Source of the DNA: a virus
Length of the DNA: 64,000 nucleotides
Strand: one strand, 5' to 3'
IMG/VR virus record: IMGVR_UViG_3300005617_000004
Coordinates: 1 to 64,000 of that record
The translations under genes were made by a program, and so were the position numbers. A model generated the notes under the pieces. It was not told the origin of the DNA. It worked only from the letters and a program-made list of their open reading frames with translations, and searched no databases. How positions within the stretch are numbered: position 1 is the first letter of the stretch; each line of letters opens with the position of its first letter. Positions 1-64,000 of the stretch are shown here, one piece after another.

Positions 1-335
1 GCATCGACCCGAGCACCTACCGCTACAGCGGCCACCACGTGCAGCGCGTGGCGATCCTCAACCGGAACGGCTACTGCGTCCGCTCACGCCTGTCCGCCCT
101 GAAGGGTGATACGACGGTTGGCGCCGCTCGCGCCCGCATCCGCTCCTTTGCCGACCCAGTCGGTACGCGCTACATGCTGGTACTGGTCTACGGCGACAGC
201 CGACATTTGATCCTGGTCGATAGCCAGGGCGAGACGATCATCGACACGGCGCCGCGCAGTCGTGACCGGCGTCGTGTCGACTCGATCCACGCCATCTTCC
301 CGTCTGTCTAACCGCAAGTCTGGAAAGGGCACCTT

Positions 336-635
336 ATGACCTATCGCGCCAAGAAGCAGCTCAATGACATGTACGCCGCAGCCCGCAAAGCCGCGGTGGA
401 CGAGATGGTTCGCCTCGCGCGGGAGGCGCTTGCGCGAAATCCGAGCCTCAACGAGTTCTTGATCGCAATGGGCCGCGTGTTCTTCATCGACAAGCATGGG
501 GATATTGTTCACCTCAGCGCTAAGCCGTCTTTCCGCGCGTTGGAGGAGTTGCTGACCGACTGGGACAACGTTTTCAAGCTCTCCGGCGAGGGAATCCGGT
601 TCACCGCTACGGGCCCGATCGTCACCGATTGGTAG
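336..635 (+). CDS. hypothetical early protein
   Basis: ORF directly after conserved GTCTGGAAAGGGC leader element; typical codon usage. Confidence 0.7.
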   Translation: MTYRAKKQLNDMYAAARKAAVDEMVRLAREALARNPSLNEFLIAMGRVFFIDKHGDIVHLSAKPSFRALEELLTDWDNVFKLSGEGIRFTATGPIVTDW

Positions 636-690
636 TTGCCTTCTCTCCATAGGCGCTCCATAGTCTCTGCACCACCAGCCTGGAAAGGGC
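636..690 (+). promoter_or_regulatory. repeated promoter/operator (2x CTCCATAG) plus GCCTGGAAAGGGC leader element
   Basis: CTCCATAG at 645 and 656; element at 678-690; recurs upstream of many genes. Confidence 0.7.
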
Positions 691-697
691 CTGAGCC

Positions 698-1108
698 ATG
701 AACAAGAAGACCCGCGAAGTGATCGAGACGCTTCTCGCCGTGCTGGACGATTCCTGCTCGTGCGAACCCGAGGACGCGACCCAGAAAGAAATCGATGACG
801 CGCGCGCTCATTACGCCAAGAAGGGCGCCGCCATCGCAGCCGCCATCGCAGCCGCCGAGAAGCTGCTCAACCCGCCGGTGCGGTTCGCGTGGAGTCGCCG
901 TTGTCTTCCGGGCAGTCCGTACGTCGCGGAGATAGCAGATGTCCGGTACGAGGTCAAACCCTCATTCCTCGTGAGCGGCACCGGGTGGTGCGCCACAGCG
1001 AACGGGAAGCCTCTTAGCGCCGTCTACTCAACCCTCGCACAAGCCAAGCAGGCCTGCGTCGACTACGGCGTCGCTCGCACGAAGGCCAAGCGGGAGGCGC
1101 GGCCATGA
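698..1108 (+). CDS. hypothetical protein
   Basis: ORF after conserved leader; ATGA overlap with next gene. Confidence 0.7.
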   Translation: MNKKTREVIETLLAVLDDSCSCEPEDATQKEIDDARAHYAKKGAAIAAAIAAAEKLLNPPVRFAWSRRCLPGSPYVAEIADVRYEVKPSFLVSGTGWCATANGKPLSAVYSTLAQAKQACVDYGVARTKAKREARP

Positions 1109-1277
1109 AGCTCTGGGAAGAATGGAAGCGCCGCGCCGAGATCGCGGAGAACGACAACGCTGCCCTACGGGCCCAGAACGCCATGCTGCTCGACGACAAG
1201 CGCCGCGCGGTCGAGGCGCTCGACCGCATCGTCACCGGTATCCGCGATGAAGTGCGGAAGGAACTGGGAGACCTGCC

Positions 1278-1601
1278 ATGATGTCCAAAGTCGAGCGTGA
1301 GGTCGTCGAGCAGCTGATCCGCGCCTGCGAATTGTGTGCGCTGGGCGCCACGGGGCACCGCATGAGCGCGGAGGCTGCCTTCGTTGCCGGTAAGAAACTC
1401 CTGCCGCCCAAGCAGACCTTGTATTGGCGCCTCATCGGCGTCGGCCAGTGGACCGCTGCCGCCCCTTCAGGCAACTACGGCATCGTGCGGGGGCCGCACT
1501 CTCGCGACGGATTCTGGGTCAGCCACCGCGACACTGTTCTCGGCAACCTCCCTACCCTGCAGCAAGCCAAGGCCTACTGCGAACAGAAAGCCAGATCATG
1601 A
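1278..1601 (+). CDS. hypothetical protein
   Basis: ATGA-coupled ORF; C-terminus TLQQAKAYCE resembles TLAQAKQACV of 698..1108. Confidence 0.6.
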   Translation: MMSKVEREVVEQLIRACELCALGATGHRMSAEAAFVAGKKLLPPKQTLYWRLIGVGQWTAAAPSGNYGIVRGPHSRDGFWVSHRDTVLGNLPTLQQAKAYCEQKARS

Positions 1602-1855
1602 CCACCGACTGCTTATCCATCATCCAGTCCGAGATCGACAAGCTGAACGCCCGCGCCCGCAAGGTCGAGCTGGCCTATCAGGACGACCGGCTGTCCAGCG
1701 CGCAATACCACCACTTCACCGGCACCCTTGCCGGTCTCCACGCCGCGAAGCGGCTGATCATCAAGGCGCAGAAGCGCGGGGCCATCACGCCGGTCTCCCT
1801 TGAGGGGTACGTTGGCTCGCCAGACTGCGGCCAAACCCTCGATCGCTATCGCCGC

Positions 1856-1884
1856 TTGACCCCTCCCTAGCCTCTCCACAGTCT
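1856..1884 (+). promoter_or_regulatory. repeated promoter/operator motif
   Basis: TTGACC then CTCCCTAG and CTCCACAG, starts 11 bp apart. Confidence 0.7.
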
Positions 1885-1904
1885 CCTCCCGGAGCCATCA
1901 CGCC

Positions 1905-2270
1905 ATGAAACTCCACTACTCCATCTGGTCCGAAACGCTGGCTGACGGCACCGTACGCTGGTATGGCCGGAAGAGCTTCTCGCGGTTCACGTGGCATAAT
2001 ACCTACGGGGACTCTTTTGTTCTCCGGGTACTCTCCTGGTGCTTGGTGATGACGCTGGCGATCCTCGCGCTGTCCGAAGACGAATATCGGGCGCAGACGC
2101 AGTGGACGGCCTCCACTCTCGCTAAGGTTCATGACGGGTGCGAAAAAGACGCAGCCGAAGTTATCGACCGCATGCGTGCGATCCGCAAGCAGAAGCGCAC
2201 TGAGACCGTCGTCTCCCGAACCGCCGTCCAGACCCTCACCATCGTTTCACCCCTCGACCAAGGAACCTGA
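1905..2270 (+). CDS. hypothetical protein
   Basis: ORF after promoter motif and GGAG. Confidence 0.6.
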   Translation: MKLHYSIWSETLADGTVRWYGRKSFSRFTWHNTYGDSFVLRVLSWCLVMTLAILALSEDEYRAQTQWTASTLAKVHDGCEKDAAEVIDRMRAIRKQKRTETVVSRTAVQTLTIVSPLDQGT

Positions 2271-2271
2271 C

Positions 2272-2874
2272 ATGCCCACCGGATACACCGCAGACGTCGT
2301 CGACGGCAAGATGACCGAGTTCAACGACTTCGCGTGGCGATGCGCCCGCGCGTTCGGTGCCCTGATGCACATACGCGACGAACCGCTCGGGGCGCCCATC
2401 CCCGACACGCTCGCGGCTGACGACTACTATGTGACGGGACTCCACGAAGCGGAGGCGGAGCTCGAGACGTGGGACAAGCTGTCCGCGGCTGACAAGCTCA
2501 CCTGGGCCGTCGCGAGTCGCGAGGAGTCCATCGCCAGTGCACTGCGGTACGACGACCGCAACCGCACCGAGAATGAACGCATCGACGTGATGGTCAGCAA
2601 GGTGCGGATGTGGTCGCCACCGACGCCCGACCACAAGGAGCTGAAGGCGTTCATGCTGGAGCAGCTGAACATCAGCCGTCACGACATGACCTACAGCGCG
2701 GACCGCATCCACGAGGAACGTGCCAAGACGGCCGCCACGATTATGCAGCGGGAACGCGATAACCGCGTGAAACATGTCGCCCAGCGCCGCGAGGCGCTCG
2801 CTGCTGAGATGGCCCGCGTCGCCAACCGTGGCGCCTGGATCAAGTCCCTACGGGACAGCCTGAATCACGCTTGA
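2272..2874 (+). CDS. phage coiled-coil protein (MPTGYT start)
   Basis: N-terminus MPTGYTA...F...CARAFGAL resembles a conserved phage hypothetical family; RBS AAGGA. Confidence 0.7.
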   Translation: MPTGYTADVVDGKMTEFNDFAWRCARAFGALMHIRDEPLGAPIPDTLAADDYYVTGLHEAEAELETWDKLSAADKLTWAVASREESIASALRYDDRNRTENERIDVMVSKVRMWSPPTPDHKELKAFMLEQLNISRHDMTYSADRIHEERAKTAATIMQRERDNRVKHVAQRREALAAEMARVANRGAWIKSLRDSLNHA

Positions 2875-2899
2875 CCCCTCCCTAGCAGACTCCATAGTC
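2871..2899 (+). promoter_or_regulatory. repeated promoter/operator motif
   Basis: TTGACC, CTCCCTAG (2878), CTCCATAG (2890). Confidence 0.7.
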
Positions 2900-2923
2900 C
2901 CGCCACCTCCCGGAGCCTCAACC

Positions 2924-4105
2924 ATGAAGTTCATCGTCGGCAAGAGATACCCCCTACGAAGCGGTGATACGGCGGTTTATCGCGGGCTGACAAGCGAATG
3001 CTCGCCGGGCAACGCGTTCGCTGCTAGCCATCCCTTCTGGTTCCACCACTGGAACGGCACGCCGTTCAGTGCGCGTGGCGACGGATCCCAAGGCGCCTGC
3101 CACGGCCGGGGTGGCTATGATATCCTGTCCGACACCCCGATCGACGAGCCGCTGCAGCTCGAAGCCGGCAAGCGGTATCGCCGGCGCGATGGCGAGATCA
3201 CGGGGCCTCTGGAGGATAACGGCGCGGCTTACCACCCAAGCTCTCGGTTCTTTGACCCGGAGGGCGAGCGTTCCTACTTCTTCACGGGCTGCTACCGCGA
3301 CACTCCGGGGACGAGCTCTCTCGACCTCATCGAACTCTACGAAGACCCCAAGGAACAACCCATGACCGCCAAGCGCTCCCTGCCCACCGTCAGCCTCGAC
3401 GACATCTTCAAGAAGGAGCCATGCTGGATCGCCCAGATGGGCCCGGTCGCCGCGGCGAAGAAGATGACCGAGATGGTTCCGGAGGGCAAGGTGTCACTGC
3501 GGACGTTGAATCATCTCGTGATGACGGAGCGGATCAACGCCGCGGAAGCGGACTGGGTCGACGAGAAGACGGGGTTGAGCAGAGACTACGACGGTCCACG
3601 GGGGCGCGGCAGCTGGGGCAGCGACTTTGCCAAGCACCTCGACAACTGGGAGAACCCGAAGCCCAAGCCGCGTACCCTCGCCGACCTCAAGCCGGGGTCC
3701 TATTTCACCCACGGCCAGGACCGCTTCCTGGTGCTGGAGCGGAACGACCATCTCAGCGCGTTTCTGGCACATCACCCGGAGGAGGTTCCGGTGCTGGTCG
3801 TCAAGGAGTCGCGCGTGAGCTATTTCACAGGCAGCACGGCCCTGACGCGCTGCGCCGACATCGTCGAGCCGGGCAGCAAGCCGGTCGTCCAGAAGGCGTT
3901 CAGCGACCTGAAGACCGGTGACTGCTTCAAGTTTGGCGGTTATGTGTTCCTGCGGACCGACGACAATAGCGGGGGAGCGATAGCGGTGACAGTGAGCGCC
4001 CCTATGCGGGGCGTCACGGTGTTGAAAGACAGTCTCACGCACCACAACCTCCTCACGACCCCCGTCGTCTACCTGCCCAACTTCGTGCTTGACCCGACTC
4101 CCTAG
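2924..4105 (+). CDS. hypothetical multidomain protein with repeated small beta modules
   Basis: 393 aa; repeated GKRY.xR.G and F/LxDLKxG motifs. Confidence 0.65.
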   Translation: MKFIVGKRYPLRSGDTAVYRGLTSECSPGNAFAASHPFWFHHWNGTPFSARGDGSQGACHGRGGYDILSDTPIDEPLQLEAGKRYRRRDGEITGPLEDNGAAYHPSSRFFDPEGERSYFFTGCYRDTPGTSSLDLIELYEDPKEQPMTAKRSLPTVSLDDIFKKEPCWIAQMGPVAAAKKMTEMVPEGKVSLRTLNHLVMTERINAAEADWVDEKTGLSRDYDGPRGRGSWGSDFAKHLDNWENPKPKPRTLADLKPGSYFTHGQDRFLVLERNDHLSAFLAHHPEEVPVLVVKESRVSYFTGSTALTRCADIVEPGSKPVVQKAFSDLKTGDCFKFGGYVFLRTDDNSGGAIAVTVSAPMRGVTVLKDSLTHHNLLTTPVVYLPNFVLDPTP

Positions 4106-4143
4106 ACCCTCCATAGTGCCCGTACACCAAGCCTAGAAAGGGC
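4089..4143 (+). promoter_or_regulatory. repeated promoter/operator plus GCCTAGAAAGGGC element
   Basis: TTGACC, CTCCCTAG 4098, CTCCATAG 4109, element 4131-4143. Confidence 0.7.
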
Positions 4144-4150
4144 ACCGACC

Positions 4151-4654
4151 ATGAACGCCACCGAAACCAGCCTCCCCGCCAGCGTCTTGACCACGAAGCA
4201 GGTCATCACCCTCCCTTGGAAGTCGTACAGCAATCGCAGCGCCATCTGCCGGATCCGCGTGGAAATCCGGTATGACGATGCGTGCGGCAACGGCCACAAC
4301 AGCTTCGGCATCACGGGCGAGACCCAGGAATCCCGCGGCGGCCGTTGGTGTGACCACTCGTGCGGCATGTTGCATGGCGACATCGAGCGCCACTTCCCCG
4401 AGCTGGCACCCCTCCTGAAGTGGCACCTGTGCAGCAGCGACGGCCCGATGCACTACGTGGCCAACACCCGGTACCACATCGAGCAGAAGCAGTTCGACTT
4501 CGCCCGGGCGACGGCGATCTGGCCGGAGGCGACCGACGAGTTCCTGACGGCGCTGCTGGCCGAGGGCAAGCTGGACGCCATGCTCAAGATCCGCCTGCCG
4601 ACCCTGATGGACCAGTTCAAGGCGGCGGTGGAGTCGCTGGGGATGGTGTACTGA
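4151..4654 (+). CDS. phage hypothetical protein
   Basis: motifs YDDACGNGHNSF.ITG and KWHLC..DGPMHY resemble a phage/plasmid family. Confidence 0.7.
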   Translation: MNATETSLPASVLTTKQVITLPWKSYSNRSAICRIRVEIRYDDACGNGHNSFGITGETQESRGGRWCDHSCGMLHGDIERHFPELAPLLKWHLCSSDGPMHYVANTRYHIEQKQFDFARATAIWPEATDEFLTALLAEGKLDAMLKIRLPTLMDQFKAAVESLGMVY

Positions 4655-6344
4655 TATGCCCCTCCCTCCTCTGTGGGTCTTCCTTCTGGCGCTGATCCCC
4701 CTCGGCGTGTGCCTTGCCGTGTGGCTGTTGGTGACGGTTACCCGTTGTTCGGCCAAGGCGCTGCCGGAGTCGAAGCCCCTGAAGCCGCCCGGCACCTACG
4801 TTGTTGACCCGTATCCGGCTGACGCTGACGCCCAGACCCGCGCGCAGCCCCTCGACGACATCCCCGACACCTACACGATCGTCGAGTTCCCGAGCACGGG
4901 TCGCGCGTTCTACATGCCGAAGTTCAAGGGACGGTTCATCTTCAGCTGCTTTCGTAGCTGCCCGATCGACACCTCCGACCACTCGGCGCACGGCATCGAG
5001 TGCAGGACGAAAGAGCAGGCCATCCAAGTCATCCGCGACCACATGCTCTGGAAAGCTCCACGCCCGCTGCCCCGCGACAAGTGGAAGGACTGACCATGAC
5101 CCACATCAAGTTCGACCACGTCGTCATGTTCGACCTCGTCCAGGCGCTGGAGCACTGGCGCCTTCTTGGCAACTTCGACGGCAACGTCGCCCACCTGTTC
5201 GAGGACCCCTGACATGCGCAACATCACCGACGTGATCACCGTCATCCTGAGGCTGATCCCCGACACCGAGATCGACTTCCGCAAGGGCCTGAAGCTGGTC
5301 GCCGAGCGCGCCGACTACACGGCCCCCGAGATCATCGACCACCGGTGGGCGGAGGGCAGCGACCTGCTGGACAAGTATCTGCCCGAGCCGGGGTTCCTGA
5401 ACGGCTGGCAGCGGCAGGTGGTGGAGCTGTGGACGGGGAGGGAGCTGTGATCGCCGACCAACGCAAGATGAAGAAGCCGTGCCGCTACTGCGGGTCGCTG
5501 GTGCGGTACGAGAGCTATCAGGGTGAATCGTGGATGCGCGAGGGCGTCGACGGGACGATCCGGAGAAACCTCTTGGCGTATCTTGAGGCGCACCCGGTTC
5601 CGTGGCCCTATTGCTGCACGACCTGTGTGGCTTTGGAGCAGGAGGACGCGTGCGAGACGATCCGCATGAAGTGGAAGAAGACCATGGTGCGCAAATGAAA
5701 CTCTCCTTCCGCTTCGGCACCAAGGCCCTTGGCGTCGGCATCTTCTACCATGCCCAGAAGCGGATCCTGTACGTGCACCCGCTGCCGCTCGTGGCGGTGC
5801 TGGTGGACTGTGGCTGCCGGCACGTGTGGAACTTCACGTCGGTCTACACCGACGGGTGGCTGTGCTGTAAGTGCCGCAAATCCGGCGGATATGGAAGCGA
5901 GCCGCAGCCATGACCCTCCCACCCCCGTGGTCCCTGCTCGGCGCCCAGCTCGCCCTGGAAGGCCGGCCGATGCGTACCCACCACGAGCGCGTCGAGGTGC
6001 AGCTGGACGGCACCTGGACCTCGGTGTTCCTGCAGTCGTGGCTGTTGCCGGGCCAGGACCCCACCCTGATCCACGACCCGGGCACCGCCGCCAAGAACGA
6101 GCACGCGCAGTTCGTGGAGCGCGCCCTGCGCGAGGCGAAGCAGGGCGGCATCTTCGTCGGTTCACCGTTGGTCGACGCTCGCTGGCTGTCGTGGCTGGCG
6201 CCGGTGAGATGGCCTAAAGGGGGTCGATAAGGGGTGTTTACGTGCGCGGTGTGACACACTTAGGACGATGGTGAGCGAGAAAAGACTATGGAGAGGCTAG
6301 GGAGCTGTAGCTTTCTGGCACCACCAGCCTGGAAAGGGCACCAC

Positions 6345-6914
6345 ACGCGCCAGATCGTCGCCACCAATCCGCTGAACCTCTCCCGCGAACGTCAGAACGA
6401 GATCGTCGCACGCCTGAAGGACGTGTGTTCGATTGTCGTGGACGATTTCAACAGCCCCGGCATCGCCGACCAGGAGATGATGGCCGACGCCCAGGCGATG
6501 ACGGACGCAGTCAAAGGCGAGTTCGGTGTGCCTACGCGGGCGCTTCCGTTCCGGGTCATGAACCAGAACAACGGTGCCAAGCTCGAGCTGGTGCCCGAGA
6601 TCGGTATGGGCGTGACCCTGCTCGGCTGGACTGATCGTCACCCGTACGAGGTGGTCGACATCATCTCGGGGAAGTGCATTCAGATCCGCGCCATGAAGGC
6701 CGAGGGCGGTCTGAAGAAGGACCACGTCTTCTTGCCGGGCGGGTTCTGCGGCCACGTGGTTAACCAGGAGACGGCGCAGGAGTGGACCCTCAGCAGCGAC
6801 TTGCACGGCAAGGTGATCCGGCTGCGCCGCCACAAAGACAACAGCTGGCGCGACCGCGACGGCCAGCACTTCCTGCTCGGTAAGGCGATCAAGTTCCACG
6901 ACTACAATTTCTAG
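6345..6914 (+). CDS. phage hypothetical protein, probable ACG start
   Basis: PEIGMGVT..GWTDRHPY motif; ACG sits where sibling genes have ATG after GCCTGGAAAGGGC. Confidence 0.6.
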   Translation, partial: TRQIVATNPLNLSRERQNEIVARLKDVCSIVVDDFNSPGIADQEMMADAQAMTDAVKGEFGVPTRALPFRVMNQNNGAKLELVPEIGMGVTLLGWTDRHPYEVVDIISGKCIQIRAMKAEGGLKKDHVFLPGGFCGHVVNQETAQEWTLSSDLHGKVIRLRRHKDNSWRDRDGQHFLLGKAIKFHDYNF

Positions 6915-7615
6915 GACGGAGCCATGACCAAGTCCGAACAATACGCCCTCGCCGATGCCCTCGCCGCGGCGCAGGCCCTCTGCGACACCTCGGCCGAGTC
7001 GCTGTGCAGCGTCGAACCCGAGCACAAGGAGGCAGTCAAGGGGTACGTCCAAGCCTGGGTGATCCCCTCCATCCGGATGGCGCTGGAACACAGCATCACG
7101 GGTGAGAGCGCAGCGCTGGCGGTGATATACCGTCGTGGGGCCGGCTCCTGCAAGACTCGAGGAGCTAGCAAGATTCTCGACGACCTGCAGAAGGAGACCT
7201 GATATGTCCAAGCCCGTGCTCGGTAACCTGACCGCTATCACCCACTGCCCGGGTCGCGCTGTCGCGATCGGCCCCCTCGAACATCTCCGCCAAGCCCCGT
7301 GCCAGTGCCGTAGCGTCTACCGCTACCGTGTCAGCACCTACCTGCTCGGCAAGAGCATCACCACGACCGCGCAGTGGCAGCCCATGAAGAAGCTGTCGCG
7401 CCACTGCGAGCGCTGCAAGAAGGAGGGGAACAGCAACTACTCGCCGAATGAAGACGCGCAGGACGTGGGCGCCGAGCAGGTGGAGATCCAGTGCGAGAAC
7501 CCCGAGAACGGCAAGCTCTACTTCGCGCGGTTCGTTGCCGACGGACGCGACTGGGAAACCAACCATGTCGACAGCTGGCACTGGGACATGATACCCTTCA
7601 AGGAAAAGACCTGAC

Positions 7616-7984
7616 ATGCACCTCTACATCGACGACGCCCGCGACTTCTACCACGAGCACGCGGTCGTGTGCCGGACCGGCGAGAACGGCATCCTGGTCG
7701 CCCGCGGGCTCGCCAAACATATCACGGTCCTGTACATGGACCACGACCTGGGGCCCGGCATCAACGGGCAGCAGGTGCTGCGGCGACTGATGGGTGGGAC
7801 GGACACGAACCTGCCACCGCGTGGGCCGTTCGGCGAAACGCTGGTGCCCGAGCATGACCCGGTGCGGCCGCCCCTGGTGGTGCTGATCACCATGAACCCG
7901 GTCGGCTACAACGCGATGGCGGAGATCCTGAAGGACTACGGATACGAGGCGGATGGCGTGGATCGGTACCGGAGAAAGCCATGA
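7616..7984 (+). CDS. cyclic-phosphate-processing receiver-like domain protein
   Basis: LYIDD.R, DHDLG and T.NPVG motifs characteristic of this family. Confidence 0.65.
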   Translation: MHLYIDDARDFYHEHAVVCRTGENGILVARGLAKHITVLYMDHDLGPGINGQQVLRRLMGGTDTNLPPRGPFGETLVPEHDPVRPPLVVLITMNPVGYNAMAEILKDYGYEADGVDRYRRKP

Positions 7985-8261
7985 GCCGGATCCTCGATGT
8001 TGAAGTGCTGGTCATAGGTGGGGCGTCGAGACATTGGTGCAAGGGGGCCGTAGCGTGGAGAGAAGTCCAGGCCATGGACGAGTTGCACCCGCTGCTACTG
8101 CCCCGCGACAGTACGGGAAAGACGCTGTGGGACGCGAAGCCTGTACACACGGCCGTCACGCGTCTGCTTCTGCGCGACGGCCGCGAGGTGATCGTCAACC
8201 TTCCGTTGACCGAAGCCCGGCTGATGTTGAATGCCTACCTGCACGACTACGCGAGCAAACC

Positions 8262-8693
8262 ATGAAAACCACACCCCTCACCATGACCGTCGCACCGCCC
8301 GAGATGCCGTCCGGCAAGCCCTCGGTGCCGATGATGCAGTGGGGCAAAGACCACTGGTCGACGTTCGCCTACCTCGAGTGCTGCGCGGTGGACAAGAAAG
8401 GGGCGATCGATCGTGACCGTATGCGCTGCGATCTCGCAGTGCATCCGGGGCTCGGCGGCTGTGCGAGCCGTGTTGGGGCGTCGCCCACGCGGACCAAAGG
8501 CGGCGACGTGCCCAGCCATGACGATTGGAGTTGCTTCGAGGACTTCGTCGCGACGGGGCTGTGCACATGGGAGGGAACGGGCATCCACCCGCGGGTGAAG
8601 TTCACCCCGGAGGGCCAGAAAATCGCGGCCCGTCTTCGCGCGCACAAGCAGGCCGGCGGCGTATTCCACACCTTCGACGCGAGCGCGCCGTGA
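8262..8693 (+). CDS. phage hypothetical protein
   Basis: WGKDHWST and HDDWSC motifs; ATGA coupling. Confidence 0.6.
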   Translation: MKTTPLTMTVAPPEMPSGKPSVPMMQWGKDHWSTFAYLECCAVDKKGAIDRDRMRCDLAVHPGLGGCASRVGASPTRTKGGDVPSHDDWSCFEDFVATGLCTWEGTGIHPRVKFTPEGQKIAARLRAHKQAGGVFHTFDASAP

Positions 8694-8955
8694 AGTTCTA
8701 CCCGTTTATCATTTACCGGCCGCCCACGCACCGGTTCGAGATTCACGGAGACTGGGTCGACGGTCAGGTTAACTTGGAGGAAGTGCAAGGGTTTCGTGCT
8801 TCCGACAGGGCTCGGGGGAGCCACGGAGCGTGCGGCTACATATCTGCCGGCGAACCGACCATGCTACTCCTTCGGGACTCGCGCGACCTGTGCGTATCTG
8901 CCAGCCCGCGCGAAGTCGCCGAGATTATGCGCAAATACGCGGCGGGGGAGCTACC

Positions 8956-9468
8956 ATGAAGCCCAAGTACCTCGACGCCTCGGCCGTCCTCAGCCCCTGC
9001 GAGCAGTACCGGTACGTGCTGCGCCGGCGTTGGGCCGACGACGGTCGCACGCTGCTGTGGATCCTGATCAACCCTAGCACCGCCGACGCCGAGAAGGACG
9101 ATTTGACGGTCAAGAAGGGTGTCGGTTTCAGCAGGCAATGGGGTTTCAATGCGATGGCCTTCTGCAACCTGTTCGCCTACCGGTCGACCGACGCCGACGC
9201 CCTGCTGACCCCCGGCCTCGACATCGTCGGCCCGCAGAACGACCACTGGCTTGACCTGTTGATCGGCGAGCACGCGGACGTTATCCTGGCGTGGGGCGCC
9301 CACCATCCCCACCTCGTGGAACTCCGGATGCCGGCTTTGACTGCGATCCTCGAGAAGTACCACCGGTCGGTCTGGTGCCTTGGCACCACCAAGGCGGGGC
9401 AGCCGAGACATCCGGCGCGACTCGGGTACGCGACGCAGCGTGAGACGATTGTTTGGAGCAAGGCGTGA
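8956..9468 (+). CDS. DUF1643 family protein
   Basis: S.C..YRY.L.R.W, NPSTAD, NLFAYRST, AWG, PRHP motifs. Confidence 0.85.
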   Translation: MKPKYLDASAVLSPCEQYRYVLRRRWADDGRTLLWILINPSTADAEKDDLTVKKGVGFSRQWGFNAMAFCNLFAYRSTDADALLTPGLDIVGPQNDHWLDLLIGEHADVILAWGAHHPHLVELRMPALTAILEKYHRSVWCLGTTKAGQPRHPARLGYATQRETIVWSKA

Positions 9469-10456
9469 TCAGACTCGACCTGTCGGCGGACCAGATAGCA
9501 GACCTCGCGGTGCTGGTCAGTGCGCGGAAATGGGACGTTACCCGTTGGTCGTTTCACGGGGTGGATGAAAGCTATGCGAGCACGATCACGCTCCAGGTCC
9601 GGCTGGGGCAGCACAGCCCGGGCGGCCACATCGACCTGTGGTGGGACGCAGAGCGGCAGAACCAGAACACCCACAGGCCCGGTCAATGGTTGATCAGCCA
9701 CATGACGGAGAACAAGCTGTGACCCTCGACGACGACATCGCCCGCTGGCTCCGCGCCCGTGCCGCCATCCGGCAGTGCTGGTCGACCCGGCGCAATCCGC
9801 TGGTCCGACGCTGGATCCGCGAATGGCTGATGGAGTGCCGCATCGCGCAGGACTCAGTCGGATCCTATGGCGCGTTCCTGCGCGATGAAGCGCTGGACAC
9901 GGCACGGCGCGCGACCGGGCATCCCGACCTGTACGAACTCGCCTGCCGGGTGGGCTAATGGCTTCACCCGCCGTCTACGCCTACGTGGCAGCGTTGCCGA
10001 ACGGCTTGATCGCTCGCGAGATCCGCCGCAATCAACTGGTGTGCGCCGTCGCCTCCCGCGTCCGTAACCTGTGGCGTGTCGAGATGTGGTCGACCACCCG
10101 CGTCAACGCGGATCGGTACGCGCGCGAGTGGACGCAGCGGATGCATGTGTCGGCACTGGGCACCAAGCTCAAGCCCAAGGACTTCGAGGCGCGGGTGGTG
10201 CCTGTAACCGTCACGGAGGTGCCCCAGGCGCAGTGGGCGAAGGCGATCTACGGTGGCATGCTGTTTCGGACTCGGTACTTCCCGGCCTGGGCGCAGCACC
10301 GGCCGTTGTGCGTGGTGCTGGGCGGTGAGACGGGGACCGGCTGGAAAGCGGTGGGCTGGCCTACCACCGACCTGGAGCGCGATTTGATGGCGTTCCGGGC
10401 AAAACAGCTGTTTCCTAGGGTCGAAATTGCCCCATGCATAAGCTCCAAGCCGGTTG

Positions 10457-10512
10457 TTGACAAGGCTCCCTAGAGGCTCCATAGTCTCGGCATAACCGAG
10501 CCTAGAAAGGGC
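10457..10512 (+). promoter_or_regulatory. repeated promoter/operator plus GCCTAGAAAGGGC element
   Basis: TTGACA, CTCCCTAG 10466, CTCCATAG 10477, element 10500-10512. Confidence 0.75.
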
Positions 10513-10519
10513 CAAGACC

Positions 10520-12082
10520 ATGAATCACGCCGCCCCCTCCCCGCGCGTTTACTCTCCCTATCAGGAGGCAATTTTCCGGGCTTTCACCGAAGGATCCGGC
10601 AACGTGGTTGTCGAGGCCGTCGCTGGCAGCGGCAAGACCACCACCCTCGTGGAGGCCCTGAAGCGGTGGCAGCAGGTCGAGGCGAACCGTGGCAAACGTG
10701 CGCTGTTCTGCGCCTTCAACAAGAGCATCGCCGATGAACTCAGCCGCCGCGTGCCGACGGGCGTGGATGCGAAAACGCTTCACGGGCTATCCTTTGGTGC
10801 GGTGATTCGCCGCTTCAAGGGCATCAAGGTCAACGATCGCAAGCTGCACGATACGGCCAAGGCCCTCGCAACCGCAGTGCTCGGCGACAAGGACCGTGAG
10901 CGTCTCCAGGAGGTGAGCGGCGACCTCGCCAAGGTCTACGGTCTGCTGCGCGGTACCATGACCCAGCTGTCAGACTCGGACGCGGTGGCGGACACCATCT
11001 CCAGCTACGGCGCCACACTCGACGCACCGGCGGATAGCCTGCCGCTGATCAGTGAACTGGATCAGATCATGCGGTCGGAGACGTCCAGCTGTACCTTCGA
11101 CGAGATGCTGACCTTCGTCATTGACCACAGCATCCCGATGCCCAAGTATGACTTGATCTGCGTGGACGAGAGCCAGGATCTGAATCGTCTTCAAATCGAA
11201 CTGCTCAAGCGGGCCTTGGCCCCTAGCGGGAGATTGGTGGCTGTCGGCGACTCGAAGCAGGCCTGCTATCTCTTCAGAGGGGCAGACGCCCGCGCGATGG
11301 AGCGCATCCGCGAGGAGTTCAACGTCAGTCAGGGCAACTGCCTGCCTCTTAGCATCACGTACCGTTGCCCGCGCACAGTGGTCGAGTTCGCCCAGCAATG
11401 GGTGCCGCACATCCAGGCCGCGGACAGCGCCGCGGTGGGTGAGGTCGTCCGGCGCACGGCCGAGGAGGTCAACGACACGTTGATGGGTCTGCCGCACGAA
11501 GCCATGGTGATCTGCCGCGTCAACGCTCCGCTGGTCGGCACCGCCCTGGCAATGATCGCGCGCGGCCGCAAGGCCGTGGTTCGCGGTCGCGACATTGGCA
11601 AGACCATCGCCAAGTTGGCCACCAAGCTGTCGCAGAAGGTTGCCAAGCACAAGATGGTCGGTCGCAACCGGGTCAGCGCCGACGAGATGGAAGGCTTGGA
11701 GGCGGAGGTCAAGGAATACCGCGATACCGAGGGCGCGAAGCTGATCAAGGCGCGCAAGGATACCCAGGCACAGCAGCTGGACGATCAGTGCGAGACGCTG
11801 TTGGCCCTGATGAGCGGTGTGGTCAGCATTCAAGCTCTCCACAGCCGGATCGAGCAGCTGTTCAGCGATGATCGGGTCGGAGTGGTGTTCAGCAGCATTC
11901 ACCGCAGCAAGGGGTTGGAGGCCAAGACCGTGGTCTGGCTGGCGCCTGAGAAGAACGATGCTATGGAAGAACGTGCCCGCAGCGACAGCGCTGCGGCGCA
12001 GGAGAGCAATTTGCGTTACATTGCGGTCACCAGGGCGATCGAAATGCTGATCGTGCAGCCCCTTCCTGAGAAGGAGGGGTGA
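10520..12082 (+). CDS. UvrD/Rep-like superfamily 1 helicase
   Basis: AVAGSGKTT, VDESQD, VGDSKQ..Y.FRGA, SIHRSKGLE, YIAVTRA motifs. Confidence 0.92.
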   Translation: MNHAAPSPRVYSPYQEAIFRAFTEGSGNVVVEAVAGSGKTTTLVEALKRWQQVEANRGKRALFCAFNKSIADELSRRVPTGVDAKTLHGLSFGAVIRRFKGIKVNDRKLHDTAKALATAVLGDKDRERLQEVSGDLAKVYGLLRGTMTQLSDSDAVADTISSYGATLDAPADSLPLISELDQIMRSETSSCTFDEMLTFVIDHSIPMPKYDLICVDESQDLNRLQIELLKRALAPSGRLVAVGDSKQACYLFRGADARAMERIREEFNVSQGNCLPLSITYRCPRTVVEFAQQWVPHIQAADSAAVGEVVRRTAEEVNDTLMGLPHEAMVICRVNAPLVGTALAMIARGRKAVVRGRDIGKTIAKLATKLSQKVAKHKMVGRNRVSADEMEGLEAEVKEYRDTEGAKLIKARKDTQAQQLDDQCETLLALMSGVVSIQALHSRIEQLFSDDRVGVVFSSIHRSKGLEAKTVVWLAPEKNDAMEERARSDSAAAQESNLRYIAVTRAIEMLIVQPLPEKEG

Positions 12083-12783
12083 CCGTGCCCAGCCCCTGTG
12101 TTCGAGATTTGACCGGGCAGACTTTTGGCCGGGTTACGGTGCTCAAGTTTCACGCCAGCGTGAAACAGAAGGCGCACTGGCTTTGCCGCTGTTCTTGCGG
12201 CACCGAATGGACAACTTCGGGGAACTCTCTGCTCAGAGGCAACACGCAAAGCTGCGGGTGTCTGCATAAGGAGAGAGCCGGTGATGCGAACCGGGTACAC
12301 GGGCATTCTCGTAAAGCACGGAGTAGCTACGTTAGTTGGCAGCGCATGAAAATACGGTGCTACAACCCGAACACCTTGGACTATAAAAACTACGGAGGTC
12401 GCGGAATCCGAGTGTGTTCCCGCTGGAGCGAGTTTGCCAACTTCTACGCGGACATGGGCGAGCGCCCGTTTCGCGGAGCGACGATAGAGCGGCTGGACAA
12501 CGGCAAAGACTACGGCCCTGACAACTGTGTTTGGAGTACCCGCAAGGCGCAGAACAATAACAAACGGAACAACCGCCTACTCACCGCTCAAGGGGTTACC
12601 ATGACCGTCGCCCAATGGGCGGAGGCTCGCGGGATACAGGCTGGGGCCATTCACCAGCGGCTCGTCCGATCCAAATGGACAGTAGATCAGGCGCTAGGGT
12701 TCGCGGACCCGCCGTTTGATCCCCACGCGCACAAGTCCTACGCGTCCTCTCGCGTCTATAAACCCTTTCCGCCGCAAGCATAG
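12079..12783 (+). CDS. HNH homing endonuclease-like protein
   Basis: DLTGQTFGR, WLCRCSCG, SCGC, YGGRGI.VC.RW, ERLDN...Y.PDNC.W; lower GC than neighbours. Confidence 0.85.
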   Translation: MTVPSPCVRDLTGQTFGRVTVLKFHASVKQKAHWLCRCSCGTEWTTSGNSLLRGNTQSCGCLHKERAGDANRVHGHSRKARSSYVSWQRMKIRCYNPNTLDYKNYGGRGIRVCSRWSEFANFYADMGERPFRGATIERLDNGKDYGPDNCVWSTRKAQNNNKRNNRLLTAQGVTMTVAQWAEARGIQAGAIHQRLVRSKWTVDQALGFADPPFDPHAHKSYASSRVYKPFPPQA

Positions 12784-12791
12784 AGAAGTAC

Positions 12792-13415
12792 ATGCCCACC
12801 GTCATCAACCCCCACCTGCTCACTTGCCGCAAGGACATCCCGCGCTGGCTCATGGCGTGCGGCTACAAGCATCTCTGCGAGGTCGGCGTGCGAGAGGGCG
12901 CCCACCTGAAGTCGTGGACCGCTGCCCAGCCCGAATCGCTGATCGGGGTCGACCTGTGGGCCAACGACGGCGTCCTTGCCCGCAACGACAAAGGTTTTAC
13001 CCAAGAGCGCATGGACAAGATGTTCAACGACCTGTCCGAGTGGGGTCAGACCTGCACGATGACCGAAGGCCCGTCGGTTATGCTGCTGCGTGGTGATTCA
13101 GCCAGGATGGCCGAAGCCGTCCTTGACGCGTCCCTCGACTTTGTCTACATCGACGCCGACCACACCTACGAGGCCGTCGCCAAAGACATCGCCGCGTGGT
13201 GGCCCAAGGTACGCGTCGGCGGCACGATCGGCGGCCACGACTACGTCAAGTGGACGCTGCCGAACGGGGTCAATTTCGGGGTGATCCAGGCGGTGACCGA
13301 GTTCGCTGCGGGGTTGGGGCTGACGGAACCAGTGTGGAACACCGGCGGGAGAATGGACCAAGGGAAGGACCACTACGCGTCGTGGTTCGTCACGAAGAAG
13401 GAGAACATGCCGTGA
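12792..13415 (+). CDS. class I SAM methyltransferase (Methyltransf_24-like)
   Basis: EVGV..G, DFVYIDADHTYE, GGTIGGHDY. Confidence 0.85.
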   Translation: MPTVINPHLLTCRKDIPRWLMACGYKHLCEVGVREGAHLKSWTAAQPESLIGVDLWANDGVLARNDKGFTQERMDKMFNDLSEWGQTCTMTEGPSVMLLRGDSARMAEAVLDASLDFVYIDADHTYEAVAKDIAAWWPKVRVGGTIGGHDYVKWTLPNGVNFGVIQAVTEFAAGLGLTEPVWNTGGRMDQGKDHYASWFVTKKENMP

Positions 13416-13573
13416 GCAAGCCGCCGAAAGAGACCCAGCTGCTGATCAAGGGCTTCGACCCGGAGCTCCGCACCCGCATGAAGGTGGCCGCCATCAAGGC
13501 GGGCAAGCCCTTGCGGGTGTGGGTGGCGGAGGTGCTGCTGGTGGCGGTACAGAAAGCGGAACGCGGGGGTTGA
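13412..13573 (+). CDS. ribbon-helix-helix/Arc-like DNA-binding protein
   Basis: QLLIKGFDPELRTRMKVAAIKAGKPLRVWV pattern. Confidence 0.6.
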   Translation: MSKPPKETQLLIKGFDPELRTRMKVAAIKAGKPLRVWVAEVLLVAVQKAERGG

Positions 13574-13622
13574 CGTCTGACCTATACCAGGGTATAGACG
13601 AGTACCACCTAAGGAGTCAGTC

Positions 13623-14189
13623 ATGGGTAAAAAGCGCCGCAACCCTACCGAAGAACCGAAGTTCTTGTCCACCACCGAGGCAAAGGCCGTGGTGGAGACG
13701 TACTTCGAGAAGGCCAAGAAGAACGCGGTACGGGCCGCGCTGTGTGGCGGGTTCGCCATGCAGCTGTACGGGTCGGACCGTCTGACCAAAGACATCGACT
13801 TCATGGCCGATGACCTGTTGTCCGATCGCCCCGCCGGCAACCTGAGCTTCGGCGGCGTGCGCTATGACGCCGGGGAGACGGTAGTGGACTGGATTGTCCG
13901 CGAGGATGAGCAGGATTTTCTGTATCAGGCAGCGCTGGAGGACCGCATGCGGGGCCCGAGTGGCTTCTGGATCATCCGGCCGGAATGGCTGGCCTTGATC
14001 AAGCATCTGGCGCGCCGTCCGAAGGACGAACTGGATCTCACGTACCTGCTCACCGCCCCCGGACTGGTCGACCGCAGCAAAGTGCTGAGCCACATCAAGA
14101 AGCATTTCGGCCGCGGGGCCTTCTCCACCATCGACGAACTGAAACAGGCCTTTTCCGAGGCCGATTGGCGTAAAACCAGGGGTGGCTAA
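13623..14189 (+). CDS. pol-beta superfamily nucleotidyltransferase
   Basis: GGFAMQLYG..R.T.DIDF and R.KD..D motifs. Confidence 0.75.
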   Translation: MGKKRRNPTEEPKFLSTTEAKAVVETYFEKAKKNAVRAALCGGFAMQLYGSDRLTKDIDFMADDLLSDRPAGNLSFGGVRYDAGETVVDWIVREDEQDFLYQAALEDRMRGPSGFWIIRPEWLALIKHLARRPKDELDLTYLLTAPGLVDRSKVLSHIKKHFGRGAFSTIDELKQAFSEADWRKTRGG

Positions 14190-14197
14190 AGAGGGGC

Positions 14198-14254
14198 TTG
14201 ACTCCCTAGGCTCTCCATAGTACCCTCCCACCAGCAACCCAGCCTAGAAAGGGC
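14198..14254 (+). promoter_or_regulatory. repeated promoter/operator plus GCCTAGAAAGGGC element
   Basis: TTGACT-17 bp-TACCCT; CTCCCTAG 14202, CTCCATAG 14213; element 14242-14254. Confidence 0.75.
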
Positions 14255-14260
14255 CCTACC

Positions 14261-14896
14261 ATGAAGCGCTACAACCTCGTCCTGCTCTGCGTGCTGTTCA
14301 TCCTCCTCTGCGCCGCTCACAAGAGCGTCGGAGCCGAGGACCTGATCGGTGCCCCGCCTACGGCCGACCAGAAGGCCCTCGACGACGCCACCGCCAAGGC
14401 CGCGGCTACCAAGCTGCCCCCGGCCGTGCAGTCGCTGATCGACCGGGCCGACGCCGCGGCAGTCAAGATCCAGGCGAAGGCCAAGGATGACGAGGGCAAG
14501 CTGCGGGCGGACCTCGTCGCGTCGCTGGCCAAGGCGCAGGCGGAAGCCACCAAGAAGGGCGACCTGTCGCTGGCCCTGGCGATCAAGGCCAGGATCGACG
14601 AGCAGGGGAAGATGGTGCCGGGGGTGACGGAGAAGCCCAAGGCCGAAGTGAAGTCAGAGCCCTTCAACGGCGCCTTCAGCTACTCGTTCCCGAACGGCCA
14701 CACCGGCTATATCGATGTTCAGCGCCCCTCGGTTGTGGACCGTTTGTCCGCGACGCGCGGCACAGTGACCCAGGAAGGCGCTACCTGGGTTGTTACGTGG
14801 TCGAACCAGACGCGCTGGGTGGTCCGGGAGCGCCGCGGCGAGTTCGCAGCCGAGTCATCGGACGGCATGTGCACCCTGGGGAAGGTTGCTCCGTGA
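14261..14896 (+). CDS. secreted protein with signal peptide
   Basis: MKR plus hydrophobic stretch, then Ala/Lys-rich helix. Confidence 0.7.
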   Translation: MKRYNLVLLCVLFILLCAAHKSVGAEDLIGAPPTADQKALDDATAKAAATKLPPAVQSLIDRADAAAVKIQAKAKDDEGKLRADLVASLAKAQAEATKKGDLSLALAIKARIDEQGKMVPGVTEKPKAEVKSEPFNGAFSYSFPNGHTGYIDVQRPSVVDRLSATRGTVTQEGATWVVTWSNQTRWVVRERRGEFAAESSDGMCTLGKVAP

Positions 14897-15723
14897 CGCT
14901 ACGCCGAGGACTTTCTTTCGGCGCGCGCCGCATAGGCGACTCCGTACGGGACAAGGTGCCCGAGCGACTGCTGCCCGATCCGCCCGCGCTGGGCGTTGTC
15001 ATCGGCACCTACGCGTCTGTGCCCTATGTGCATTTGCAGCTCGAAGCGCGTCAGCGCTTGTACCCGCAGATTCCGCTTCTGGTGCACGACGATCACAGCC
15101 ATCAGCAGGAGCGCCTAGCGGACTTGTGCAAGGAGTATCCAGGAACAGAGTTTGAATCCAATAGCTACCGGATGCCGCGCAACGGGCTTGGGGACTTGAC
15201 CGCGTTTCTCGGTGGCGCCCTCTGGGCCGAAGACCGCAAGATCGACTTGCTCGTCAAAATATCCCGCCGGTTTATCCCGCTCGTGCCTTGGACGTTCGGG
15301 CTCGTACACTTGGCGCAGAAGTCGCAAGGGGCCACGTACACGCACACGGACGCATCATACGGGCTTGGGTTCCGCAGTGAGTGCGTCGCACTCCATGTGG
15401 CTACTTGGCGTCGGCTCGGCCTCCTCGACGACATCCGGGACAAATGCTTGACGCACGACGAGCAATTCGTTGAGGGGTACATGCATGGACTCGCTGGACG
15501 CGCGTCTACGGGCTTGTGCCAGATCCACAACCAATGGGCGGATGATCACCCTGAAGAGAACCAAGGATTCGTTTCGTGGAATCTGCTGGGTGCGGGGCGG
15601 CTCGTCCCAGATCCTCAGGCGCTGTGGCATGATCGCGACGCTCCGGAGCGCTATCACGCGCAGGCGGTCTTCTGGGGTCTGCCCTACTCACTGGCCGATT
15701 TCCAAAACCCGAACGCAGTCTGA
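14893..15723 (+). CDS. glycosyltransferase-like protein
   Basis: GVVIGTY and LVHDD.S GT-A-like motifs; in modification cluster. Confidence 0.55.
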   Translation: MTLRRGLSFGARRIGDSVRDKVPERLLPDPPALGVVIGTYASVPYVHLQLEARQRLYPQIPLLVHDDHSHQQERLADLCKEYPGTEFESNSYRMPRNGLGDLTAFLGGALWAEDRKIDLLVKISRRFIPLVPWTFGLVHLAQKSQGATYTHTDASYGLGFRSECVALHVATWRRLGLLDDIRDKCLTHDEQFVEGYMHGLAGRASTGLCQIHNQWADDHPEENQGFVSWNLLGAGRLVPDPQALWHDRDAPERYHAQAVFWGLPYSLADFQNPNAV

Positions 15724-15731
15724 GACGCCTT

Positions 15732-16226
15732 ATGCACCAATCGCAGTATGATACCGTCGCACGACTGATGGACGCGCACTTCCAGGCCGGCTCTGGAAAG
15801 ACCGTGTACGACATTGGCTCCTATGACGTCAACGGCACACACAAGCCGGCGGTTTTGCAGCGCGGCTTCGCCTATGTAGGCGTGGACATCGCACCAGGGC
15901 CGAATGTCGACGTGGTCGTGTCGCCCTACTCCTGGGAGGGGTTGCCGGAGGAGGGCTGCGAGTACGTTATCAGCGGCTCGTGCTTGGAACACGTCGAAGC
16001 GCCTTGGCTGTGGGCAGCGGAACTTGAGCGACGTCTGCGGCCCGGCGGCGTGTGCATTATCCTGCTTCCCTTCAGCCTCGGAGAGCATCGGTACCCGGTC
16101 GATTGTTACCGGATCTTGCCCGACGGTTTGCGCTACTTGTTCACGAAGTGGGCCCAGCTGGAGTGTCTCACCTGCGGGTTCAATGCTAACGGACAGGACA
16201 CTTATTTCGTCGGGCACAAGCCGTGA
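15732..16226 (+). CDS. class I SAM methyltransferase
   Basis: DIGSYDVNG, GVDIAPGPNVD, LEHVEAPW, HRYPVDCYR. Confidence 0.85.
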   Translation: MHQSQYDTVARLMDAHFQAGSGKTVYDIGSYDVNGTHKPAVLQRGFAYVGVDIAPGPNVDVVVSPYSWEGLPEEGCEYVISGSCLEHVEAPWLWAAELERRLRPGGVCIILLPFSLGEHRYPVDCYRILPDGLRYLFTKWAQLECLTCGFNANGQDTYFVGHKP

Positions 16227-16894
16227 GCCGCTTCTGCTATCGTCTCCACAACGACGGCCTTGGCGACCACTGGGCCAGTCTCAACCTGCTCGCCCACATG
16301 TGTCACGTCGAGGAAGAGAAGCTCGCGTACAGCCACCCCGACCCCATCCTGCTGGCCCGCGCAGAGGTCATCCTGGACCTGCTCGACCTGCCCTGCCGCC
16401 ATCACATGGTGGGCTGGCTGAACGCCGCGCCTACGTTCGACCTCAACGGGTTTGACATCTGGGCGACACCCTACTTCCCAACCAAGCGTCGGTGGGACGT
16501 CAAACGTCGCGCCTACCCGTTCAACTTCATCTGTACCCACTTCGACGGCATCAGCTCCGCGGCCGACAAGAATCCGCCACCCCACGAGGTCGGAGAGATC
16601 CTCGCTTGGGCGCGGCACAATAAGCTGAGCGTCATCAGCCTCGACGCGTCCAAGCCCCTAAGCGAAGTAGTCGGCTTGCTGGCCAACTGCGCCCTGTTCG
16701 TCGGTTGCGACAGCGGCTTTTCTCACATTGCGCACAGTACAGGGACTCCATGCTATTTGCTTGAGTACCGGCTGCCCGTCGTCACCTGTCACCGCCACAA
16801 GAACTACGTGCTGTGCAAGGGCGCAGGACATTTCACCCAGCAAGCCGACAACTGGCTGCACTACCTGCGCACCATCGGCTCAATAGCCTCTTGA
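16223..16894 (+). CDS. glycosyltransferase family 9-like protein
   Basis: GLGD N-terminal and FVGCDSGFSHIA motifs. Confidence 0.7.
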   Translation: MSRFCYRLHNDGLGDHWASLNLLAHMCHVEEEKLAYSHPDPILLARAEVILDLLDLPCRHHMVGWLNAAPTFDLNGFDIWATPYFPTKRRWDVKRRAYPFNFICTHFDGISSAADKNPPPHEVGEILAWARHNKLSVISLDASKPLSEVVGLLANCALFVGCDSGFSHIAHSTGTPCYLLEYRLPVVTCHRHKNYVLCKGAGHFTQQADNWLHYLRTIGSIAS

Positions 16895-16961
16895 CACTCC
16901 GTAGTCGCTCCCTAGCTTCGCCATCCTCCCCACTCACCAACCATCACCCAGGAGTTCTTCC

Positions 16962-18059
16962 ATGGTCTGGACCCGCAAAGGCGCCACCGGCGCCGCACCT
17001 GCCACCGCTGCCGCATCGACTGGTGCGCCGCCCCCTCCCACCGCCGCACCGGCTGCGCAGGCAGCCCCTGCCCCCGCGGCCCTGCCCCCGGTGACCCAGC
17101 CTGCGGCGGTCGCTCCGGCCGCGGCACCAGCCGCCGAACCGGTCCGCCGCTCGCGTCGGACGGCCCCTGCCGCTGCGGCTCCCGAGCCGGCCGTCGCGAC
17201 TCCCGCAGCCCAGCCGGCTGCGCAGACCGCAGCCCAGCCGGCTGCGCAGACCGCAGCGCTCGCCGCCCCGCTGCCGGGCTTCCTGTCGATCCTGCAGCCC
17301 AAGAAGGCGGGTCCGTCGGCCCTGAGCCTGCTGGTCGACGGCCGCACCGCTGCGGGTGAGCCCAACATCTTCCCGACCGTCTACCTGACGGGCGGCGAGG
17401 GTGGTGGCCAGATGACGGCCCACGACATGAACCCGGAAGGGTCCGACGCGGACCTGCCGCTCGGCATCGACCCGCTGCCCTGCGTTCTGCTGGGCGTCCG
17501 ATTCGAGCTGATCGTGTGGCCCAAGGGCTATGAGCGTGGCGTCAAGCTGTCGCCGCGCGACAAGGCCATCATCGCCTACGACGAGGCCGAGGCGGTCGAT
17601 GCGCTGCAGAAGGCGGTCCAGCGGTACACGTTCCGCAACCGCGCGACCCAGAGCCAGTACGACGCGGTGGGCCACCCGACCATGAACCTCGAGATGCTGG
17701 TGTACGACCCGCAGGCCGGCCTGTTCTGCCTGCAGACGTCGGGCACCTACGACTCGGCGTTCAACACCGGCAAGGAACTGCTGGTGGCGTTCCCGATCGT
17801 GACCCCGACTCCGGTCATGATCCAGCCCATGACCTACCTGACGCCCGGATCGAGGACCCAGAAGCCGTGGCCCGAGCACTACTACAAGGTGGCGCAGGAC
17901 AGCAACAGCGAGGCGATGAAGCCGATCAAGGCCGGGTTCAACACGTTCATCCAGGAGAACGGCAGCGATCCCGAGCTGGCCAAGGCCATCTCGGCATGGT
18001 CGAAGCACACCCTGACCGATGGCATGCTCGAAGACCTGAGGCAGATCGCTACGCTCTGA
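16962..18059 (+). CDS. Ala/Pro-rich N-terminus protein, possibly ssDNA-binding/recombination
   Basis: own promoter motif (16891), GGAG RBS, terminator after; function only inferred from context. Confidence 0.6.
   Translation: MVWTRKGATGAAPATAAASTGAPPPPTAAPAAQAAPAPAALPPVTQPAAVAPAAAPAAEPVRRSRRTAPAAAAPEPAVATPAAQPAAQTAAQPAAQTAALAAPLPGFLSILQPKKAGPSALSLLVDGRTAAGEPNIFPTVYLTGGEGGGQMTAHDMNPEGSDADLPLGIDPLPCVLLGVRFELIVWPKGYERGVKLSPRDKAIIAYDEAEAVDALQKAVQRYTFRNRATQSQYDAVGHPTMNLEMLVYDPQAGLFCLQTSGTYDSAFNTGKELLVAFPIVTPTPVMIQPMTYLTPGSRTQKPWPEHYYKVAQDSNSEAMKPIKAGFNTFIQENGSDPELAKAISAWSKHTLTDGMLEDLRQIATL
17204..17257 (+). repeat. 24-bp tandem repeat x2 (AAQPAAQT)
   Basis: CGCAGCCCAGCCGGCTGCGCAGAC duplicated. 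Confidence 0.85.
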
Positions 18060-18087
18060 CGATTCGGCGTCTGACGCAATGAGTGCC

Positions 18088-18117
18088 GCCACCCCTTCGC
18101 ATGGAGGGGTGGCTTTT
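18088..18117 (+). terminator. intrinsic terminator
   Basis: GCCACCCCTTC-GCAT-GGAGGGGTGGC followed by TTTT. Confidence 0.8.
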
Positions 18118-18136
18118 GCGGTAGAGGAACCTGACC

Positions 18137-18580
18137 ATGGCCAAGAAAGTCAAACCCAATCTCGCTCGCCTGCTGAAGGCTGCGGCCTTCCTGGACACGT
18201 GGCCCAAGCGCAAGTTCCAGTACGACATCACGCGACAGTCCAAGGGCAAGAGCTTCGTGGCCTGCGGTGTCGGACTGCTGCCGGAAATCTTCCCGAAGCT
18301 GGTCGCGGCGGGAAAGCCAGCCGCACCGGGGCGATATCACCCCCTGATCGGCGACATCCCACTCATCCTCCGCGCCACCGGCAGGAAGGCCACCGGCAAC
18401 GGGAGTAAGCTGGCCGCCAGGATCTACGGCATCAGCGAGGCCGAGGTCAAAGGCATCTTCACCGCCGACTTTTGCTCCCCGGCGGATGGCGGCTACCTGG
18501 GCAGCGACACCACCCCCAAGCAACTCGCCTGTCGTATCCGCACCTACGTCACCTGGGTCAAGGAAGGACGCCCATCATGA
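18137..18580 (+). CDS. hypothetical protein
   Basis: GAGGA RBS, ATGA coupling to next gene. Confidence 0.6.
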   Translation: MAKKVKPNLARLLKAAAFLDTWPKRKFQYDITRQSKGKSFVACGVGLLPEIFPKLVAAGKPAAPGRYHPLIGDIPLILRATGRKATGNGSKLAARIYGISEAEVKGIFTADFCSPADGGYLGSDTTPKQLACRIRTYVTWVKEGRPS

Positions 18581-19425
18581 GCAAGCCCGTCACCACGACC
18601 GAGATCATCACGCCGACGCAGGCCGCCAAGTGGGTGCACCCGTCGGTCAACCGCGACAACCGGCCGCTGCGCGACTCGCAGGTCAAGTACCTCGCAGGTC
18701 AGATCCTCAGCGGCAAGTGGCAGCTGACCCACCAGGGTATCGCCTTCGCCGAAGATGGGCGGCTCGTCGACGGCCAGCACCGGCTCAACGCGATCATCAT
18801 GGCCAACCGGCAGGTGCAGATGATGGTCACCCGCAACCTGAAGGAGGAAGCCTTCCAGGTGGTGGACTGCGGCCTGAAGCGCTCGGCGCCCGACCGTATC
18901 CACCTCGTCAATGACCAACGGCAGAACATCACCATCTGCCACGCGATCAGCGTCTACATCAAGGCCACCAAGCGCGAGGGGCAGGCCATCGCCGTGTCGG
19001 AGATCGAAGACGAGTTCCTGAAGATGGCCGACGCGTGGCAGTGGATCGGCACCGAGTTCGTCGGCTGCTCACCCAAGCTGCGCCGCTCCGCGGTGCTGGC
19101 GAGCTTCGCGGTGTACCGGTTCGTCAAGCCGCAGCTGGCCGCCGTGTTCGCCGAGGGCTACAAGGGTGGCGCGGAGCTGCCGATCGACAGCCCGGTCATG
19201 CGGTGCCGCAACCAGTCGCTGGGCCTGGAGGGCGTCAACGAGATGACCTACTGGCGCGCTCAGGCGTGCATGCGCGCCCATATGCACGGCAAGACCCTGC
19301 AGTACGTGACCGCGGCGGTGGAGGACATGCTGGGCCAGAAGAACTCGGCGCGGCTGATCAACGAGCGGTCCAAGTCCCGCAAGGTCGGCGCCGACAAGCG
19401 GTGGGGCAAGGTGAAGAGCGCATGA
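18577..19425 (+). CDS. ParB/Srx-like N-terminal domain protein
   Basis: NRPL...V, THQGIAF..DG.LVDGQHRL.AI. Confidence 0.75.
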   Translation: MSKPVTTTEIITPTQAAKWVHPSVNRDNRPLRDSQVKYLAGQILSGKWQLTHQGIAFAEDGRLVDGQHRLNAIIMANRQVQMMVTRNLKEEAFQVVDCGLKRSAPDRIHLVNDQRQNITICHAISVYIKATKREGQAIAVSEIEDEFLKMADAWQWIGTEFVGCSPKLRRSAVLASFAVYRFVKPQLAAVFAEGYKGGAELPIDSPVMRCRNQSLGLEGVNEMTYWRAQACMRAHMHGKTLQYVTAAVEDMLGQKNSARLINERSKSRKVGADKRWGKVKSA

Positions 19426-19494
19426 CCGACCCCACCCATACCCGCCGCAACACCCTGATCCGGATTCCGCGCGGTACCATCGTTCAGGTGCTGG

Positions 19495-19526
19495 CCGACA
19501 AGTCCGACAAGTCCGACAAGTCCGAC
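19495..19526 (+). repeat. 9-bp tandem repeat (CCGACAAGT) x3.5
   Basis: encodes DKS DKS DKS in a small ORF 19422..19610. Confidence 0.85.
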
Positions 19527-19782
19527 GCCGGCACCTACATGGTGGAGCTGCTGGAGGACGTCGAGGTGTACCTCGGCAGCAGCTGGCGCGTCCGGAAGCA
19601 GGACCCATGAAGAAGCGTAGAGGGCGGCCGCGCGCCGACTCGAAGTGCCGCCGGGTGAATCTGGTCACCCGCGTGCATCCTCGGACCCAGGCGTGGCTCA
19701 AGTTCACCTCGAAGCGCAACCGAGTGAGCCGCGGCGTCCTCATCGACCGCATCGTGTCCTGGTGGATGTGGAAGAACCGGCC

Positions 19783-20769
19783 GTGACCAAACCCTGGAAG
19801 CCCCGCTGTTCCTCTCTGGGCGCGTACTCCAACTGCCTGTGGCGCGCCGCGCAGGACCGTCTGGTGGCGATGGGTGAGCTGCCTCCACCCCCGCCGCAGG
19901 AGAGCACCGCCAACGCGTCGCTGGGCACCTGCGGTCACTTCACACTGCAGGACGGCCTGCGGTGTGAGTTCCCGAAGAAGTGGCTGAACGTCAACCTCGA
20001 CGAGTTCGCTGACTACCTCGACAAGGCCGAAGCCTCCAAGACCTTCGACCGCAACAACTGTTTGCCTGATCAGCTGGAGCTCCTCGACCTCGCCGACGAG
20101 TATTTCGCCGGCGACCTGTTTGAGGCGCATGCAGCCCTGGCCAAAGGCGACCCGCGCTGCTACCAGCCGACCAAGGCCGAGTGGGAAGACGCCGCCAAGC
20201 TGTGGAACGGCAACCTGGACCACACCCGGGAGCGCGTCCGGGCGACCGCGTCGCTGGCCGCCGCGCGCGTGCCTCCGCTGCCGAACGGTGAGACGTGGCT
20301 GGCCGAAGAGGAGTTCGAGAACGACTTCACGAGCGGCCACACCGATTTCCGGCGCCGCGACAACAGCGTGCTTGGCGACTTGAAGACCACCGGCAAGCCG
20401 CCGAAGGGCGGCTGGATGAAGCCTGACCACCTGATGCAGGTCACCGGCTATCACCTGCTGACCGGCGCGCCGCGCGCCTGGGTCCTGTACGTCGACTCAC
20501 TGAGGGCCGCATGGGTCAACGTGGTGTGGATCGACTACACCACCGACGCGATGAAGTTCTACGCCGAGCAGGTCGAGGCCTTCTGCCGGTTCCTGATGAG
20601 CGACAAGCTGCTGGACGTGTGCTTCCCCAACATCGGCGACCACTGCGTCACCAGCTGGTGCAAGTACCGGCACGAGTGCTACTCGCGTATCATGCCGCCG
20701 CCCGGGTCTCTTTACAATCTCTCAATAGCGCGTAAGAGTAGCGGACCGATTCGTCTCGTACCCCTCTAA
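19783..20769 (+). CDS. PD-(D/E)XK Cas4/RecB-like exonuclease
   Basis: GHTD...GDLKTT, Q..GY; Cys near N-terminus plus C-terminal C..WC.Y..EC. Confidence 0.75.
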   Translation: MTKPWKPRCSSLGAYSNCLWRAAQDRLVAMGELPPPPPQESTANASLGTCGHFTLQDGLRCEFPKKWLNVNLDEFADYLDKAEASKTFDRNNCLPDQLELLDLADEYFAGDLFEAHAALAKGDPRCYQPTKAEWEDAAKLWNGNLDHTRERVRATASLAAARVPPLPNGETWLAEEEFENDFTSGHTDFRRRDNSVLGDLKTTGKPPKGGWMKPDHLMQVTGYHLLTGAPRAWVLYVDSLRAAWVNVVWIDYTTDAMKFYAEQVEAFCRFLMSDKLLDVCFPNIGDHCVTSWCKYRHECYSRIMPPPGSLYNLSIARKSSGPIRLVPL

Positions 20770-20779
20770 GGAGTCTCTC

Positions 20780-21022
20780 GTGGCATCCAAACCCAAGAAG
20801 TCCGGCAAAGCTGTCAGCATCTGGGCGACACCTCCGGTGTTCGCCCTGTACAAGCGGGTCAGCAAAGCCTCCGGCGAACCCCTGTCCAAGCTGGTGCGTA
20901 TGCTGGTCGCCGCCTATGAGTCCGGCAAGGTCGCAGTCAACGGACTGCCCGTGCTGACCAAGCCGAAGAAGGCCAAGAAGCCGAAGAAGGCAGCGGCTGC
21001 CGCCGACGTCCAGACGGCCTGA
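20780..21022 (+). CDS. small basic RHH-like protein
   Basis: AAGGAG RBS; beta-helix-helix pattern. Confidence 0.5.
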   Translation: MASKPKKSGKAVSIWATPPVFALYKRVSKASGEPLSKLVRMLVAAYESGKVAVNGLPVLTKPKKAKKPKKAAAAADVQTA

Positions 21023-21023
21023 C

Positions 21024-21263
21024 ATGCCGGACACCGCCAACGCGGTGTCGGTGCAGCAGCTGTTCACGTACCTGCGCACGCGGCGCCGTCAGTGGCCGAT
21101 CGCGAAGATCGCGGCCGCAGCGAAGCTGCCGCGGTCGGTGGTGCGACAAGCCATCGACCGCGGCAACCCGAAGCTCAGCACCGTCCTGGCCATAGCAAAA
21201 GTGCTCGGTGGGGACGTGGTTGTGGTCATAACGCCAGGGCAGAACCAGCTACTTGACCCGTAA
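21024..21263 (+). CDS. XRE-family helix-turn-helix regulator
   Basis: IAAAAKL.RS.V....GNPKLSTVLAIAKVLG. Confidence 0.75.
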   Translation: MPDTANAVSVQQLFTYLRTRRRQWPIAKIAAAAKLPRSVVRQAIDRGNPKLSTVLAIAKVLGGDVVVVITPGQNQLLDP

Positions 21264-21287
21264 CCCGGCTGCGTTATGCAGTAACGC

Positions 21288-21689
21288 GTGACCCAGCCCG
21301 AAGCCAAGTTCAAGCGCAAGCTCAACGAAGCCTTCGAGCATGCGCATCCCGACGGGTGGCGTGCGTACGTCAAAGCCTTGGCCAAGAACGGCGTGCCGGA
21401 CCTGCACTACCAAGCCTGCGGTAAGGCCGGGGTGTGGGTCGAAGCGAAGGTCGGCGGCAACCCCCTCAGCAAGATCCAGCTGCACACCATCGGCAAGATG
21501 GTCGACGCCGGGGCCACCGTGAAGGTGCTGTCCCTGCTCAACCCCAGCGCCCCGAAGCCCGAGCGGCGCGTCAACATCTCCCGCGTGGGACGCCTCGGCG
21601 ACGGTCGCCATGGGGTGTTCGTCGACGTCGAGATGCCGCTCGCGGCGCTCGCCCACGCCTCCTTCTGGACCCAGGTGCTCGACCCATGA
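21288..21689 (+). CDS. VRR-NUC/Holliday junction resolvase-like nuclease
   Basis: E..F, GVPDL, WVEAK, LS.IQ motifs. Confidence 0.75.
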   Translation: MTQPEAKFKRKLNEAFEHAHPDGWRAYVKALAKNGVPDLHYQACGKAGVWVEAKVGGNPLSKIQLHTIGKMVDAGATVKVLSLLNPSAPKPERRVNISRVGRLGDGRHGVFVDVEMPLAALAHASFWTQVLDP

Positions 21690-22462
21690 ACATCTTCCAC
21701 CTACTCGGTGCGCTGCTTGGCGGCGTCGGCCTGACCGTTCTCCTGCTGTCGCTGAAGCAGGTGCGCATGCACTGCCCGGCATGGCTGCAGCGCGCGCTCG
21801 GCGAGACCCCGTGGGCCCCGGGCATCGCACGCCACATGCGCGCCGTACCGAACGGAGGCCTGCAGCCGACCCACGAGGTGTTCTTCGTGCCGCGGCAGGA
21901 CATCGCCGAGTGTGGGCTGCTGTGTCCGAAGTGCGGCACGGACGCGGCCGAGCGTGGCGACTTCTCGCGCGTCCTGCGCTCCTACGTCGACGGCCAGCCG
22001 AACGAAGTGCTGAAGTGTACGGGCCTGATCGACCCGGGTGACGGCACCAAGCCCGTACCGTGCCCGGCGTGGCTCGCCGCGTCGCCCAACACCGAGCATG
22101 GCGACGACCTGATCGAAGGCGACCCCGTCGAGTTCTACATGTTCTCGCGCATCAGCACCCAGCAGATGCTACGGGAGAAGTACGGCCTGGAGATCGGCGC
22201 CGACGACGCCGGGCTGCTGGCCGACCCCAAGGCACGGCCGGAGGGCGCGATCCCGGCTGCCGCGGTACTGGACTTCCCGTCCTACAATGCTGCCGTCGCC
22301 GCTGCGCAGCAGCACGAGGCTGCCGTGGTGAACGCCGCGCTGGCGGCCGAGGCCGAGCTCGTTGGCCAGACCAGCAAGCCTGCGCATAAGGCCATCACCC
22401 CTTTCACTGACGACGAGACGCGTCTGCTGCCCGTCATCCCCCCTCCGCCGAAGGATACCTGA
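21686..22462 (+). CDS. membrane-anchored Zn-ribbon protein
   Basis: N-terminal hydrophobic helix, CPKC and further Cys. Confidence 0.55.
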   Translation: MNIFHLLGALLGGVGLTVLLLSLKQVRMHCPAWLQRALGETPWAPGIARHMRAVPNGGLQPTHEVFFVPRQDIAECGLLCPKCGTDAAERGDFSRVLRSYVDGQPNEVLKCTGLIDPGDGTKPVPCPAWLAASPNTEHGDDLIEGDPVEFYMFSRISTQQMLREKYGLEIGADDAGLLADPKARPEGAIPAAAVLDFPSYNAAVAAAQQHEAAVVNAALAAEAELVGQTSKPAHKAITPFTDDETRLLPVIPPPPKDT

Positions 22463-22463
22463 C

Positions 22464-22853
22464 ATGGACATCTTCACCTATGACCCCGCCGGTATCGAGA
22501 CGCTCAACGCGTTCAACGCGCGCCTCGGCGCGTATGCTGCCGACAACGATGTGACCGGCGTGGTGTCGTCGACTCTCGGGTCGACGCTGCTGCTGTCGGT
22601 GACGGTGGCGGACGACATCCCGGCCCCGCTGCTGCTGCGCCCGTTTGTGGTGGCGGTGGCCCCCGACAGCGGCAAGCGGCTCGAGACCGACCTGTCGGCC
22701 ATCCTCGCCGCCATCAAGGCGGAGGACAAGGGCGACGTCATGTCGGTGCCGGTCGAATGCCGCGCCATCCCCGCGCCGGTGGCCGGCCAGCAGGACGGGT
22801 ACGTGCTGTTCCTGATCGCGGTCGGCGAGCTCGAAGAAGCTGAGGAGCCCTGA
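22464..22853 (+). CDS. hypothetical protein
   Basis: AAGGA RBS; tightly packed ORF. Confidence 0.6.
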   Translation: MDIFTYDPAGIETLNAFNARLGAYAADNDVTGVVSSTLGSTLLLSVTVADDIPAPLLLRPFVVAVAPDSGKRLETDLSAILAAIKAEDKGDVMSVPVECRAIPAPVAGQQDGYVLFLIAVGELEEAEEP

Positions 22854-22855
22854 CC

Positions 22856-23452
22856 GTGGGCCGCATCATTGACCCGACGAAGCCGCAGCCCGCGGCGCCG
22901 ACCCTGGAGCAGTGGCTGACCGCGTTCACCTGCATCCAGGAGTGTTCGGCCGACGCCGCCGACAACTCCGAGATCCGCAGGAGCGTCAGCGACAACGTCA
23001 AGATGCTGCGCGCCCGGGTGAAGGAGAACGCCGACCCGCAGGCCGAGCGGTTGCTGGCGTCACAGGAGCTGATCCAGCGGCAGATGTTCGCCCAGCGGCC
23101 GGAGATCAGCCGTCTGATCCTGGCCGAATGGCGTATCGCGATGGTCGACATCCGGGCTTACTGCTGGGACCTGACGCAGCCGGTCCACTACCACGAGGGC
23201 CCGGTCAAGGGCGGTGTCATCCTGTTCTGGCAGGGCGACGCGGGGCTGCAGGACAACAGCACCAAGACCCAGGTCAGCCGCCGCACCGCCCTGATGGCCA
23301 TCAAGTTCCTGAAGTTCGTGAAGGCCATGGGCGAGGAGTCGGACCCGATCAAGTACACGCAGCAGATGCTGGAGAAGCAGGGCATCACCGCCGACAACTT
23401 CCACCTGTACGCCGATCAGCTGGCGTTCCCGAACCCCTGGACCGCTCAGTGA
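22856..23452 (+). CDS. hypothetical protein
   Basis: GAGGAG RBS; GTGA overlap with recombinase. Confidence 0.6.
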   Translation: MGRIIDPTKPQPAAPTLEQWLTAFTCIQECSADAADNSEIRRSVSDNVKMLRARVKENADPQAERLLASQELIQRQMFAQRPEISRLILAEWRIAMVDIRAYCWDLTQPVHYHEGPVKGGVILFWQGDAGLQDNSTKTQVSRRTALMAIKFLKFVKAMGEESDPIKYTQQMLEKQGITADNFHLYADQLAFPNPWTAQ

Positions 23453-24411
23453 TCTTGACCACCGAGGCAGACCTGCACCGCAGCCTCGCCGCCGCCATCA
23501 AGAGCGGGGTGTGGGGCTACGTGCGCGTGTCGACCGACAAGCAGGAGGAGGGTCAGTCGCCGGAAGCCCAGCAGGACGAGATCCGGGCCTACTGCGCCTC
23601 CGTGTTCCCCGACATGACGGTGACGATCGTGCAGGAGGCCGCCAGCGCCGCGTTGCCGATGTTCTCGGTCGCGCTGCCGGGCATGAAGGCGACGGGCCCT
23701 ACCTCCATCACCGAGGCGCCACGCCCGCTGCTGGGCATCTTGCTGGCGTCGCTGTGCGACCGGCCCGGGTCGCATCTGGTGGTGTGGAAGCTCGACCGTC
23801 TGGCCCGCGTGGCGACCGAGCAGGAGATGTTCCTGTCGCTGCTGCGCCGCAATCAGGTGACGGTCCACACGGCCTATGCCGGTGAGCGGCATCTGGTGGA
23901 GGGCACCGCCTCCGCCGACCAGGACCCGGTGCGGCACCTGATGCGGCAGATCCTGGCGTGCTTCGCCGAGTACGAGCGACGCATGATCCATATGCGCATG
24001 AGCATGGGCACCCGCAAGAAGGCGTCCAAGGGCGGCTACTGCGGCGGCAACACGCCGTACGGGTACGAGGTGCAGGGCGGCGAGCTGAAGATCAACCCGG
24101 TGCAGGCACCGGTGGTGGTCGACGTGTTCCGGATGCGGGACCTGTATGCCTACACCTACAAGATGATCGGCGAATCCTTGATGTTGAACCGCGGGCTGGC
24201 CGGGTTCCACAAGGTGAAGGTGCTGCGCATCATTGGCCACCGGCGTTTGTACAGCGGCCTGTACACCGACCCTTTCGGCAAGGAGCACCTGCGGCTCGAC
24301 CTCAAGATCCTGCCCGACTCCTGGGAGCGACGGCCCGACGAGATCCTGCCGCTGGCCCCCGCAGCCGCATCCACCCCTGACGACGAGGTACCTGACTATG
24401 GCAGCGAATGA
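23449..24411 (+). CDS. serine recombinase (resolvase domain plus recombinase domain)
   Basis: GYVRVSTDKQ, VWKLDRLAR, FAEYER..I..R, GG.TPYGY. Confidence 0.9.
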   Translation: MILTTEADLHRSLAAAIKSGVWGYVRVSTDKQEEGQSPEAQQDEIRAYCASVFPDMTVTIVQEAASAALPMFSVALPGMKATGPTSITEAPRPLLGILLASLCDRPGSHLVVWKLDRLARVATEQEMFLSLLRRNQVTVHTAYAGERHLVEGTASADQDPVRHLMRQILACFAEYERRMIHMRMSMGTRKKASKGGYCGGNTPYGYEVQGGELKINPVQAPVVVDVFRMRDLYAYTYKMIGESLMLNRGLAGFHKVKVLRIIGHRRLYSGLYTDPFGKEHLRLDLKILPDSWERRPDEILPLAPAAASTPDDEVPDYGSE

Positions 24412-24809
24412 TGACATCGAGCAGCTGAGCAACGCGCTGGAGACCATCGCCGGTGACCTGTTGAACGGCGACGGGTTCGCGATCCCGCTGACCAAGGTGC
24501 TGGGAGCAGTCACCGCAGGCAAGCGCCTCGCAGGCGTCGACGGGGCCGGCAAGGAAGTGTTCAAGCGGTTCTTCGGCAACCTCGTGAAGGACCACCCGGA
24601 GGTGATCGACCTCGCGTTCGCTGGCATGAGCGAGGTCGCGAAGACCCGGATCCGCAAGCTGGCGGGCGAACCTGAGATGAAGGACGCCGAGACGGCATGA
24701 GCCAGAACGGCAAAGGTTCGGCGCCGCGTCAACGGTCGAAGGCCGAGCGGGTGAAGTTCGAGAACGAGTACGACCGTATTTTCCGCAAGAAGCGGCGAAA
24801 GACCAAACG

Positions 24810-25328
24810 ATGATCGCCGCCCTGCTGTGTCCAGGCCCCTCCCTCGCCGACACCTGCGTGTCGGACGTGTCGCTCGGCGTGTTCGACGTGGTGATCGCGG
24901 TCAACCGCGCGATCATGCTGCGACCCGGCATCGAGAAGCTGATCCACTGGCACGCCTGTGGGGACTGGGACACCCTGTACTCGATCCCGTCGAAGCCGAC
25001 GGTCGGCATCTGCTCCCAGCGCGACGTGGCGCGGATCACGCAGAACGGGCAGCACGCGTCGTTCTATGCCGGACTGCGCTGGGAGGCATGGGAAGACCTG
25101 GGCGTGTCGCCGGGCTACTCGACGATCGCGGGTATCGCTTTGGCGGCGAAGCTCGGCGCGGAGCACCTCGTGGTGTTCGGTGACGACAAGAACGGGTTGT
25201 TCGACTGGGACGGGACGCCCGGCCGGCTGCGGAACGGCGACCGGTGGGACAAGGAGCGCACGCTGCAGGACCGGGCCATCGCGAAGCTGAAGCTCGACGT
25301 CCGGTACGTCAGCAAGGTGGCGGTATGA
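24810..25328 (+). CDS. glycosyltransferase/MptE-like Rossmann protein
   Basis: PGPSL, VIAVN, GA..LVVFG.D motifs. Confidence 0.55.
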   Translation: MIAALLCPGPSLADTCVSDVSLGVFDVVIAVNRAIMLRPGIEKLIHWHACGDWDTLYSIPSKPTVGICSQRDVARITQNGQHASFYAGLRWEAWEDLGVSPGYSTIAGIALAAKLGAEHLVVFGDDKNGLFDWDGTPGRLRNGDRWDKERTLQDRAIAKLKLDVRYVSKVAV

Positions 25329-25909
25329 CCAAGGACCTGCCGTACGTGGTGTGTGCGTTCTACACCGACGACGACATCTACCGCGGCTATGCGGAGACGC
25401 TGCGCGAGTCGCTGGTCGCGCACCAGCTGCCGCACGACATCACCAAGCTGCCGGCCGACCACTTCAAGGGGCACTGGAAGGCAGCGTGCCGGTGGAAGCC
25501 GCGGTTCATCGCTGCCATGCTGCTGCGGCACTGCTTGAAGGACGTGCTGTATCTCGACGCGGACGCGGCGGTGCTGTCGCACCCGACGCTGTTCGACCGG
25601 TTTGAAGGGGACCTCGGCGTGCATCTGCGGCCTCCTGGCGAGCTGTTCGCGTCGACGATCTACGTGAAGAACAGCGACGCGGGGCAGAAGGCCGTCATGC
25701 GTTGGTGGGAGCACGTCGAGCAAGACGAGAAGAACGACGACCAGACCATGCTGCAGCGCACGGTCGACGAGCTGCGCGGAGAGGTTTCCGTCGTCAATCT
25801 CCCATCGACCTACGCCTACAAGTTCGCCCAGTCACCCGCCGAGGCGGTGATCGGGCAGTATCAGGCGAGTCGCAGGGTGCGGGCGCTGAACGGCGGGAAG
25901 GCGCCGTGA
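25325..25909 (+). CDS. nucleotide-diphospho-sugar transferase (GT-A)
   Basis: WKP.FI, VLYLDADA, DDQ..L motifs. Confidence 0.75.
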   Translation: MTKDLPYVVCAFYTDDDIYRGYAETLRESLVAHQLPHDITKLPADHFKGHWKAACRWKPRFIAAMLLRHCLKDVLYLDADAAVLSHPTLFDRFEGDLGVHLRPPGELFASTIYVKNSDAGQKAVMRWWEHVEQDEKNDDQTMLQRTVDELRGEVSVVNLPSTYAYKFAQSPAEAVIGQYQASRRVRALNGGKAP

Positions 25910-26586
25910 TCCGCGTCTACATCGGCACGCAGCCCGAGCAGAAGCTCGCCTGTGAGGTGCTGAAGTATTCGATCACTGCGCGTGCGACGGAGCCAGTGTC
26001 GTTCTTCGAGATCACCGACAAGACCAACCGCTACGCGATGACGGGCTTCTCCTTCGCGCGCTGGTACGTGCCGAAGTTGGCGAAAGAAAACGGCGATCAG
26101 ACGGCGATCTACATGGACGCCGACATCGTCGTGCTCGGCGACATCGCGGCCCTTGAGCACGCTGCTGGCGAGAAGCCCACGCTCGCGCGGCCGACATCCG
26201 ATGGGCGGTACTTCACCAGCGTGATGCGACTCAACATCGCGCGCATCAACTGGGATGTGGGCGGTCTTCTCGTCGACGGATTCGCCGGGCTGCCCGAGTG
26301 GCTGCACAACGCAATCATGTGGGCCGCGTCGAACTCTCCGTGGCGCGCCGACTTCGGCGAACTTAGCGCGCGCTGGAACGACCTGGACTTGGTGAAGGAT
26401 GGTACGCAAGCATTGCACTACACCGACCTCAAGCGGCAGCCCTGGCGGTATGCGGGGCACCCGTTTGGCTACGTGTGGCAAGCCGAGTTGAAGTCGGCGC
26501 TTGCAGACAAAGCGATCTCGATGGCGCTGGTGCAGGACGAGATCGCGAGGGGGCACGTGCGCGGCGATGTGCTGACGGTGACCTGA
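25906..26586 (+). CDS. glycosyltransferase family 8-like
   Basis: T.FSFARW.VP, AIYMDAD, WN.LD, LHYT...QPW. Confidence 0.8.
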   Translation: MIRVYIGTQPEQKLACEVLKYSITARATEPVSFFEITDKTNRYAMTGFSFARWYVPKLAKENGDQTAIYMDADIVVLGDIAALEHAAGEKPTLARPTSDGRYFTSVMRLNIARINWDVGGLLVDGFAGLPEWLHNAIMWAASNSPWRADFGELSARWNDLDLVKDGTQALHYTDLKRQPWRYAGHPFGYVWQAELKSALADKAISMALVQDEIARGHVRGDVLTVT

Positions 26587-26645
26587 TATTGCGCGGACAA
26601 GAGCGCCGCGCGCACTATCGGGTCATCGGCGCTGAAGAAGACCCC

Positions 26646-26672
26646 TTGACACCCTAGCGGGCTCGATAGTGT
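26646..26672 (+). promoter_or_regulatory. promoter of tRNA array 1
   Basis: TTGACA and TAGTGT (15-bp spacer); leader ATG 7 nt downstream, i.e. near-leaderless. Confidence 0.6.
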
Positions 26673-26679
26673 CGCGGGC

Positions 26680-26808
26680 ATGGACCTCATACTCCCATCC
26701 AGCAGAACAGCGAAAGCAATGACGTGGCATCGCCCCGTCGTGGCCGGTTGCTTTATTGCTGGTGATCGCACCGGCAATGAAAAGCCGGGACGGTTCGGGG
26801 GTTCGTGA
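26680..26808 (+). CDS. attenuator leader peptide 1 (MDLILPSSRTAKAMTWHRPVVAGCFIAGDRTGNEKPGRFGGS)
   Basis: 42 codons, 37 distinct; lies between promoter and terminator; its end overlaps the antiterminator. Confidence 0.75.
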   Translation: MDLILPSSRTAKAMTWHRPVVAGCFIAGDRTGNEKPGRFGGS

Positions 26809-26874
26809 GGCACTAGGACCGTAAGTCCACCCTCTCCGAACCCCGGGCCCGCAAAGGCTCGGGGTTTTTCTTTC
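26798..26874 (+). terminator. attenuator 1: antiterminator/terminator
   Basis: terminator AACCCCGGGCC-CGCAAA-GGCTCGGGGTT+TTTCTTT (26839-26873); GGGGTTCG (26798) pairs with CGAACCCC (26837). Confidence 0.85.
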
Positions 26875-26900
26875 TATAACTCTATACTGTGGCCTGTCAC

Positions 26901-26974
26901 GGCTGAGTCGCTCAACGGCAGGGCGCACGTTTGAAACACGTGAGACGGTGGTTCGACTCCACCTTCAGCCACCA
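26901..26974 (+). tRNA. tRNA-Phe(GAA)
   Basis: cloverleaf, loop TTGAAAC, CCA. Confidence 0.9.
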
Positions 26975-26977
26975 TAT

Positions 26978-27053
26978 TGGTGTGAAGCATAACGGGTTAT
27001 GCACCTCTCTGTTAAAGAGGACCAACGGGGTTCGAGTCCCTGCGCACCAGCCA
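26978..27053 (+). tRNA. tRNA-Asn(GTT)
   Basis: cloverleaf, loop CTGTTAA, CCA. Confidence 0.9.
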
Positions 27054-27082
27054 TTTTCTTACGTAGCAGTATTTCTTGTTAC

Positions 27083-27157
27083 GCGGTCGTAACTCAATCG
27101 GAAGAGTCCCGCCTTCTAAGCGGAGAGATACGGGTTCGAGCCCTGTCGGCCGCGCCA
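27083..27157 (+). tRNA. tRNA-Arg(TCT)
   Basis: cloverleaf, loop CTTCTAA, CCA. Confidence 0.9.
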
Positions 27158-27161
27158 TTCT

Positions 27162-27233
27162 CGCGTCGTAGCTCAGCGGAAGAGCAGCTCGGTCCTAACG
27201 AGAAGGCCAGAGGTTCGATCCCTCTCGACGCGG
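27162..27233 (+). tRNA. tRNA-Arg(CCT)
   Basis: cloverleaf, loop GTCCTAA; CTA instead of CCA. Confidence 0.8.
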
Positions 27234-27242
27234 CTATTTCAC

Positions 27243-27318
27243 GGTCCTATCGTCTAGCAGCCTAGGATGACTGGTTCTCAGCCAGTAGACACGAGTGCGA
27301 ACCTCGTTAGGACTACCA
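27243..27318 (+). tRNA. tRNA-Glu(CTC)
   Basis: cloverleaf, loop TTCTCAG, CCA. Confidence 0.88.
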
Positions 27319-27320
27319 TC

Positions 27321-27484
27321 GCCAGTGCAGCACGGAAGGACGTGCAAACAAGTGCAACGCTTATCAGGATCGACCGGCGGCCGACGGGCGCCTGCATCAT
27401 GAATAATGGGCACAGTAGGTCCCTCCCTGGACGTGTCACCCAATAGCCCGACGGGGCAGCCGGTGTCGAACCCGGCCACTGGCC
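27321..27484 (+). ncRNA. tRNA-like RNA with ~110-nt insert replacing the anticodon arm
   Basis: acceptor GCCAGTG/CACTGGC, D arm GCAC/GTGC, T arm GCCGG/CCGGC. Confidence 0.6.
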
Positions 27485-27589
27485 TTTTTCAGCGCGCCCC
27501 TGCTCCGGGGGCCTTCTCAGCGCGACAGTCAGGCGATACGAGGAGTACGCCGTGTACGAAAGCATAAGCTGTCATGGAGACTTCTTCAC

Positions 27590-27661
27590 GGCGCTATCGT
27601 CCAACCGGAAGGATACGAGGCCTTCAACCTCACGATGTCGGTTCGACTCCGACTAGCGCTA
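27590..27661 (+). tRNA. tRNA-Glu(TTC)
   Basis: cloverleaf, loop CCTTCAA. Confidence 0.82.
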
Positions 27662-27670
27662 CTTTTCCAC

Positions 27671-27746
27671 GCCCGAATAGATCAATGGATAGATCGCGAC
27701 GCTACGGACGTCGAGGCTGAAGGTTCGAGTCCTTCTTCGGGTACCA
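27671..27746 (+). tRNA. tRNA-Arg(ACG)
   Basis: cloverleaf, loop CTACGGA, CCA. Confidence 0.9.
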
Positions 27747-27752
27747 CTTCAC

Positions 27753-27827
27753 GCGGGATTAGGTCAGTGGCAGACCGTCTCTTTTACATGGAGAATGCCG
27801 GGGGTTCGATTCCCTCATCCCGTACCA
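27753..27827 (+). tRNA. tRNA-Val(TAC)
   Basis: cloverleaf, loop TTTACAT, CCA. Confidence 0.9.
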
Positions 27828-27834
27828 GTTTCAA

Positions 27835-27910
27835 TGGTCTGTAGCTCATCGGCCAGAGCGCTTCCCTGACACGGAAGAGGCAGTGAGTTCAATTCTCGCC
27901 AGACCAACCA
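27835..27910 (+). tRNA. tRNA-Val(GAC)
   Basis: cloverleaf, loop CTGACAC, CCA. Confidence 0.9.
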
Positions 27911-27970
27911 ACGGTCTGCGGTGGCCACCGCAGCGTAAGCCCGGGAGTGATTCTCGGGGCCACGTTTCAT

Positions 27971-28045
27971 GGGGGCTTAGTGATAATGGTAGCACGTCTG
28001 CCTTGCAAGCAAACAGCGGGAGTTCGATTCTCCCAGCCTCCACCA
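27971..28045 (+). tRNA. tRNA-Ala(TGC)
   Basis: cloverleaf, loop CTTGCAA, G3:U70, CCA. Confidence 0.9.
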
Positions 28046-28096
28046 GATCCGCTTACCGCCCCTGGTCACGGATGTAAAACTCAGACCGGGGCACCT

Positions 28097-28171
28097 GTCT
28101 CCATAGTCCAGCGGAACGGACACTTCCCTGTCACGGAAGAAACCCGAGTTCGACTCTCGGTGGGGACGCCA
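28097..28171 (+). tRNA. tRNA-Asp(GTC)
   Basis: cloverleaf, loop CTGTCAC, G73, CCA. Confidence 0.9.
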
Positions 28172-28176
28172 TTTAC

Positions 28177-28253
28177 CGGAATGTAGCTCAGTCTAGTAGA
28201 GCGCTTGCTTCGGGAGCAAGAGGCCGTGGGAGCAAAGCCCGCCATTCCGACCA
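28177..28253 (+). tRNA. tRNA-Pro(CGG)
   Basis: cloverleaf, loop TTCGGGA; atypical T loop AGCAAAG. Confidence 0.85.
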
Positions 28254-28260
28254 TTCACAT

Positions 28261-28337
28261 CAGACCGTAGCTCAGCCTAGGAGAGCGCCACTTTGGGGTA
28301 GTGGAGGTCGCAGGCGCACATCCTGTCGGTCTGACCA
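28261..28337 (+). tRNA. tRNA-Pro(GGG)
   Basis: cloverleaf, loop TTGGGGT; atypical T loop CGCACAT. Confidence 0.85.
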
Positions 28338-28343
28338 TTTTCA

Positions 28344-28415
28344 GGGGGAGATCCGGGTCCGAATCCCGGTCTCGCGGCGACGGTCGCGAGTCTCGTCTAA
28401 CGGTAGGACGCCCCC
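28344..28415 (+). ncRNA. circularly permuted tRNA-like RNA (T arm, closed acceptor hairpin, D arm)
   Basis: GGGGG...CCGGG-TCCGAAT-CCCGG, CTCGCGGC-GACG-GTCGCGAG, GTCTAACGGTAGGAC, CCCCC. Confidence 0.65.
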
Positions 28416-28451
28416 GCTTTCATTCACCAACACCTCGGAAAGGAGGTCACT

Positions 28452-29000
28452 ATGCCCGGCGGACGCTGCCTCGTGCTCAATGCGAGCTTCGAGTTCCTTC
28501 ACATCACCAACACGTGGTTCGATTCGCTTCGTCTGCTTCGTCGCGGCAAGGTGACCGCCATCAAGAACTACCCGGTGCCGGCCAGATCCGAGAAGGACCT
28601 CGCGCTGATCCCGGCGGTGGCGGTGCTCAAGACCTACATCTCGACGCCGCGCAAGAAGAGTCACTTCACGCTGCCGACCCACCGCAACATCCTGATCCGC
28701 GATGGGTTCAAGTGTGGGTACTGCGCGTGCAAGCTGACGCTCGGCACGGTGACCAAGGATCACGTGATCCCGCGGTCGAAGGGCGGTCAGGACGTGCTGA
28801 CCAACGTCGTGGCGGCTTGCAAGCGGTGCAACACCCGCAAGGCGGACAAGACGCCCAGCGAGGCTGGCCTGACGCTGCTGGCGGTGCCGAGGGCGCTCAA
28901 CGAAGAAGAGAAGCTGACGATCGTGGTCAAGACGCACAAGGCACCCGAGCGCGCATTGTGGAAGGAGGCGCTCGAGGAGTTGAAGGTGAAGCTGTTCTGA
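28452..29000 (+). CDS. HNH endonuclease (McrA-like)
   Basis: LVLNAS, RD...CGYC, T.DHVIPRSKGG, N.V.AC..CN..K; strong RBS AAGGAGGT. Confidence 0.9.
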   Translation: MPGGRCLVLNASFEFLHITNTWFDSLRLLRRGKVTAIKNYPVPARSEKDLALIPAVAVLKTYISTPRKKSHFTLPTHRNILIRDGFKCGYCACKLTLGTVTKDHVIPRSKGGQDVLTNVVAACKRCNTRKADKTPSEAGLTLLAVPRALNEEEKLTIVVKTHKAPERALWKEALEELKVKLF

Positions 29001-29031
29001 TTTCTCCGGGCCGCCCATGGGCCCGGTTTCT

Positions 29032-29106
29032 CGGGGTGTAGCTCAACAGTAGAGCAACGCGTTTGGGGCGCGAAGGTAGCTGGCGCGACACCAGTCATCC
29101 CGACCA
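29032..29106 (+). tRNA. tRNA-Pro(TGG)
   Basis: cloverleaf, loop TTTGGGG, CCA. Confidence 0.82.
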
Positions 29107-29109
29107 TTT

Positions 29110-29191
29110 GAGTGAAGTGTTCTAGCCAGCCGGGCTGGCGGCGGATTGCAACCCCGCTGACATTGCCGTTCGACTCGGCCTTCACTCTCCA
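29110..29191 (+). tRNA. tRNA-Cys(GCA), 8/4 acceptor/T-stem
   Basis: GAGTGAAG/CTTCACTC, loop TTGCAAC, T stem GCCG/CGGC, U73-CCA. Confidence 0.8.
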
Positions 29192-29195
29192 TCAC

Positions 29196-29270
29196 GCGCC
29201 CGTAGCTCAATAGTAGAGCACTCCGCTCTTATCGGAGGGGTTGAAGGTCCAAGTCCTTCCGGGTGTACCA
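29196..29270 (+). tRNA. tRNA-Lys(CTT)
   Basis: cloverleaf, loop CTCTTAT, CCA. Confidence 0.88.
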
Positions 29271-29275
29271 TCTCC

Positions 29276-29349
29276 GTCCGCAAAGCGTTACAGTAGCGTA
29301 CTACCTTGCCATGGTAGGGGCCCGAGTGCGACTCTCGGTGCGGACTCCA
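29276..29349 (+). tRNA. tRNA-Gly(GCC)
   Basis: cloverleaf, loop TTGCCAT, U73-CCA. Confidence 0.88.
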
Positions 29350-29354
29350 TTTCT

Positions 29355-29430
29355 GCCGTCGTAGCTCAGCTGGAAGAGCATCTCTTTCCGAAAGAGAAGG
29401 CCAGAGGTTCGACCCCTCTCGGCGGCGCCA
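29355..29430 (+). tRNA. tRNA-Arg(CCG)
   Basis: cloverleaf, loop TTCCGAA, CCA. Confidence 0.9.
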
Positions 29431-29435
29431 TTCAC

Positions 29436-29507
29436 CGCCATGTAGCTCAATAGCGAGAGCGAGTCTTTCATACGGACAGGATCGGGGTGCGATTCCCTGC
29501 TTGGCGA
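29436..29507 (+). tRNA. tRNA-Met(CAT) elongator (or Ile2)
   Basis: cloverleaf, loop TTCATAC; no encoded CCA. Confidence 0.78.
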
Positions 29508-29513
29508 CTTCAC

Positions 29514-29589
29514 TGGCCATTCGTCTAACGGAAGGACCGCCTTCTTATAAATGGCAGATCGACGGGTTCGACTCCCTCATGGCCAACCA
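29514..29589 (+). tRNA. tRNA-Ile(TAT)
   Basis: cloverleaf, loop CTTATAA, A73-CCA. Confidence 0.78.
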
Positions 29590-29593
29590 TCAC

Positions 29594-29668
29594 GCTGTCG
29601 TAGCTCAGTTGTAGAGCGCCGCTTTCGTACTGCGGAGGTCGCAGGATCAACCCCTGTCGACAGCACCA
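29594..29668 (+). tRNA. tRNA-Thr(CGT)
   Basis: cloverleaf, loop TTCGTAC, CCA. Confidence 0.85.
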
Positions 29669-29674
29669 ATTCAT

Positions 29675-29750
29675 GCGGATGAAGCAGCACTGGCGCTGCG
29701 CCTGCCTTCCAAGCAGGAGAAAGCGGGTTCGAGCCCCGTCGTCCGCTCCA
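29675..29750 (+). tRNA. tRNA-Gly(TCC)
   Basis: cloverleaf, loop CTTCCAA, U73-CCA. Confidence 0.9.
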
Positions 29751-29753
29751 TAT

Positions 29754-29827
29754 GCTGGTCTGAGGTAACGCTAGCCTGCGGCCCTTGTATCGCCGACGCC
29801 AGGGTTGAACTCCCTGGACCAGCACCA
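29754..29827 (+). tRNA. tRNA-Thr(TGT)
   Basis: cloverleaf, loop CTTGTAT, CCA. Confidence 0.82.
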
Positions 29828-29834
29828 TCTTCAC

Positions 29835-29906
29835 GCTGCCATAGCCGAGTAGTTAGGCGCCTTCTTGGTAAGAAGGAGATCGTGGGTGCAAATCCCACTG
29901 GTAGCT
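29835..29906 (+). tRNA. tRNA-Thr(GGT)
   Basis: cloverleaf, loop TTGGTAA. Confidence 0.88.
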
Positions 29907-29911
29907 CATTT

Positions 29912-29985
29912 GCACCTATAGCTCAATGGCAGAGCTTTCGTCTGATACACGAAAGACCGATGTTCGATTCATCGTAGGTGCACCA
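29912..29985 (+). tRNA. tRNA-Ile(GAT)
   Basis: cloverleaf, loop CTGATAC, CCA. Confidence 0.9.
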
Positions 29986-29989
29986 TCAT

Positions 29990-30060
29990 AGGAAGCGTCG
30001 CTGGGCGAGTAGCGGACTCCAAACCCGCTGGGCCGCGTTCAAATCGCGGGCTTCCTGCCA
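29990..30060 (+). tRNA. tRNA-Trp(CCA)
   Basis: loop CTCCAAA, very short D arm, G73-CCA. Confidence 0.8.
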
Positions 30061-30067
30061 TCTACAT

Positions 30068-30142
30068 GTTGTTCGTCGTCTAGCAGCAAGACGCTGGTTT
30101 GTGGCGCCAGAAACGCGGGTGCGATTCCCGTCGAGCAACCCA
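30068..30142 (+). tRNA. tRNA-His(GTG)
   Basis: G-1:C73, loop TTGTGGC, CCA. Confidence 0.88.
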
Positions 30143-30147
30143 TTCAC

Positions 30148-30223
30148 GGAGCAGAGGCGGTACAGGTTCCGCACCGAGTTTTTACCTCGGGGTCAGTGGG
30201 TTCGAGCCCCACCTGCTCTACCA
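30148..30223 (+). tRNA. tRNA-Lys(TTT)
   Basis: cloverleaf, loop TTTTTAC, CCA. Confidence 0.88.
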
Positions 30224-30251
30224 TTGACACCCAGACAGACCACAGTACAAG
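30224..30251 (+). promoter_or_regulatory. promoter of tRNA array 2
   Basis: TTGACA-16 bp-TACAAG; leader ATG 9 nt downstream. Confidence 0.6.
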
Positions 30252-30260
30252 GCGATCATC

Positions 30261-30344
30261 ATGAACGCGCTATTGCTCCAATCCTCGCAGTCATATCTGC
30301 TCTCGCTGAGTCAGCGAGTGGGGTTCGGAGCTACGTTGCGCTGA
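30261..30344 (+). CDS. attenuator leader peptide 2 (MNALLLQSSQSYLLSLSQRVGFGATLR)
   Basis: codons 4-18 are all Leu/Gln/Ser/Tyr; overlaps antiterminator. Confidence 0.8.
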   Translation: MNALLLQSSQSYLLSLSQRVGFGATLR

Positions 30345-30398
30345 GGTGCCATCCCTCCCACGTTCTCCCGAACCCCAGGCCGACCGCCTGGGGTTTTT
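30319..30398 (+). terminator. attenuator 2: antiterminator/terminator
   Basis: terminator AACCCCAGGC-CGACC-GCCTGGGGTT+TTT (30371-30398); TGGGGTTCGG (30319) pairs with CCGAACCCCA (30368). Confidence 0.88.
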
Positions 30399-30433
30399 GC
30401 GTTTGACAACTCTATATCGTGGCAGCGAAACAC

Positions 30434-30517
30434 GTACGAGTGGCGGAATCGGCATACGCGCCAGCTTGAGGTGCTGGTGTCTTCGGACAACTCCGGGTTC
30501 AAGTCCCGGCTCGTACA
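30434..30517 (+). tRNA. tRNA-Leu(GAG)
   Basis: long variable arm, loop TTGAGGT. Confidence 0.9.
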
Positions 30518-30522
30518 GTCAA

Positions 30523-30609
30523 TGGGGAGTGATGGAACAGAAGACATGCCAGTTTCAGAAGCTGGTGCCCTAAGCAGGCGTGAGAGTGCGAATCTCTTCT
30601 CCCCAACCA
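30523..30609 (+). tRNA. tRNA-Leu(CAG)
   Basis: long variable arm, loop TTCAGAA, CCA. Confidence 0.88.
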
Positions 30610-30612
30610 TTT

Positions 30613-30695
30613 GCGCCCGTGTCGTAACGGAAGCCGAGGCATGCTCAAACCATGCTGCCCTTCGGGGCGTACAAGTTCAACTCTTGTCGGGCGCA
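30613..30695 (+). tRNA. tRNA-Leu(CAA)
   Basis: long variable arm, loop CTCAAAC. Confidence 0.88.
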
Positions 30696-30702
30696 GTCAT
30701 TT

Positions 30703-30791
30703 GGATCTTGCAGCGGGATGGACACCGCACCTGTTTGCTAAACAGGCGGGCCCCACAAGGGCTCCCGGTTCGACTCCGGCAAAATCCGCCA
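30703..30791 (+). tRNA. tRNA-Ser(GCT), 8/4 fold
   Basis: loop TTGCTAA, long variable arm, T stem CCGG/CCGG, G73-CCA. Confidence 0.85.
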
Positions 30792-30795
30792 TCAC

Positions 30796-30884
30796 GGGAA
30801 GTTTCATAAGCCGGACCGGGTCCGGGCCACGCTGTAAACGTGCTCCCTAACGGGCGAGGTGTTCGACTCACCAACTTCCCACCA
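30796..30884 (+). tRNA. tRNA-Tyr(GTA), 8/4 fold
   Basis: GGGAAGTT/AACTTCCC, loop CTGTAAA, T stem GGTG/CACC, CCA. Confidence 0.82.
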
Positions 30885-30889
30885 TTCAT

Positions 30890-30974
30890 GGAAGGCGAAG
30901 CAGCAGCGGTGCGGCATCGGTCTCGAAAACCGAGGTGCTCTTCGGGGCATGGTGTTCGACTCACCCGTCTTCCT
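30890..30974 (+). tRNA. tRNA-Ser(CGA), 8/4 fold
   Basis: GGAAGGCG/CGTCTTCC, loop CTCGAAA, long variable arm. Confidence 0.85.
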
Positions 30975-30979
30975 CACAT

Positions 30980-31055
30980 TCAGGGATCGTTCAACTTGGT
31001 AGGACTCCGCGCTCTGGACGCGAGAATGCAGGTCCGAATCCTGCTCCCTGAACCA
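30980..31055 (+). tRNA. tRNA-Gln(CTG)
   Basis: cloverleaf, loop CTCTGGA, CCA. Confidence 0.88.
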
Positions 31056-31061
31056 CTTCAC

Positions 31062-31135
31062 TGACGCTTCGACTAATTTGGTAAGTCCCCTCGCTTTGAA
31101 CGAGGACAATCAGGGTTCGAGTCCCTGGGCGTCAA
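31062..31135 (+). tRNA. tRNA-Gln(TTG)
   Basis: cloverleaf, loop CTTTGAA. Confidence 0.88.
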
Positions 31136-31643
31136 TTTCTCTGAGTCGGCGCTTCCAGAAAAATATAGTAGAGCGGCCTGCGTCGAACTGCTTCATACAG
31201 ACCGCCGCCGATGCTTTGGGGTGCGCGCGGATGAAGGCTGCGAACCGATACATTATGTCAGGGCGCTCTATGCCGTGGTAGAAATGGTTGGAGTGGTAGC
31301 CCCCGCTGCATTTACGAGAGCAGAACAGCGGGCGCCGCTGCGCGAATCGCACTTTATGAGGCTTTCGCATGAAGTAGATTTTGCAATTCGGGCATAGGAC
31401 TTTTACGGGCGGTAGGCGTTTGTGAAGACCGTTGTGGGCCTGCACGCTCATGAGTTGCAAGTTTTCAATTCGGTTATCGTGGCCGTCATGGTTTATGTGG
31501 TGTACGATCTCTTCACTGATAAGGGCACGTCCTAGGAACTGCTCCATAACGTAGCGGTGTTCCAGCTGTCGATCCGTCTTACTCCAGTGCGCCATTTTGT
31601 AGGGGCCATGTTTGTACACGGCTCGGGGCTTACACGTATGCAT
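31110..31643 (-). CDS. HNH homing endonuclease
   Basis: EHRYVME..LGR.L...EIVHHIN....DNRIENL; CPNC and FCSRKC; low GC. Confidence 0.85.
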   Translation of the reverse strand: MHTCKPRAVYKHGPYKMAHWSKTDRQLEHRYVMEQFLGRALISEEIVHHINHDGHDNRIENLQLMSVQAHNGLHKRLPPVKVLCPNCKIYFMRKPHKVRFAQRRPLFCSRKCSGGYHSNHFYHGIERPDIMYRFAAFIRAHPKASAAVCMKQFDAGRSTIFFWKRRLREIDAQGLEP

Positions 31644-31987
31644 GCGAGGAGTCTAACGGTAAGGATGCGCAAGCAACGGCGACCGCGATCAGTCTTGCAC
31701 ATCCGGCGCGCACGCCGGGCAGCCGCAGCGAATGACCGCCTCTGCTTTCTCGCGCAGCTTCCCTTCGCGGCGCACGCGCTTCTTGGCGAGTCGTTTCATC
31801 TCGCGCTCCAGAGCGCAGAACCGACAGCCCTTGTTGCCGCAGTGGCCGACCGGATCGTTCTTGTGCAGCCGGTGACCGACGAGCTTCTGCTCGGCGAGCG
31901 ACTGGCCGTGTTGCTTCGAGATGTTCTCGCGCCGGATGATCACCAGCTCGGTACGGTGGCGGCGTTCTGCGCGGTTGGTCATTGGCG

Positions 31988-32380
31988 TCAGTCCCACAGC
32001 GCCTGGAAGCGCTCGCCGAACAGCTTCAAGCCGCGCACCTTGATCACGTCCCGCCGGTCCGCTTCCGGGTAGTAGATGCTCTTGTCGAGCATGCAGATGT
32101 CGTCGTCCTGGCGTACGACATAGTCGAAGGCTTCGATCATCAGGTCGAGCTCGGCCTCCCACTGTTCGGAGTCGGCCTTGGACTCCGCGTCGCCGTACTC
32201 GGGCACGCAGCCCATCGGGTTGAGGCACGGGTGCCCCATCCGGTCCAGGGCTTTGAACGCCCGCAGCCGTGGCAGGATCAGCTTCGCCAGATGGACGTCG
32301 AGACCCCACATGGCGCAGTCGTCGAACCCCCGGGTGCGACGCTGCCACCACCATTTGATTTCCCGGAAGATACGGCGCAT
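31988..32380 (-). CDS. phage hypothetical protein
   Basis: RG.DD...W.LD..LA..ILPRL..F and GL.LF...F..LWD pattern. Confidence 0.7.
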   Translation of the reverse strand: MRRIFREIKWWWQRRTRGFDDCAMWGLDVHLAKLILPRLRAFKALDRMGHPCLNPMGCVPEYGDAESKADSEQWEAELDLMIEAFDYVVRQDDDICMLDKSIYYPEADRRDVIKVRGLKLFGERFQALWD

Positions 32381-32501
32381 GCCGGCACCCTAGCCGCCGC
32401 TTGCTCTCGTGCAACCCCTCCCTAGTCTCTCCATCGCACTCGGTTCCTTGACTGCTTCATCACCCAGCCGCTAGCAGTCCGGCTTGACTAAGGAGGATAC
32501 C

Positions 32502-33263
32502 ATGATGCACATCGCAAACCCGTCGACCGTCGTCACGCTGGAGGATGCCAACACCGGCAAGCCGTTCCGCGAGTACGACCATTCCCGCACCCCGGCTGGC
32601 AGCTACGTCCGGGTGGTGCTGCCGTTCGACACCGAGTACCGGTTCCGGTTCCAGTTCCCCGACACCTCCGGCACGCGCCGGCGCCTGGAGCTCGACATCG
32701 ACGGCACGACCGTGGCCAAGGACCTGATCCTGACCCACGGCGTGACGCTGGAGCGGTTCCTGGACTCCGACAAGCGGTTCAAGTTCGTGCGGGCGACGGC
32801 GGAAGGCGTGGCGAACCCTGCGTCGCCGGACAACGGCGTGATCACGGTGAAGCTGTGGCCGGAGAAGCCGGTGCAGTATCGCGACGAGCCGTATCTCGTC
32901 AGTGTGCTGCGCGGAACGAGGCCCCCGACGTCCTACACAGGTCGAGGTGCGAGCACGCAGGACTGGGGGTACAGCACTACCCTGGGCATCTCGAAAGGGG
33001 TCCAGGACTACAGCGGGGACGCCATCCGCTCGGTGTCAGGCCCCGCCTACGAACCCGGCGCCACGGCCGAAGGCGCGAAGAGCAACCAGCAGTTCGGCAC
33101 CACCGAGTGGCGCGGCGACGAGTTGTCGCAGCCGCACGTGTTCGTGTTCCAGCTGGTCGGGCAGGCCAGTGACCCGGCCCGGTTCTGCGGTGCGTGCGGG
33201 GCCGCGTACCCGTACTCGTTCACGCCCGCCAAGTTCTGCGCCGCCTGTGGGGTGCGGAAATAG
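32502..33263 (+). CDS. hypothetical protein with C-terminal double Zn ribbon
   Basis: AAGGAGG RBS; FCGACG...KFCAACG. Confidence 0.7.
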   Translation: MMHIANPSTVVTLEDANTGKPFREYDHSRTPAGSYVRVVLPFDTEYRFRFQFPDTSGTRRRLELDIDGTTVAKDLILTHGVTLERFLDSDKRFKFVRATAEGVANPASPDNGVITVKLWPEKPVQYRDEPYLVSVLRGTRPPTSYTGRGASTQDWGYSTTLGISKGVQDYSGDAIRSVSGPAYEPGATAEGAKSNQQFGTTEWRGDELSQPHVFVFQLVGQASDPARFCGACGAAYPYSFTPAKFCAACGVRK

Positions 33264-33385
33264 GCTCTTGACTCAATAGCATTCTCACTAGGGTAGCCAG
33301 GGACCGTCGGCTGGGCTGATAACCTAACACGCCGACTCATCACCGCGTATCGTGGGCTGGCGGTCACCATTCTTTCACATCACAT

Positions 33386-33462
33386 TGCGGGATGGAGTAG
33401 CAGCTAACTCGTTAGCCTCATAAGCTAAAGATCGCAGGTGCCAAGTCCTGCTCCCGCAACCA
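33386..33462 (+). tRNA. tRNA-Met(CAT), initiator-like body
   Basis: TGCGGGATGGAG start, loop CTCATAA, CCA; lacks the 3 G-C anticodon-stem pairs. Confidence 0.8.
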
Positions 33463-33465
33463 TAT

Positions 33466-33546
33466 GCTTGGGTAGCTCAGCGAAAGAGCACTCGGTCCTG
33501 TAACGGGACTGAGAGGTCGGTGGTTCAAGTCCATCCCCGAGCGCCA
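33466..33546 (+). ncRNA. tRNA-like RNA with extended 8-10 bp anticodon stem
   Basis: normal acceptor/D/T arms and CCA; CTCGGTCC-TGTAACG-GGACTGAG. Confidence 0.7.
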
Positions 33547-33592
33547 GTTCGTGTCCACGACACAAACGTCAGCCCCAGCCGCAGGTGGGTCC

Positions 33593-33762
33593 TAACAGCG
33601 GCGCAGGAAACCTCACTAGTATCCTACTAATCGGGTCGATCCTTGGTGCGGTCACGAGCCAACGCGTGACGTCATTCGGGTTTCGACGTTGCGGCAGGGA
33701 CGGCCCGCAGCAATGCGCCCGGGATCGACTGCCGGTGTTTTCAGCTGCGCCGAAACCCGTTG
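33593..33762 (+). ncRNA. putative structured RNA (multibranch)
   Basis: CGGCGCAG/CTGCGCCG, GTCGATCC/GGATCGAC, GTCACG/CGTGAC, GTTGCGG/CCGCAGC pairings. Confidence 0.45.
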
Positions 33763-33777
33763 TACCAAGGAACACCC

Positions 33778-34203
33778 ATGGCCCGCAAGCGCGCGAACAA
33801 GACCGCCAAGTTCGGCCCCAACGTGTCGTTCTGCTCCGACGGCAAGACCGGCGACTTCGCGCTCGACGTCAAGGCGTTCGGTCTGAACGTCCAGGCGCAG
33901 GGCAACACCAAGAAGCTGCGGATCAGCAAGCTGTTGAGCCACATGCCGGTGATCGGCAAGATGGTCGGCGGTTTGGGCGACGCGGCGCCGACCCCGAGTG
34001 CCGAGCCGACCGACGCCGAGATCCTGGCCCGGTTCAAGACCCGGGACACGTACGTCGCGTACCTGTCGCAGAGGATATACGCCTTCAACGCGCAGCAGGC
34101 TCAAGACAAGGCAGCGTTCGACGCGCAGATGGGGAAGGCCTGCGAGCGTGGGTCCGTCCTGTACCCAGAGCCGAAGGCGAAGCCGGCCGCCAAGAAGTCC
34201 TGA
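33778..34203 (+). CDS. hypothetical basic protein
   Basis: AAGGA RBS; typical codon usage. Confidence 0.65.
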   Translation: MARKRANKTAKFGPNVSFCSDGKTGDFALDVKAFGLNVQAQGNTKKLRISKLLSHMPVIGKMVGGLGDAAPTPSAEPTDAEILARFKTRDTYVAYLSQRIYAFNAQQAQDKAAFDAQMGKACERGSVLYPEPKAKPAAKKS

Positions 34204-34205
34204 CC

Positions 34206-34535
34206 ATGTACGAAATCGCCCCGACCACTGTCGCCTTCCCGCGCACCCCAACCGTGCTCGCCGTCCTGCAGCTCCGGTTCCCGGACCACTACAGCGTCAG
34301 CAAGCTGCCCCTGGCCGACGCCGACCGCGACCAGCTGGCGATGCGGCTCGAGTCCGCGATGATGGAGGTGCACCGGCTGAGCGGCATCGTCGACAAGAAC
34401 CCGGACGGGTATCCGGACCCGGCGACCGGCACGGTGGTGAAGCCGGAGTACCTCGTGCTACGGCTCAGCAGCGCGGTGCGGGACGCCAACGTGATGCGGG
34501 AGTATCTCGCGCTCAATGATGTGTGGAGACACTGA
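34206..34535 (+). CDS. hypothetical protein
   Basis: follows previous stop by 2 nt. Confidence 0.6.
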   Translation: MYEIAPTTVAFPRTPTVLAVLQLRFPDHYSVSKLPLADADRDQLAMRLESAMMEVHRLSGIVDKNPDGYPDPATGTVVKPEYLVLRLSSAVRDANVMREYLALNDVWRH

Positions 34536-34538
34536 CAC

Positions 34539-34615
34539 GCCCCCGTAGCACAACGGCAGTGCAGCCGCCGACTAGAGGCGGAAGGCCGCGGGTTCGATTC
34601 CCGTCGGGGGTTCCA
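34539..34615 (+). tRNA. atypical tRNA, apparent anticodon CTA (amber)
   Basis: GCCCCCG/CGGGGGT, U73-CCA, stem CCGCC/GGCGG around loop GACTAGA. Confidence 0.6.
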
Positions 34616-34840
34616 CTGTGGAGTTCGCTATGGCTCTGTACCGCACCTGCCTCGACGCGACCATTTTCAATTCGGGGCAGTTTCTGCCGCGCCGCCTGCG
34701 GGCTCGCTGGGTCAATGCGCAGAGGCAGTACCTGCGCGGCGTCCGCTACGAGGCGATCATCCAGCCGCTGTACGACTCTTTGTCTCTTGACCTGCTGACC
34801 GGACTCCCTAGCGTCGCACCCATGAAGCCCATCTCCCTAG

Positions 34841-35185
34841 TCTAGCTCCCCCACGTATGTCTACGCCCTGGTCCGCACCGACCTGACCCTCCCGCAGCAA
34901 CTGGTTCAAGCTGCGCACGCCACCCATGAGTCGGGCGGCCACTTCGGCGCCCCGGCTGGCTGCCACCTGATCGTCCTTGCCGTTGCCGACGAAGCCGCCC
35001 TGCGTGCTCACCACGCACGCCTTGTAGCCGCCGGCATCCCCCTCGTCCTGTTCACCGAGCCCGATCTCGGCGACGCCGCTACGGCGCTCGCCACGGGCCC
35101 ACTCACTCAAGCCGATAGGCTCCATTTCCGGGGCATGTCGCTCTGGAAGCCCGTTGGCGCTGTTCCGGAGATGAAGCCATGCTGA
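34841..35185 (+). CDS. peptidyl-tRNA hydrolase 2-like protein lacking an in-frame ATG/GTG/TTG start
   Basis: YVYALVRTDL...QLVQAAHA, LIVLAV.DE, F.EPDLG...TALA; not in ORF track. Confidence 0.7.
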   Translation, partial: SSSPTYVYALVRTDLTLPQQLVQAAHATHESGGHFGAPAGCHLIVLAVADEAALRAHHARLVAAGIPLVLFTEPDLGDAATALATGPLTQADRLHFRGMSLWKPVGAVPEMKPC

Positions 35186-35487
35186 CCGACACCGACCGCG
35201 CCCTCCTCCACGCCTGCCGCGCGAAGCGCTATGCGCTGACCAAGGCGCAGATCGCTACCAAGGTGATTACCCGGGCGCCGCACCCGCCGGAAGGCTGCGG
35301 AGAGGCTCAGGCAGCGCAGAACGTTCAGGCGGCCGACATCACCGCACTGCACATCATGGAGGCGGAGATCCGCGGCCTCAAGCCGGCGCATTCGGAGAAG
35401 CTGTGGTCGGTGCAGCTGCGGCTGCTGAACTACCGGAGCCCGCATCCGGAGGTGAAGGCGCGGTTTCAGGCGTGGCTGATGGCCTGA
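35179..35487 (+). CDS. hypothetical protein
   Basis: overlaps end of Pth2-like ORF. Confidence 0.6.
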   Translation: MLTDTDRALLHACRAKRYALTKAQIATKVITRAPHPPEGCGEAQAAQNVQAADITALHIMEAEIRGLKPAHSEKLWSVQLRLLNYRSPHPEVKARFQAWLMA

Positions 35488-35502
35488 GCCACCAAACGAA
35501 GA

Positions 35503-35524
35503 ACCCAGGGCTTGCGCCCTGGGT
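35503..35524. terminator. terminator hairpin between convergent genes
   Basis: ACCCAGGGC-TTGC-GCCCTGGGT; T-rich tail on minus strand. Confidence 0.7.
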
Positions 35525-35551
35525 CCGTCGAACCAGCCAAAGCCGTAAGGC

Positions 35552-36121
35552 TTACTGGATCTCGCGCAGCAGCTCACCTTCGAGGAACAGGTGGACGACC
35601 ACGGTCACCGAGAGACCGGTGGCGATGTCCAGCTGGACGTAGAAGTTCTGCACCGGGGGCAGGTAGATGCTGTGCAGCAGCGAGTAGATGTTGCGCTGCT
35701 CGGGACGGCCGAGGTTGGCGTACACCGTCGACGCGGTGAGCGCCGGCGCGGGGACGACAGTCTGCTGTTCGAGGCCGGCACCAGCCGACAGGATGAAGGC
35801 GGGGATGGTCAGGTAGACCTTCTCGCCGACCTGCACCTTGTACGAGCCGCGCTGGAAGAACGCGGCAGCGTCGGCGTACGTCGCGATGGCGGCGTAACCG
35901 AGGGTCTGACGCAGGGCGCGGATCGAGAAGCGCTTGGGCCAGCTGAGCTGACCGGCGGTCTGCAGGTTGGTCAGGAGGGCCGAGCGGCCCGCCGAGCCGG
36001 TGCTGAACAGCGTGACGCTGGTCTGCGAGGTGAGGGAAGCGCTGTCATACAGCGGCTGATGAATCGCCTCGAGACGGATGGATCCGCTGCGAGCGTCCTT
36101 GACGGTTCTGAATACGGGCAT
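35552..36121 (-). CDS. candidate major capsid protein (beta-rich, possibly single jelly roll)
   Basis: last gene of structural operon, GGAG RBS, strongly biased codons, alternating beta pattern; three related copies in window; fold is inference. Confidence 0.5.
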   Translation of the reverse strand: MPVFRTVKDARSGSIRLEAIHQPLYDSASLTSQTSVTLFSTGSAGRSALLTNLQTAGQLSWPKRFSIRALRQTLGYAAIATYADAAAFFQRGSYKVQVGEKVYLTIPAFILSAGAGLEQQTVVPAPALTASTVYANLGRPEQRNIYSLLHSIYLPPVQNFYVQLDIATGLSVTVVVHLFLEGELLREIQ

Positions 36122-36316
36122 GTTTTTGCTCCATCCGCTCATTGGCGGGTTTTGGTTTGGCGCGGCCGAGGGGATTCCTGCGGTTTTGCCGGTGGATACG
36201 GCTTGTTGTCGATCTCAGCCGCAGGCGCGGTGAGCAGCAAACCGAAAGAGACGAAGAGGTGTTGGAAAAGAACTGCTAGGGGCCGCGGGCGCCCCTAGGA
36301 TGCGCATGGCCCTACC

Positions 36317-37150
36317 TCAGTTGAGGTAGGTCTCCATGTACTTGTTGGCGTCGGTCAGGTAGCCGTCCACACCGGCGAGGTCGTCGCTGGCGAGGTCGTC
36401 TTCCATGTCGCCGGTGCCCTGGTAGGCCTTGGCGTCGACGTAGCCGTCCACGCCGGCCATCTCGTCACCGTTGCCGGTGCCCTGGTAGGCGCGGGCATCG
36501 ACGTAGCCGCCGGTGCCCTGGTAGGCGCGGGCGTCAACGTAGCCGCCCAGGCCTTCCATGCCGTTCACCGGACCGCGGACCGCGGCAGCGGGCGCAGCGG
36601 CGACAGCCGCGGGGCCGACCATCGGTGTGCCGTACACGAGGCGGGCGATCATGCCCGGCATCACGAGCTCGACCATCGAGGCGACGCCGCCGCCGATCAG
36701 CAGCGACTTGCCGATGTCGCCCTTGATGAACTTGTTGGCGAGGTAGCCGATCGTGAAGGGGACCGCACCGCCGACGATGCGCTTGGCCCAGGGGTTGGAC
36801 AGGAAGGCGCCGGCGCCCACCATGTTGAGGGCAGGCACGATCACGCTGGAGGTGGCGATGCCACCGAGCGCGTAGGTGCCGACCGCGCCGCCCGCGGCGA
36901 ACGCCATGTGCTTGAGCTTGTTGCGGCCCTTGAAGACGGCGAGCGCCTCCTTGGGAGCGCGCTTCGCAGCGCTGATGTACTGGTTGATGACGCCCACGGG
37001 GTTTCTCCTTGAGGTGCGGTGCTTGCGCCGGCGAGGATTCGCCCGCGAGGTGGATGAACGACTGAGACGGCGGCCGCGCTTGCCACGACGCCCGGGGTTA
37101 CCGAGCAGGGCGAGATGCAGGCCAGGGTTGGACATCAGCATGAGGGGCAT
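36317..37150 (-). CDS. membrane/virion protein with Arg-rich NP motifs and GYVD repeats
   Basis: basic N-terminus, hydrophobic helices, GYVDA(R/K)AYQGTG x3. Confidence 0.7.
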   Translation of the reverse strand: MPLMLMSNPGLHLALLGNPGRRGKRGRRLSRSSTSRANPRRRKHRTSRRNPVGVINQYISAAKRAPKEALAVFKGRNKLKHMAFAAGGAVGTYALGGIATSSVIVPALNMVGAGAFLSNPWAKRIVGGAVPFTIGYLANKFIKGDIGKSLLIGGGVASMVELVMPGMIARLVYGTPMVGPAAVAAAPAAAVRGPVNGMEGLGGYVDARAYQGTGGYVDARAYQGTGNGDEMAGVDGYVDAKAYQGTGDMEDDLASDDLAGVDGYLTDANKYMETYLN

Positions 37151-37362
37151 CGAGAACCTTCAGCCCGTCGGGGCGAGTCTCAGATAAACCGCTATGCTGT
37201 CTGTCGGGCGGAGGCCATCAGGCCGTCGCGCAACTACATGCTGATGCGCATCACCCTACGCATCCGGGCGCTCGATGTCAAAACTATTTCGGAGAGTACA
37301 TGTTGCCCGACTTGGGCGAGATGCCGCACAAACACAACACGTACATGTATTTGCAGTCGACT

Positions 37363-37380
37363 GTATATACGCGTATATAC
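37363..37380. promoter_or_regulatory. perfect 18-bp palindrome, probable operator
   Basis: GTATATACGCGTATATAC 6 nt before ATG 37387. Confidence 0.6.
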
Positions 37381-37386
37381 GGCAGC

Positions 37387-38349
37387 ATGGCCAAGAAACT
37401 CATCAGCCTGCGCATCGACCCTGGTCTCCATGACTGGTACCGCAACCGCGGCGCCGGATACCAGAACGAGATGGAGCAGGCACTGTTCACCTACAAGCGC
37501 GGCAACGCGCAGGAGCTCGCCACCATGCCTACCGACCTCGACGACTACGCTAAGAACAACCCCTGTGCCGTGTGCGGCGGTAAGGGAGTCAAGAAAGTAG
37601 GAAAGGGGAAGAAAGCCATACAGACGCCGTGCTCCAGCTGCCACGGGTCCGGCGGCCAGTCTTGGGAGTTGGTCGGGCAGGTGAACCCCAACTTCGGCAA
37701 GCCCGGCCAACCTTTCATCGTGTCGGTTGGCCAGGATGATGCGGAAAACGTGGAAGACGCCCCCGGCGCGGCAGGAGAGAAGACCGACGATGTCTTCGCC
37801 GGCACGTCACCTTTCTGCACCGTCAGGGACGCGAGGACGGGCAGCATTCGGCTGGAGCGCTCGTCGCAACCTCTGTACGACACCCAGCGCCAGGGCTCCA
37901 TCTACGACAAGCCGATGACCGCCCGTGAGTCGTATCGCGGTGCGCCGGACCCCATCGTGTTCTTCGCGACGCCCAACGGCCGCAGCGCGGCCCAGACCAA
38001 CCTCGGCACTGCTGGTCAGCTCAGCTGGCCCAAACGTTTTCATGTCCGCGCCGTACGGTTGCGGTTCTCCCACATCTGCGACTTGAGCGAAGCCTCCGTG
38101 ATGCTGCAGGTCGGCGAGAAGCTCTATCTGTCGATACCGGTCAAGAACATGGACCAGGAGCCCAACGACGAGCACACCAGCAAGAATCATGAGCTGCCGC
38201 CGCTGCGGTTCATCCACCGGCTGGCGATCCCGGTCTACATCCCGCCGGTCCAATATTTCGGCCTGACCCTGATCACCGGGTCGAAGCATCTCGGCGACGT
38301 GGTGGTCCGCGCCCAGCTCGACGGCCTGATGCTCAGGGAGATTGCGTAG
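37387..38349 (+). CDS. fusion: BrnA-like RHH, CxxCxGxG zinc finger, capsid-candidate paralog
   Basis: KKLISLRID....WYR..G.GYQ..M..AL; CAVCGGKG/CSSCHGSG; QPLYD...TNL.TAGQLSWPKRF...LREI. Confidence 0.7.
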   Translation: MAKKLISLRIDPGLHDWYRNRGAGYQNEMEQALFTYKRGNAQELATMPTDLDDYAKNNPCAVCGGKGVKKVGKGKKAIQTPCSSCHGSGGQSWELVGQVNPNFGKPGQPFIVSVGQDDAENVEDAPGAAGEKTDDVFAGTSPFCTVRDARTGSIRLERSSQPLYDTQRQGSIYDKPMTARESYRGAPDPIVFFATPNGRSAAQTNLGTAGQLSWPKRFHVRAVRLRFSHICDLSEASVMLQVGEKLYLSIPVKNMDQEPNDEHTSKNHELPPLRFIHRLAIPVYIPPVQYFGLTLITGSKHLGDVVVRAQLDGLMLREIA

Positions 38350-38599
38350 TCGTCCAGTCCTCGAGCTTGCCCCACACGTGCCACGCGCAGGGCGTGTAGG
38401 GGCAGACTATGGAGGGCGACACGGTGCCGTCGGCCCCGATGTCGTGGCCTTCTCCGTTCGGTCGCTTCAGAGACGCGCAGCCGCCGCACAGCGGGCATTT
38501 GATCGACACGTGGTCATTGCCGGCGACCCACCAGGAGCCGCGCGGCGCGCCAACACAACAGTTGTCGATGCTGCGGGGCAGCAGGACGGTGTCGACCAT
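38333..38599 (-). CDS. small Cys/His Zn-binding protein
   Basis: CPLCG, TVSPSIVC...C.WH. Confidence 0.55.
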   Translation of the reverse strand: MVDTVLLPRSIDNCCVGAPRGSWWVAGNDHVSIKCPLCGGCASLKRPNGEGHDIGADGTVSPSIVCPYTPCAWHVWGKLEDWTTTQSP

Positions 38600-39123
38600 T
38601 ACCGCCGACGCGCGAGCAGCATCGCCCCCAAGGCCACAACGGTGCCGGCGCCAATCCACACCAGTGGGTTCTTCCAGAAGGGCTGTTCTTCGCCGGGCAG
38701 CGGCAGGGGCCCCCAATTGGTGGGCCCGATCGGAGTCGACGACACACCCATCTGCGGCATCGTCAAGGACCAGGGGGTCGTCGCCGGCACTGGCGTCATG
38801 GTGGCGGCCGGGAACAGCTGGGCGAAGGTCGGGGTCGCAGCGGGGGTCGCAGCCTTGACCGCGGCGACGCCAGCGTTGCGGGCCTGCATCGCGTCCTTGC
38901 CCGCCTGTACGCTGCTGAAGCTGCCCTCCGGTGCCGGCACGCTGCCGGGGTTCATGCCGGGCAACGGCTGCCAGCGGTAGTAGTCCGGCACCGGGTTCTT
39001 GGCCGCATTGCCAGGAAACCAATACGGGAACAGGCCATACGGCGTCGCGGTCACCACCGGCCTACCGGGGGTGCCGACCTGGACGGTGGGGACTGTGTCT
39101 CCGAGTCCTTCGATCGCGAACAT
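38599..39123 (-). CDS. Pro-rich protein with C-terminal membrane anchor
   Basis: LVWIGAGTVVALGAMLLARRR tail. Confidence 0.65.
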   Translation of the reverse strand: MFAIEGLGDTVPTVQVGTPGRPVVTATPYGLFPYWFPGNAAKNPVPDYYRWQPLPGMNPGSVPAPEGSFSSVQAGKDAMQARNAGVAAVKAATPAATPTFAQLFPAATMTPVPATTPWSLTMPQMGVSSTPIGPTNWGPLPLPGEEQPFWKNPLVWIGAGTVVALGAMLLARRR

Positions 39124-39125
39124 GG

Positions 39126-39611
39126 TCAGCCTCTCAGCCAGGAATCGACGGTGAAGATGTTGCCCTTGCGGCGGCAGATGAACAGGTTGCCCTTGCTGTC
39201 CCGGCACAGGGCCGGCATCACCTTCGCGGTGTAGACCCCACCCTTGTGGCCGGTGTCGCCGAACGCGTGGTGCCAGTGGGCCTTGTTCTTGGACGGCGAC
39301 TTCACCTGCGCAGGCACGTCGTAGGTCAGGGCCTTGATCAGGGCGATTTGCCGCAGCGCGCCCGCCTTGGCCGGCGTGTTGATGACAAAGGACCCGCTGC
39401 TGGGCGCGAGGTGGAACTTGCGGTGCGCGCGCTCAATCGCCGGCGAGACCTTGCCGGGGTTGCGCTTCACCACCGAGCAGATGACGAAGGCGCGCTTGCG
39501 CGGCTGCCAGCCTAGCCATTTGCCGGCCACGCGCTTGACGGTGACCTTGCCGGAATCCGGGCTGAGCAACTCCAGGGAAGTCAGGCGCCCCACACCGAGT
39601 ACGGATTCCAT
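39126..39611 (-). CDS. hypothetical virion-module protein
   Basis: tightly packed operon gene; KRNP motif. Confidence 0.6.
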   Translation of the reverse strand: MESVLGVGRLTSLELLSPDSGKVTVKRVAGKWLGWQPRKRAFVICSVVKRNPGKVSPAIERAHRKFHLAPSSGSFVINTPAKAGALRQIALIKALTYDVPAQVKSPSKNKAHWHHAFGDTGHKGGVYTAKVMPALCRDSKGNLFICRRKGNIFTVDSWLRG

Positions 39612-39630
39612 GGGGAGGCGCCTGTGTGGC

Positions 39631-40050
39631 TTACTTCTTCAGCAGCCAGAAACCCAGGCCGACCGCCGCAGCGCTGAGCGCGATGGTCTTGACCGACACC
39701 GGCCCGACGATCGGCAGGTTCACCAGCGTGTCGAGCCCGTCGAACTGCATCTCATCCTCGTAGTCGGCGAGGTCGCCAGCCTTGTGGAAGAACCCCTTCT
39801 CGAGGTTGTGGGGCTGCGCGGCGTCGATGCGCTTCGGCTGACGATGGAACAGCGGGGTGCCGTTCGGGATCTTCAGCGACCGGCCGATGGCCGGCGTCAG
39901 GTTCCGCACGTCGCCGCCCGCCATCCGGGCCATCGGAGCGAGGCCCGGCGCGCGGGTGACCCGGGTGCGCATCTGCTGGACGGTGGTCAATTCGCCGGCG
40001 CCGCGGTTGGCGAACATTCCGTCGAGCTCGTAGGACATGTCACGTTGCAT
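39631..40050 (-). CDS. C-terminally anchored membrane protein
   Basis: hydrophobic tail followed by KK. Confidence 0.65.
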   Translation of the reverse strand: MQRDMSYELDGMFANRGAGELTTVQQMRTRVTRAPGLAPMARMAGGDVRNLTPAIGRSLKIPNGTPLFHRQPKRIDAAQPHNLEKGFFHKAGDLADYEDEMQFDGLDTLVNLPIVGPVSVKTIALSAAAVGLGFWLLKK

Positions 40051-40084
40051 GGAGAGATCCTTGGTGGAGGTGAGCCGGGTCGGC

Positions 40085-40753
40085 TTACTTGCGCTTCTTC
40101 TTGAGCACGATGTAGCCGACCGCGAGCGCTGCGACGGCCAGGGCGCCGTAGGTGATCAGGGGGTGCGCCCCCATGTTGGTCAGCATCGCCTGGGACCGCA
40201 TCTGGTCGGCGCGGGCCTGTTCGGCACGGGCCAGGGCAGCGGCGGCCTCAGCCTGGGCGGCGGACGTCTTGGCGCCGTAGATGCTGCCCGTGATGCCGCC
40301 AGCGGTGGTGCCAGCAGCCTGGATGGCCTGCAGCCACGTCGGGCTGCCGGCCGGAGCCGGGGTGGTGGCGACCGGATCGGCGCCCATGCCCGGCACGAAG
40401 CCCGGGTCCCGGGCCAGACGGCGCACGGCATGCTTCTGGCCACGCGGGGTGCTGAGGTCGCCCATGCCGGGCATGAAGCCCGGGTGCGCGGCGTCCTGGG
40501 TCACCTGGAAGGCGCGGACCTTGCCGCCCTGGTGGCGGGTACCGCGGGGGCGCTGGGTCAGCAGGCCACGCGAGCGGACGCGGGGGTCCGGACCGGCCAT
40601 GCCGCCGGAGGCCTGGGTGTAGACCTCCACGTCGCGATCGTCCTCGAACGGGTTGTCGCTCTCGGCTTCCACCGAGATGGTGTTGCCGTAGGGCTGCAGG
40701 TCGATCGGCTGCGAGCGGTACTTCTGGTGGACATGGACGCGGGGAGCGGGCAT
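40085..40753 (-). CDS. C-terminally anchored membrane protein
   Basis: PGF.PGMG x2; hydrophobic tail followed by KKKRK. Confidence 0.65.
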   Translation of the reverse strand: MPAPRVHVHQKYRSQPIDLQPYGNTISVEAESDNPFEDDRDVEVYTQASGGMAGPDPRVRSRGLLTQRPRGTRHQGGKVRAFQVTQDAAHPGFMPGMGDLSTPRGQKHAVRRLARDPGFVPGMGADPVATTPAPAGSPTWLQAIQAAGTTAGGITGSIYGAKTSAAQAEAAAALARAEQARADQMRSQAMLTNMGAHPLITYGALAVAALAVGYIVLKKKRK

Positions 40754-40756
40754 GGG

Positions 40757-43324
40757 TTATTTCCTGGTGAAGAGGTAGAGGCCGATGCCGGCCAGGGCAA
40801 GCGTGCCCAGGCTCATGCCGCCGAGGGTGAGGCCTTCGATCGGCGGCTCTTCGGCGGAGGATTCCTCCTCGCCTTCGCCACCGTCTTCGGTCATGTCGCC
40901 GTCATCGGCATCGTCGAACAGGTCGGTGTTGTCCATGTCGACGGCGTCGCGGCTGGACGACCGGCGTGCACGGCTGCGGAGCGGCTGCGGAGCTTCTTCG
41001 CTGAACGACTGGTCGCCCTCGCCTTCGTCGGCGTAGGTCGCGTCATCGTTGGTGCCCTCGGTCGCATCGTCGCCTGCGGGCTCAGCGCCACCTTCGTCCA
41101 TGAACGTGCCGCCAGCTTCTTCGCCGCTGGCGCTCGAGCTTTCACCCTCGTCGGCGAACGGGTCGATGCCGCTCTCGCTGACGTCCTGGGTGTCGGTGAA
41201 CGACTGGCCTTCACCGCCGCCGGCGGCCATCGCCTGCTCGTCGGCCATGGCGCTCTCCGACTCCATGGCGGGGCCCATGTCTTCGGGGCCGAAGTCTTCG
41301 CCGGGCATCGTGCCGGCGCTGGCGTTCGGGTCGAACTCGGACTCGCCGGGCTGCGGGATGATCGACTGGTCGGCCGGGGAGGTCGATGCCGGAGGCGTGG
41401 TGCTGGTCGGGGTCACGACCGAGGCACTGGCATGCGCAGGCGAGGAGCCGCCGCCCTTGGACCGGTTCATGTACTTCGACAGGGGCCGGTGGATGGTCTC
41501 CTTGGTCAGCAGCGACGCGCCGCCGGTGGCGACGCCCAGCATCAGGTTCCGGAACCGCTTGTTCTTGGCCACCTGCTTGACGGTGGCGCCGGCCTTCTTG
41601 ACCTGCTGCTTCACCTGGGTGTCGATCTTCTTGACCTGACTGTGGACCGACTGCACGGCCTTCTTGGGGGCGGAGGCGACGCGCCTCACGGCCTGGGACA
41701 CGTTGCTGAAGAACCCGGCCAGCCCGTCGTCCGAGCCGTCGTCACTGAAGATGACCTTGCCGCTCTGGTCGCGCACCACCGCACCGCCCGGCATCACGCC
41801 GGCGATCGGGTTCTTGGGCTGCCGCGCCGCTGGGGGCGCTGCCCGGAACTCCGACGCCTTCAGGAACGTCGGGTGCTTGCTGATGACGGTCAGGGTGTCG
41901 ACCTTCTCCTGCGCGTCGATGCGCGGGTGGTCGGCCGGCTCAGCTTCCGCCACCGCGTCGATGACGCCCAGGTAGCAGTCCATGTGGTCGAGCGCGCCGA
42001 AGGCGGTGCGCATGGCCTGCTGCCGGAACGGGCTGTTGCCGGCGCACTGCTCCGCGAGGCGCTGGGCCTTGGCGGCAACCTGATGCGCCAGGGCTTCGAC
42101 CTGCTTGGCGGCCGCGACCTTGTGGTCGATGGTCACGTCGCCCAGGCCGAACAGGAACCCGGCGTTCTGCTCCATGCGCACGACTCGGCCCGAGGCCTTC
42201 TTGGCGCGCTGCTTGGTGTACGCGGCGGCCGCGACCACCCGGTGCAGCGGGTCGGTCTTGCCGCCCACGAGGTGGTGCTGGCTGGCGCGCAGGGCGGGGC
42301 CGCTCAGGTCGGTGATGTAGTCGGACAGGCCCATCAGCTCGCCGACGGTCGGCGCCTTGTTGGCCTTGGCCGGGCGCTTGCGGTCGACGATGGTGACGAT
42401 GTTGGGGCCGCGCTGACGGCGGGGCTGGTCCATCGGGGCGCTGATGTTGCGCACCGGCTTCGCTTCGTGCAGGTAGCTGGTCAGCACCTTCTCGGCGCGG
42501 TTGGTGGTCGGGCCGCGGCTGTACAGGTCGTAGGCCGGCGCCGCCTGCATCGGGTTGATGGTGGCCGCCCGGTTGAACATGTCGTCGAGCTCGTCGCCCC
42601 ACTCGGTCAGCCGCTTGGTGTTGACGATGGTGCCGCGTGAGCCGGTGTCGACGTACCGCGACTTGAGCACGCGGCCGACCTGCGACGCCTCGATCTCATC
42701 AGCCGGGCTGAAGTACGAAGGGCCACGAGCGTATCCGTTGAGTGCCATGGTGCCTAGTCCTGCGAGGTGTGGATAGGTTCGCTTGGCTTTCACCCTATCA
42801 TCCGGGGCCGCTTTGCCTAGCGGCCACTCGCGCATGATCGGGTCCGCGGCGATGGTGGTGCCCGCATACCGGTGCTTGCCGGGCGGGATCTCGGCATGCA
42901 GGTACACGTGGGAGAAATGGTTGGGCACGAGGCCGATGACCACCGGGTAGCTGCGCAGGCCCAGGCTGCCCAGCAGGGCCATCTCGGCGATGGTCAGGTC
43001 GTCGCAGTCCCCCGCCTTCGAGTTCAGCAGCGTCTCTTCCGGGTAGGACAGGGTCTCCTGGCCGACCGGGTCCTTGACGTACCGGATCTGGTCGCGCACG
43101 TAGTTGTGGACCGCTTCGAGCATCCCGAAGTAGTCTTTATTGGCGACGCCGGCACTGTTGATGATGTTGATGGCCAGGGCGCGGATCTTGGGGGACCGGG
43201 CGCCCCACTGGCCCTTCGCCATCTCGCTCATCAGCTGCACGGTCGTGCCGACGCTGGCGTCCTGACCTTCGGGCAGGTTGCTGTACTGGACGTCGATGTT
43301 GCCGTCGGCGAGGTGCATGCGCAT
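40757..43324 (-). CDS. transglutaminase-like (Cys-His-Asp) domain protein with acidic linker and C-terminal anchor
   Basis: IRYVKDP.G.E, GDCDD, SHVY, ADP motifs. Confidence 0.8.
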   Translation of the reverse strand: MRMHLADGNIDVQYSNLPEGQDASVGTTVQLMSEMAKGQWGARSPKIRALAINIINSAGVANKDYFGMLEAVHNYVRDQIRYVKDPVGQETLSYPEETLLNSKAGDCDDLTIAEMALLGSLGLRSYPVVIGLVPNHFSHVYLHAEIPPGKHRYAGTTIAADPIMREWPLGKAAPDDRVKAKRTYPHLAGLGTMALNGYARGPSYFSPADEIEASQVGRVLKSRYVDTGSRGTIVNTKRLTEWGDELDDMFNRAATINPMQAAPAYDLYSRGPTTNRAEKVLTSYLHEAKPVRNISAPMDQPRRQRGPNIVTIVDRKRPAKANKAPTVGELMGLSDYITDLSGPALRASQHHLVGGKTDPLHRVVAAAAYTKQRAKKASGRVVRMEQNAGFLFGLGDVTIDHKVAAAKQVEALAHQVAAKAQRLAEQCAGNSPFRQQAMRTAFGALDHMDCYLGVIDAVAEAEPADHPRIDAQEKVDTLTVISKHPTFLKASEFRAAPPAARQPKNPIAGVMPGGAVVRDQSGKVIFSDDGSDDGLAGFFSNVSQAVRRVASAPKKAVQSVHSQVKKIDTQVKQQVKKAGATVKQVAKNKRFRNLMLGVATGGASLLTKETIHRPLSKYMNRSKGGGSSPAHASASVVTPTSTTPPASTSPADQSIIPQPGESEFDPNASAGTMPGEDFGPEDMGPAMESESAMADEQAMAAGGGEGQSFTDTQDVSESGIDPFADEGESSSASGEEAGGTFMDEGGAEPAGDDATEGTNDDATYADEGEGDQSFSEEAPQPLRSRARRSSSRDAVDMDNTDLFDDADDGDMTEDGGEGEEESSAEEPPIEGLTLGGMSLGTLALAGIGLYLFTRK

Positions 43325-43332
43325 GGATCCTA

Positions 43333-44526
43333 TCAGCGGGCGCGGCGTTTGCTACGGCGACGGCGGGGGTTGGTGCTGATCTCCTTGTAGTGCCGCGAGA
43401 CCCACCGGTATGGCGTGTTCCGGTCGTTGTCGCGGTAGGTCTTCATCTGCCGACGGACGTCCTCCTTGGTATCCTCTTCGAGGACGTCATCCCAGCCGGA
43501 GCCCGGGTAGTAGGCCTGCAGGACGTAAGCCTTCTTGTTCAGCTTGACGCCCTTCGGATTCCGCCGACGACGCGGGTTGGTCTGCGTCTTCCAGTCGTAC
43601 TGGGGGCCGCCGACGTACTCGGCGGCGATGCCGGCGATCTGGTTGATCAGCGTGCTGCTCTGCGTCTTGGGCCAGTCACGCGTCATCTGGTTGAAGACAC
43701 GCTCCAGCGCCTGCTGCGGCTTCGAGTAGCCGCCGCTGCTGGGGCCCTGGCTTTTGGCTTCCCAGGTTTTCACGCCGCCAGGGCCGCGCGCGGTGACCGC
43801 GACGAAGGCCGTAGCGTTGGCGTTGCGCCACGTGGCGATGGTGACATGCGCAGGGCCGCGGGTGAACTCGTGCTCGGTCAGGTCGCGGGGCTTGGGGTTG
43901 CGGCAGGTCTTGCGGCCGCGGCGCGGATTGCGGCTTTGGCGCGCCTCGAGCTTGCGTGCGATGGCGGACATCAGCCGGTTGTACGCATCGACATCGCCGC
44001 GCTTGCGCGCATTGGTCACGGCGTGCAACTCTTCGTTGGTGGCGACGCCCTGGCGCTCCGCAGCAAGGAGTACCTTGCGCGCGTCAGCAGACGCGGTGAT
44101 CTCGCGGGGATTCCGCCGACGGCTCTTCGCGCGCCGCGCCTTCCGCCGGCGCCGAGGGTTGCGGCTGTACGGCGCCGACAGTGTCTTGCCGAGAGGCCAG
44201 CTCTGGTTGCTGGTCCGTGCGAACTTGCGCGATCGGTTTCCCGGTTCGCCCGGAAAGACGGTGCTGTCGTACCACTCGCGGTCGGTGCGGTACGCCGGTG
44301 CAGGATATGCGCGTGAAGAGCCACCCTGCGCCTGAAAAGACTGCTTTGCCCAGTCAGGGACGTGTTCCATCGTGAACCGGTGGGGGAACGCACTCTTCGC
44401 GCGCTCGAAGGACCACTTGCGCTCGGGATTCCGCCGACGGCTCTTCGCGCGCCGCGCCTTCCGCCGGCGACGCGGGTTCGACATGCAGAGGGCGCCAACG
44501 CCGGCGAGGATGAGGGATCCGAGCAT
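43333..44526 (-). CDS. Arg-rich NP-linker multidomain protein
   Basis: nine NP motifs in basic linkers separating small domains. Confidence 0.7.
   Translation of the reverse strand: MLGSLILAGVGALCMSNPRRRRKARRAKSRRRNPERKWSFERAKSAFPHRFTMEHVPDWAKQSFQAQGGSSRAYPAPAYRTDREWYDSTVFPGEPGNRSRKFARTSNQSWPLGKTLSAPYSRNPRRRRKARRAKSRRRNPREITASADARKVLLAAERQGVATNEELHAVTNARKRGDVDAYNRLMSAIARKLEARQSRNPRRGRKTCRNPKPRDLTEHEFTRGPAHVTIATWRNANATAFVAVTARGPGGVKTWEAKSQGPSSGGYSKPQQALERVFNQMTRDWPKTQSSTLINQIAGIAAEYVGGPQYDWKTQTNPRRRRNPKGVKLNKKAYVLQAYYPGSGWDDVLEEDTKEDVRRQMKTYRDNDRNTPYRWVSRHYKEISTNPRRRRSKRRAR
44107..44469. repeat. exact 45-bp direct repeat (44107-44151, 44425-44469)
   Basis: encodes RRRKARRAKSRRRNP linker twice. 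Confidence 0.9.
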
Positions 44527-44529
44527 GGG

Positions 44530-45279
44530 TTACTTCCTGCGACGCGGGTTGGACTTGAGCTTGGTCAGGCGCGCACGGTCGAGAGTGGTCACGCGCCCGC
44601 GGGCGTACTCGCCCACCGCCGGGACGTCGTCCCACTTCACCGGCACCCAGACGCGCGGGTCTTCGTTCACGTCGAGCCAGTCCTTGACCGGCTGCACCGT
44701 CCCGATGGCGCCGGCTGGCTTCTTCATCCGCACGCGCGTGCCGGCGGCGAACGCGGGCTTGTGATTGTCGCGGCCGAAGAAGTCGTTCGGGTTCCTGCGC
44801 GGCCGCAGCCTGCGCGCGACCCGCTTCTTGCCGCTCCGCGCTGCCGACCGGCGCGCAGTGTTGAAGGCGATGGCGGCCGCTCTCTTGGGCTTGTAGCCTT
44901 CCCGGACGAGCTTGCGGATGTTGGCGCTGATGGTGGAGCTGCTGTAGCCGCGCTTGAGGGGGTTGGTCTTTGGGGCCCGCGCGGCGCGACGGTCAGCTTC
45001 CTTGATAGCGCGTGCCAGACCGGCTTCGCCCGAGAAGTCGATGACCGCGACCCGCACTGCGTGCGTACCATTCTGCTTGTTGACTTCGTAGCCCTTACGC
45101 GACCCGTAGGTGGCGTGGGCAACCCAGAAGTCGCCGTTCTCGTAGAGGATGCGGGGGCCCGGGTTCTTGCGCCGCTTCACTCGCCGGCGTCGGTGTGGAC
45201 GACGCGCCTTCGGATTCTTGCGCGTCTTACCGCGCAGAACCAGATAGCCCGCAGTAGCGGCGACGAGGAGGGGGAGCAT
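44530..45279 (-). CDS. Arg-rich NP-linker multidomain protein
   Basis: hydrophobic N-terminus, five NP linkers. Confidence 0.7.
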   Translation of the reverse strand: MLPLLVAATAGYLVLRGKTRKNPKARRPHRRRRVKRRKNPGPRILYENGDFWVAHATYGSRKGYEVNKQNGTHAVRVAVIDFSGEAGLARAIKEADRRAARAPKTNPLKRGYSSSTISANIRKLVREGYKPKRAAAIAFNTARRSAARSGKKRVARRLRPRRNPNDFFGRDNHKPAFAAGTRVRMKKPAGAIGTVQPVKDWLDVNEDPRVWVPVKWDDVPAVGEYARGRVTTLDRARLTKLKSNPRRRK

Positions 45280-45345
45280 GTGCTCAGCCTTGAGCAGGGC
45301 CGATGCGAGAACGCAGCGCGGCCCTGCAGAGGATCAGGTCAGCGA

Positions 45346-45990
45346 TCAGCGACGCGAGACGCGGTGACCCTTGCGGCCACGACGGCGGTTCGCCGCCCAG
45401 GCCTTGCGCAGGTTCGCCATGCGCTCGGCGCGGGTCCACATGCGGGCCAGCCGGCGGCCGGCGGCGCGACGCTTGGCCTTGGTCGAGGCCGAAGCCTTCT
45501 TCCGGCGGAACACGACCGTGTGGCGGCCGCCCTTACGGAAGGTCACGCGGATGCCGCGCTTGCTGGTGGAACGATGCGCCTTGCGGCGGGATTTGCGGCG
45601 CTTGGCCATGTGATGTCTCCGGTGAGGGTTGGACTTGGTGCCGGCGGCGTCTTTGACGTCGTCGAGGTAGTAGTCGGCAAGGGCCTTGGCGACTTCCTTG
45701 CGGTCGGCGGGCGAAAAGGAGCCGTACGACCCGTTGCCGGAGCCGCCATGCTCCTTGGTGTACTTCTGCGCGCCCCAGTTGGCGGCGTACAACCAACCCT
45801 TGACGGCGAGCGCAGGGTCGTACGTGCCCTTCTTCATCTTCTTGGCGAGATTCTTGATGATGGGCTGTATGCTCTGTCGGTACATGTCACCGTCGTTGAC
45901 GATGAATAGCTCGAGCTCGCGTGCCTCGTCGCTCGGGTTGCGACGCCGGCGCCGTGACTTCCTGCGCTTCGGGGCGGCGAAGAACCCCAT
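45346..45990 (-). CDS. Arg-rich NP-linker protein
   Basis: globular domain between RRRNP and KSNP; very basic tail. Confidence 0.7.
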   Translation of the reverse strand: MGFFAAPKRRKSRRRRRNPSDEARELELFIVNDGDMYRQSIQPIIKNLAKKMKKGTYDPALAVKGWLYAANWGAQKYTKEHGGSGNGSYGSFSPADRKEVAKALADYYLDDVKDAAGTKSNPHRRHHMAKRRKSRRKAHRSTSKRGIRVTFRKGGRHTVVFRRKKASASTKAKRRAAGRRLARMWTRAERMANLRKAWAANRRRGRKGHRVSRR

Positions 45991-45993
45991 GGC

Positions 45994-46494
45994 TTACTTC
46001 CGGGCCCGGCGCGCAGCGCGGGCGCTGATCTTGCGGACGACGCGGCGGCTCACCTTGCGACGGCCCTTGCGGACCTTGATGCGGCCGACGCGGAACCACT
46101 TGCCCTTGCGCTTGAACACGCTGCCGACGCGCTTGCCCTTCGGGGGCTTCGGCAGCTTGCGGCGACGGACGGTGTGACGGGCCTTGCGGACGCGACGACC
46201 TTTGCGGCGAGCCATGGAACGCTTCTTTCCACGGCGCTTGCCGTGCTTGCGAGGGTTGGACTTGAGCAGCCGACGCAGCGCGACGCGCTGGGCGGCGGTG
46301 AGATGGCCGGGGTTGTGGTGCCAGCGCCAGAACGCGAGCCGCGAGGCGGCGGCGCCCGCAGAAACCCGGCGGCCACGACGCGCGACGCGCTTGCCGCGAC
46401 GCTTCGGATTACGGCGGCGCACGATGCGCACCGTGGCGATCTCGTTCTCGTTCGGGCGGGCGTTGCGACGATAACGGCGGTAGTGGCGTCTCAT
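45994..46494 (-). CDS. protamine-like Arg/Lys-rich protein
   Basis: extremely basic; NP motifs. Confidence 0.65.
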   Translation of the reverse strand: MRRHYRRYRRNARPNENEIATVRIVRRRNPKRRGKRVARRGRRVSAGAAASRLAFWRWHHNPGHLTAAQRVALRRLLKSNPRKHGKRRGKKRSMARRKGRRVRKARHTVRRRKLPKPPKGKRVGSVFKRKGKWFRVGRIKVRKGRRKVSRRVVRKISARAARRARK

Positions 46495-46543
46495 GGGTGT
46501 GTCACCTTAGCGAACGAGGGATTGTTTTCCAGCACATACTGCT

Positions 46544-47005
46544 TCACCGGTAACGTTCTTCGAGCGCGTTCTTGTTCTGGGCCTTCAGCAAGTAGACGGT
46601 GCCGACCGTCAACACGCCGATGGCGGTCATGGCCAGCAGGCGCTTGTTGTCGCGCAACGTTGCCGGCAGTGCCTGCATCGTGCCGGAGAACTTGTCGCGC
46701 ATCTTCGGGTTGGACGACATCACCAGCGCAGAACCGGCAACGCCCACCACCGCACCGATCAGGGCCAGCGACTTGCCGGTGGCGTCCTGCGTCGCCTGTG
46801 CGGCGGTCAGCTTCATGGTGCCGGGCTGCTCGTTGGTGAAGATGGCACGCGCGGCCGGGTTGGCGCGCAGCAGCATCAGGCCGCCCAAGATGCCGACGGT
46901 CGCGCCGCCCAGCGACAGGACTCGGCCCCAGGCTTCACGCTTGGCGTCGTCGGCGGTCAGCTTCAGGGTGACCGGCTTGGTGAACTCGGGAGCCAGCAGT
47001 CCCAC
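46544..47005 (-). CDS. three-helix membrane protein
   Basis: internal duplication KLTA...L.L.GA.VG..G...NP. Confidence 0.65.
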   Translation of the reverse strand: MGLLAPEFTKPVTLKLTADDAKREAWGRVLSLGGATVGILGGLMLLRANPAARAIFTNEQPGTMKLTAAQATQDATGKSLALIGAVVGVAGSALVMSSNPKMRDKFSGTMQALPATLRDNKRLLAMTAIGVLTVGTVYLLKAQNKNALEERYR

Positions 47006-47008
47006 GGG

Positions 47009-47194
47009 TTACTTCCGCTTGGACCGGCGGCGCCACAGCCAGTAGCCGCCCCCAACCAGTGCCACCATCGTCAGGTAGCGCGTAACGCCGGGTACGCTGA
47101 TGCCGCGGTGAACCACCAGGGGCTTCAACGTGACCGGGTCGACTTCGGTCACCGTCTGGGTGATGCCGATCTGATCAAGGAAAGGCGTCGGCAC
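47009..47194 (-). CDS. small C-terminally anchored membrane protein
   Basis: hydrophobic tail plus basic end. Confidence 0.6.
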   Translation of the reverse strand: MPTPFLDQIGITQTVTEVDPVTLKPLVVHRGISVPGVTRYLTMVALVGGGYWLWRRRSKRK

Positions 47195-47197
47195 GGG

Positions 47198-47545
47198 TTA
47201 CTTCTTGAAGATCAGGAAGCCGATGCCTGCAGCGACCGCGACGAGGCCGAGGTTCTTGCCGCTGAGCAGCGAACCGATGTCGAACGCGCCCATGCCGGGC
47301 ATGTAGCCGCCAGCCAGCGCGTCCTGGTACCCGACCTGCACTTCGGTCTGGTCCATGTCCTCGACGAGGCCCAGGCCGCTGAAGCCGGGCAGGAACTCAC
47401 CGCCGGCACGCGGCAGCTTGCGGGCCACCGGCGACCGCAGCCGACGATCGGCGCGGGGGTCCAGGTTCCGCGCCGCGGGCGCGCGCAGGTGCTTCACCTG
47501 CGGGGACGACAGACGGCGCGCAGGAGCGGCATTGATGGACTGCAT
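47198..47545 (-). CDS. C-terminally anchored membrane protein
   Basis: FSGLG and MPGMG motifs; hydrophobic tail plus KK. Confidence 0.65.
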   Translation of the reverse strand: MQSINAAPARRLSSPQVKHLRAPAARNLDPRADRRLRSPVARKLPRAGGEFLPGFSGLGLVEDMDQTEVQVGYQDALAGGYMPGMGAFDIGSLLSGKNLGLVAVAAGIGFLIFKK

Positions 47546-47609
47546 GGGGTTGATCCTGGACAGGGTTGCTGGAGGGTATGTCAGTTTGGCCGAAACTCAA
47601 GCGTGCGCA

Positions 47610-48761
47610 TCAACGGAAGAACAGGAACGCGCCGATGGCGGCCGCGGTGCCGAGCAGGCCGGCAGCGCCGGTCGACTCGGCGGGCTTGCCCTGCGCCGTG
47701 TTGATGACGCCGGTAACCTGATCGCTGGAGGTGAACGCCGCGTCGACCATCTTGTCGCGGGCCTTGAGCTCCTGTGCGCGCTGGGCGAACTGCGGATCGC
47801 CGCGCAGCCCCTTGGCGATGTTGACCCGCACCGCCTCGTGGTACTCGGGGGTCGCGGTCATCGCCAGGGTTTTGTCGCGGAACTCATCCATGTCGCGCTT
47901 GGCGGCGGCGACCAGGGACCCGGTCTTGTTGCGGATCTCGTGCACCGCCTGCTGGCCGCTGAACGTCCGGCCGATGGCGTCGATGTCTTCGGCGAACATG
48001 TGGTACGGGTTCTGCAGCTTCTTCTCGAACATCAGGGCGACGCGCTTGCTGTTGCGGTCCCAGGCGTCGTTCCACTTCTTGGCCTTGGCTTCGCCCTTCT
48101 TGTCGCCGACCAGCCGCGCACCGGCAGCGCCGGTCTTCAGGACCGCGTCACCGACGACTTGCACCGACTTGGTCTGCGCCTTCGCGACGGTGCCGGTCAG
48201 GAACTTCTTGATACCCAGGGCGCCGAGCCCTTCGAGCAGCTGGCCGGACGCCGCCAGCTGCTCGGCAGCCGCGTACTCCTGCTCCCCCACCTGATTCTTG
48301 GCCGCTTGCACGGTGGCCTGCGTGCGGCGCCCGTAGCCTTGGATCTCGTCCTTGGCGGCCTCGATCATCTTGTGGATCTGCTTCTTGGCGATCGACCCAC
48401 CGACCAGGGTGCCGATGGCAATCAAGGCCGCCACGACCCAGCCGACGATGGGCACCACGCTGGCGGCGGTCGCTGCGGTCATGCCGGCCGCCATGGCGGC
48501 TCCGGTGGCGACCGCAACGCCCGCAGCGGTGTCGAACAGCACACCCGCCGCGACGCTGACCGCCATCTGGGCCACCGCCTGTTCGGTTGCGGCCTCGATC
48601 ATGCGCTTCTTGAGCAACGCCGCTTGGTCGTTCATGCTGGTCAGGGCCAGCTGCGGTTCCTGCGCGACCTCATCGGCACCCAAGAACTCCGGCTCGAGAT
48701 ACCGCCGGTAGCGCGGCAGCATCAGCGAACGGCCCGCGGGGTCGACGAGGTACTGCGGCAT
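47610..48761 (-). CDS. membrane protein, possibly DNA delivery
   Basis: long Ala-rich hydrophobic hairpin (VPIVGWVVAALI), coiled coils, C-terminal anchor. Confidence 0.6.
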   Translation of the reverse strand: MPQYLVDPAGRSLMLPRYRRYLEPEFLGADEVAQEPQLALTSMNDQAALLKKRMIEAATEQAVAQMAVSVAAGVLFDTAAGVAVATGAAMAAGMTAATAASVVPIVGWVVAALIAIGTLVGGSIAKKQIHKMIEAAKDEIQGYGRRTQATVQAAKNQVGEQEYAAAEQLAASGQLLEGLGALGIKKFLTGTVAKAQTKSVQVVGDAVLKTGAAGARLVGDKKGEAKAKKWNDAWDRNSKRVALMFEKKLQNPYHMFAEDIDAIGRTFSGQQAVHEIRNKTGSLVAAAKRDMDEFRDKTLAMTATPEYHEAVRVNIAKGLRGDPQFAQRAQELKARDKMVDAAFTSSDQVTGVINTAQGKPAESTGAAGLLGTAAAIGAFLFFR

Positions 48762-49201
48762 TACTTGCGCCGCAGGAACAGGTACAGGGCGCCGAGGGCG
48801 ACCGCGCCGCCGAGCACGAGCGCCGGGGTCGGGATGGTGGTGCCGCCGACCTGAAGGCCGCCACCAGCGTCCTGCGCGGTGATCTGAGCTTGTGCGGCGG
48901 CAGCGGCGGCCTTGACCGCGGCGGCTTCCGCACGCTTCGCGTCCTCTTCCTTGGTGCGGGCGCGCTTCTCGTCCATCTGCTGCTGACGCAGGGTGTAGGC
49001 GGTCGACCCGACGGTGGTCAGTGCTTGGATCAGGGGCCCGATCGACTCGACCCAGCCGAGGTCTTCACCGGGCAGGTTCGACGGGGCTTCAATGTTGCCG
49101 CGTCGGATGATCAGGCCCGTGTTGGTGGTCGGCCACACGCTGTCGCCGCCATGACGTGACAGGGACCGCGTCATGAACGCCGGGGTATTGCGATAGCCCA
49201 T
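48761..49201 (-). CDS. C-terminally anchored membrane protein
   Basis: coiled coil plus hydrophobic tail RRK. Confidence 0.65.
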   Translation of the reverse strand: MGYRNTPAFMTRSLSRHGGDSVWPTTNTGLIIRRGNIEAPSNLPGEDLGWVESIGPLIQALTTVGSTAYTLRQQQMDEKRARTKEEDAKRAEAAAVKAAAAAAQAQITAQDAGGGLQVGGTTIPTPALVLGGAVALGALYLFLRRK

Positions 49202-49237
49202 GGTGCGCAGTGTGCGCAGTTATGGAGCAAAGGCAAG

Positions 49238-49597
49238 CTACCCCTCGGGGTATTCCTCGTTCTCCTCCTTCAGCACCTCGTCAATGTTCTCGTCCGCACC
49301 GGCTTCGGTGTCGACCGCGTCGCTCAGGTCCGAGTCGAAGGTCGGGTTGAGCTCCTGCTCGTTGGCGGCCGCGCCCTGGGGTGGCGGCCGCTCACCCTCG
49401 ACGTCCACCGCTTGGTAGCAGGCGGCGCACTCGATGATCGCGTCGCCGTTCTTGTCCTGGACGGTGATGGCGGTGCCACGAGGCACTTGGGTCGGCGGCA
49501 GGGCTGCCCGCAGGCCGCAGATGCAGACCCATTCGATACGGGTGTCGGGCGGCGGCATGCGCCGGACGGGCTTATCCAGCAGGTGGTAGATCGTCAT
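49238..49597 (-). CDS. Zn-ribbon protein with acidic tail
   Basis: CICG and CAAC. Confidence 0.6.
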   Translation of the reverse strand: MTIYHLLDKPVRRMPPPDTRIEWVCICGLRAALPPTQVPRGTAITVQDKNGDAIIECAACYQAVDVEGERPPPQGAAANEQELNPTFDSDLSDAVDTEAGADENIDEVLKEENEEYPEG

Positions 49598-49728
49598 GGT
49601 CGTCCTTCAGGAACAGGTCGCGGATGAGCCGCAGGGTGGTGTACATGCAGGCGTACAGCATCGCCAGGGTGGCGCCGGCGCACAGGATGGTCGTCACCAG
49701 CTGCGGGCTGATGTTGGGCGGTACGCGG

Positions 49729-49995
49729 TCAATCACGGTGGTAATGCTCGCCGCGCGGCCGCAGCTTGGCCAGGGTGGTGACGTCCTTGGCGATCGACGG
49801 GTCGTCCAGATACGCGCACAGCGCACGCTTCGTGGCGTCGTCGCGCTTGCTTTTCTCGTACTCGCCGCGCAGCCAATCGAGGTATAGCAGGCCGGCGTCG
49901 GTGCGGGCGATGTCGTCCAGCGCGGCGCCTTTGTAGCGGCCGAAGGTCAGGACGAAGCGGGTGGCTTCGGCGTAGGTCGTGGCGGTGGCGGGCAC
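49729..49995 (-). CDS. small FG(K/R)YKG-motif protein
   Basis: LTFGRYKG..L.DI......YLDWL. Confidence 0.65.
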   Translation of the reverse strand: MPATATTYAEATRFVLTFGRYKGAALDDIARTDAGLLYLDWLRGEYEKSKRDDATKRALCAYLDDPSIAKDVTTLAKLRPRGEHYHRD

Positions 49996-50004
49996 GTAGT
50001 GTTC

Positions 50005-50769
50005 CTAGGGGATTTCGCGGTGGAGATAACCGTTGAGAACGCAGCGGACCCAATGGCCGCTGCAGTGCGCTTCGTCGGCCAGCTGCATTTTCACCATGAA
50101 GTTCTGCATCGAAGGCAAGAACAGCGGCGTACAGAGGGCCGCACGGTAGTTGTCGTCGCGGGCCTTGTACAACGACTCGAACGGAAGGTGGAGATGCCAC
50201 TTCTCGCCGATCTGCACGATGATCTCGGTCACCTTGCCGTGGTAGCGGTTAGTCAGCCCCAAGGTGTCTGCGCCGGAAGACAACTGGAACTCCAATTCCC
50301 ACACGGTGTGCTTCTTCGGCCAGTAGAGTTGGCCGATGGTCGTCGGATAGGAACGCCCGTCTTCTGGGCGCGAGCGTCGCGGTTGGCCCCACTCGGTCTC
50401 TCCCGGGTGCGTGATATCATCCGCGCGGCCGCCGCTGAAGAAGTAGAGCGTCTTGGTTCCTCGCTCTACTGGAACGGTATCCCACAACGGCTGCCATATA
50501 GTCTCCAGCTTGATATCTCCGCGCAGAGAATCCTTCCACTGGGTCAGGAGGCATCCGCAGTTGCCGGGGCCCCCTTTCGGAGGTGGAAACCGCTTCGGGT
50601 CCGGGAAGGCTCGCTGACGCTTCGGGTTGAGCGACGTCACGACGTCGGTTTCGGTCAGTGGCGCCGGGAGGCGGAACTTCGGTTCCTTGGCCAGCCGAGC
50701 GCGCTTCTCGGCTTTCTGTTGTGCTGGGGTGAGAGGAGGGCAGTCGTTTCGTTGGAGATAGCGGACCAT
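50005..50769 (-). CDS. paralog of candidate capsid protein
   Basis: IKLETIWQPLWDT, GQLYWPK, VQIGEK, LFLPSMQNF, G.L.REI. Confidence 0.7.
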   Translation of the reverse strand: MVRYLQRNDCPPLTPAQQKAEKRARLAKEPKFRLPAPLTETDVVTSLNPKRQRAFPDPKRFPPPKGGPGNCGCLLTQWKDSLRGDIKLETIWQPLWDTVPVERGTKTLYFFSGGRADDITHPGETEWGQPRRSRPEDGRSYPTTIGQLYWPKKHTVWELEFQLSSGADTLGLTNRYHGKVTEIIVQIGEKWHLHLPFESLYKARDDNYRAALCTPLFLPSMQNFMVKMQLADEAHCSGHWVRCVLNGYLHREIP

Positions 50770-50771
50770 GA

Positions 50772-51410
50772 TCAACTCCGGTAGATGGGAAAGCCACCCA
50801 CAGGGCAGCCGTAGACGGCGGTATCGAAGGCGAAGGTGGGTTGGCCGGCGGACCACGCCTTGAGCTGCTTGGTGCTGATCTTCCAGCCCGGCATCGGCTC
50901 GTTCGGCTTGCCATTGCGCGACGCGCTGCGGTAGTTCATCACCTGCAGTCGCTCGGTCGCAACGTAGTCGCGCACCGCCTCGTACGGCACGACGATGACC
51001 CGGTCGACGCCGACGGCCATCGCACGGCGCAGGGCAAACAGGTCAGCGGAGTCCGACGCGCGGATGGTGTGGATCCAGAACACGTAGTGGAGTCGCACCC
51101 GGTTGCGGCGCACGAACCGCTCCGCGCGGTCCAGGATGTGCTCGTACAGGATGCCGTTCTTGCCCTTGCCGATCGACTTGCATTCCAGGTAATGCTTGCT
51201 GTCGACCTCGAGGTCGGGGCAGATGCCGGCACGGCCATCGGTGCACATGCGGCGGCCGCCGATCACCTTCGACACCGCCTCCTCGACGAAGTCACCGGTC
51301 GCGTTGCGACACTGGGCCCAGCTGTAGAACTCGACGTTGCCGACCCAGTCCCAGATGGGCAGCTGTGCACCGTCTTGCCGGCAGGCGGGGAGGCGGAGGG
51401 GCTCTACCAC
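50772..51410 (-). CDS. PD-(D/E)XK restriction-like nuclease
   Basis: GDFVE, CPDL...YLECKS; start uncertain. Confidence 0.55.
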   Translation of the reverse strand: MVEPLRLPACRQDGAQLPIWDWVGNVEFYSWAQCRNATGDFVEEAVSKVIGGRRMCTDGRAGICPDLEVDSKHYLECKSIGKGKNGILYEHILDRAERFVRRNRVRLHYVFWIHTIRASDSADLFALRRAMAVGVDRVIVVPYEAVRDYVATERLQVMNYRSASRNGKPNEPMPGWKISTKQLKAWSAGQPTFAFDTAVYGCPVGGFPIYRS

Positions 51411-51875
51411 ACGTCGCCCCACTCGAAGCTGCACGCCCACAGGTTGATCGCAAGGTGCCAGCCGTCGTAGTATTCGCGGTAGATGCCCGGTGTGACGCCG
51501 GGAAACCAGTAGAAGCGGAACGTACCGTGGCGCACGAACCGCCAGAAGGAGGGCGTCTCGTTGGGGCTCACCGCTGCCACCATGGCTTCTTACCCATCCA
51601 TGGCGGGCGTCGGTCACCGCGGCGCTGCGTTGCATCTGGCGCTAGCGGGTACATCTCAAGTATGAGGGAGGGACGAGGCGTATCCCGCATGCGCTGCTCA
51701 AGCCGCCGCAATTCCTCTTCGAGTGGTGGAGGCACGTCATCCGCCGCGATCAACGCCGCTTCCTGCTCGGTGGCGCGGCGAAGGACGCCGGCCCGCATCA
51801 ACTCCTCCAGAGTCTTGTACTCTGGTTTCCAGGCGCCGGCGTTGGCGATCGCATAGACGACGCCGTCGGGGCCCA

Positions 51876-52253
51876 TTAGAACGGGGCGCTTTCAAGCGCC
51901 TGGACCTTCTCCACCCGGAGCTCGGCCTTGATGATCGGCATCAGCCACTTGCGGTAGATCGGAGATCCGAAGTTCTTGGCCCGCTGCTTGCGCCCCTCGC
52001 CGATCGCGCGGAGTGCGCGTATCGTCATGATCCGCTTTACCCGGGTATCGGGTTTCCGGTGCCGCCGAACGCGGGCCGTCAGGTGCGCCGCGCACAGCTT
52101 CTGGTACCACTCCGGGTTCTCGCTGATCACCGTCCGGACCGCAGCCCCGACGTTCACTTCACGCTCGGCTGGGGTGAGGATCACCTCCAGCCGGTTCCGC
52201 TCCAACTCATCCGCCATCGCCAGGGCCATCCGTTGGATTGGTGTCTGCCGCAT
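51876..52253 (-). CDS. hypothetical basic protein
   Basis: packed ORF with typical codon usage. Confidence 0.55.
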   Translation of the reverse strand: MRQTPIQRMALAMADELERNRLEVILTPAEREVNVGAAVRTVISENPEWYQKLCAAHLTARVRRHRKPDTRVKRIMTIRALRAIGEGRKQRAKNFGSPIYRKWLMPIIKAELRVEKVQALESAPF

Positions 52254-52680
52254 GGGGATCCGGTTGTGGCGACTCCATAGTGGCTGTCAACTGCTTCTCG
52301 AAGAACGCCAGCAGGTCGGCGATCTTGCCGCCGTAGTAGTCGGCTTTGTTCTCGGGGTCCTGCGCCAGCATGTAGGTGCCCGGCTCCCAGCCGTCGAGAT
52401 GGAATCCCTCGGCCAACGCCTGCAATTTCTTCTTGCCGAGCAGCTCACCGGTCTTGAACACCCAGGTCTGTACGTCTGTGTGAGACAGGATGAACGTCGC
52501 GTGCACAGCGTCGCGGTCGTCCAGGTGCCGCAGGGTCAGGTTCGGCACCGGCGCGTGGTCGATCAGCTCCCAGGCGACGCCGGCCACGGTGATCAGGCCG
52601 ACCCGCTTGCCGGCGGGCGTGTCCTTGTAGGCAGGGATGGCGAGGGGATCGGCCTTGCGGCTGAGGAAGGGGATTTTCAT
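52207..52680 (-). CDS. hypothetical protein
   Basis: first ORF of minus-strand run. Confidence 0.55.
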   Translation of the reverse strand: MKIPFLSRKADPLAIPAYKDTPAGKRVGLITVAGVAWELIDHAPVPNLTLRHLDDRDAVHATFILSHTDVQTWVFKTGELLGKKKLQALAEGFHLDGWEPGTYMLAQDPENKADYYGGKIADLLAFFEKQLTATMESPQPDPHAADTNPTDGPGDGG

Positions 52681-52864
52681 GGGCGTACTAATTCCTGGGG
52701 TAATTCGGCCGTAATTCCGGGCCCTGAGAAGTTACGCAAGGGCTGCCTTGCGTAACCGCGTGCAGAGCGTATTTCCGACGTAAGTCCTTGGTATCAGTGA
52801 AGATAAGCCAAGAAATCGGTAGGCCGTCCTCGGCATTTCCCGCGATTTTTCCAGGGGTTTGGGG

Positions 52865-53098
52865 TTATTTCGGGGATTTCCCTGGGGTTTTTCCCGGGAT
52901 TTTCCGCACCGGTGCCGCGGGCCCCGCCGATGCGAGCGCGGTGGTGGGGTCGGATACCACCTCCTCCGACGCGATCGGCACCAGTACCGCCACGGGCTTG
53001 CCGTACCGGATAATGGTGACCCGCTCGTTGCGGAACTCCACGCTGTTGAGGATGCTGTTGAGCGTCTTGCGCAACTGCGAGGTGTTGGCTGACATCAT
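52865..53098 (-). CDS. Phd/YefM-family antitoxin-like protein
   Basis: SQLR..L..IL..V....E.V.I.RYGKPVAVLVPI. Confidence 0.75.
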   Translation of the reverse strand: MMSANTSQLRKTLNSILNSVEFRNERVTIIRYGKPVAVLVPIASEEVVSDPTTALASAGPAAPVRKIPGKTPGKSPK

Positions 53099-53224
53099 GG
53101 AGATGTACATCTACGGCAAGATGTACGAAAGCAAGCCATTGTTGCAACTCTGGCCCCGGATGCGTAGCATGCGCATCGTACACCTTTCCTCCGCGCTTAT
53201 GCGCAAACCCCAAGGACGCTCACC

Positions 53225-53725
53225 ATGAGCCTGCTCGACATCACCGCCCAGGAACTCAACTCGCTGGCCGCACCGGTCCAGGCACAGGTCAAGGCCCTGC
53301 TGAACATCCGCCAGGGGCTGTTCGACATCCTCGGCGCGTTCCCGCAGGACAACGTCCTGCCCTACTTCTACAGCTGCCAGAACACCACGGCGGACAACAC
53401 CGCGATCACCGCCAACGGCACGGTGCAGAACTCGATCCGCATCAGCGCGGACTCGGCGTTCATCGCCATCTCGGTGCGCGGCACCTCGGACGGCGACTTC
53501 ACCGCGTTCATGCGCCAGGACGCCAGCGACCGGCAGCTGATGAACATCGCGGTCAACTCGAACGCGATCATGGGCACCGCCGAGCGCCCGGGCTTCTTCC
53601 ACAAGCCGCTGCTGCTCGCCGCCTCGACCACGGTCAGCTTCGACTTCACCGACCTGTCGGGCTCCACGAACCAGCTGTGGTGGACCCTGGCCGGCTTCAA
53701 GGTGTACAACCGCAAGCTCGGCTAA
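53225..53725 (+). CDS. beta-sandwich virion protein candidate
   Basis: beta-rich, ends L.GFK; highly biased codons. Confidence 0.55.
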   Translation: MSLLDITAQELNSLAAPVQAQVKALLNIRQGLFDILGAFPQDNVLPYFYSCQNTTADNTAITANGTVQNSIRISADSAFIAISVRGTSDGDFTAFMRQDASDRQLMNIAVNSNAIMGTAERPGFFHKPLLLAASTTVSFDFTDLSGSTNQLWWTLAGFKVYNRKLG

Positions 53726-53771
53726 TCCCGAGGCTTGCGCTTGATGGCCCTCGAAGCACCCTGGAGGCGTC

Positions 53772-63995: not shown

Positions 63996-64000
63996 CGAGG

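What the first reader, a model, noticed from the sequence alone, without database searches (positions are those of the whole stretch)
26646..31135. tRNA arrays gated by codon-matched leader-peptide attenuators: a candidate viral sensor of host tRNA depletion
Seen: both arrays have the same upstream architecture: TTGACA promoter, short leader ORF, GGGGTTCG near the ORF end, CGAACCCC forming the 5' arm of a U-tailed terminator, then tRNAs. The tRNAs are split by amino acid: array 1 has 28 tRNAs for 16 amino acids and none for L/S/Q/Y; array 2 has only Leu x3, Ser x2, Tyr, Gln x2. Leader 1 encodes all 16 array-1 amino acids and no Q or Y; leader 2 has a 15-codon block of only L/S/Q/Y. Established: trp/his-type attenuation couples ribosome stalling to antiterminator folding, and host anticodon nucleases (PrrC, VapC, PARIS AriB) destroy tRNAs during infection while phage tRNAs can compensate. 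Inference: a ribosome that finishes the leader masks GGGGTTCG so the terminator forms; stalling on any depleted tRNA permits read-through and supplies the matching tRNA set. I know of no described leader-peptide attenuator whose output is tRNA genes.
Basis: partly seen in the sequence, partly recalled or inferred. Interest (0 to 1): 0.97.

Follow-up and report, generated by a model that had tools for sequence, protein, structure and literature searches.

The report
Leader-peptide attenuators gating phage tRNA arrays
In this 110-kb phage each of the two big blocks of tRNA genes sits behind a tiny test gene, spelled in the codons that block decodes and wired to a switchable transcription stop, so the phage probably makes a tRNA set only when ribosomes run short of it; I found no published account of this trp-operon-style control for tRNA genes.

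Summary
Both tRNA arrays (28 tRNAs for 16 amino acids; 8 tRNAs for Leu/Ser/Tyr/Gln) are preceded by paralogous units: promoter, short ORF, antiterminator, U-tailed terminator.

- Leader 2 holds the longest L/S/Q/Y-only codon run in all six frames of the genome (15; the next is 7).
- Leader 1 holds the only L/S/Q/Y-free run with all 16 other amino acids. Its codons address 26 of the 28 array-1 tRNAs.
- Folding shows a trp-like four-segment design. The antiterminator survives a ribosome parked anywhere in the matched block and is lost once the ribosome nears the stop codon.

The same logic, with different amino-acid partitions, appears in an unrelated 271-kb phage and in cultured Caulobacter phage phiCbK. 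A metagenomic relative keeps the unit 234/236 identical while the neighbouring tRNAs diverge.

Nothing is shown experimentally. Translation is inferred, there is no Shine-Dalgarno, and the start is predicted to be leaderless. Host anticodon nucleases are only one possible trigger.

I found no published description. This scan has noted the same class before on other DNA. I rate it a new variant of ribosome-mediated attenuation, of high interest.

The parts
26646..26672 (+). Promoter P1: -35 TTGACA (26646-26651), 15-nt spacer, -10 TAGTGT (26667-26672)
   Evidence: Read from the sequence. It fits the phage's own recurring promoter pattern, TTGAC[AT] followed by 14-16 nt and TAGnnT, seen at six other places in the genome. 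It is not mapped experimentally.
26680..26808 (+). Leader ORF 1 (42 codons plus stop). The ATG is 8 nt after the -10, so the mRNA is predicted to be leaderless, and there is no Shine-Dalgarno.
   Evidence: Translation. It addresses 26/28 array-1 tRNAs and uses 37/42 distinct codons. GC3 is 0.60 against 0.86 in phage genes.
26685..26696 (+). Segment 1 of attenuator 1; it pairs with segment 2 in the untranslated full-length RNA
   Evidence: Minimum-free-energy fold, z = -4.1
26704..26802 (+). 33-codon sensing block: all 16 array-1 amino acids and no L/S/Q/Y
   Evidence: This is the only such run in six frames of the genome.
26792..26812 (+). Segment 2, the 5' arm of the antiterminator (core GGGGTTCG at 26798-26805). 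It contains the stop codon at 26806-26808.
   Evidence: The isolated antiterminator hairpin folds at -30.9 kcal/mol. P(2:3) is 0.99 or more for a ribosome A site at codons 1-35, 0.75 at codon 36, 0.14 at codon 37, and 0 from codon 38.
26836..26876 (+). Segments 3 and 4: intrinsic terminator (stem 26838-26867, 12 pairs) and T-run. Segment 3 (core CGAACCCC at 26837-26844) is shared with the antiterminator.
   Evidence: Terminator scan; -22.7 kcal/mol
26878..26893 (+). Conserved 16-nt motif between the terminator and the first tRNA; function unknown
   Evidence: There are only two copies in the genome, one after each terminator. A variant is kept in relative L104.
26901..30223 (+). tRNA array 1: 28 tRNAs for 16 amino acids, with an embedded HNH endonuclease gene (28452-29000)
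   Evidence: Pfam HNH match
30224..30251 (+). Promoter P2: -35 TTGACA (30224-30229) directly after tRNA-Lys, and a weak -10 TACAAG (30246-30251). There is no terminator between array 1 and this unit, so transcripts from P1 can also enter it.
   Evidence: Sequence; alignment of the two units; terminator scan
30261..30344 (+). Leader ORF 2 (27 codons plus stop)
   Evidence: Translation; it addresses 8/8 array-2 tRNAs.
30270..30314 (+). 15-codon block of only Leu/Ser/Gln/Tyr. 12 of its 15 codons are read by the eight array-2 tRNAs.
   Evidence: It is the longest such run in the genome; the next is 7. Codons, anticodons.
30275..30285 (+). Segment 1 of attenuator 2; it pairs with segment 2 when the RNA is untranslated
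   Evidence: Minimum-free-energy fold, z = -3.35
30319..30337 (+). Segment 2 of attenuator 2 (core GGGGTTCG at 30320-30327)
   Evidence: The antiterminator hairpin folds at -26.8 kcal/mol. P(2:3) is 0.96 for the A site at codons 1-15, 0.82 at codon 16, 0.12 at codon 17, and 0 for codons 18-27; with the A site on the stop codon (position 28) the calculation gives 0.87, because the assumed 30-nt footprint has then moved past segment 2.
30368..30401 (+). Segments 3 and 4 of attenuator 2: intrinsic terminator (stem 30370-30396) and T-run
   Evidence: Terminator scan; -20.7 kcal/mol. One stem pair is G-C in unit 1 and A-T in unit 2, a change on both sides.
30408..30423 (+). Second copy of the conserved 16-nt post-terminator motif
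30434..31135 (+). tRNA array 2: Leu GAG, Leu CAG, Leu CAA, Ser GCT, Tyr GTA, Ser CGA, Gln CTG, Gln TTG

Best explanation
Each tRNA array is gated by a ribosome-mediated (leader-peptide) transcription attenuator whose sensor is a short ORF written in the codons that the array decodes.

Transcription starts at P1 or P2, and a ribosome translates the leader, probably from a leaderless or nearly leaderless AUG.

If every codon is decoded promptly, the ribosome reaches the end of the ORF while RNA polymerase is making segments 3 and 4. It covers segment 2 (GGGGTTCG and its flanks), so segment 3 pairs with segment 4, the U-tailed terminator forms, and the array is not transcribed.

If the ribosome lags at any hungry codon in the sensing block (codons up to about 35 of leader 1, up to about 16 of leader 2), segment 2 stays free. 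It then forms the stronger antiterminator with segment 3, and polymerase reads into the tRNA genes.

The product relieves the shortage that caused the stall. The circuit is therefore negative feedback on decoding capacity, resolved into two tRNA sets: 16 amino acids, and Leu/Ser/Tyr/Gln.

Shown from sequence: the anatomy, the statistics, the alternative folds, the conservation, and the recurrence in other phages.

Inferred: translation of the leaders, stall-dependent read-through, and the physiological trigger. Candidate triggers are rare-codon demand of phage genes, tRNA loss to host nucleases, and general host shut-off.
For: (1) Composition and codon matching are far beyond chance. Leader 1 is enriched in codons that are rare in the phage's own genes but have a dedicated phage tRNA, such as ATA, AGA, ACA, TTT, ATT, AAT and AAA.

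(2) Both units have a strong intrinsic terminator directly before the first tRNA. Each also has an extended antiterminator that shares the terminator's 5' arm and is more stable: -30.9 against -22.7 kcal/mol, and -26.8 against -20.7 kcal/mol.

(3) Before segment 4 is made, the antiterminator dominates (P 0.96-0.99). It stays so with a 30-nt ribosome footprint at any codon of the matched block, then collapses once the A site passes codon 36 (leader 1) or codon 16 (leader 2). The matched blocks end where sensing would end.

(4) The full untranslated RNAs fold as 1:2 plus 3:4, with z = -4.1 and -3.4. Segment 1 differs between the two units in step with the flanks of segment 2. The terminator has a G-C to A-T double change.

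(5) In a soil-metagenome relative (L104, L129) the unit from promoter to T-run is 234/236 identical. By contrast, tRNA-Phe is 46/74 identical, tRNA-Asn is 54/76, the upstream genes are about 91-94%, and the sequence just upstream of the promoter cannot be aligned.

(6) There are independent instances with different partitions.
- 271-kb phage G001: one leader block holds exactly the 15 amino acids of its 18-tRNA array and addresses 18/18 tRNAs. The other holds only C/S/H/L/R before a Cys-Ser-His-Leu-Leu-Ser-Arg array. Each has a terminator and an ORF-end antiterminator.
- Caulobacter phage phiCbK: gp083 has a 34-codon block of only S/L/T/K/A/P/H before a 13-tRNA array for exactly those seven amino acids. 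A second leader matches a Tyr/Phe/Val/Ile/Gln/Arg array.
- In all six leader/array pairs, the leader's own array set gives the highest fraction of matching residues.

(7) Rfam finds no T-box or other known leader in the region.
Against: - No Shine-Dalgarno precedes either ORF, while other genes of this phage have one. Translation therefore rests on a predicted leaderless start, or for leader 2 on an AAGG present only in transcripts arriving from array 1.
- The host is unknown. Caulobacterales is only hinted at by promoter form and weak DNA-polymerase hits.
- The sensing codons are mostly single, not runs as in his or trp. Sensitivity would depend on tight kinetic coupling.
- After a ribosome has passed segment 1, the 1:2 pairing could in principle re-form around a ribosome stalled mid-ORF and favour termination. 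Equilibrium folds of the full-length RNA prefer the terminator at most ribosome positions.
- Leader 1 contains five Leu/Ser codons that array 1 does not serve. Two array-1 tRNAs (Arg CCT, Glu CTC) have no codon in it.
- A conserved -10-like motif after each terminator could be a second, unattenuated promoter.
- No expression data could be obtained.
Confidence: 0.75

Rival explanations
1. Translation-coupled control, but not through the intrinsic terminator. The leader ORF is translated and senses decoding speed. The output works through Rho-dependent termination on the uncoupled transcript, or through ribosome-dependent protection or processing of the precursor by RNase E or RNase P. The hairpins would be secondary.
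For: The codon matching supports any ribosome-based sensor. The conserved motif between terminator and first tRNA could be a processing or pause site. Equilibrium folds favour the terminator at most ribosome positions.
Against: For Rho the polarity is wrong: stalling would uncouple and terminate, shutting tRNA synthesis off exactly when it is needed. The ORF end overlaps an antiterminator that shares the terminator's 5' arm in all leaders examined in three lineages. A processing model does not require that geometry.
Confidence: 0.1
2. Plain insulation. The terminators end upstream transcription, the arrays are driven by a promoter after each terminator (the conserved -10-like motif), and the short ORFs are untranslated spacer.
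For: There is no Shine-Dalgarno. The conserved TATA-containing motif lies 10-20 nt before the first tRNA of each array. The third tRNA cluster (33386-33546) uses a simple promoter without an ORF.
Against: This cannot explain the composition and codon statistics, the near-perfect conservation of the ORF region, or the same matching in G001 and phiCbK. In G001 the terminator ends about 8-11 nt before the first tRNA, leaving no room for a promoter. The motif has no -35 partner at proper spacing.
Confidence: 0.07
3. Ribosome-free sensing. The string of codons in the leader RNA pairs directly with tRNA anticodons (T-box-like or sponge-like), and this changes the fold.
For: The leader carries one cognate triplet for nearly every tRNA of the array.
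Against: The triplets are in one frame, bounded by ATG and a stop that sits in the antiterminator arm. No specifier loop, T-box motif or any Rfam leader family was found. Three-base pairing without a ribosome or a T-box scaffold is too weak. The amino-acid-level purity of the blocks is a property of a reading frame.
Confidence: 0.04
4. The ORFs encode small functional peptides unrelated to tRNA control, and the terminators are ordinary.
For: phiCbK gp083 is annotated as a hypothetical protein. Leader 2 is hydrophobic and amphipathic in look.
Against: No homologues of the leader-1 peptide exist among called proteins. Peptide sequences are unrelated across lineages, yet each mirrors its own array. 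The ORF ends are embedded in antiterminators.
Confidence: 0.03

Closest known systems
Multivalent leader-peptide attenuators of enterobacterial amino-acid operons (ilvGMEDA leader: Leu/Val/Ile; thr leader: Thr/Ile) and the single-amino-acid trp, his, leu and phe leaders (textbook knowledge)
   Same: A promoter-proximal short ORF is enriched in regulatory codons. There are four RNA segments with mutually exclusive 1:2/3:4 and 2:3 pairings. A U-tailed intrinsic terminator precedes the regulated genes. The ORF stop lies in or next to segment 2. Several amino acids are sensed by one leader.
   Different: The output is tRNA genes, not biosynthetic enzymes, so the signal that makes sense is shortage of the tRNA itself. 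The sensor samples up to 16 amino acids and 26 isoacceptors, mostly with single codons instead of runs. The start is predicted to be leaderless, without a Shine-Dalgarno. The element is viral. There is no sequence homology.
T-box riboswitches upstream of aminoacyl-tRNA synthetase and amino-acid genes in Firmicutes
   Same: tRNA status is converted into antitermination at a leader terminator.
   Different: A T-box binds uncharged tRNA directly through a specifier codon and the T-box motif, without a ribosome, and senses one tRNA. Neither motif is present here: no Rfam hit even at E up to 1.
Long tRNA array (trn operon) of Anabaena PCC 7120, silent until translation is impaired (PMC8421152; repressor TrcR, PMC10272220)
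   Same: An accessory tRNA array is expressed in response to translational stress. It is the nearest published case in physiological logic.
   Different: Control is at the promoter, through direct repeats bound by a repressor. The paper does not contain the words leader, attenuation or terminator. The system is cellular, not viral.
Leaderless polycysteine short ORFs acting as cysteine-responsive attenuators in mycobacteria (bioRxiv 10.1101/834739, found; abstract only read)
   Same: This is a precedent for a leaderless short ORF serving as the sensing leader of an operon.
   Different: It senses one amino acid and controls protein-coding genes.
   Same: Both have a promoter, a short ORF built from the amino acids of the following array, an ORF-end antiterminator, a terminator, then tRNAs. 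The phiCbK promoter form (TTGACA, 17 nt, TAGGGT, ATG 7 nt later) resembles this phage's.
   Different: There is no detectable sequence similarity to the window's units. The amino-acid partitions differ. These units are undescribed in the phiCbK genome paper, so they are analogues found here, not a named family.

Membership tests
Ribosome-mediated (leader-peptide) transcription attenuator | Short ORF between promoter and terminator, with a usable translation start | tested here: inconclusive
   ORFs with ATG and stop are present. There is no Shine-Dalgarno, and the ATG lies 8 nt (unit 1) or 9 nt (unit 2) after the predicted -10, so the start would be leaderless or nearly so. Leaderless mRNAs are translated efficiently in Caulobacter (PMC4117421), but the host here is unknown.
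Ribosome-mediated (leader-peptide) transcription attenuator | Regulatory codons matching the regulated pathway are enriched in the leader | tested here: met
   The 15-codon L/S/Q/Y run is the longest in the genome. The leader-1 block is the only L/S/Q/Y-free run (20 or more codons) in the genome that contains all 16 other amino acids. 26/28 and 8/8 tRNAs are addressed.
Ribosome-mediated (leader-peptide) transcription attenuator | Intrinsic terminator upstream of the regulated genes | tested here: met
   Stems of 12 and 11 pairs with T-runs lie 33 and 37 nt before the first tRNA.
Ribosome-mediated (leader-peptide) transcription attenuator | Antiterminator mutually exclusive with the terminator | tested here: met
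   The 2:3 hairpins (-30.9 and -26.8 kcal/mol) use the terminator's 5' arm. P(2:3) is 0.96-0.99 before segment 4 exists.
Ribosome-mediated (leader-peptide) transcription attenuator | A ribosome at the end of the ORF masks the antiterminator; a ribosome stalled at the regulatory codons does not | tested here: met
   In-silico footprint scan. The antiterminator is lost once the A site passes codon 36 of 42 (unit 1) or codon 16 of 27 (unit 2), and it is intact throughout the matched blocks.
Ribosome-mediated (leader-peptide) transcription attenuator | Segment 1:2 pairing that gives termination without translation | tested here: met
   It is present in the minimum-free-energy folds of both full leaders, with different but complementary sequences. 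This is a prediction only.
Ribosome-mediated (leader-peptide) transcription attenuator | Read-through responds to translation of the leader and to supply of the cognate charged tRNA | not testable with these tools
   This needs reporter, Term-seq and Ribo-seq experiments.
Ribosome-mediated (leader-peptide) transcription attenuator | Conservation of frame and regulatory codons in relatives; covariation with the regulated genes | tested here: met
   L104 is 234/236 identical across the unit amid diverged flanks. Leaders of G001 and phiCbK each match their own arrays. No relative of intermediate divergence could be reached.
T-box riboswitch | Specifier loop and conserved T-box sequence (Rfam T-box model) | tested here: not met
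   cmscan of 25000-36000 at E up to 1 gave only tRNA-type and chance hits.

The most novel reading that the evidence does not exclude
Phages with large tRNA sets carry a general, modular gauge of decoding capacity. Each tRNA operon is gated by a translated leader that samples the very codons the operon serves. The physiological trigger would be attack on host tRNAs by anticodon nucleases and related defences. The phage would then detect which tRNA set is being destroyed and switch on only the matching replacement set.
Probability: 0.3. Interest if true: 0.95.

Novelty: new variant of a known kind. Interest (0 to 1): 0.86.

Why it matters
Why phages carry tRNA genes has been debated for some fifty years (PMC10264068). 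Codon compensation is one answer. Escape from tRNA-targeting immunity is another (PMC10264068, PMC11555353, PMC12409363).

A built-in sensor whose input is slow decoding of exactly the codons an array serves would show what the tRNAs are for, and when they are needed. It would make the question directly testable.

It would extend the classic attenuation mechanism to non-coding RNA genes and to viruses. It would also show a new sensor design: a one-codon-per-isoacceptor sampler covering up to 16 amino acids, probably on a leaderless mRNA.

The partition of tRNAs between operons would become interpretable as regulatory units. The leaders would also be compact, portable parts for reporting the availability of chosen tRNAs in vivo.

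The phiCbK analogue offers a cultured, genetically tractable system.

Tried and rejected
Searches for relatives of the window's units that found nothing useful:
- megablast and blastn against 50,697 phage records: no match.
- Glycosyltransferase neighbour in IMG/VR: none.
- Exact-motif scans of IMG/VR with the 2:3 pattern and with the 16-nt motif: only chance hits.
- This scan's own look-alike index: none.
- Leader-1 peptide against 5.8 billion proteins: no candidate.

The closest diverged relative is the contig of P0002 (57% identity in the neighbouring protein, 109,867 bp, NCBI/Logan).

It returned mostly generic terminators, and only L104 and L129 were true relatives.

My generic screen of 23 other tRNA-rich loci was weakened by tRNAs that ARAGORN misses at default threshold. 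It flagged only a weak Lys/Trp/Val candidate in L079, which I did not pursue. L059-L064 showed no clear leader.

Ideas considered and dropped:
- TAG recoding linked to the CTA-anticodon tRNA: a crude read-through test showed only neighbouring genes in the same frame.
- The third tRNA cluster as a third attenuator: it has a promoter but no ORF.
- Equilibrium folding of the full transcript as a model of the switch: it always favours the terminator and ignores the order of synthesis, so I replaced it with folding before segment 4 is made.

Full report
**Context.** The window is the first 64 kb of a complete 109,520-bp IMG/VR virus record with direct terminal repeats, at about 65% G+C. It has no close relative among 50,697 GenBank phage records. 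Many of its large proteins have no PHROG family. The best DNA-polymerase hits are Brevundimonas phages at 29% identity, and its promoters resemble those of Caulobacter phage phiCbK. A host in Caulobacterales is therefore possible but unproven.

**The observation.** ARAGORN and Rfam find the two arrays. Adding four tRNAs found at 95% threshold and one found only by Rfam brings array 1 (26901-30223) to 28 tRNAs for 16 amino acids. Adding one more 95%-threshold call, Tyr GTA, brings array 2 (30434-31135) to eight tRNAs for Leu, Ser, Tyr and Gln.

Each array is preceded by a unit with these parts:
- a -35 TTGACA
- a short ORF (26680-26808, 42 codons; 30261-30344, 27 codons)
- GGGGTTCG near the ORF end
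- CGAACCCC as the 5' arm of a strong U-tailed hairpin

The two units align as paralogues. They share the promoter, the two octamers, the terminator and a 16-nt motif after it, while the ORF bodies differ.

**Is it more than chance?** Yes, by a wide margin.
- In six frames of the whole genome, the longest run of codons for only L/S/Q/Y is the 15-codon block of leader 2; the next longest is 7.
- Of about 420 stop-free runs of 20 or more codons lacking L/S/Q/Y, only the 33-codon block of leader 1 contains all 16 other amino acids.
With standard wobble rules, leader 1 addresses 26 of the 28 array-1 tRNAs. That value is reached by 5 of 20,134 windows in phage genes and 45 of 109,022 six-frame windows.
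- Leader 1 uses 37 distinct codons in 42.
- Leader 2 addresses all eight array-2 tRNAs, and 12 of the 15 block codons are read by them.
- Leader 1 has GC3 of 0.60 against 0.86 for phage genes. It uses codons that are rare in those genes (about 2-4 per thousand) but have a dedicated phage tRNA.

One correction: leader 1 does carry two Leu and three Ser codons, at its start and as its last codon.

**RNA anatomy.** The full leaders fold significantly better than shuffles, with z = -4.1 and -3.4. Untranslated, they form a trp-like pattern:
- An early ORF segment (26685-26696; about 30275-30285) pairs with the GGGGTTCG region.
- The terminator forms downstream.

The alternative 2:3 hairpin is long and more stable than the terminator: -30.9 against -22.7 kcal/mol, and -26.8 against -20.7 kcal/mol.

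I folded the RNA as it exists before the terminator's 3' arm is made, with a 30-nt ribosome footprint placed at each codon.
- The antiterminator has probability 0.96-0.99 for every position up to codon 35 (leader 1) or codon 15 (leader 2).
- It collapses once the A site passes codon 36 or codon 16.
- The matched blocks thus fill the part of each ORF in which a stall would give read-through.
- The stop codon of leader 1 lies inside segment 2.

Differences between the paralogues keep the helices. Segment 1 changes in step with the flanks of segment 2, and one terminator pair is G-C in unit 1 and A-T in unit 2.

Equilibrium folding of complete transcripts prefers the terminator at most positions. 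The switch must therefore be kinetic, as in the classical cases.

**Weak point: initiation.** Neither ORF has a Shine-Dalgarno, although other genes of the phage do. By the phage's own promoter pattern (TTGAC[AT], 14-16 nt, TAGnnT), the -10 of unit 1 ends 8 nt before the ATG. That of unit 2 ends about 9 nt before. The transcripts would therefore be leaderless or nearly so.

This is plausible in alphaproteobacteria. Caulobacter has 375 leaderless mRNAs that are translated as well as others (PMC4117421). Leaderless sensing ORFs are reported in mycobacteria (bioRxiv 10.1101/834739). It is not shown here.

No terminator separates array 1 from unit 2. Polymerases that pass attenuator 1 therefore also meet attenuator 2, on an RNA that includes an AAGG 9 nt before the ATG.

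**Related sequences.**

(a) Two JGI metagenome contigs (L104, L129) carry a close relative.
- From 8 nt before the -35 to the T-run, 234 of 236 bases are identical.
- One change strengthens an antiterminator pair.
- tRNA-Phe is 46/74 identical and tRNA-Asn 54/76.
- The upstream genes are about 91-94% identical.
- The sequence just upstream of the promoter cannot be aligned.

The unit is under far stronger constraint than its surroundings, or was recently exchanged as a module.

(b) Homologues of the neighbouring 259-aa protein led to other tRNA-rich phages. In one of them, an unrelated 271-kb, 39% G+C record (G001), I found the same design with a different partition.
- An 18-tRNA array covers 15 amino acids (all but C/S/H/L/R). 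It lies behind a leader whose 27-codon block contains exactly those 15, and the leader as a whole addresses 18/18 tRNAs.
- A Cys-Ser-His-Leu-Leu-Ser-Arg array lies behind a leader with a 15-codon block of only L/S/H/C/R.
- Each is followed by a terminator whose 5' arm can pair with the ORF end.

(c) Prompted by earlier notes of this scan, I checked cultured phage phiCbK.
- The annotated 45-aa 'hypothetical protein' gp083 has a 34-codon block of only S/L/T/K/A/P/H.
- An annotated terminator follows it, then 13 tRNAs for exactly those seven amino acids.
- Another leader matches a Tyr/Phe/Val/Ile/Gln/Arg array.

Across the six leader/array pairs, each leader matches its own array best.

**Mechanism.** The best-supported reading is a ribosome-mediated attenuator that measures how fast the leader is decoded and lets transcription into the matching tRNA genes when decoding lags. 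That is negative feedback on decoding capacity.

The rivals each fail on the frame-specific composition, the geometry, or the recurrence:
- another translation-coupled route
- plain insulation plus a second promoter
- ribosome-free codon-anticodon pairing
- functional peptides

What sets off the switch in nature is open. Candidates are demand from phage genes for rare codons, host shut-off, and tRNA cleavage by defence nucleases (PMC10264068, PMC11555353, PMC12409363).

**Comparison and novelty.** It works like the multivalent ilvGMEDA and thr leaders, but the output is tRNA genes and the sensor is a single-codon sampler.
- It is not a T-box.
- The nearest published physiology, the stress-induced tRNA array of Anabaena, is controlled at the promoter (PMC8421152).
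- Seven full-text searches found no account of leader-peptide control of tRNA genes.
- The phiCbK genome paper does not mention it.
- This scan has reported the same class on other DNA several times. Those notes are unchecked AI leads, and I used them only to choose phiCbK and the Anabaena paper, both of which I then examined myself.

**Limits.** The one relative of intermediate divergence was out of reach. The host is unknown. The folds are predictions.

Noticed in passing
window 26878-26893 and 30408-30423: A 16-nt motif (AACTCTATAYYGTGGC) occurs only twice in the 109.5-kb genome, each time between an attenuator terminator and the first tRNA. A one-base-longer variant is kept in relative L104 although the surrounding spacer has an insertion. 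It is -10-like but has no -35 partner. It could be a processing, pause or promoter element.
   Followed up: partly
window 32484-33263 (+): This 259-aa protein with no Pfam or PHROG family has homologues, some with a C-terminal zinc-ribbon domain. They lie next to tRNA arrays in many unrelated large phages (L059-L074), often followed by a CTA-anticodon tRNA. It may have a tRNA-related function.
   Followed up: partly
window 34539-34615 (+): A tRNA with anticodon CTA would read the amber stop codon; ARAGORN labels it Pyl. A similar tRNA sits at the syntenic place in L059. A crude read-through test gave no sign of TAG recoding.
   Followed up: partly
window 33269-33546 (+): The third tRNA cluster (Met CAT, Leu TAA) has a plain promoter (TTGACT, 15 nt, TAGGGT) and a roughly 95-nt leader without any ORF. 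Not all tRNAs of this phage are behind a leader peptide.
   Followed up: yes
window 27319-27589 (+): A 270-nt tRNA-free spacer inside array 1 folds very stably (-105.5 kcal/mol). It has no Rfam match and no tRNA even at lowered threshold. Its function is unknown.
   Followed up: partly
window 28335-29000 (+) and 31110-31643 (-): An HNH endonuclease gene with a strong Shine-Dalgarno lies inside array 1, preceded by tRNA-like fragments (28335-28450). A second HNH gene on the other strand abuts the end of array 2. These suggest homing-endonuclease traffic in the tRNA region.
   Followed up: no
L104:4300-4448 versus window 26901-27053: Between two phages that are about 91-94% identical in the neighbouring genes, tRNA-Phe and tRNA-Asn are only 62% and 71% identical, with many stem changes. 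The attenuator next to them is 99% identical. The tRNA alleles seem to be replaced or to evolve very fast.
   Followed up: partly
L083 (phiCbK JX100813, 47000-53000): ARAGORN at 95% threshold finds tRNAs that are not annotated in the record (Thr GGT, His GTG, Ala TGC, Ser GCT and others). By eye, a Tyr-like tRNA lies before tRNA-Phe. The genome paper states that no Thr or Tyr tRNA exists in these phages.
   Followed up: partly
L079 (-) 6412-6501 of the reverse strand (record G003): A 29-codon ORF with two Trp, five Lys and two Val codons lies before a Lys-Trp-Val tRNA group. It is a possible further leader of the same kind, but statistically weak.
   Followed up: no

What the first reader, a model, noticed from the sequence alone, without database searches (positions are those of the whole stretch)
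26646..26900. Attenuator 1: a codon-sampler leader with 37 different codons in 42
ORF 26680-26808 almost never reuses a codon and includes codons uncommon in this GC-rich genome (ATA, AGA, ACA, AAA, CCA, TTT, AAT). By my count 26 of the 28 array-1 anticodons have a cognate codon (only AGG and GAG missing), including all three Pro, three Thr, two Lys, two Ile and two Gly isoacceptors. It also has 2 Leu and 3 Ser codons at its ends. GGGGTTCG sits in the last codons before the stop and pairs with the terminator 5' arm. Classical leaders repeat one amino acid; this would be a broad-spectrum OR gate.
Basis: partly seen in the sequence, partly recalled or inferred. Interest (0 to 1): 0.9.

Follow-up and report, generated by a model that had tools for sequence, protein, structure and literature searches.

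The report
Multi-amino-acid leader attenuator gating phage tRNAs
In front of this phage's 28-gene tRNA array sits a tiny test gene that uses all 16 amino acids those tRNAs carry and is wired to a switchable transcription stop, so the phage probably makes its own tRNAs only when ribosomes decode slowly; I found no published account of this control for tRNA genes.

Summary
ORF 26680-26808 has 42 sense codons, 37 of them different. No in-frame 42-codon window in the phage's genes exceeds 35. Among 109,022 open six-frame windows, the only others reaching 37 are its own antisense register and two windows inside the tRNA array.

The amino-acid match is the stronger signal. Codons 9-41 contain all 16 amino acids served by array 1 and none of Leu, Ser, Gln or Tyr, which is unique among 218,844 windows. 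The paralogous cassette before array 2 has a 15-codon run of only Leu, Ser, Gln and Tyr, exactly that array's tRNAs.

GGGGTTCG at the ORF end pairs with CGAACCCC, the terminator's 5' arm, and an upstream segment can sequester it, as in the classical three-helix attenuator.

Two unrelated viral contigs carry four more cassettes whose leaders track their tRNA blocks, including tRNA-Cys and the Arg codons read by one Arg tRNA. About two dozen further contigs and phiCbK show the same layout.

The claim that 26 of 28 anticodons are covered is true but not beyond chance given the peptide. No expression data were available.

Earlier notes of this scan report the same phenomenon on other DNA. I found no published account.

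The parts
26646..26654 (+). Promoter-like -35 box TTGACA, within TTGACACCC. The exact 9-mer occurs only here and at 30224 in the window.
   Evidence: The block conserved with L008 starts 8 nt upstream of it.
26667..26672 (+). Weak -10-like hexamer TAGTGT, 15 nt after the -35 box. The ATG follows 7 nt later, so the mRNA would have no 5' leader or almost none.
   Evidence: Read from the sequence. The consensus promoter scan did not call it.
26680..26808 (+). Leader ORF: 42 codons plus TGA, with 37 distinct codons. GC at the third codon position is 0.58-0.60, against about 0.85 in genes.
26685..26696 (+). Region 1 (codons 2-6). It pairs with region 2 in 12 bp when no ribosome is present.
26704..26802 (+). 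Sampler core, codons 9-41. It contains all 16 amino acids of array 1 and no Leu, Ser, Gln or Tyr.
   Evidence: 1 of 218,844 six-frame windows has this property.
26797..26811 (+). Region 2, with core GGGGTTCG at 26798-26805. It overlaps the last codons and the stop codon.
26837..26844 (+). Region 3, CGAACCCC. It is the partner of region 2 and part of the terminator's 5' arm.
   Evidence: The antiterminator fold of 26790-26852 gives -31.9 kcal/mol.
26838..26873 (+). Intrinsic terminator: 12-bp stem (8 GC pairs), 6-nt loop and a T tract.
   Evidence: The hairpin gives -22.7 kcal/mol.
26878..26893 (+). Box AACTCTATACTGTGGC between the terminator and the first tRNA. Its function is unknown.
   Evidence: only two copies in the 109.5-kb genome, one after each of the two terminators.
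26901..30223 (+). tRNA array 1: 28 tRNAs for 16 amino acids, interrupted by an HNH endonuclease gene at 28452-29000.
30224..30423 (+). Paralogous cassette 2. It comprises TTGACACCC, a leader ORF at 30261-30344 whose codons 4-18 are only Leu, Ser, Gln and Tyr, GGGGTTCG at 30320-30327, CGAACCCC at 30369-30376, a terminator at 30370-30396 and the same box at 30408-30423.
30434..31135 (+). tRNA array 2: three Leu, two Ser, one Tyr and two Gln tRNAs.

Best explanation
This is a ribosome-mediated (leader-peptide) transcription attenuator that gates the phage's 28-gene tRNA array. The steps below are the proposed mechanism.

1. Transcription starts at or just before the ATG at 26680, and a ribosome translates the 42-codon leader close behind RNA polymerase.
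2. If every codon is decoded promptly, the ribosome reaches the last codons and the stop. It then covers GGGGTTCG (region 2), so CGAACCCC (region 3) is left to form the terminator hairpin and transcription ends at about 26870.
3. If the ribosome is held up at any of roughly codons 9-35 because the matching charged tRNA is short, region 2 stays free. It pairs with region 3, the terminator cannot form, and polymerase reads into the tRNA genes.
4. With no ribosome at all, region 1 (codons 2-6) captures region 2 and the terminator forms.
5. Because the leader carries at least one codon for each of the 16 amino acids served by array 1, it works as an OR gate over that whole set.
6. A sister cassette does the same for the Leu, Ser, Tyr and Gln tRNAs of array 2.

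Shown here: the anatomy, the statistics of the match, the alternative pairings and the recurrence in other phages. Inferred: translation of the ORF, stalling, readthrough, and whether the natural trigger is host tRNA cleavage, codon mismatch or late-infection tRNA decline.
For: 1. **Match to the array.** Codons 9-41 hold all 16 array-1 amino acids and none of the four served by array 2; this is unique among 218,844 six-frame windows. Leader 2's 15-codon run of only Leu, Ser, Gln and Tyr is unique among 218,952 windows.
2. **Codon diversity.** It is the genome-wide extreme. It also exceeds expectation given the peptide (P = 0.0056 with uniform synonymous choice).
3. **Switch geometry.** The region 2:3 helix has 8 GC-rich base pairs plus extensions and overlaps the terminator's 5' arm, and the region 1:2 helix has 12 bp. 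In ribosome-masked folds a stall at codons 9-35 gives the antiterminator, while a ribosome at codon 38 or at the stop masks region 2. In cassette 2 the predicted sensing window ends at codon 16-17, next to the end of the Leu/Ser/Gln/Tyr run at codon 18. The fold z-score for 26646-26900 is -3.9.
4. **Terminator placement.** The only two strong plus-strand terminators in 25.5-35.5 kb are the two in these cassettes.
5. **Conserved module.** In contig L008 the stretch 26638-26873 is 99.2% identical. The adjacent tRNA-Phe and tRNA-Asn genes are only about 70-75% identical, the upstream genes are 93.8% identical, and an extra gene is inserted just upstream.
6. **Independent cassettes, 59-kb contig.** This 50% GC contig has three cassettes. 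The longest leader run confined to the block's amino acids covers all four of Leu, Cys, Ser and Tyr in the first. In the second it covers all nine (Asn, Gln, Gly, Thr, His, Ala, Phe, Pro and Arg), and the only Arg codons are CGA, CGC and CGT, those read by the block's ACG-anticodon tRNA. In the third it covers eight of nine (Trp, Met, Lys, Arg, Asp, Val, Ile, Gly), with Glu earlier in the ORF. These runs are unique or nearly so in that genome's six frames.
7. **Independent cassette, 91-kb contig.** This 62% GC contig has a 32-codon leader with 19 amino acids before a mixed array of 25 tRNAs.
8. **Permutation test.** Among all 720 ways of pairing the six leaders with the six blocks, the true pairing scores best (P = 0.00125). 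Over 22 unique cassettes P is below 5e-5.
9. **Wider occurrence.** A looser motif scan gave 44 viral loci, 24 of them with tRNAs within 400 nt downstream on the same strand.
10. **Cultured phage.** In phiCbK the annotated terminators precede tRNA blocks. The ORF before the Phe/Val/Ile/Ile/Val/Gln/Gln block contains a Gln/Phe/Val/Ile-rich run.
Against: - No expression, 3'-end or ribosome-occupancy data could be obtained.
- The -10 element is weak and the consensus promoter scan did not call the promoter.
- There is no clear Shine-Dalgarno sequence, so translation depends on initiation without a 5' leader, in an unknown host.
- Each tRNA is represented by only one to three codons, so sensitivity to mild shortage is doubtful.
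- Codons 36-41 (CCG, GGA, CGG and others) lie so close to region 2 that a stall there should favour termination. CCG and CGG are the only leader codons their Pro and Arg tRNAs can read.
- After a stall far downstream, region 1 is left free and might recapture region 2 unless trailing ribosomes cover it.
- Isoacceptor coverage is not better than chance given the peptide.
- Only one near-identical homologue of this particular leader could be retrieved, so frame conservation within its own lineage is untested.
Confidence: 0.75

Rival explanations
1. The cassette is a gauge of overall translation speed or ribosome availability, for example during host shut-off or translational stress, rather than of individual tRNAs. 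The mixed composition would only make the leader representative of average decoding.
For: - Single codons per tRNA suit a summed rate better than a specific alarm.
- In the masked folds any delay within codons 9-35 gives the antiterminator.
- The Anabaena tRNA array is induced by general translational stress.
Against: - The phages split their tRNAs into blocks with separately matched leaders, which a general gauge would not need: Leu/Ser/Tyr/Gln against the other 16 here, and three matched sets in the 59-kb contig.
- When tRNA-Cys sits in a Leu/Ser block, a Cys codon appears in that block's leader.
Confidence: 0.12
2. The terminator simply ends the upstream transcription unit, the TTGACA box is fortuitous, and the ORF is a chance open frame in lower-GC spacer DNA.
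For: - The ORF has flat GC across codon positions, like non-coding DNA.
- The promoter is not called by the consensus scan.
- An antisense frame is equally open and equally diverse.
Against: - The amino-acid match is unique in the genome for both cassettes.
- The true leader-to-block pairing is the best of 720 across three phages.
- Region 2 always lies within ribosome reach of the stop codon.
- The cassette is 99% conserved while its flanks diverge.
- The antisense ORF runs into tRNA-Phe and also lacks coding GC bias.
Confidence: 0.04
3. The element is an RNA-only switch, either binding tRNA directly in the manner of a T-box or binding a protein, or it is a stand-alone small RNA. The ORF would be irrelevant.
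For: - The RNA is strongly structured (z = -3.9).
- The GGGTTCG and CGAACCC halves resemble tRNA T-arm sequence and recur across unrelated phages.
Against: - No Rfam family matches the cassette, including T-box and the known leader families, even at E <= 1.
- An RNA-only model does not explain why the reading frame's amino acids track the downstream tRNAs, or why the stop codon always sits beside region 2.
Confidence: 0.05
4. The ORF encodes a functional small peptide, and the terminator merely ends its short mRNA.
For: The promoter, ORF and terminator together form a complete small gene. One phiCbK counterpart is annotated as a coding sequence.
Against: - No homologous peptide was found in the 5.8-billion-protein collection.
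- The six leaders compared across the three phages (this one and the 59-kb and 91-kb contigs) share composition rules but not sequence.
- Codon usage is unlike that of the phage's genes.
Confidence: 0.03

Closest known systems
Multivalent leader-peptide attenuators of enterobacterial amino-acid operons (ilvGMEDA: Ile/Leu/Val; thr: Thr/Ile), and trpL, hisL, leuL and pheL (from established knowledge)
   Same: A short translated leader, regions 1:2, 2:3 and 3:4 as mutually exclusive helices, an intrinsic terminator, and a stalled ribosome freeing the antiterminator.
   Different: - The regulated genes are tRNAs, not biosynthetic enzymes.
- The leader samples 16 amino acids with little codon reuse, instead of repeating one to three amino acids.
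- It sits in a phage.
- It has no sequence or Rfam relation to those leaders.
pheST attenuator of E. coli, in which Phe codons in a leader control phenylalanyl-tRNA synthetase genes (from established knowledge)
   Same: Leader-peptide attenuation applied to a component of the decoding machinery, which forms a feedback loop on charged-tRNA supply.
   Different: It controls a synthetase for one amino acid, not the tRNA genes themselves and not a multi-amino-acid set.
T-box riboswitches
   Same: They sense the tRNA state and act through an antiterminator and terminator choice upstream of translation-related genes.
   Different: A T-box binds uncharged tRNA directly and needs no translation. No T-box match was found, and here the signal lies in a reading frame.
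Inducible long tRNA array (trn operon) of Anabaena sp. PCC 7120 (PMC8421152, PMC10272220)
   Same: A supernumerary tRNA array kept silent and switched on when translation is impaired.
   Different: Control there is at the promoter, through direct repeats bound by the repressor TrcR. The words 'leader' and 'attenuat' do not occur in the 2021 paper.
Cysteine-responsive leaderless short ORFs of mycobacteria (bioRxiv 10.1101/834739, listed; only the title and the start of the abstract were read)
   Same: Short ORFs on mRNAs without a 5' leader that act as amino-acid-responsive attenuators of downstream genes.
   Different: They sense a single amino acid, lie in front of cellular operons, and are not linked to tRNA genes.

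Membership tests
Ribosome-mediated (leader-peptide) transcription attenuator | A short ORF between a promoter and the regulated genes | tested here: met
   The ORF at 26680-26808 is the first start in its frame and lies 34 nt after the TTGACA box, with tRNA-Phe at 26901. The promoter itself is only predicted.
Ribosome-mediated (leader-peptide) transcription attenuator | Leader codons correspond to what the regulated genes supply | tested here: met
   All 16 amino acids of array 1 are present and none of the other four, unique in 218,844 windows. The true pairing across phages is the best of 720.
Ribosome-mediated (leader-peptide) transcription attenuator | An intrinsic terminator between the ORF and the regulated genes | tested here: met
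   12-bp stem plus T tract at 26838-26873; -22.7 kcal/mol.
Ribosome-mediated (leader-peptide) transcription attenuator | An antiterminator that uses the terminator's 5' arm, with its other strand within ribosome reach of the stop codon | tested here: met
   GGGGTTCG at 26798-26805 abuts TGA at 26806 and pairs with 26837-26844. The same geometry is seen in five other cassettes.
Ribosome-mediated (leader-peptide) transcription attenuator | An anti-antiterminator (region 1:2) that gives termination without translation | tested here: met
   26685-26696 pairs with 26797-26811 in 12 bp. It forms first in stepwise folds and is part of the full-length minimum-energy structure. This is a thermodynamic prediction only.
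Ribosome-mediated (leader-peptide) transcription attenuator | Readthrough depends on translation of the leader and on ribosome stalling | not testable with these tools
A wet-lab assay is needed.
Known Rfam leader families (His, Trp, Thr, Leu leaders and others) | A match to the family covariance model | tested here: not met
   No match at 26646-26900 or 30224-30433, even at E <= 1.
T-box riboswitch | A match to the T-box model (specifier loop, T-box antiterminator bulge) | tested here: not met
   No Rfam T-box match in 25000-36000 at E <= 1.

The most novel reading that the evidence does not exclude
Phages carry a widespread and so far undescribed family of tRNA-pool sensors. These are leader-peptide attenuators, many sharing the GGGTTCG/CGAACCC switch, whose test peptides are written to match the tRNA block behind them. 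The sampler form seen here would be a 16-amino-acid OR gate that lets the phage switch on a near-complete replacement tRNA set whenever the host, for example through anticodon nucleases used in defence, removes any one tRNA.
Probability: 0.35. Interest if true: 0.9.

Novelty: new variant of a known kind. Interest (0 to 1): 0.8.

Why it matters
- **Regulation of phage tRNA genes.** They are usually discussed as constitutive helpers for codon usage or as spares against host tRNA-cleaving defences. A built-in sensor would mean the phage measures decoding in real time and produces tRNAs on demand, block by block.
- **Extension of a textbook mechanism.** Leader-peptide attenuation would be extended in two ways: to tRNA genes as targets, and to a leader that polls most of the genetic code instead of repeating one amino acid.
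- **Practical use.** The cassettes are compact natural parts of about 230 nt that convert slow decoding of chosen codons into transcription. That makes them usable as reporters of tRNA depletion.
- **Testability.** They occur in at least one culturable system (phiCbK and Caulobacter), so the idea can be tested directly.

Tried and rejected
- **Homologous leaders in the same lineage.**
  - DNA searches with the cassette found nothing in the phage and plasmid collections.
  - The neighbouring glycosyltransferase has 64-83% identical relatives on other contigs.
  - Scans with that protein family gave only one near-identical contig (L008) and unrelated cellular or tRNA-less viral loci. A second neighbouring protein gave nothing.
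- **Leader peptide.** It has no relatives in the protein collection.
- **Terminator-only pattern.** It returned four loci without tRNAs, which are chance matches. One hit of the two-arm pattern (L034/L038) is also unrelated.
- **Cultured phages.** BLAST of the cassettes from the two other contigs against cultured phages hit only tRNAs.
- **Codon-level tuning.** The idea that the leader is tuned to cover every isoacceptor was tested and not supported beyond the amino-acid level.
- **Third tRNA group.** The group at 33386-33546 has a promoter-like site but no leader ORF.
- It was rerun using references.

Full report
**Context.** The window is the first 64 kb of a 109,520-bp viral record with direct terminal repeats and 65% GC. 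It carries two adjacent plus-strand tRNA arrays.
- Array 1 (26901-30223) has 28 tRNAs for 16 amino acids: Phe, Asn, Arg, Glu, Val, Ala, Asp, Pro, Cys, Lys, Gly, Met, Ile, Thr, Trp and His. An HNH endonuclease gene lies inside it.
- Array 2 (30434-31135) has three Leu, two Ser, one Tyr and two Gln tRNAs.
- The finding concerns the 255 nt in front of array 1.

- ORF 26680-26808 has 42 sense codons, 37 of them different. Nine are codons the phage's genes use at under 6 per thousand.
- I built a rough set of 131 genes from third-position GC. No in-frame 42-codon window in those genes has more than 35 distinct codons; the mean is 23.8.
- Of 109,022 open six-frame windows, only 12 reach 37. These are the leader, nine antisense windows in register with it, and two inside the tRNA array.
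- Against shuffles or uniform codon draws, P is 0.0015-0.0025.
- With the peptide held fixed, 37 distinct codons has P = 0.0056 under uniform synonymous choice. Under the phage's own usage it was never reached in 20,000 trials.
- The count of 26 of 28 anticodons able to read a leader codon is right. Random synonymous recoding of the same peptide achieves it about 17% of the time. Isoacceptor coverage therefore adds nothing beyond the amino acids.

**The amino-acid match is the decisive signal.**
- Codons 9-41 contain every one of the 16 amino acids served by array 1 and none of Leu, Ser, Gln or Tyr. This is the only such 33-residue window among 218,844 in all six frames of the genome; the next best cover 14.
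- Array 2 is preceded by a paralogous cassette. Both share TTGACACCC, GGGGTTCG, the terminator core and a box AACTCTATAYYGTGGC (Y = C or T). Codons 4-18 of its leader are exclusively Leu, Ser, Gln and Tyr, again the only such window in the genome.
- The tRNA sets were defined independently of the leaders, so this is a fair test.

**Switch anatomy.**
- GGGGTTCG (26798-26805) abuts the stop codon (26806-26808).
- It is complementary to CGAACCCC (26837-26844), which lies inside the 5' arm of a 12-bp, T-tailed terminator (26838-26873).
- Before the 3' arm is transcribed, 26790-26852 folds into this antiterminator (-31.9 kcal/mol). The terminator hairpin alone gives -22.7 kcal/mol.
- Codons 2-6 (26685-26696) can pair with 26797-26811 in 12 bp. 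In stepwise folds without a ribosome this helix forms first, and the full-length minimum-energy structure is this helix plus the terminator.
- I masked a 30-nt ribosome footprint in the folds. A stall at codons 9-35 always yields the antiterminator, whereas a ribosome at codon 38 or at the stop buries region 2.
- In cassette 2 the same model predicts sensing up to codon 16-17, next to the end of the Leu/Ser/Gln/Tyr run at codon 18.
- These are thermodynamic predictions, not measurements.

**Start of the transcript.**
- The -35 box is perfect, but the -10 (TAGTGT, 15-nt spacer) is weak and the consensus scan did not call it.
- The ATG follows the -10 by 7 nt, with no Shine-Dalgarno sequence. 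The HNH gene inside the array, by contrast, has a strong one.
- The other cassettes likewise place the ATG 6-16 nt after a -10-like hexamer. I read this as mRNAs with no 5' leader or almost none. This is an inference.

**Conservation.**
- A 5.9-kb metagenome contig (L008) carries the same cassette.
- From 8 nt upstream of TTGACA to the end of the T tract there are only two substitutions in 236 nt.
- Around that block, the upstream genes are 93.8% identical and an extra small gene is inserted just before the cassette. There is a 15-nt insertion just after the T tract, and the following tRNA-Phe and tRNA-Asn genes are only about 70-75% identical.
- The promoter-leader-terminator unit therefore behaves as one sharply bounded module.
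- With a single near-identical copy, the test of "codon set conserved rather than peptide" could not be made. The contigs of the more distant relatives were out of reach.

**Independent cassettes in a 59-kb contig.** A scan of viral contigs for the two-arm motif plus terminator gave three loci, two directly upstream of tRNA arrays. The 59-kb contig (50% GC) has 34 tRNAs in three blocks, each behind its own leader and terminator.
- The leader before the block of five Leu, one Cys, three Ser and one Tyr tRNA has a core of Leu, Ser, Tyr and Cys codons.
- The leader before Asn, two Gln, Gly, three Thr, His, Ala, Phe, Pro and Arg(ACG) has a 27-codon core made of exactly those nine amino acids. Its only Arg codons are CGA, CGC and CGT.
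- I predicted a third leader from the layout before looking for it. Before Trp, Met, two Lys, three further Arg, Glu, Asp, Val, Ile and Gly, it contains all nine of those amino acids.
- The longest leader runs confined to each block's amino acids are unique or nearly so in that genome's six frames.

**Independent cassette in a 91-kb contig.** This 62% GC contig has a 32-codon leader with 19 of the 20 amino acids in front of a mixed array of 25 tRNAs. It is a second sampler.

**Permutation test.** When the six leaders are permuted among the six blocks, the true pairing is the best of all 720 (P = 0.00125).

**Wider occurrence.**
- A looser motif scan returned 44 loci, 24 of them with tRNAs within 400 nt downstream on the same strand.
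- These include AT-rich phage families whose leaders end with GGGTTCG in their last codons, and a 33-codon leader with 19 amino acids before a block of 15 tRNAs.
- Over 22 unique cassettes the leader-to-block association has P below 5e-5. Many of these are related to one another, and some blocks are cut off by locus ends.
- Because I searched with the motif, its apparent universality is partly ascertainment. Two cassettes of the 59-kb contig use other sequences.

**Cultured phage.**
- In Caulobacter phage phiCbK the GenBank record annotates rho-independent terminators immediately before tRNA blocks.
- The ORF before the Phe/Val/Ile/Ile/Val/Gln/Gln block contains a run rich in exactly those residues.
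- Another phiCbK leader, annotated as a 45-residue protein, is rich in Ser, Leu, Pro and Lys as expected. [quoted passage not shown] The rule is therefore not perfect there.

**Comparison with what is known.**
- Rfam has no match to either cassette at E <= 1, including T-box and the known amino-acid leaders.
- Full-text searches for leader-peptide or attenuation control of phage or other tRNA genes found nothing relevant.
- The phiCbK genome paper mentions neither leaders nor attenuation.
- The nearest published biology is the Anabaena tRNA array induced under translational stress. It is controlled by promoter repeats and the repressor TrcR, not by a leader.
- Earlier AI notes of this same scan describe the same phenomenon in other phages, including phiCbK-like ones. 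I used them as leads only and checked phiCbK and the Anabaena papers myself.

**Verdict.**
- The feature is real and very unlikely to be chance. It is best explained as a multi-amino-acid leader-peptide attenuator of a phage tRNA array (confidence about 0.75).
- It works like the classical attenuators and meets every structural criterion I could test.
- It belongs to no catalogued leader family, and its target and its sampler design are new.
- Open points are whether the promoter and start codon are used, whether one codon per tRNA is sensitive enough, how stalls late in the ORF are read, and what triggers it in nature.

Noticed in passing
window 26878-26893 and 30408-30423: A 16-nt box AACTCTATAYYGTGGC (Y = C or T) follows both attenuator terminators and occurs nowhere else in the 109.5-kb genome. 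L008 has a slightly diverged copy. It may be a processing or binding site; its function is unknown.
   Followed up: partly
window 34539-34615: A tRNA with anticodon CTA, which would read the amber stop codon. ARAGORN labels it Pyl. It stands alone, downstream of the arrays.
   Followed up: no
window 28452-29000; L035 4875-5456 (-): The window ORF, inside the tRNA array, matches HNH endonuclease families and has a strong Shine-Dalgarno sequence. An ORF lies in the same position inside the 59-kb contig's array, but it gave no Pfam match.
   Followed up: partly
L035 2414-2992 (-): The 59-kb contig encodes a protein with RF-1 and PCRF (class I release factor) domains directly upstream of its second tRNA cassette. 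This links ribosome termination or rescue functions to the arrays.
   Followed up: partly
L008 4300-4448 compared with window 26901-27053: tRNA-Phe and tRNA-Asn differ by about 25-30% between two phages whose attenuator cassette is 99% identical and whose neighbouring genes are 94% identical. This suggests tRNA genes are exchanged or evolve quickly behind a fixed control module.
   Followed up: partly
L048-L089 (viral contigs): The switch halves GGGTTCG and CGAACCC recur upstream of tRNA arrays in phages ranging from AT-rich to 65% GC. The sequence resembles a tRNA T-arm, so the cassettes may descend from tRNA genes.
   Followed up: partly
window 33269-33385: The small third tRNA group (Met, then Leu with anticodon TAA) has a promoter-like TTGACT-17 nt-TAGGGT but no leader ORF or terminator.
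   Followed up: partly
window 22912-24411: An ORF with a serine recombinase (resolvase) domain lies about 2 kb upstream of the tRNA region.
   Followed up: no
window 28340-28425: Between tRNA-Pro (GGG anticodon) and the HNH gene there is a stretch with T-arm-like sequence. Relaxed ARAGORN called it a doubtful tRNA-Val; it may be a tRNA remnant.
   Followed up: no

What the first reader, a model, noticed from the sequence alone, without database searches (positions are those of the whole stretch)
30224..30420. Attenuator 2: Leu/Ser/Gln/Tyr leader in front of the Leu/Ser/Tyr/Gln tRNAs
ORF 30261-30344 codons 4-18: CTA TTG CTC CAA TCC TCG CAG TCA TAT CTG CTC TCG CTG AGT CAG. All 8 downstream anticodons have a cognate codon here (GAG-CTC, CAG-CTG, CAA-TTG, GCT-AGT, GTA-TAT, CGA-TCG, CTG-CAG, TTG-CAA). 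Immediately after the block, TGGGGTTCGG (30319) is a perfect 10-bp complement of CCGAACCCCA (30368), which overlaps the terminator stem. CTA, TCC and TCA have no exact tRNA in this array, which may indicate lost tRNA genes.
Basis: partly seen in the sequence, partly recalled or inferred. Interest (0 to 1): 0.92.

Follow-up and report, generated by a model that had tools for sequence, protein, structure and literature searches.

The report
Leader-peptide attenuator gating phage tRNA genes
In front of its Leu/Ser/Tyr/Gln tRNA genes this uncultured phage has a tiny test gene written almost only in Leu, Ser, Gln and Tyr codons and wired to a switchable transcription stop, so it probably makes these tRNAs only when ribosomes read those codons slowly; I found no published account of such control for tRNA genes.

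Summary

- **The unit.** Window 30224-30420 holds a TTGACA promoter-like box, a 27-codon ORF, an intrinsic terminator and a 10-bp antiterminator. Codons 4-18 of the ORF are all Leu, Ser, Gln or Tyr. This is the longest such run in any frame of the 109.5-kb genome (15, against 7 for the next).
- **What follows it.** Exactly eight tRNAs follow: Leu x3, Ser x2, Tyr and Gln x2.
- **A paralogue.** A similar unit at 26646-26895 precedes the other 28 tRNAs. Its leader carries all 16 of their amino acids and no Gln or Tyr.
- **Relatives.** Two other phage contigs have the same units, with the tRNAs divided differently. In all six units the leader contains the amino acids of its own block. Cys and Gln codons move together with the Cys and Gln tRNA genes.
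- **Conserved geometry.** The stop codon lies 25-29 nt before the terminator stem in all six units.
- **Folding.** With a ribosome mask, a stall in the sensor codons leaves the antiterminator free, while a ribosome at the end of the ORF blocks it.

One claim is weaker than stated: the match at the level of single anticodons is true only with wobble, and is not significant by itself.

Nothing has been tested experimentally. This scan has already noted the same class on other phage DNA. I found no paper describing it.

The parts
30224..30232 (+). TTGACACCC, a -35-like box of the unit's own promoter. A weak -10-like TACAAG lies at 30246-30251, which would put the transcription start 0-3 nt before the ATG (near-leaderless; inferred).
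   Evidence: The 9-mer occurs three times in 109.5 kb, two of them at the heads of the two units. G005 has TTGTCA, a 17-nt spacer and TATATC, followed 6 nt later by the ATG.
30261..30344 (+). Leader ORF: ATG, 27 sense codons in all, then TGA.
30270..30314 (+). Sensor block: 15 consecutive codons for Leu (6), Ser (5), Gln (3) and Tyr (1), using 11 different codons.
30275..30285 (+). Region 1. It pairs with region 2 (anti-antiterminator) and encloses two small hairpins. One of them, 30301-30317, is a perfect 7-bp hairpin that may act as a pause signal.
   Evidence: Minimum-free-energy folds.
30319..30331 (+). Region 2, inside leader codons 20-24. It pairs either with region 1 or with region 3.
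   Evidence: duplex -21.2 kcal/mol; 0.4% of shuffled leaders do as well.
30367..30380 (+). Region 3: the partner of region 2 (antiterminator) and the 5' arm of the terminator.
30370..30400 (+). Intrinsic terminator: 11-bp stem, 5-nt loop and a U tract. The stem starts 25 nt after the stop codon.
30408..30424 (+). 17-nt motif between the terminator and the first tRNA, found only here and at 26878 in the genome. Its role is unknown.
   Evidence: a variant is present in L116.
30434..31135 (+). Regulated block 2: tRNA-Leu(GAG), Leu(CAG), Leu(CAA), Ser(GCT), Tyr(GTA), Ser(CGA), Gln(CTG), Gln(TTG).
26646..26895 (+). Paralogous unit 1: the same -35 box, a 42-codon leader ORF (26680-26808), region 2 at about 26791-26810, a terminator at 26838-26867 and the same 17-nt motif.
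26901..30223 (+). Block 1: 28 tRNAs for 16 amino acids (none for Leu, Ser, Gln or Tyr), interrupted by an HNH endonuclease gene at 28452-29000.

Best explanation
This is a ribosome-mediated (leader-peptide) transcription attenuator that gates a block of phage tRNA genes.

Transcription starts at the unit's own sigma-70-like promoter, and may also arrive by read-through from block 1. A ribosome then translates the 27-codon leader.

- **Fast decoding.** If Leu, Ser, Gln and Tyr codons are read quickly, the ribosome reaches the last third of the ORF and covers region 2. Region 3 then pairs with region 4, the terminator forms and RNA polymerase stops before the tRNA genes.
- **Slow decoding.** If any of these codons is read slowly, because the matching aminoacyl-tRNA is scarce, the ribosome stalls inside codons 4-17. 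Region 1 is then occupied and region 2 is free. The 10-bp 2:3 antiterminator forms before region 4 is made, and polymerase reads on into the eight tRNA genes.
- **No ribosome.** The 1:2 helix forms first, and the terminator follows.

The result is a negative feedback on the supply of exactly the tRNA classes encoded downstream.

Shown by sequence and computation: the ORF, its composition, the three alternative helices, the paralogue and the co-variation with tRNA content in relatives. Inferred: translation of the ORF, the transcription start, the direction and size of the response, and the physiological trigger. The trigger could be a mismatch between host tRNA pool and phage codon usage, or host tRNA loss during infection or defence.
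For: 1. **Composition.** The run of 15 L/S/Q/Y codons is unique in the genome. Of the 17 sensor codons, 15 are in the block's set, P about 7e-9 against the proteome.
2. **Paralogy.** Unit 1 shares the -35 box, ATG, region 2, region 3, the terminator and a 17-nt motif. Its leader has all 16 amino acids of block 1 and no Gln or Tyr.
3. **Relatives.** These were found with an architecture pattern.
   - G004 has three units. Their leaders carry 4/4, 9/9 and 9/9 of their own blocks' amino acids, with 13/16, 22/23 and 17/22 sensor codons in the block's set.
   - G005 has one array and one leader with 19 of the 20 amino-acid kinds in 31 codons (P about 0.001-0.003).
   - Shuffling residues among the leaders of one phage never reached the observed match, in 0 of 200,000 trials for both G004 and the window.
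4. **Codons move with tRNA genes.** Cys tRNA and Cys codon are in block and leader 1 here but in block and leader A in G004. Gln tRNAs and Gln codons are in block and leader 2 here but in B in G004.
5. **Homology with divergence.** Win-2 and G004-A are homologous in their 3' halves, yet read region 2 in different frames and still stop at the same place. The stop-to-terminator distance is 25-29 nt in all six units.
6. **Antiterminator.** The 2:3 duplex beats shuffled leaders in five of six units (P 0.002-0.022). G004-C keeps it through two double changes.
7. **Terminator.** It has three pairs with compensatory changes.
8. **Ribosome-mask folding.** Region 3 pairs with region 2 for A-site codons 1-17, and not for codons 18-27. 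The same holds in unit 1, for codons 1-36 against 38-43.
9. **Folding along the transcript.** Without a ribosome, successive lengths give 1:2 first, then 1:2 plus 3:4.
Against:
- At equilibrium on the full transcript the terminator wins for most ribosome positions, so the switch has to be kinetic, as in trp. I could not simulate the kinetics.
- Anticodon-level matching and codon choice are not better than expected once the peptide is fixed (P 0.23 and 0.51). The high codon diversity is also what an unselected sequence would show.
- The -10 boxes are weak and the promoter scan did not call them. Leader 1 has no Shine-Dalgarno sequence, so translation rests on an inferred leaderless start.
- In unit 2, region 2 ends 13 nt before the stop codon, so a ribosome paused at the stop covers it only partly.
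- G004-B has a non-canonical U tract and no significant 2:3 duplex.
- CTA, TCC and TCA in the sensor have no phage tRNA.
- The only close relative (L116) is too similar to be informative, with one change in the unit.
Confidence: 0.75

Rival explanations
1. The hairpin is simply the terminator that ends tRNA block 1, and a separate promoter (perhaps the 17-nt motif with its TATA-like core) drives block 2. On this view the ORF and its composition have no function.
For: The motif at 30408-30424 and 26878-26894 has a -10-like core 7-10 nt before the first tRNA. High-GC DNA is full of chance ORFs. Codon diversity looks like that of unselected sequence.
Against: - The TTGACACCC box lies upstream of the terminator, so it would make only a transcript of about 140 nt.
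- Unit 1 has the same terminator although no tRNA block lies upstream of it.
- The motif has no usable -35, and L116 carries a 20-nt insertion just before it. G004-A has no such motif, and its tRNA starts 6 nt after the U tract.
- This reading cannot explain the unique L/S/Q/Y run, the antiterminator in five of six units, the constant stop-to-terminator spacing, or the co-variation with tRNA content.
Confidence: 0.05
2. It is a conditional terminator, but it is controlled without translation. Either a T-box-like RNA binds tRNAs directly, or an RNA-binding protein acts on it, or the 140-nt transcript is a small RNA with its own function.
For: The terminator/antiterminator pair alone does not prove that a ribosome is involved. 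The start-codon contexts are weak.
Against: - No Rfam family, T-box included, matches the two units even at E up to 5.
- The RNA is far shorter than a T-box leader.
- All six units keep an ATG-to-stop frame that ends 25-29 nt before the terminator, even where an indel shifts the frame inside it.
- The matching is by amino acid in one reading frame, which only translation can read.
Confidence: 0.07
3. The leader is translated and senses decoding, but the output differs from classical attenuation. Stalling might change RNA processing or stability, or Rho access. Alternatively the sign might be reversed, with a stall causing termination.
For: - Full-length equilibrium folds favour the terminator in most states.
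- The tRNAs must in any case be cut out of the transcript.
- G004-B lacks a canonical U tract.
Against: - Region 2 sits in the 3' end of the ORF in all units, so a finishing ribosome removes the antiterminator rather than the terminator.
- A reversed sign would shut off tRNA synthesis just when the tRNAs are scarce.
Confidence: 0.1

Closest known systems
Multivalent leader-peptide attenuators of enterobacterial amino-acid operons (ilvGMEDA leader: Ile/Leu/Val; thr leader: Thr/Ile; also trp, his, leu, pheA). From established knowledge.
   Same: A short leader ORF rich in several regulatory amino acids, helices 1:2, 2:3 and 3:4, an intrinsic terminator, and a stalled ribosome that favours the antiterminator.
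   Different: The regulated genes are tRNA genes, not biosynthetic enzymes. The sensor reports supply of the gene products themselves, which makes it a direct feedback. One leader can sample 16-19 amino acids. There is no Rfam leader match. The context is a phage.
pheST attenuator (pheM leader) of E. coli. From established knowledge.
   Same: Leader-peptide attenuation applied to a component of the translation apparatus, responding to the level of charged tRNA-Phe.
   Different: It controls a synthetase, uses one amino acid and is chromosomal.
T-box riboswitches
   Same: A terminator/antiterminator switch that reports the state of a particular tRNA.
   Different: A T-box binds uncharged tRNA directly through a specifier codon and the T-box bulge, without a ribosome. 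No T-box match is found here.
Leaderless short-ORF attenuators of mycobacteria (polycysteine uORFs). From my own knowledge; the paper was not read here.
   Same: A very short or absent 5' UTR, a tiny ORF whose codon content sets the expression of downstream genes.
   Different: Those control cysteine-related operons, not tRNA genes.
The silent long tRNA array (trn operon) of Anabaena PCC 7120, induced under translational stress (PMC8421152, PMC10272220)
   Same: An accessory tRNA array switched on when translation is impaired.
   Different: Control is at the promoter, through direct repeats and the repressor TrcR. Neither paper mentions a leader or attenuation.
The same class noted by this scan on other phage DNA, including phiCbK-like Caulobacter phages
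   Same: A promoter, a mini-ORF spelled in the block's amino acids, a terminator, then a tRNA block. In phiCbK I confirmed depositor-annotated terminators and small ORFs directly before tRNA blocks.
   Different: The sequences are unrelated. Here the unit family is defined by a GGGGTTCG / CGAACCCC switch shared by three otherwise dissimilar contigs; only an HNH gene is shared in the flanks.

Membership tests
Leader-peptide (ribosome-mediated) transcription attenuators | A short ORF with start and stop codons inside the leader transcript, upstream of the regulated genes | tested here: met
   ORF 30261-30344. ATG-initiated ORFs of 23-42 codons are present in all six units.
Leader-peptide (ribosome-mediated) transcription attenuators | Regulatory codons enriched for the amino acid(s) tied to the regulated genes | tested here: met
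   15 of 17 sensor codons are L/S/Q/Y, P about 7e-9. The match holds in six units, and residue shuffles reached it in 0 of 200,000 trials.
Leader-peptide (ribosome-mediated) transcription attenuators | An intrinsic terminator between the leader ORF and the regulated genes | tested here: met
   An 11-bp stem plus U tract at 30370-30400, with compensatory pairs across units.
Leader-peptide (ribosome-mediated) transcription attenuators | An antiterminator helix mutually exclusive with the terminator | tested here: met
   A perfect 10-bp 2:3 helix. It is significant against shuffled leaders in five of six units.
Leader-peptide (ribosome-mediated) transcription attenuators | Ribosome position decides the fold: a stall in the sensor frees region 2, and completion of the ORF masks it | tested here: met
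   Masked folding: 2:3 probability about 0.7 for codons 1-16, 0.54 at codon 17, and 0-0.12 for codons 18-27. Unit 1 behaves likewise. In silico only.
Leader-peptide (ribosome-mediated) transcription attenuators | The regulated genes are amino-acid biosynthesis, transport or synthetase genes | tested here: not met
   The downstream genes are eight tRNA genes. This is why I call it a new variant.
Leader-peptide (ribosome-mediated) transcription attenuators | Read-through rises when the cognate charged tRNA is limiting | not testable with these tools
Rfam leader families (Leu, His, Thr, Trp, Phe leaders) | A match to the covariance model | tested here: not met
   Nothing but tRNA-clan hits and chance-level matches in 26500-31300 at E up to 5.
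T-box riboswitch | Stem I with a specifier loop and a conserved T-box antiterminator bulge | tested here: not met
   No RF00230-type match at E up to 5. The leader is only about 140 nt long.

The most novel reading that the evidence does not exclude
Phages with large tRNA arrays carry block-specific sensors of decoding speed. Each tRNA block would then be switched on only when the host's supply of that class fails. This would include failure caused by tRNA-cleaving defence nucleases, so the attenuators would be the sensing arm of a counter-defence whose effector is the tRNA array. The split into blocks (class II tRNAs Leu/Ser/Tyr plus Gln or Cys, against the rest) would let the phage answer different insults separately.
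Probability: 0.3. Interest if true: 0.92.

Novelty: new variant of a known kind. Interest (0 to 1): 0.8.

Why it matters
- **An open question.** Why phages carry tRNA genes, and when they use them, is a long-standing question. Recent work ties phage tRNAs to escape from tRNA-targeting defences (PMC10264068, PMC11555353), but it says nothing about how their expression is controlled.
- **A simple answer.** A codon-matched leader attenuator would be a protein-free, self-correcting solution: make a tRNA class only when ribosomes are short of it.
- **A wider principle.** It would extend attenuation, a textbook mechanism known for amino-acid and synthetase genes, to tRNA genes. It would also show a leader that samples up to 19 amino acids at once.
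- **Annotation.** The small ORFs give a practical rule. They were not called as genes in the large protein collection.
- **A usable part.** The unit is a compact natural part for sensing decoding speed.
- **It can be tested now.** A similar arrangement exists in the cultured Caulobacter phage phiCbK.

Tried and rejected
Searches that gave nothing or little:
- Near-identity search of the array against cultured phages: no match. The distant mode gave only generic tRNA similarity.
- The 17-nt motif as a pattern in IMG/VR: only chance hits.
- A pattern from the Win-2 leader: it found only G004 again.
  - Alignment-based locus searches gave one near-identical metagenome contig, L116, with one change in unit 1.
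  - They also gave distant viral fragments without tRNAs and Chlamydiae genomes.
- The leader-1 peptide as a protein query: no candidates.

Ideas considered and dropped:
- The 271-nt spacer at 27319-27589 as a third attenuator: its small ORF does not match the following tRNAs, and its fold is not better than shuffles.
- The region before the Met/Leu(TAA) pair at 33386: a promoter-like box only, with no leader or terminator.
- Isoacceptor-level matching and synonymous-codon choice as evidence: not significant.
- Equilibrium folding of the full transcript as a test of the switch: uninformative, because the terminator is the most stable state.

Full report
**Context.** The window is the first 64 kb of a complete 109,520-bp IMG/VR virus record with direct terminal repeats. 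GC content is about 64%. Most proteins have no family match. Those that do are a helicase, HNH endonucleases, a resolvase domain and a glycosyltransferase.

All tRNA genes lie on the + strand in 26901-31135, with three more at 33386-34615. Relaxed ARAGORN plus Rfam add Asn, Pro(GGG), Pro(TGG), Cys, Thr(TGT) and Tyr. This gives two blocks:
- Block 1 (26901-30223): 28 tRNAs for 16 amino acids.
- Block 2 (30434-31135): 8 tRNAs for Leu, Ser, Tyr and Gln.

Together the two blocks cover all 20 amino acids without overlap.

**The observation.**
- That hairpin and its twin at 26838-26867 are the two strongest terminator-like sites in 26-35 kb.
- The run of 15 is the longest in any of the six frames of the genome; the next longest is 7. 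In 200 shuffled genomes the longest was 11, reached once.
- The anticodon claim needs one correction. Two of the eight matches need G:U wobble. Covering all eight anticodons is not unlikely once 15 such codons are given (P about 0.24).

**A paralogue.** The same layout stands before block 1. It has the TTGACACCC box (three copies in the genome, two of them at these units), an ATG 34-37 nt later and an ORF of 42 codons. It also has the GGTTCGG / CCGAACCCC pair, a 12-bp terminator and a 17-nt motif found only at these two places.
- Leader 1 has all 16 amino acids of block 1, no Gln and no Tyr, and 37 different codons in 42.
- It covers 26 of the 28 anticodons. Only 0.03% of 42-codon windows in the phage's genes, and 0.2% of random stop-free sequences, do as well.

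**Relatives.** Protein handles gave only one close copy, L116. There the unit differs by a single base, while neighbouring tRNA genes have been exchanged for diverged versions.

A pattern describing the switch itself found two further phage contigs, which I then extended. In the 7-12 kb fetched, they share nothing with the window's flanks except an HNH gene inside the array.
- **G005** has one array with one unit. Its 32-codon leader has 19 of the 20 amino-acid kinds (P about 0.001-0.003). It starts 6 nt after a good -10 box, which suggests a leaderless start.
- **G004** has three units before three blocks:
  - A: Leu x5, Cys, Ser x3, Tyr.
  - B: Asn, Gln x2, Gly, Thr x3, His, Ala, Phe, Pro, Arg.
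  - C: Trp, Met, Lys x2, Arg x3, Glu, Asp, Val, Ile, Gly.
- In G004 each leader contains every amino acid of its own block (4/4, 9/9, 9/9). Most of its sensor codons belong to that block (13/16, 22/23, 17/22; P 2e-7, 6e-6, 1.5e-3).
- Shuffling residues among the leaders of one phage never reached the observed match, in 200,000 trials for G004 and likewise for the window.
- Rare residues move with their tRNA genes. Cys is in leader 1 here but in leader A of G004. Gln is in leader 2 here but in leader B of G004.

Win-2 and G004-A are visibly homologous in their 3' halves. They still differ by an indel that changes the frame through region 2, yet both ORFs end at the same spot. The peptides of the two broad leaders, Win-1 and G005, cannot be aligned. 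What is kept is therefore composition and geometry, not a peptide sequence.

**Structure.**
- The stop codon lies 25-29 nt before the terminator stem in all six units, although the ORFs range from 23 to 42 codons.
- A region 2:3 duplex stronger than in shuffled leaders is present in five of the six units (P 0.002-0.022). G004-C keeps it through two double substitutions. G004-B is inconclusive and has a poor U tract.
- The terminator shows three compensatory pairs among five units.
- For unit 2, folding the transcript at successive lengths without a ribosome gives helix 1:2 as soon as region 2 is out. The final state is 1:2 plus the terminator, at -61.1 kcal/mol.
- Just before region 4 is made, 2:3 is favoured by 4.7 kcal/mol.
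- With a 27-nt ribosome mask, region 3 pairs with region 2 for A-site codons 1-17, and not for codons 18-27. The sensor block therefore ends exactly where a stalled ribosome would start to cover region 2. Unit 1 behaves the same way, with codons 1-36 against 38-43.
- On the full transcript at equilibrium the terminator usually wins. The switch must therefore be kinetic, as in the trp operon.

**Mechanism.** The best reading is classical attenuation turned onto tRNA genes. Slow decoding of the codons served by the downstream tRNAs leads to antitermination and more of those tRNAs. Fast decoding leads to termination. I put this at 0.75.

Three rival readings fit the evidence less well:
- **A plain terminator followed by a promoter.** This fails because the promoter lies before the terminator, and because of the composition and the co-variation.
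- **A switch that does not use translation.** This fails because the units keep a reading frame, and because no RNA family matched.
- **A translated sensor with a different output.** I cannot exclude this.

**Known or new.**
- I found no paper on leader-peptide control of tRNA genes.
- The nearest case in print is the stress-induced tRNA array of Anabaena. It is controlled at its promoter by a repressor.
- This scan has noted the same class several times on other phage DNA. Those are unchecked AI notes and I do not count them as evidence.
- I did confirm one of their leads. In Caulobacter phage phiCbK the depositors annotated terminators directly before tRNA blocks, and small ORFs rich in the blocks' amino acids precede them.

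**Verdict.** This is a well-supported further instance, with its own comparative evidence, of a new variant of a known mechanism. It is not yet shown experimentally.

**Limits.** The host is unknown. There is no RNA evidence. The promoter and the start of translation are inferred.

Noticed in passing
window 27319-27589: A 271-nt spacer inside tRNA block 1. It is about 99% identical in the metagenome contig L116, while the tRNA genes just upstream have diverged strongly. It holds a 15-codon ORF and a hairpin with a U tract, but the ORF does not match the following tRNAs and the fold is not better than shuffles.
   Followed up: partly
window 26878-26894 and 30408-30424: A 17-nt motif (AACTCTATA, two variable bases, then GTGGC) occurs only twice in the genome, each time between an attenuator terminator and the first tRNA. 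A variant is present in L116. Its role is unknown; it could be a basal promoter or a processing signal.
   Followed up: partly
L116 4300-4700 against window 26901-27240: Mosaic exchange of tRNA genes. Phe, Asn and two Arg tRNA genes differ strongly between two phages whose flanking leader and glycosyltransferase gene are 94-99% identical.
   Followed up: partly
window 28452-29000 (+) and 31110-31643 (-): HNH endonuclease genes sit inside and at the end of the tRNA array. A homologue (30-35% identity) is the only protein shared with the array regions of G004 and G005, which suggests that the arrays travel with homing endonucleases.
   Followed up: partly
window 34539-34615: A tRNA with anticodon CTA, which ARAGORN labels Pyl. 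It is a possible amber suppressor and stands apart from the main array.
   Followed up: no
window 33266-33300: A promoter-like TTGACT, a 15-nt spacer and TAGGGT before the separate tRNA pair Met(CAT)/Leu(TAA), with no leader ORF or terminator. Not every tRNA group in this phage is gated.
   Followed up: partly
window 30404-30409; L263 about 2114; L262 minus strand (rc about 8865): A TTGACA or TTGACC hexamer directly follows the terminator U tract in three units. In G004-C it is too close to the first tRNA to serve as a -35 box. Unexplained.
   Followed up: no
L264 (phiCbK, JX100813.1) 3597-3755, 5060-5370, 6850-7210: The cultured Caulobacter phage phiCbK has depositor-annotated terminators immediately before tRNA blocks, each preceded by a small ORF. 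One of these is the annotated 45-residue gp083. The ORFs are rich in the blocks' amino acids.
   Followed up: partly
window 26901-31135: Default ARAGORN misses six tRNA genes of this array: Asn, Pro(GGG), Pro(TGG), Cys, Thr(TGT) and Tyr. tRNA-Tyr is also missed by Rfam's tRNA model.
   Followed up: yes
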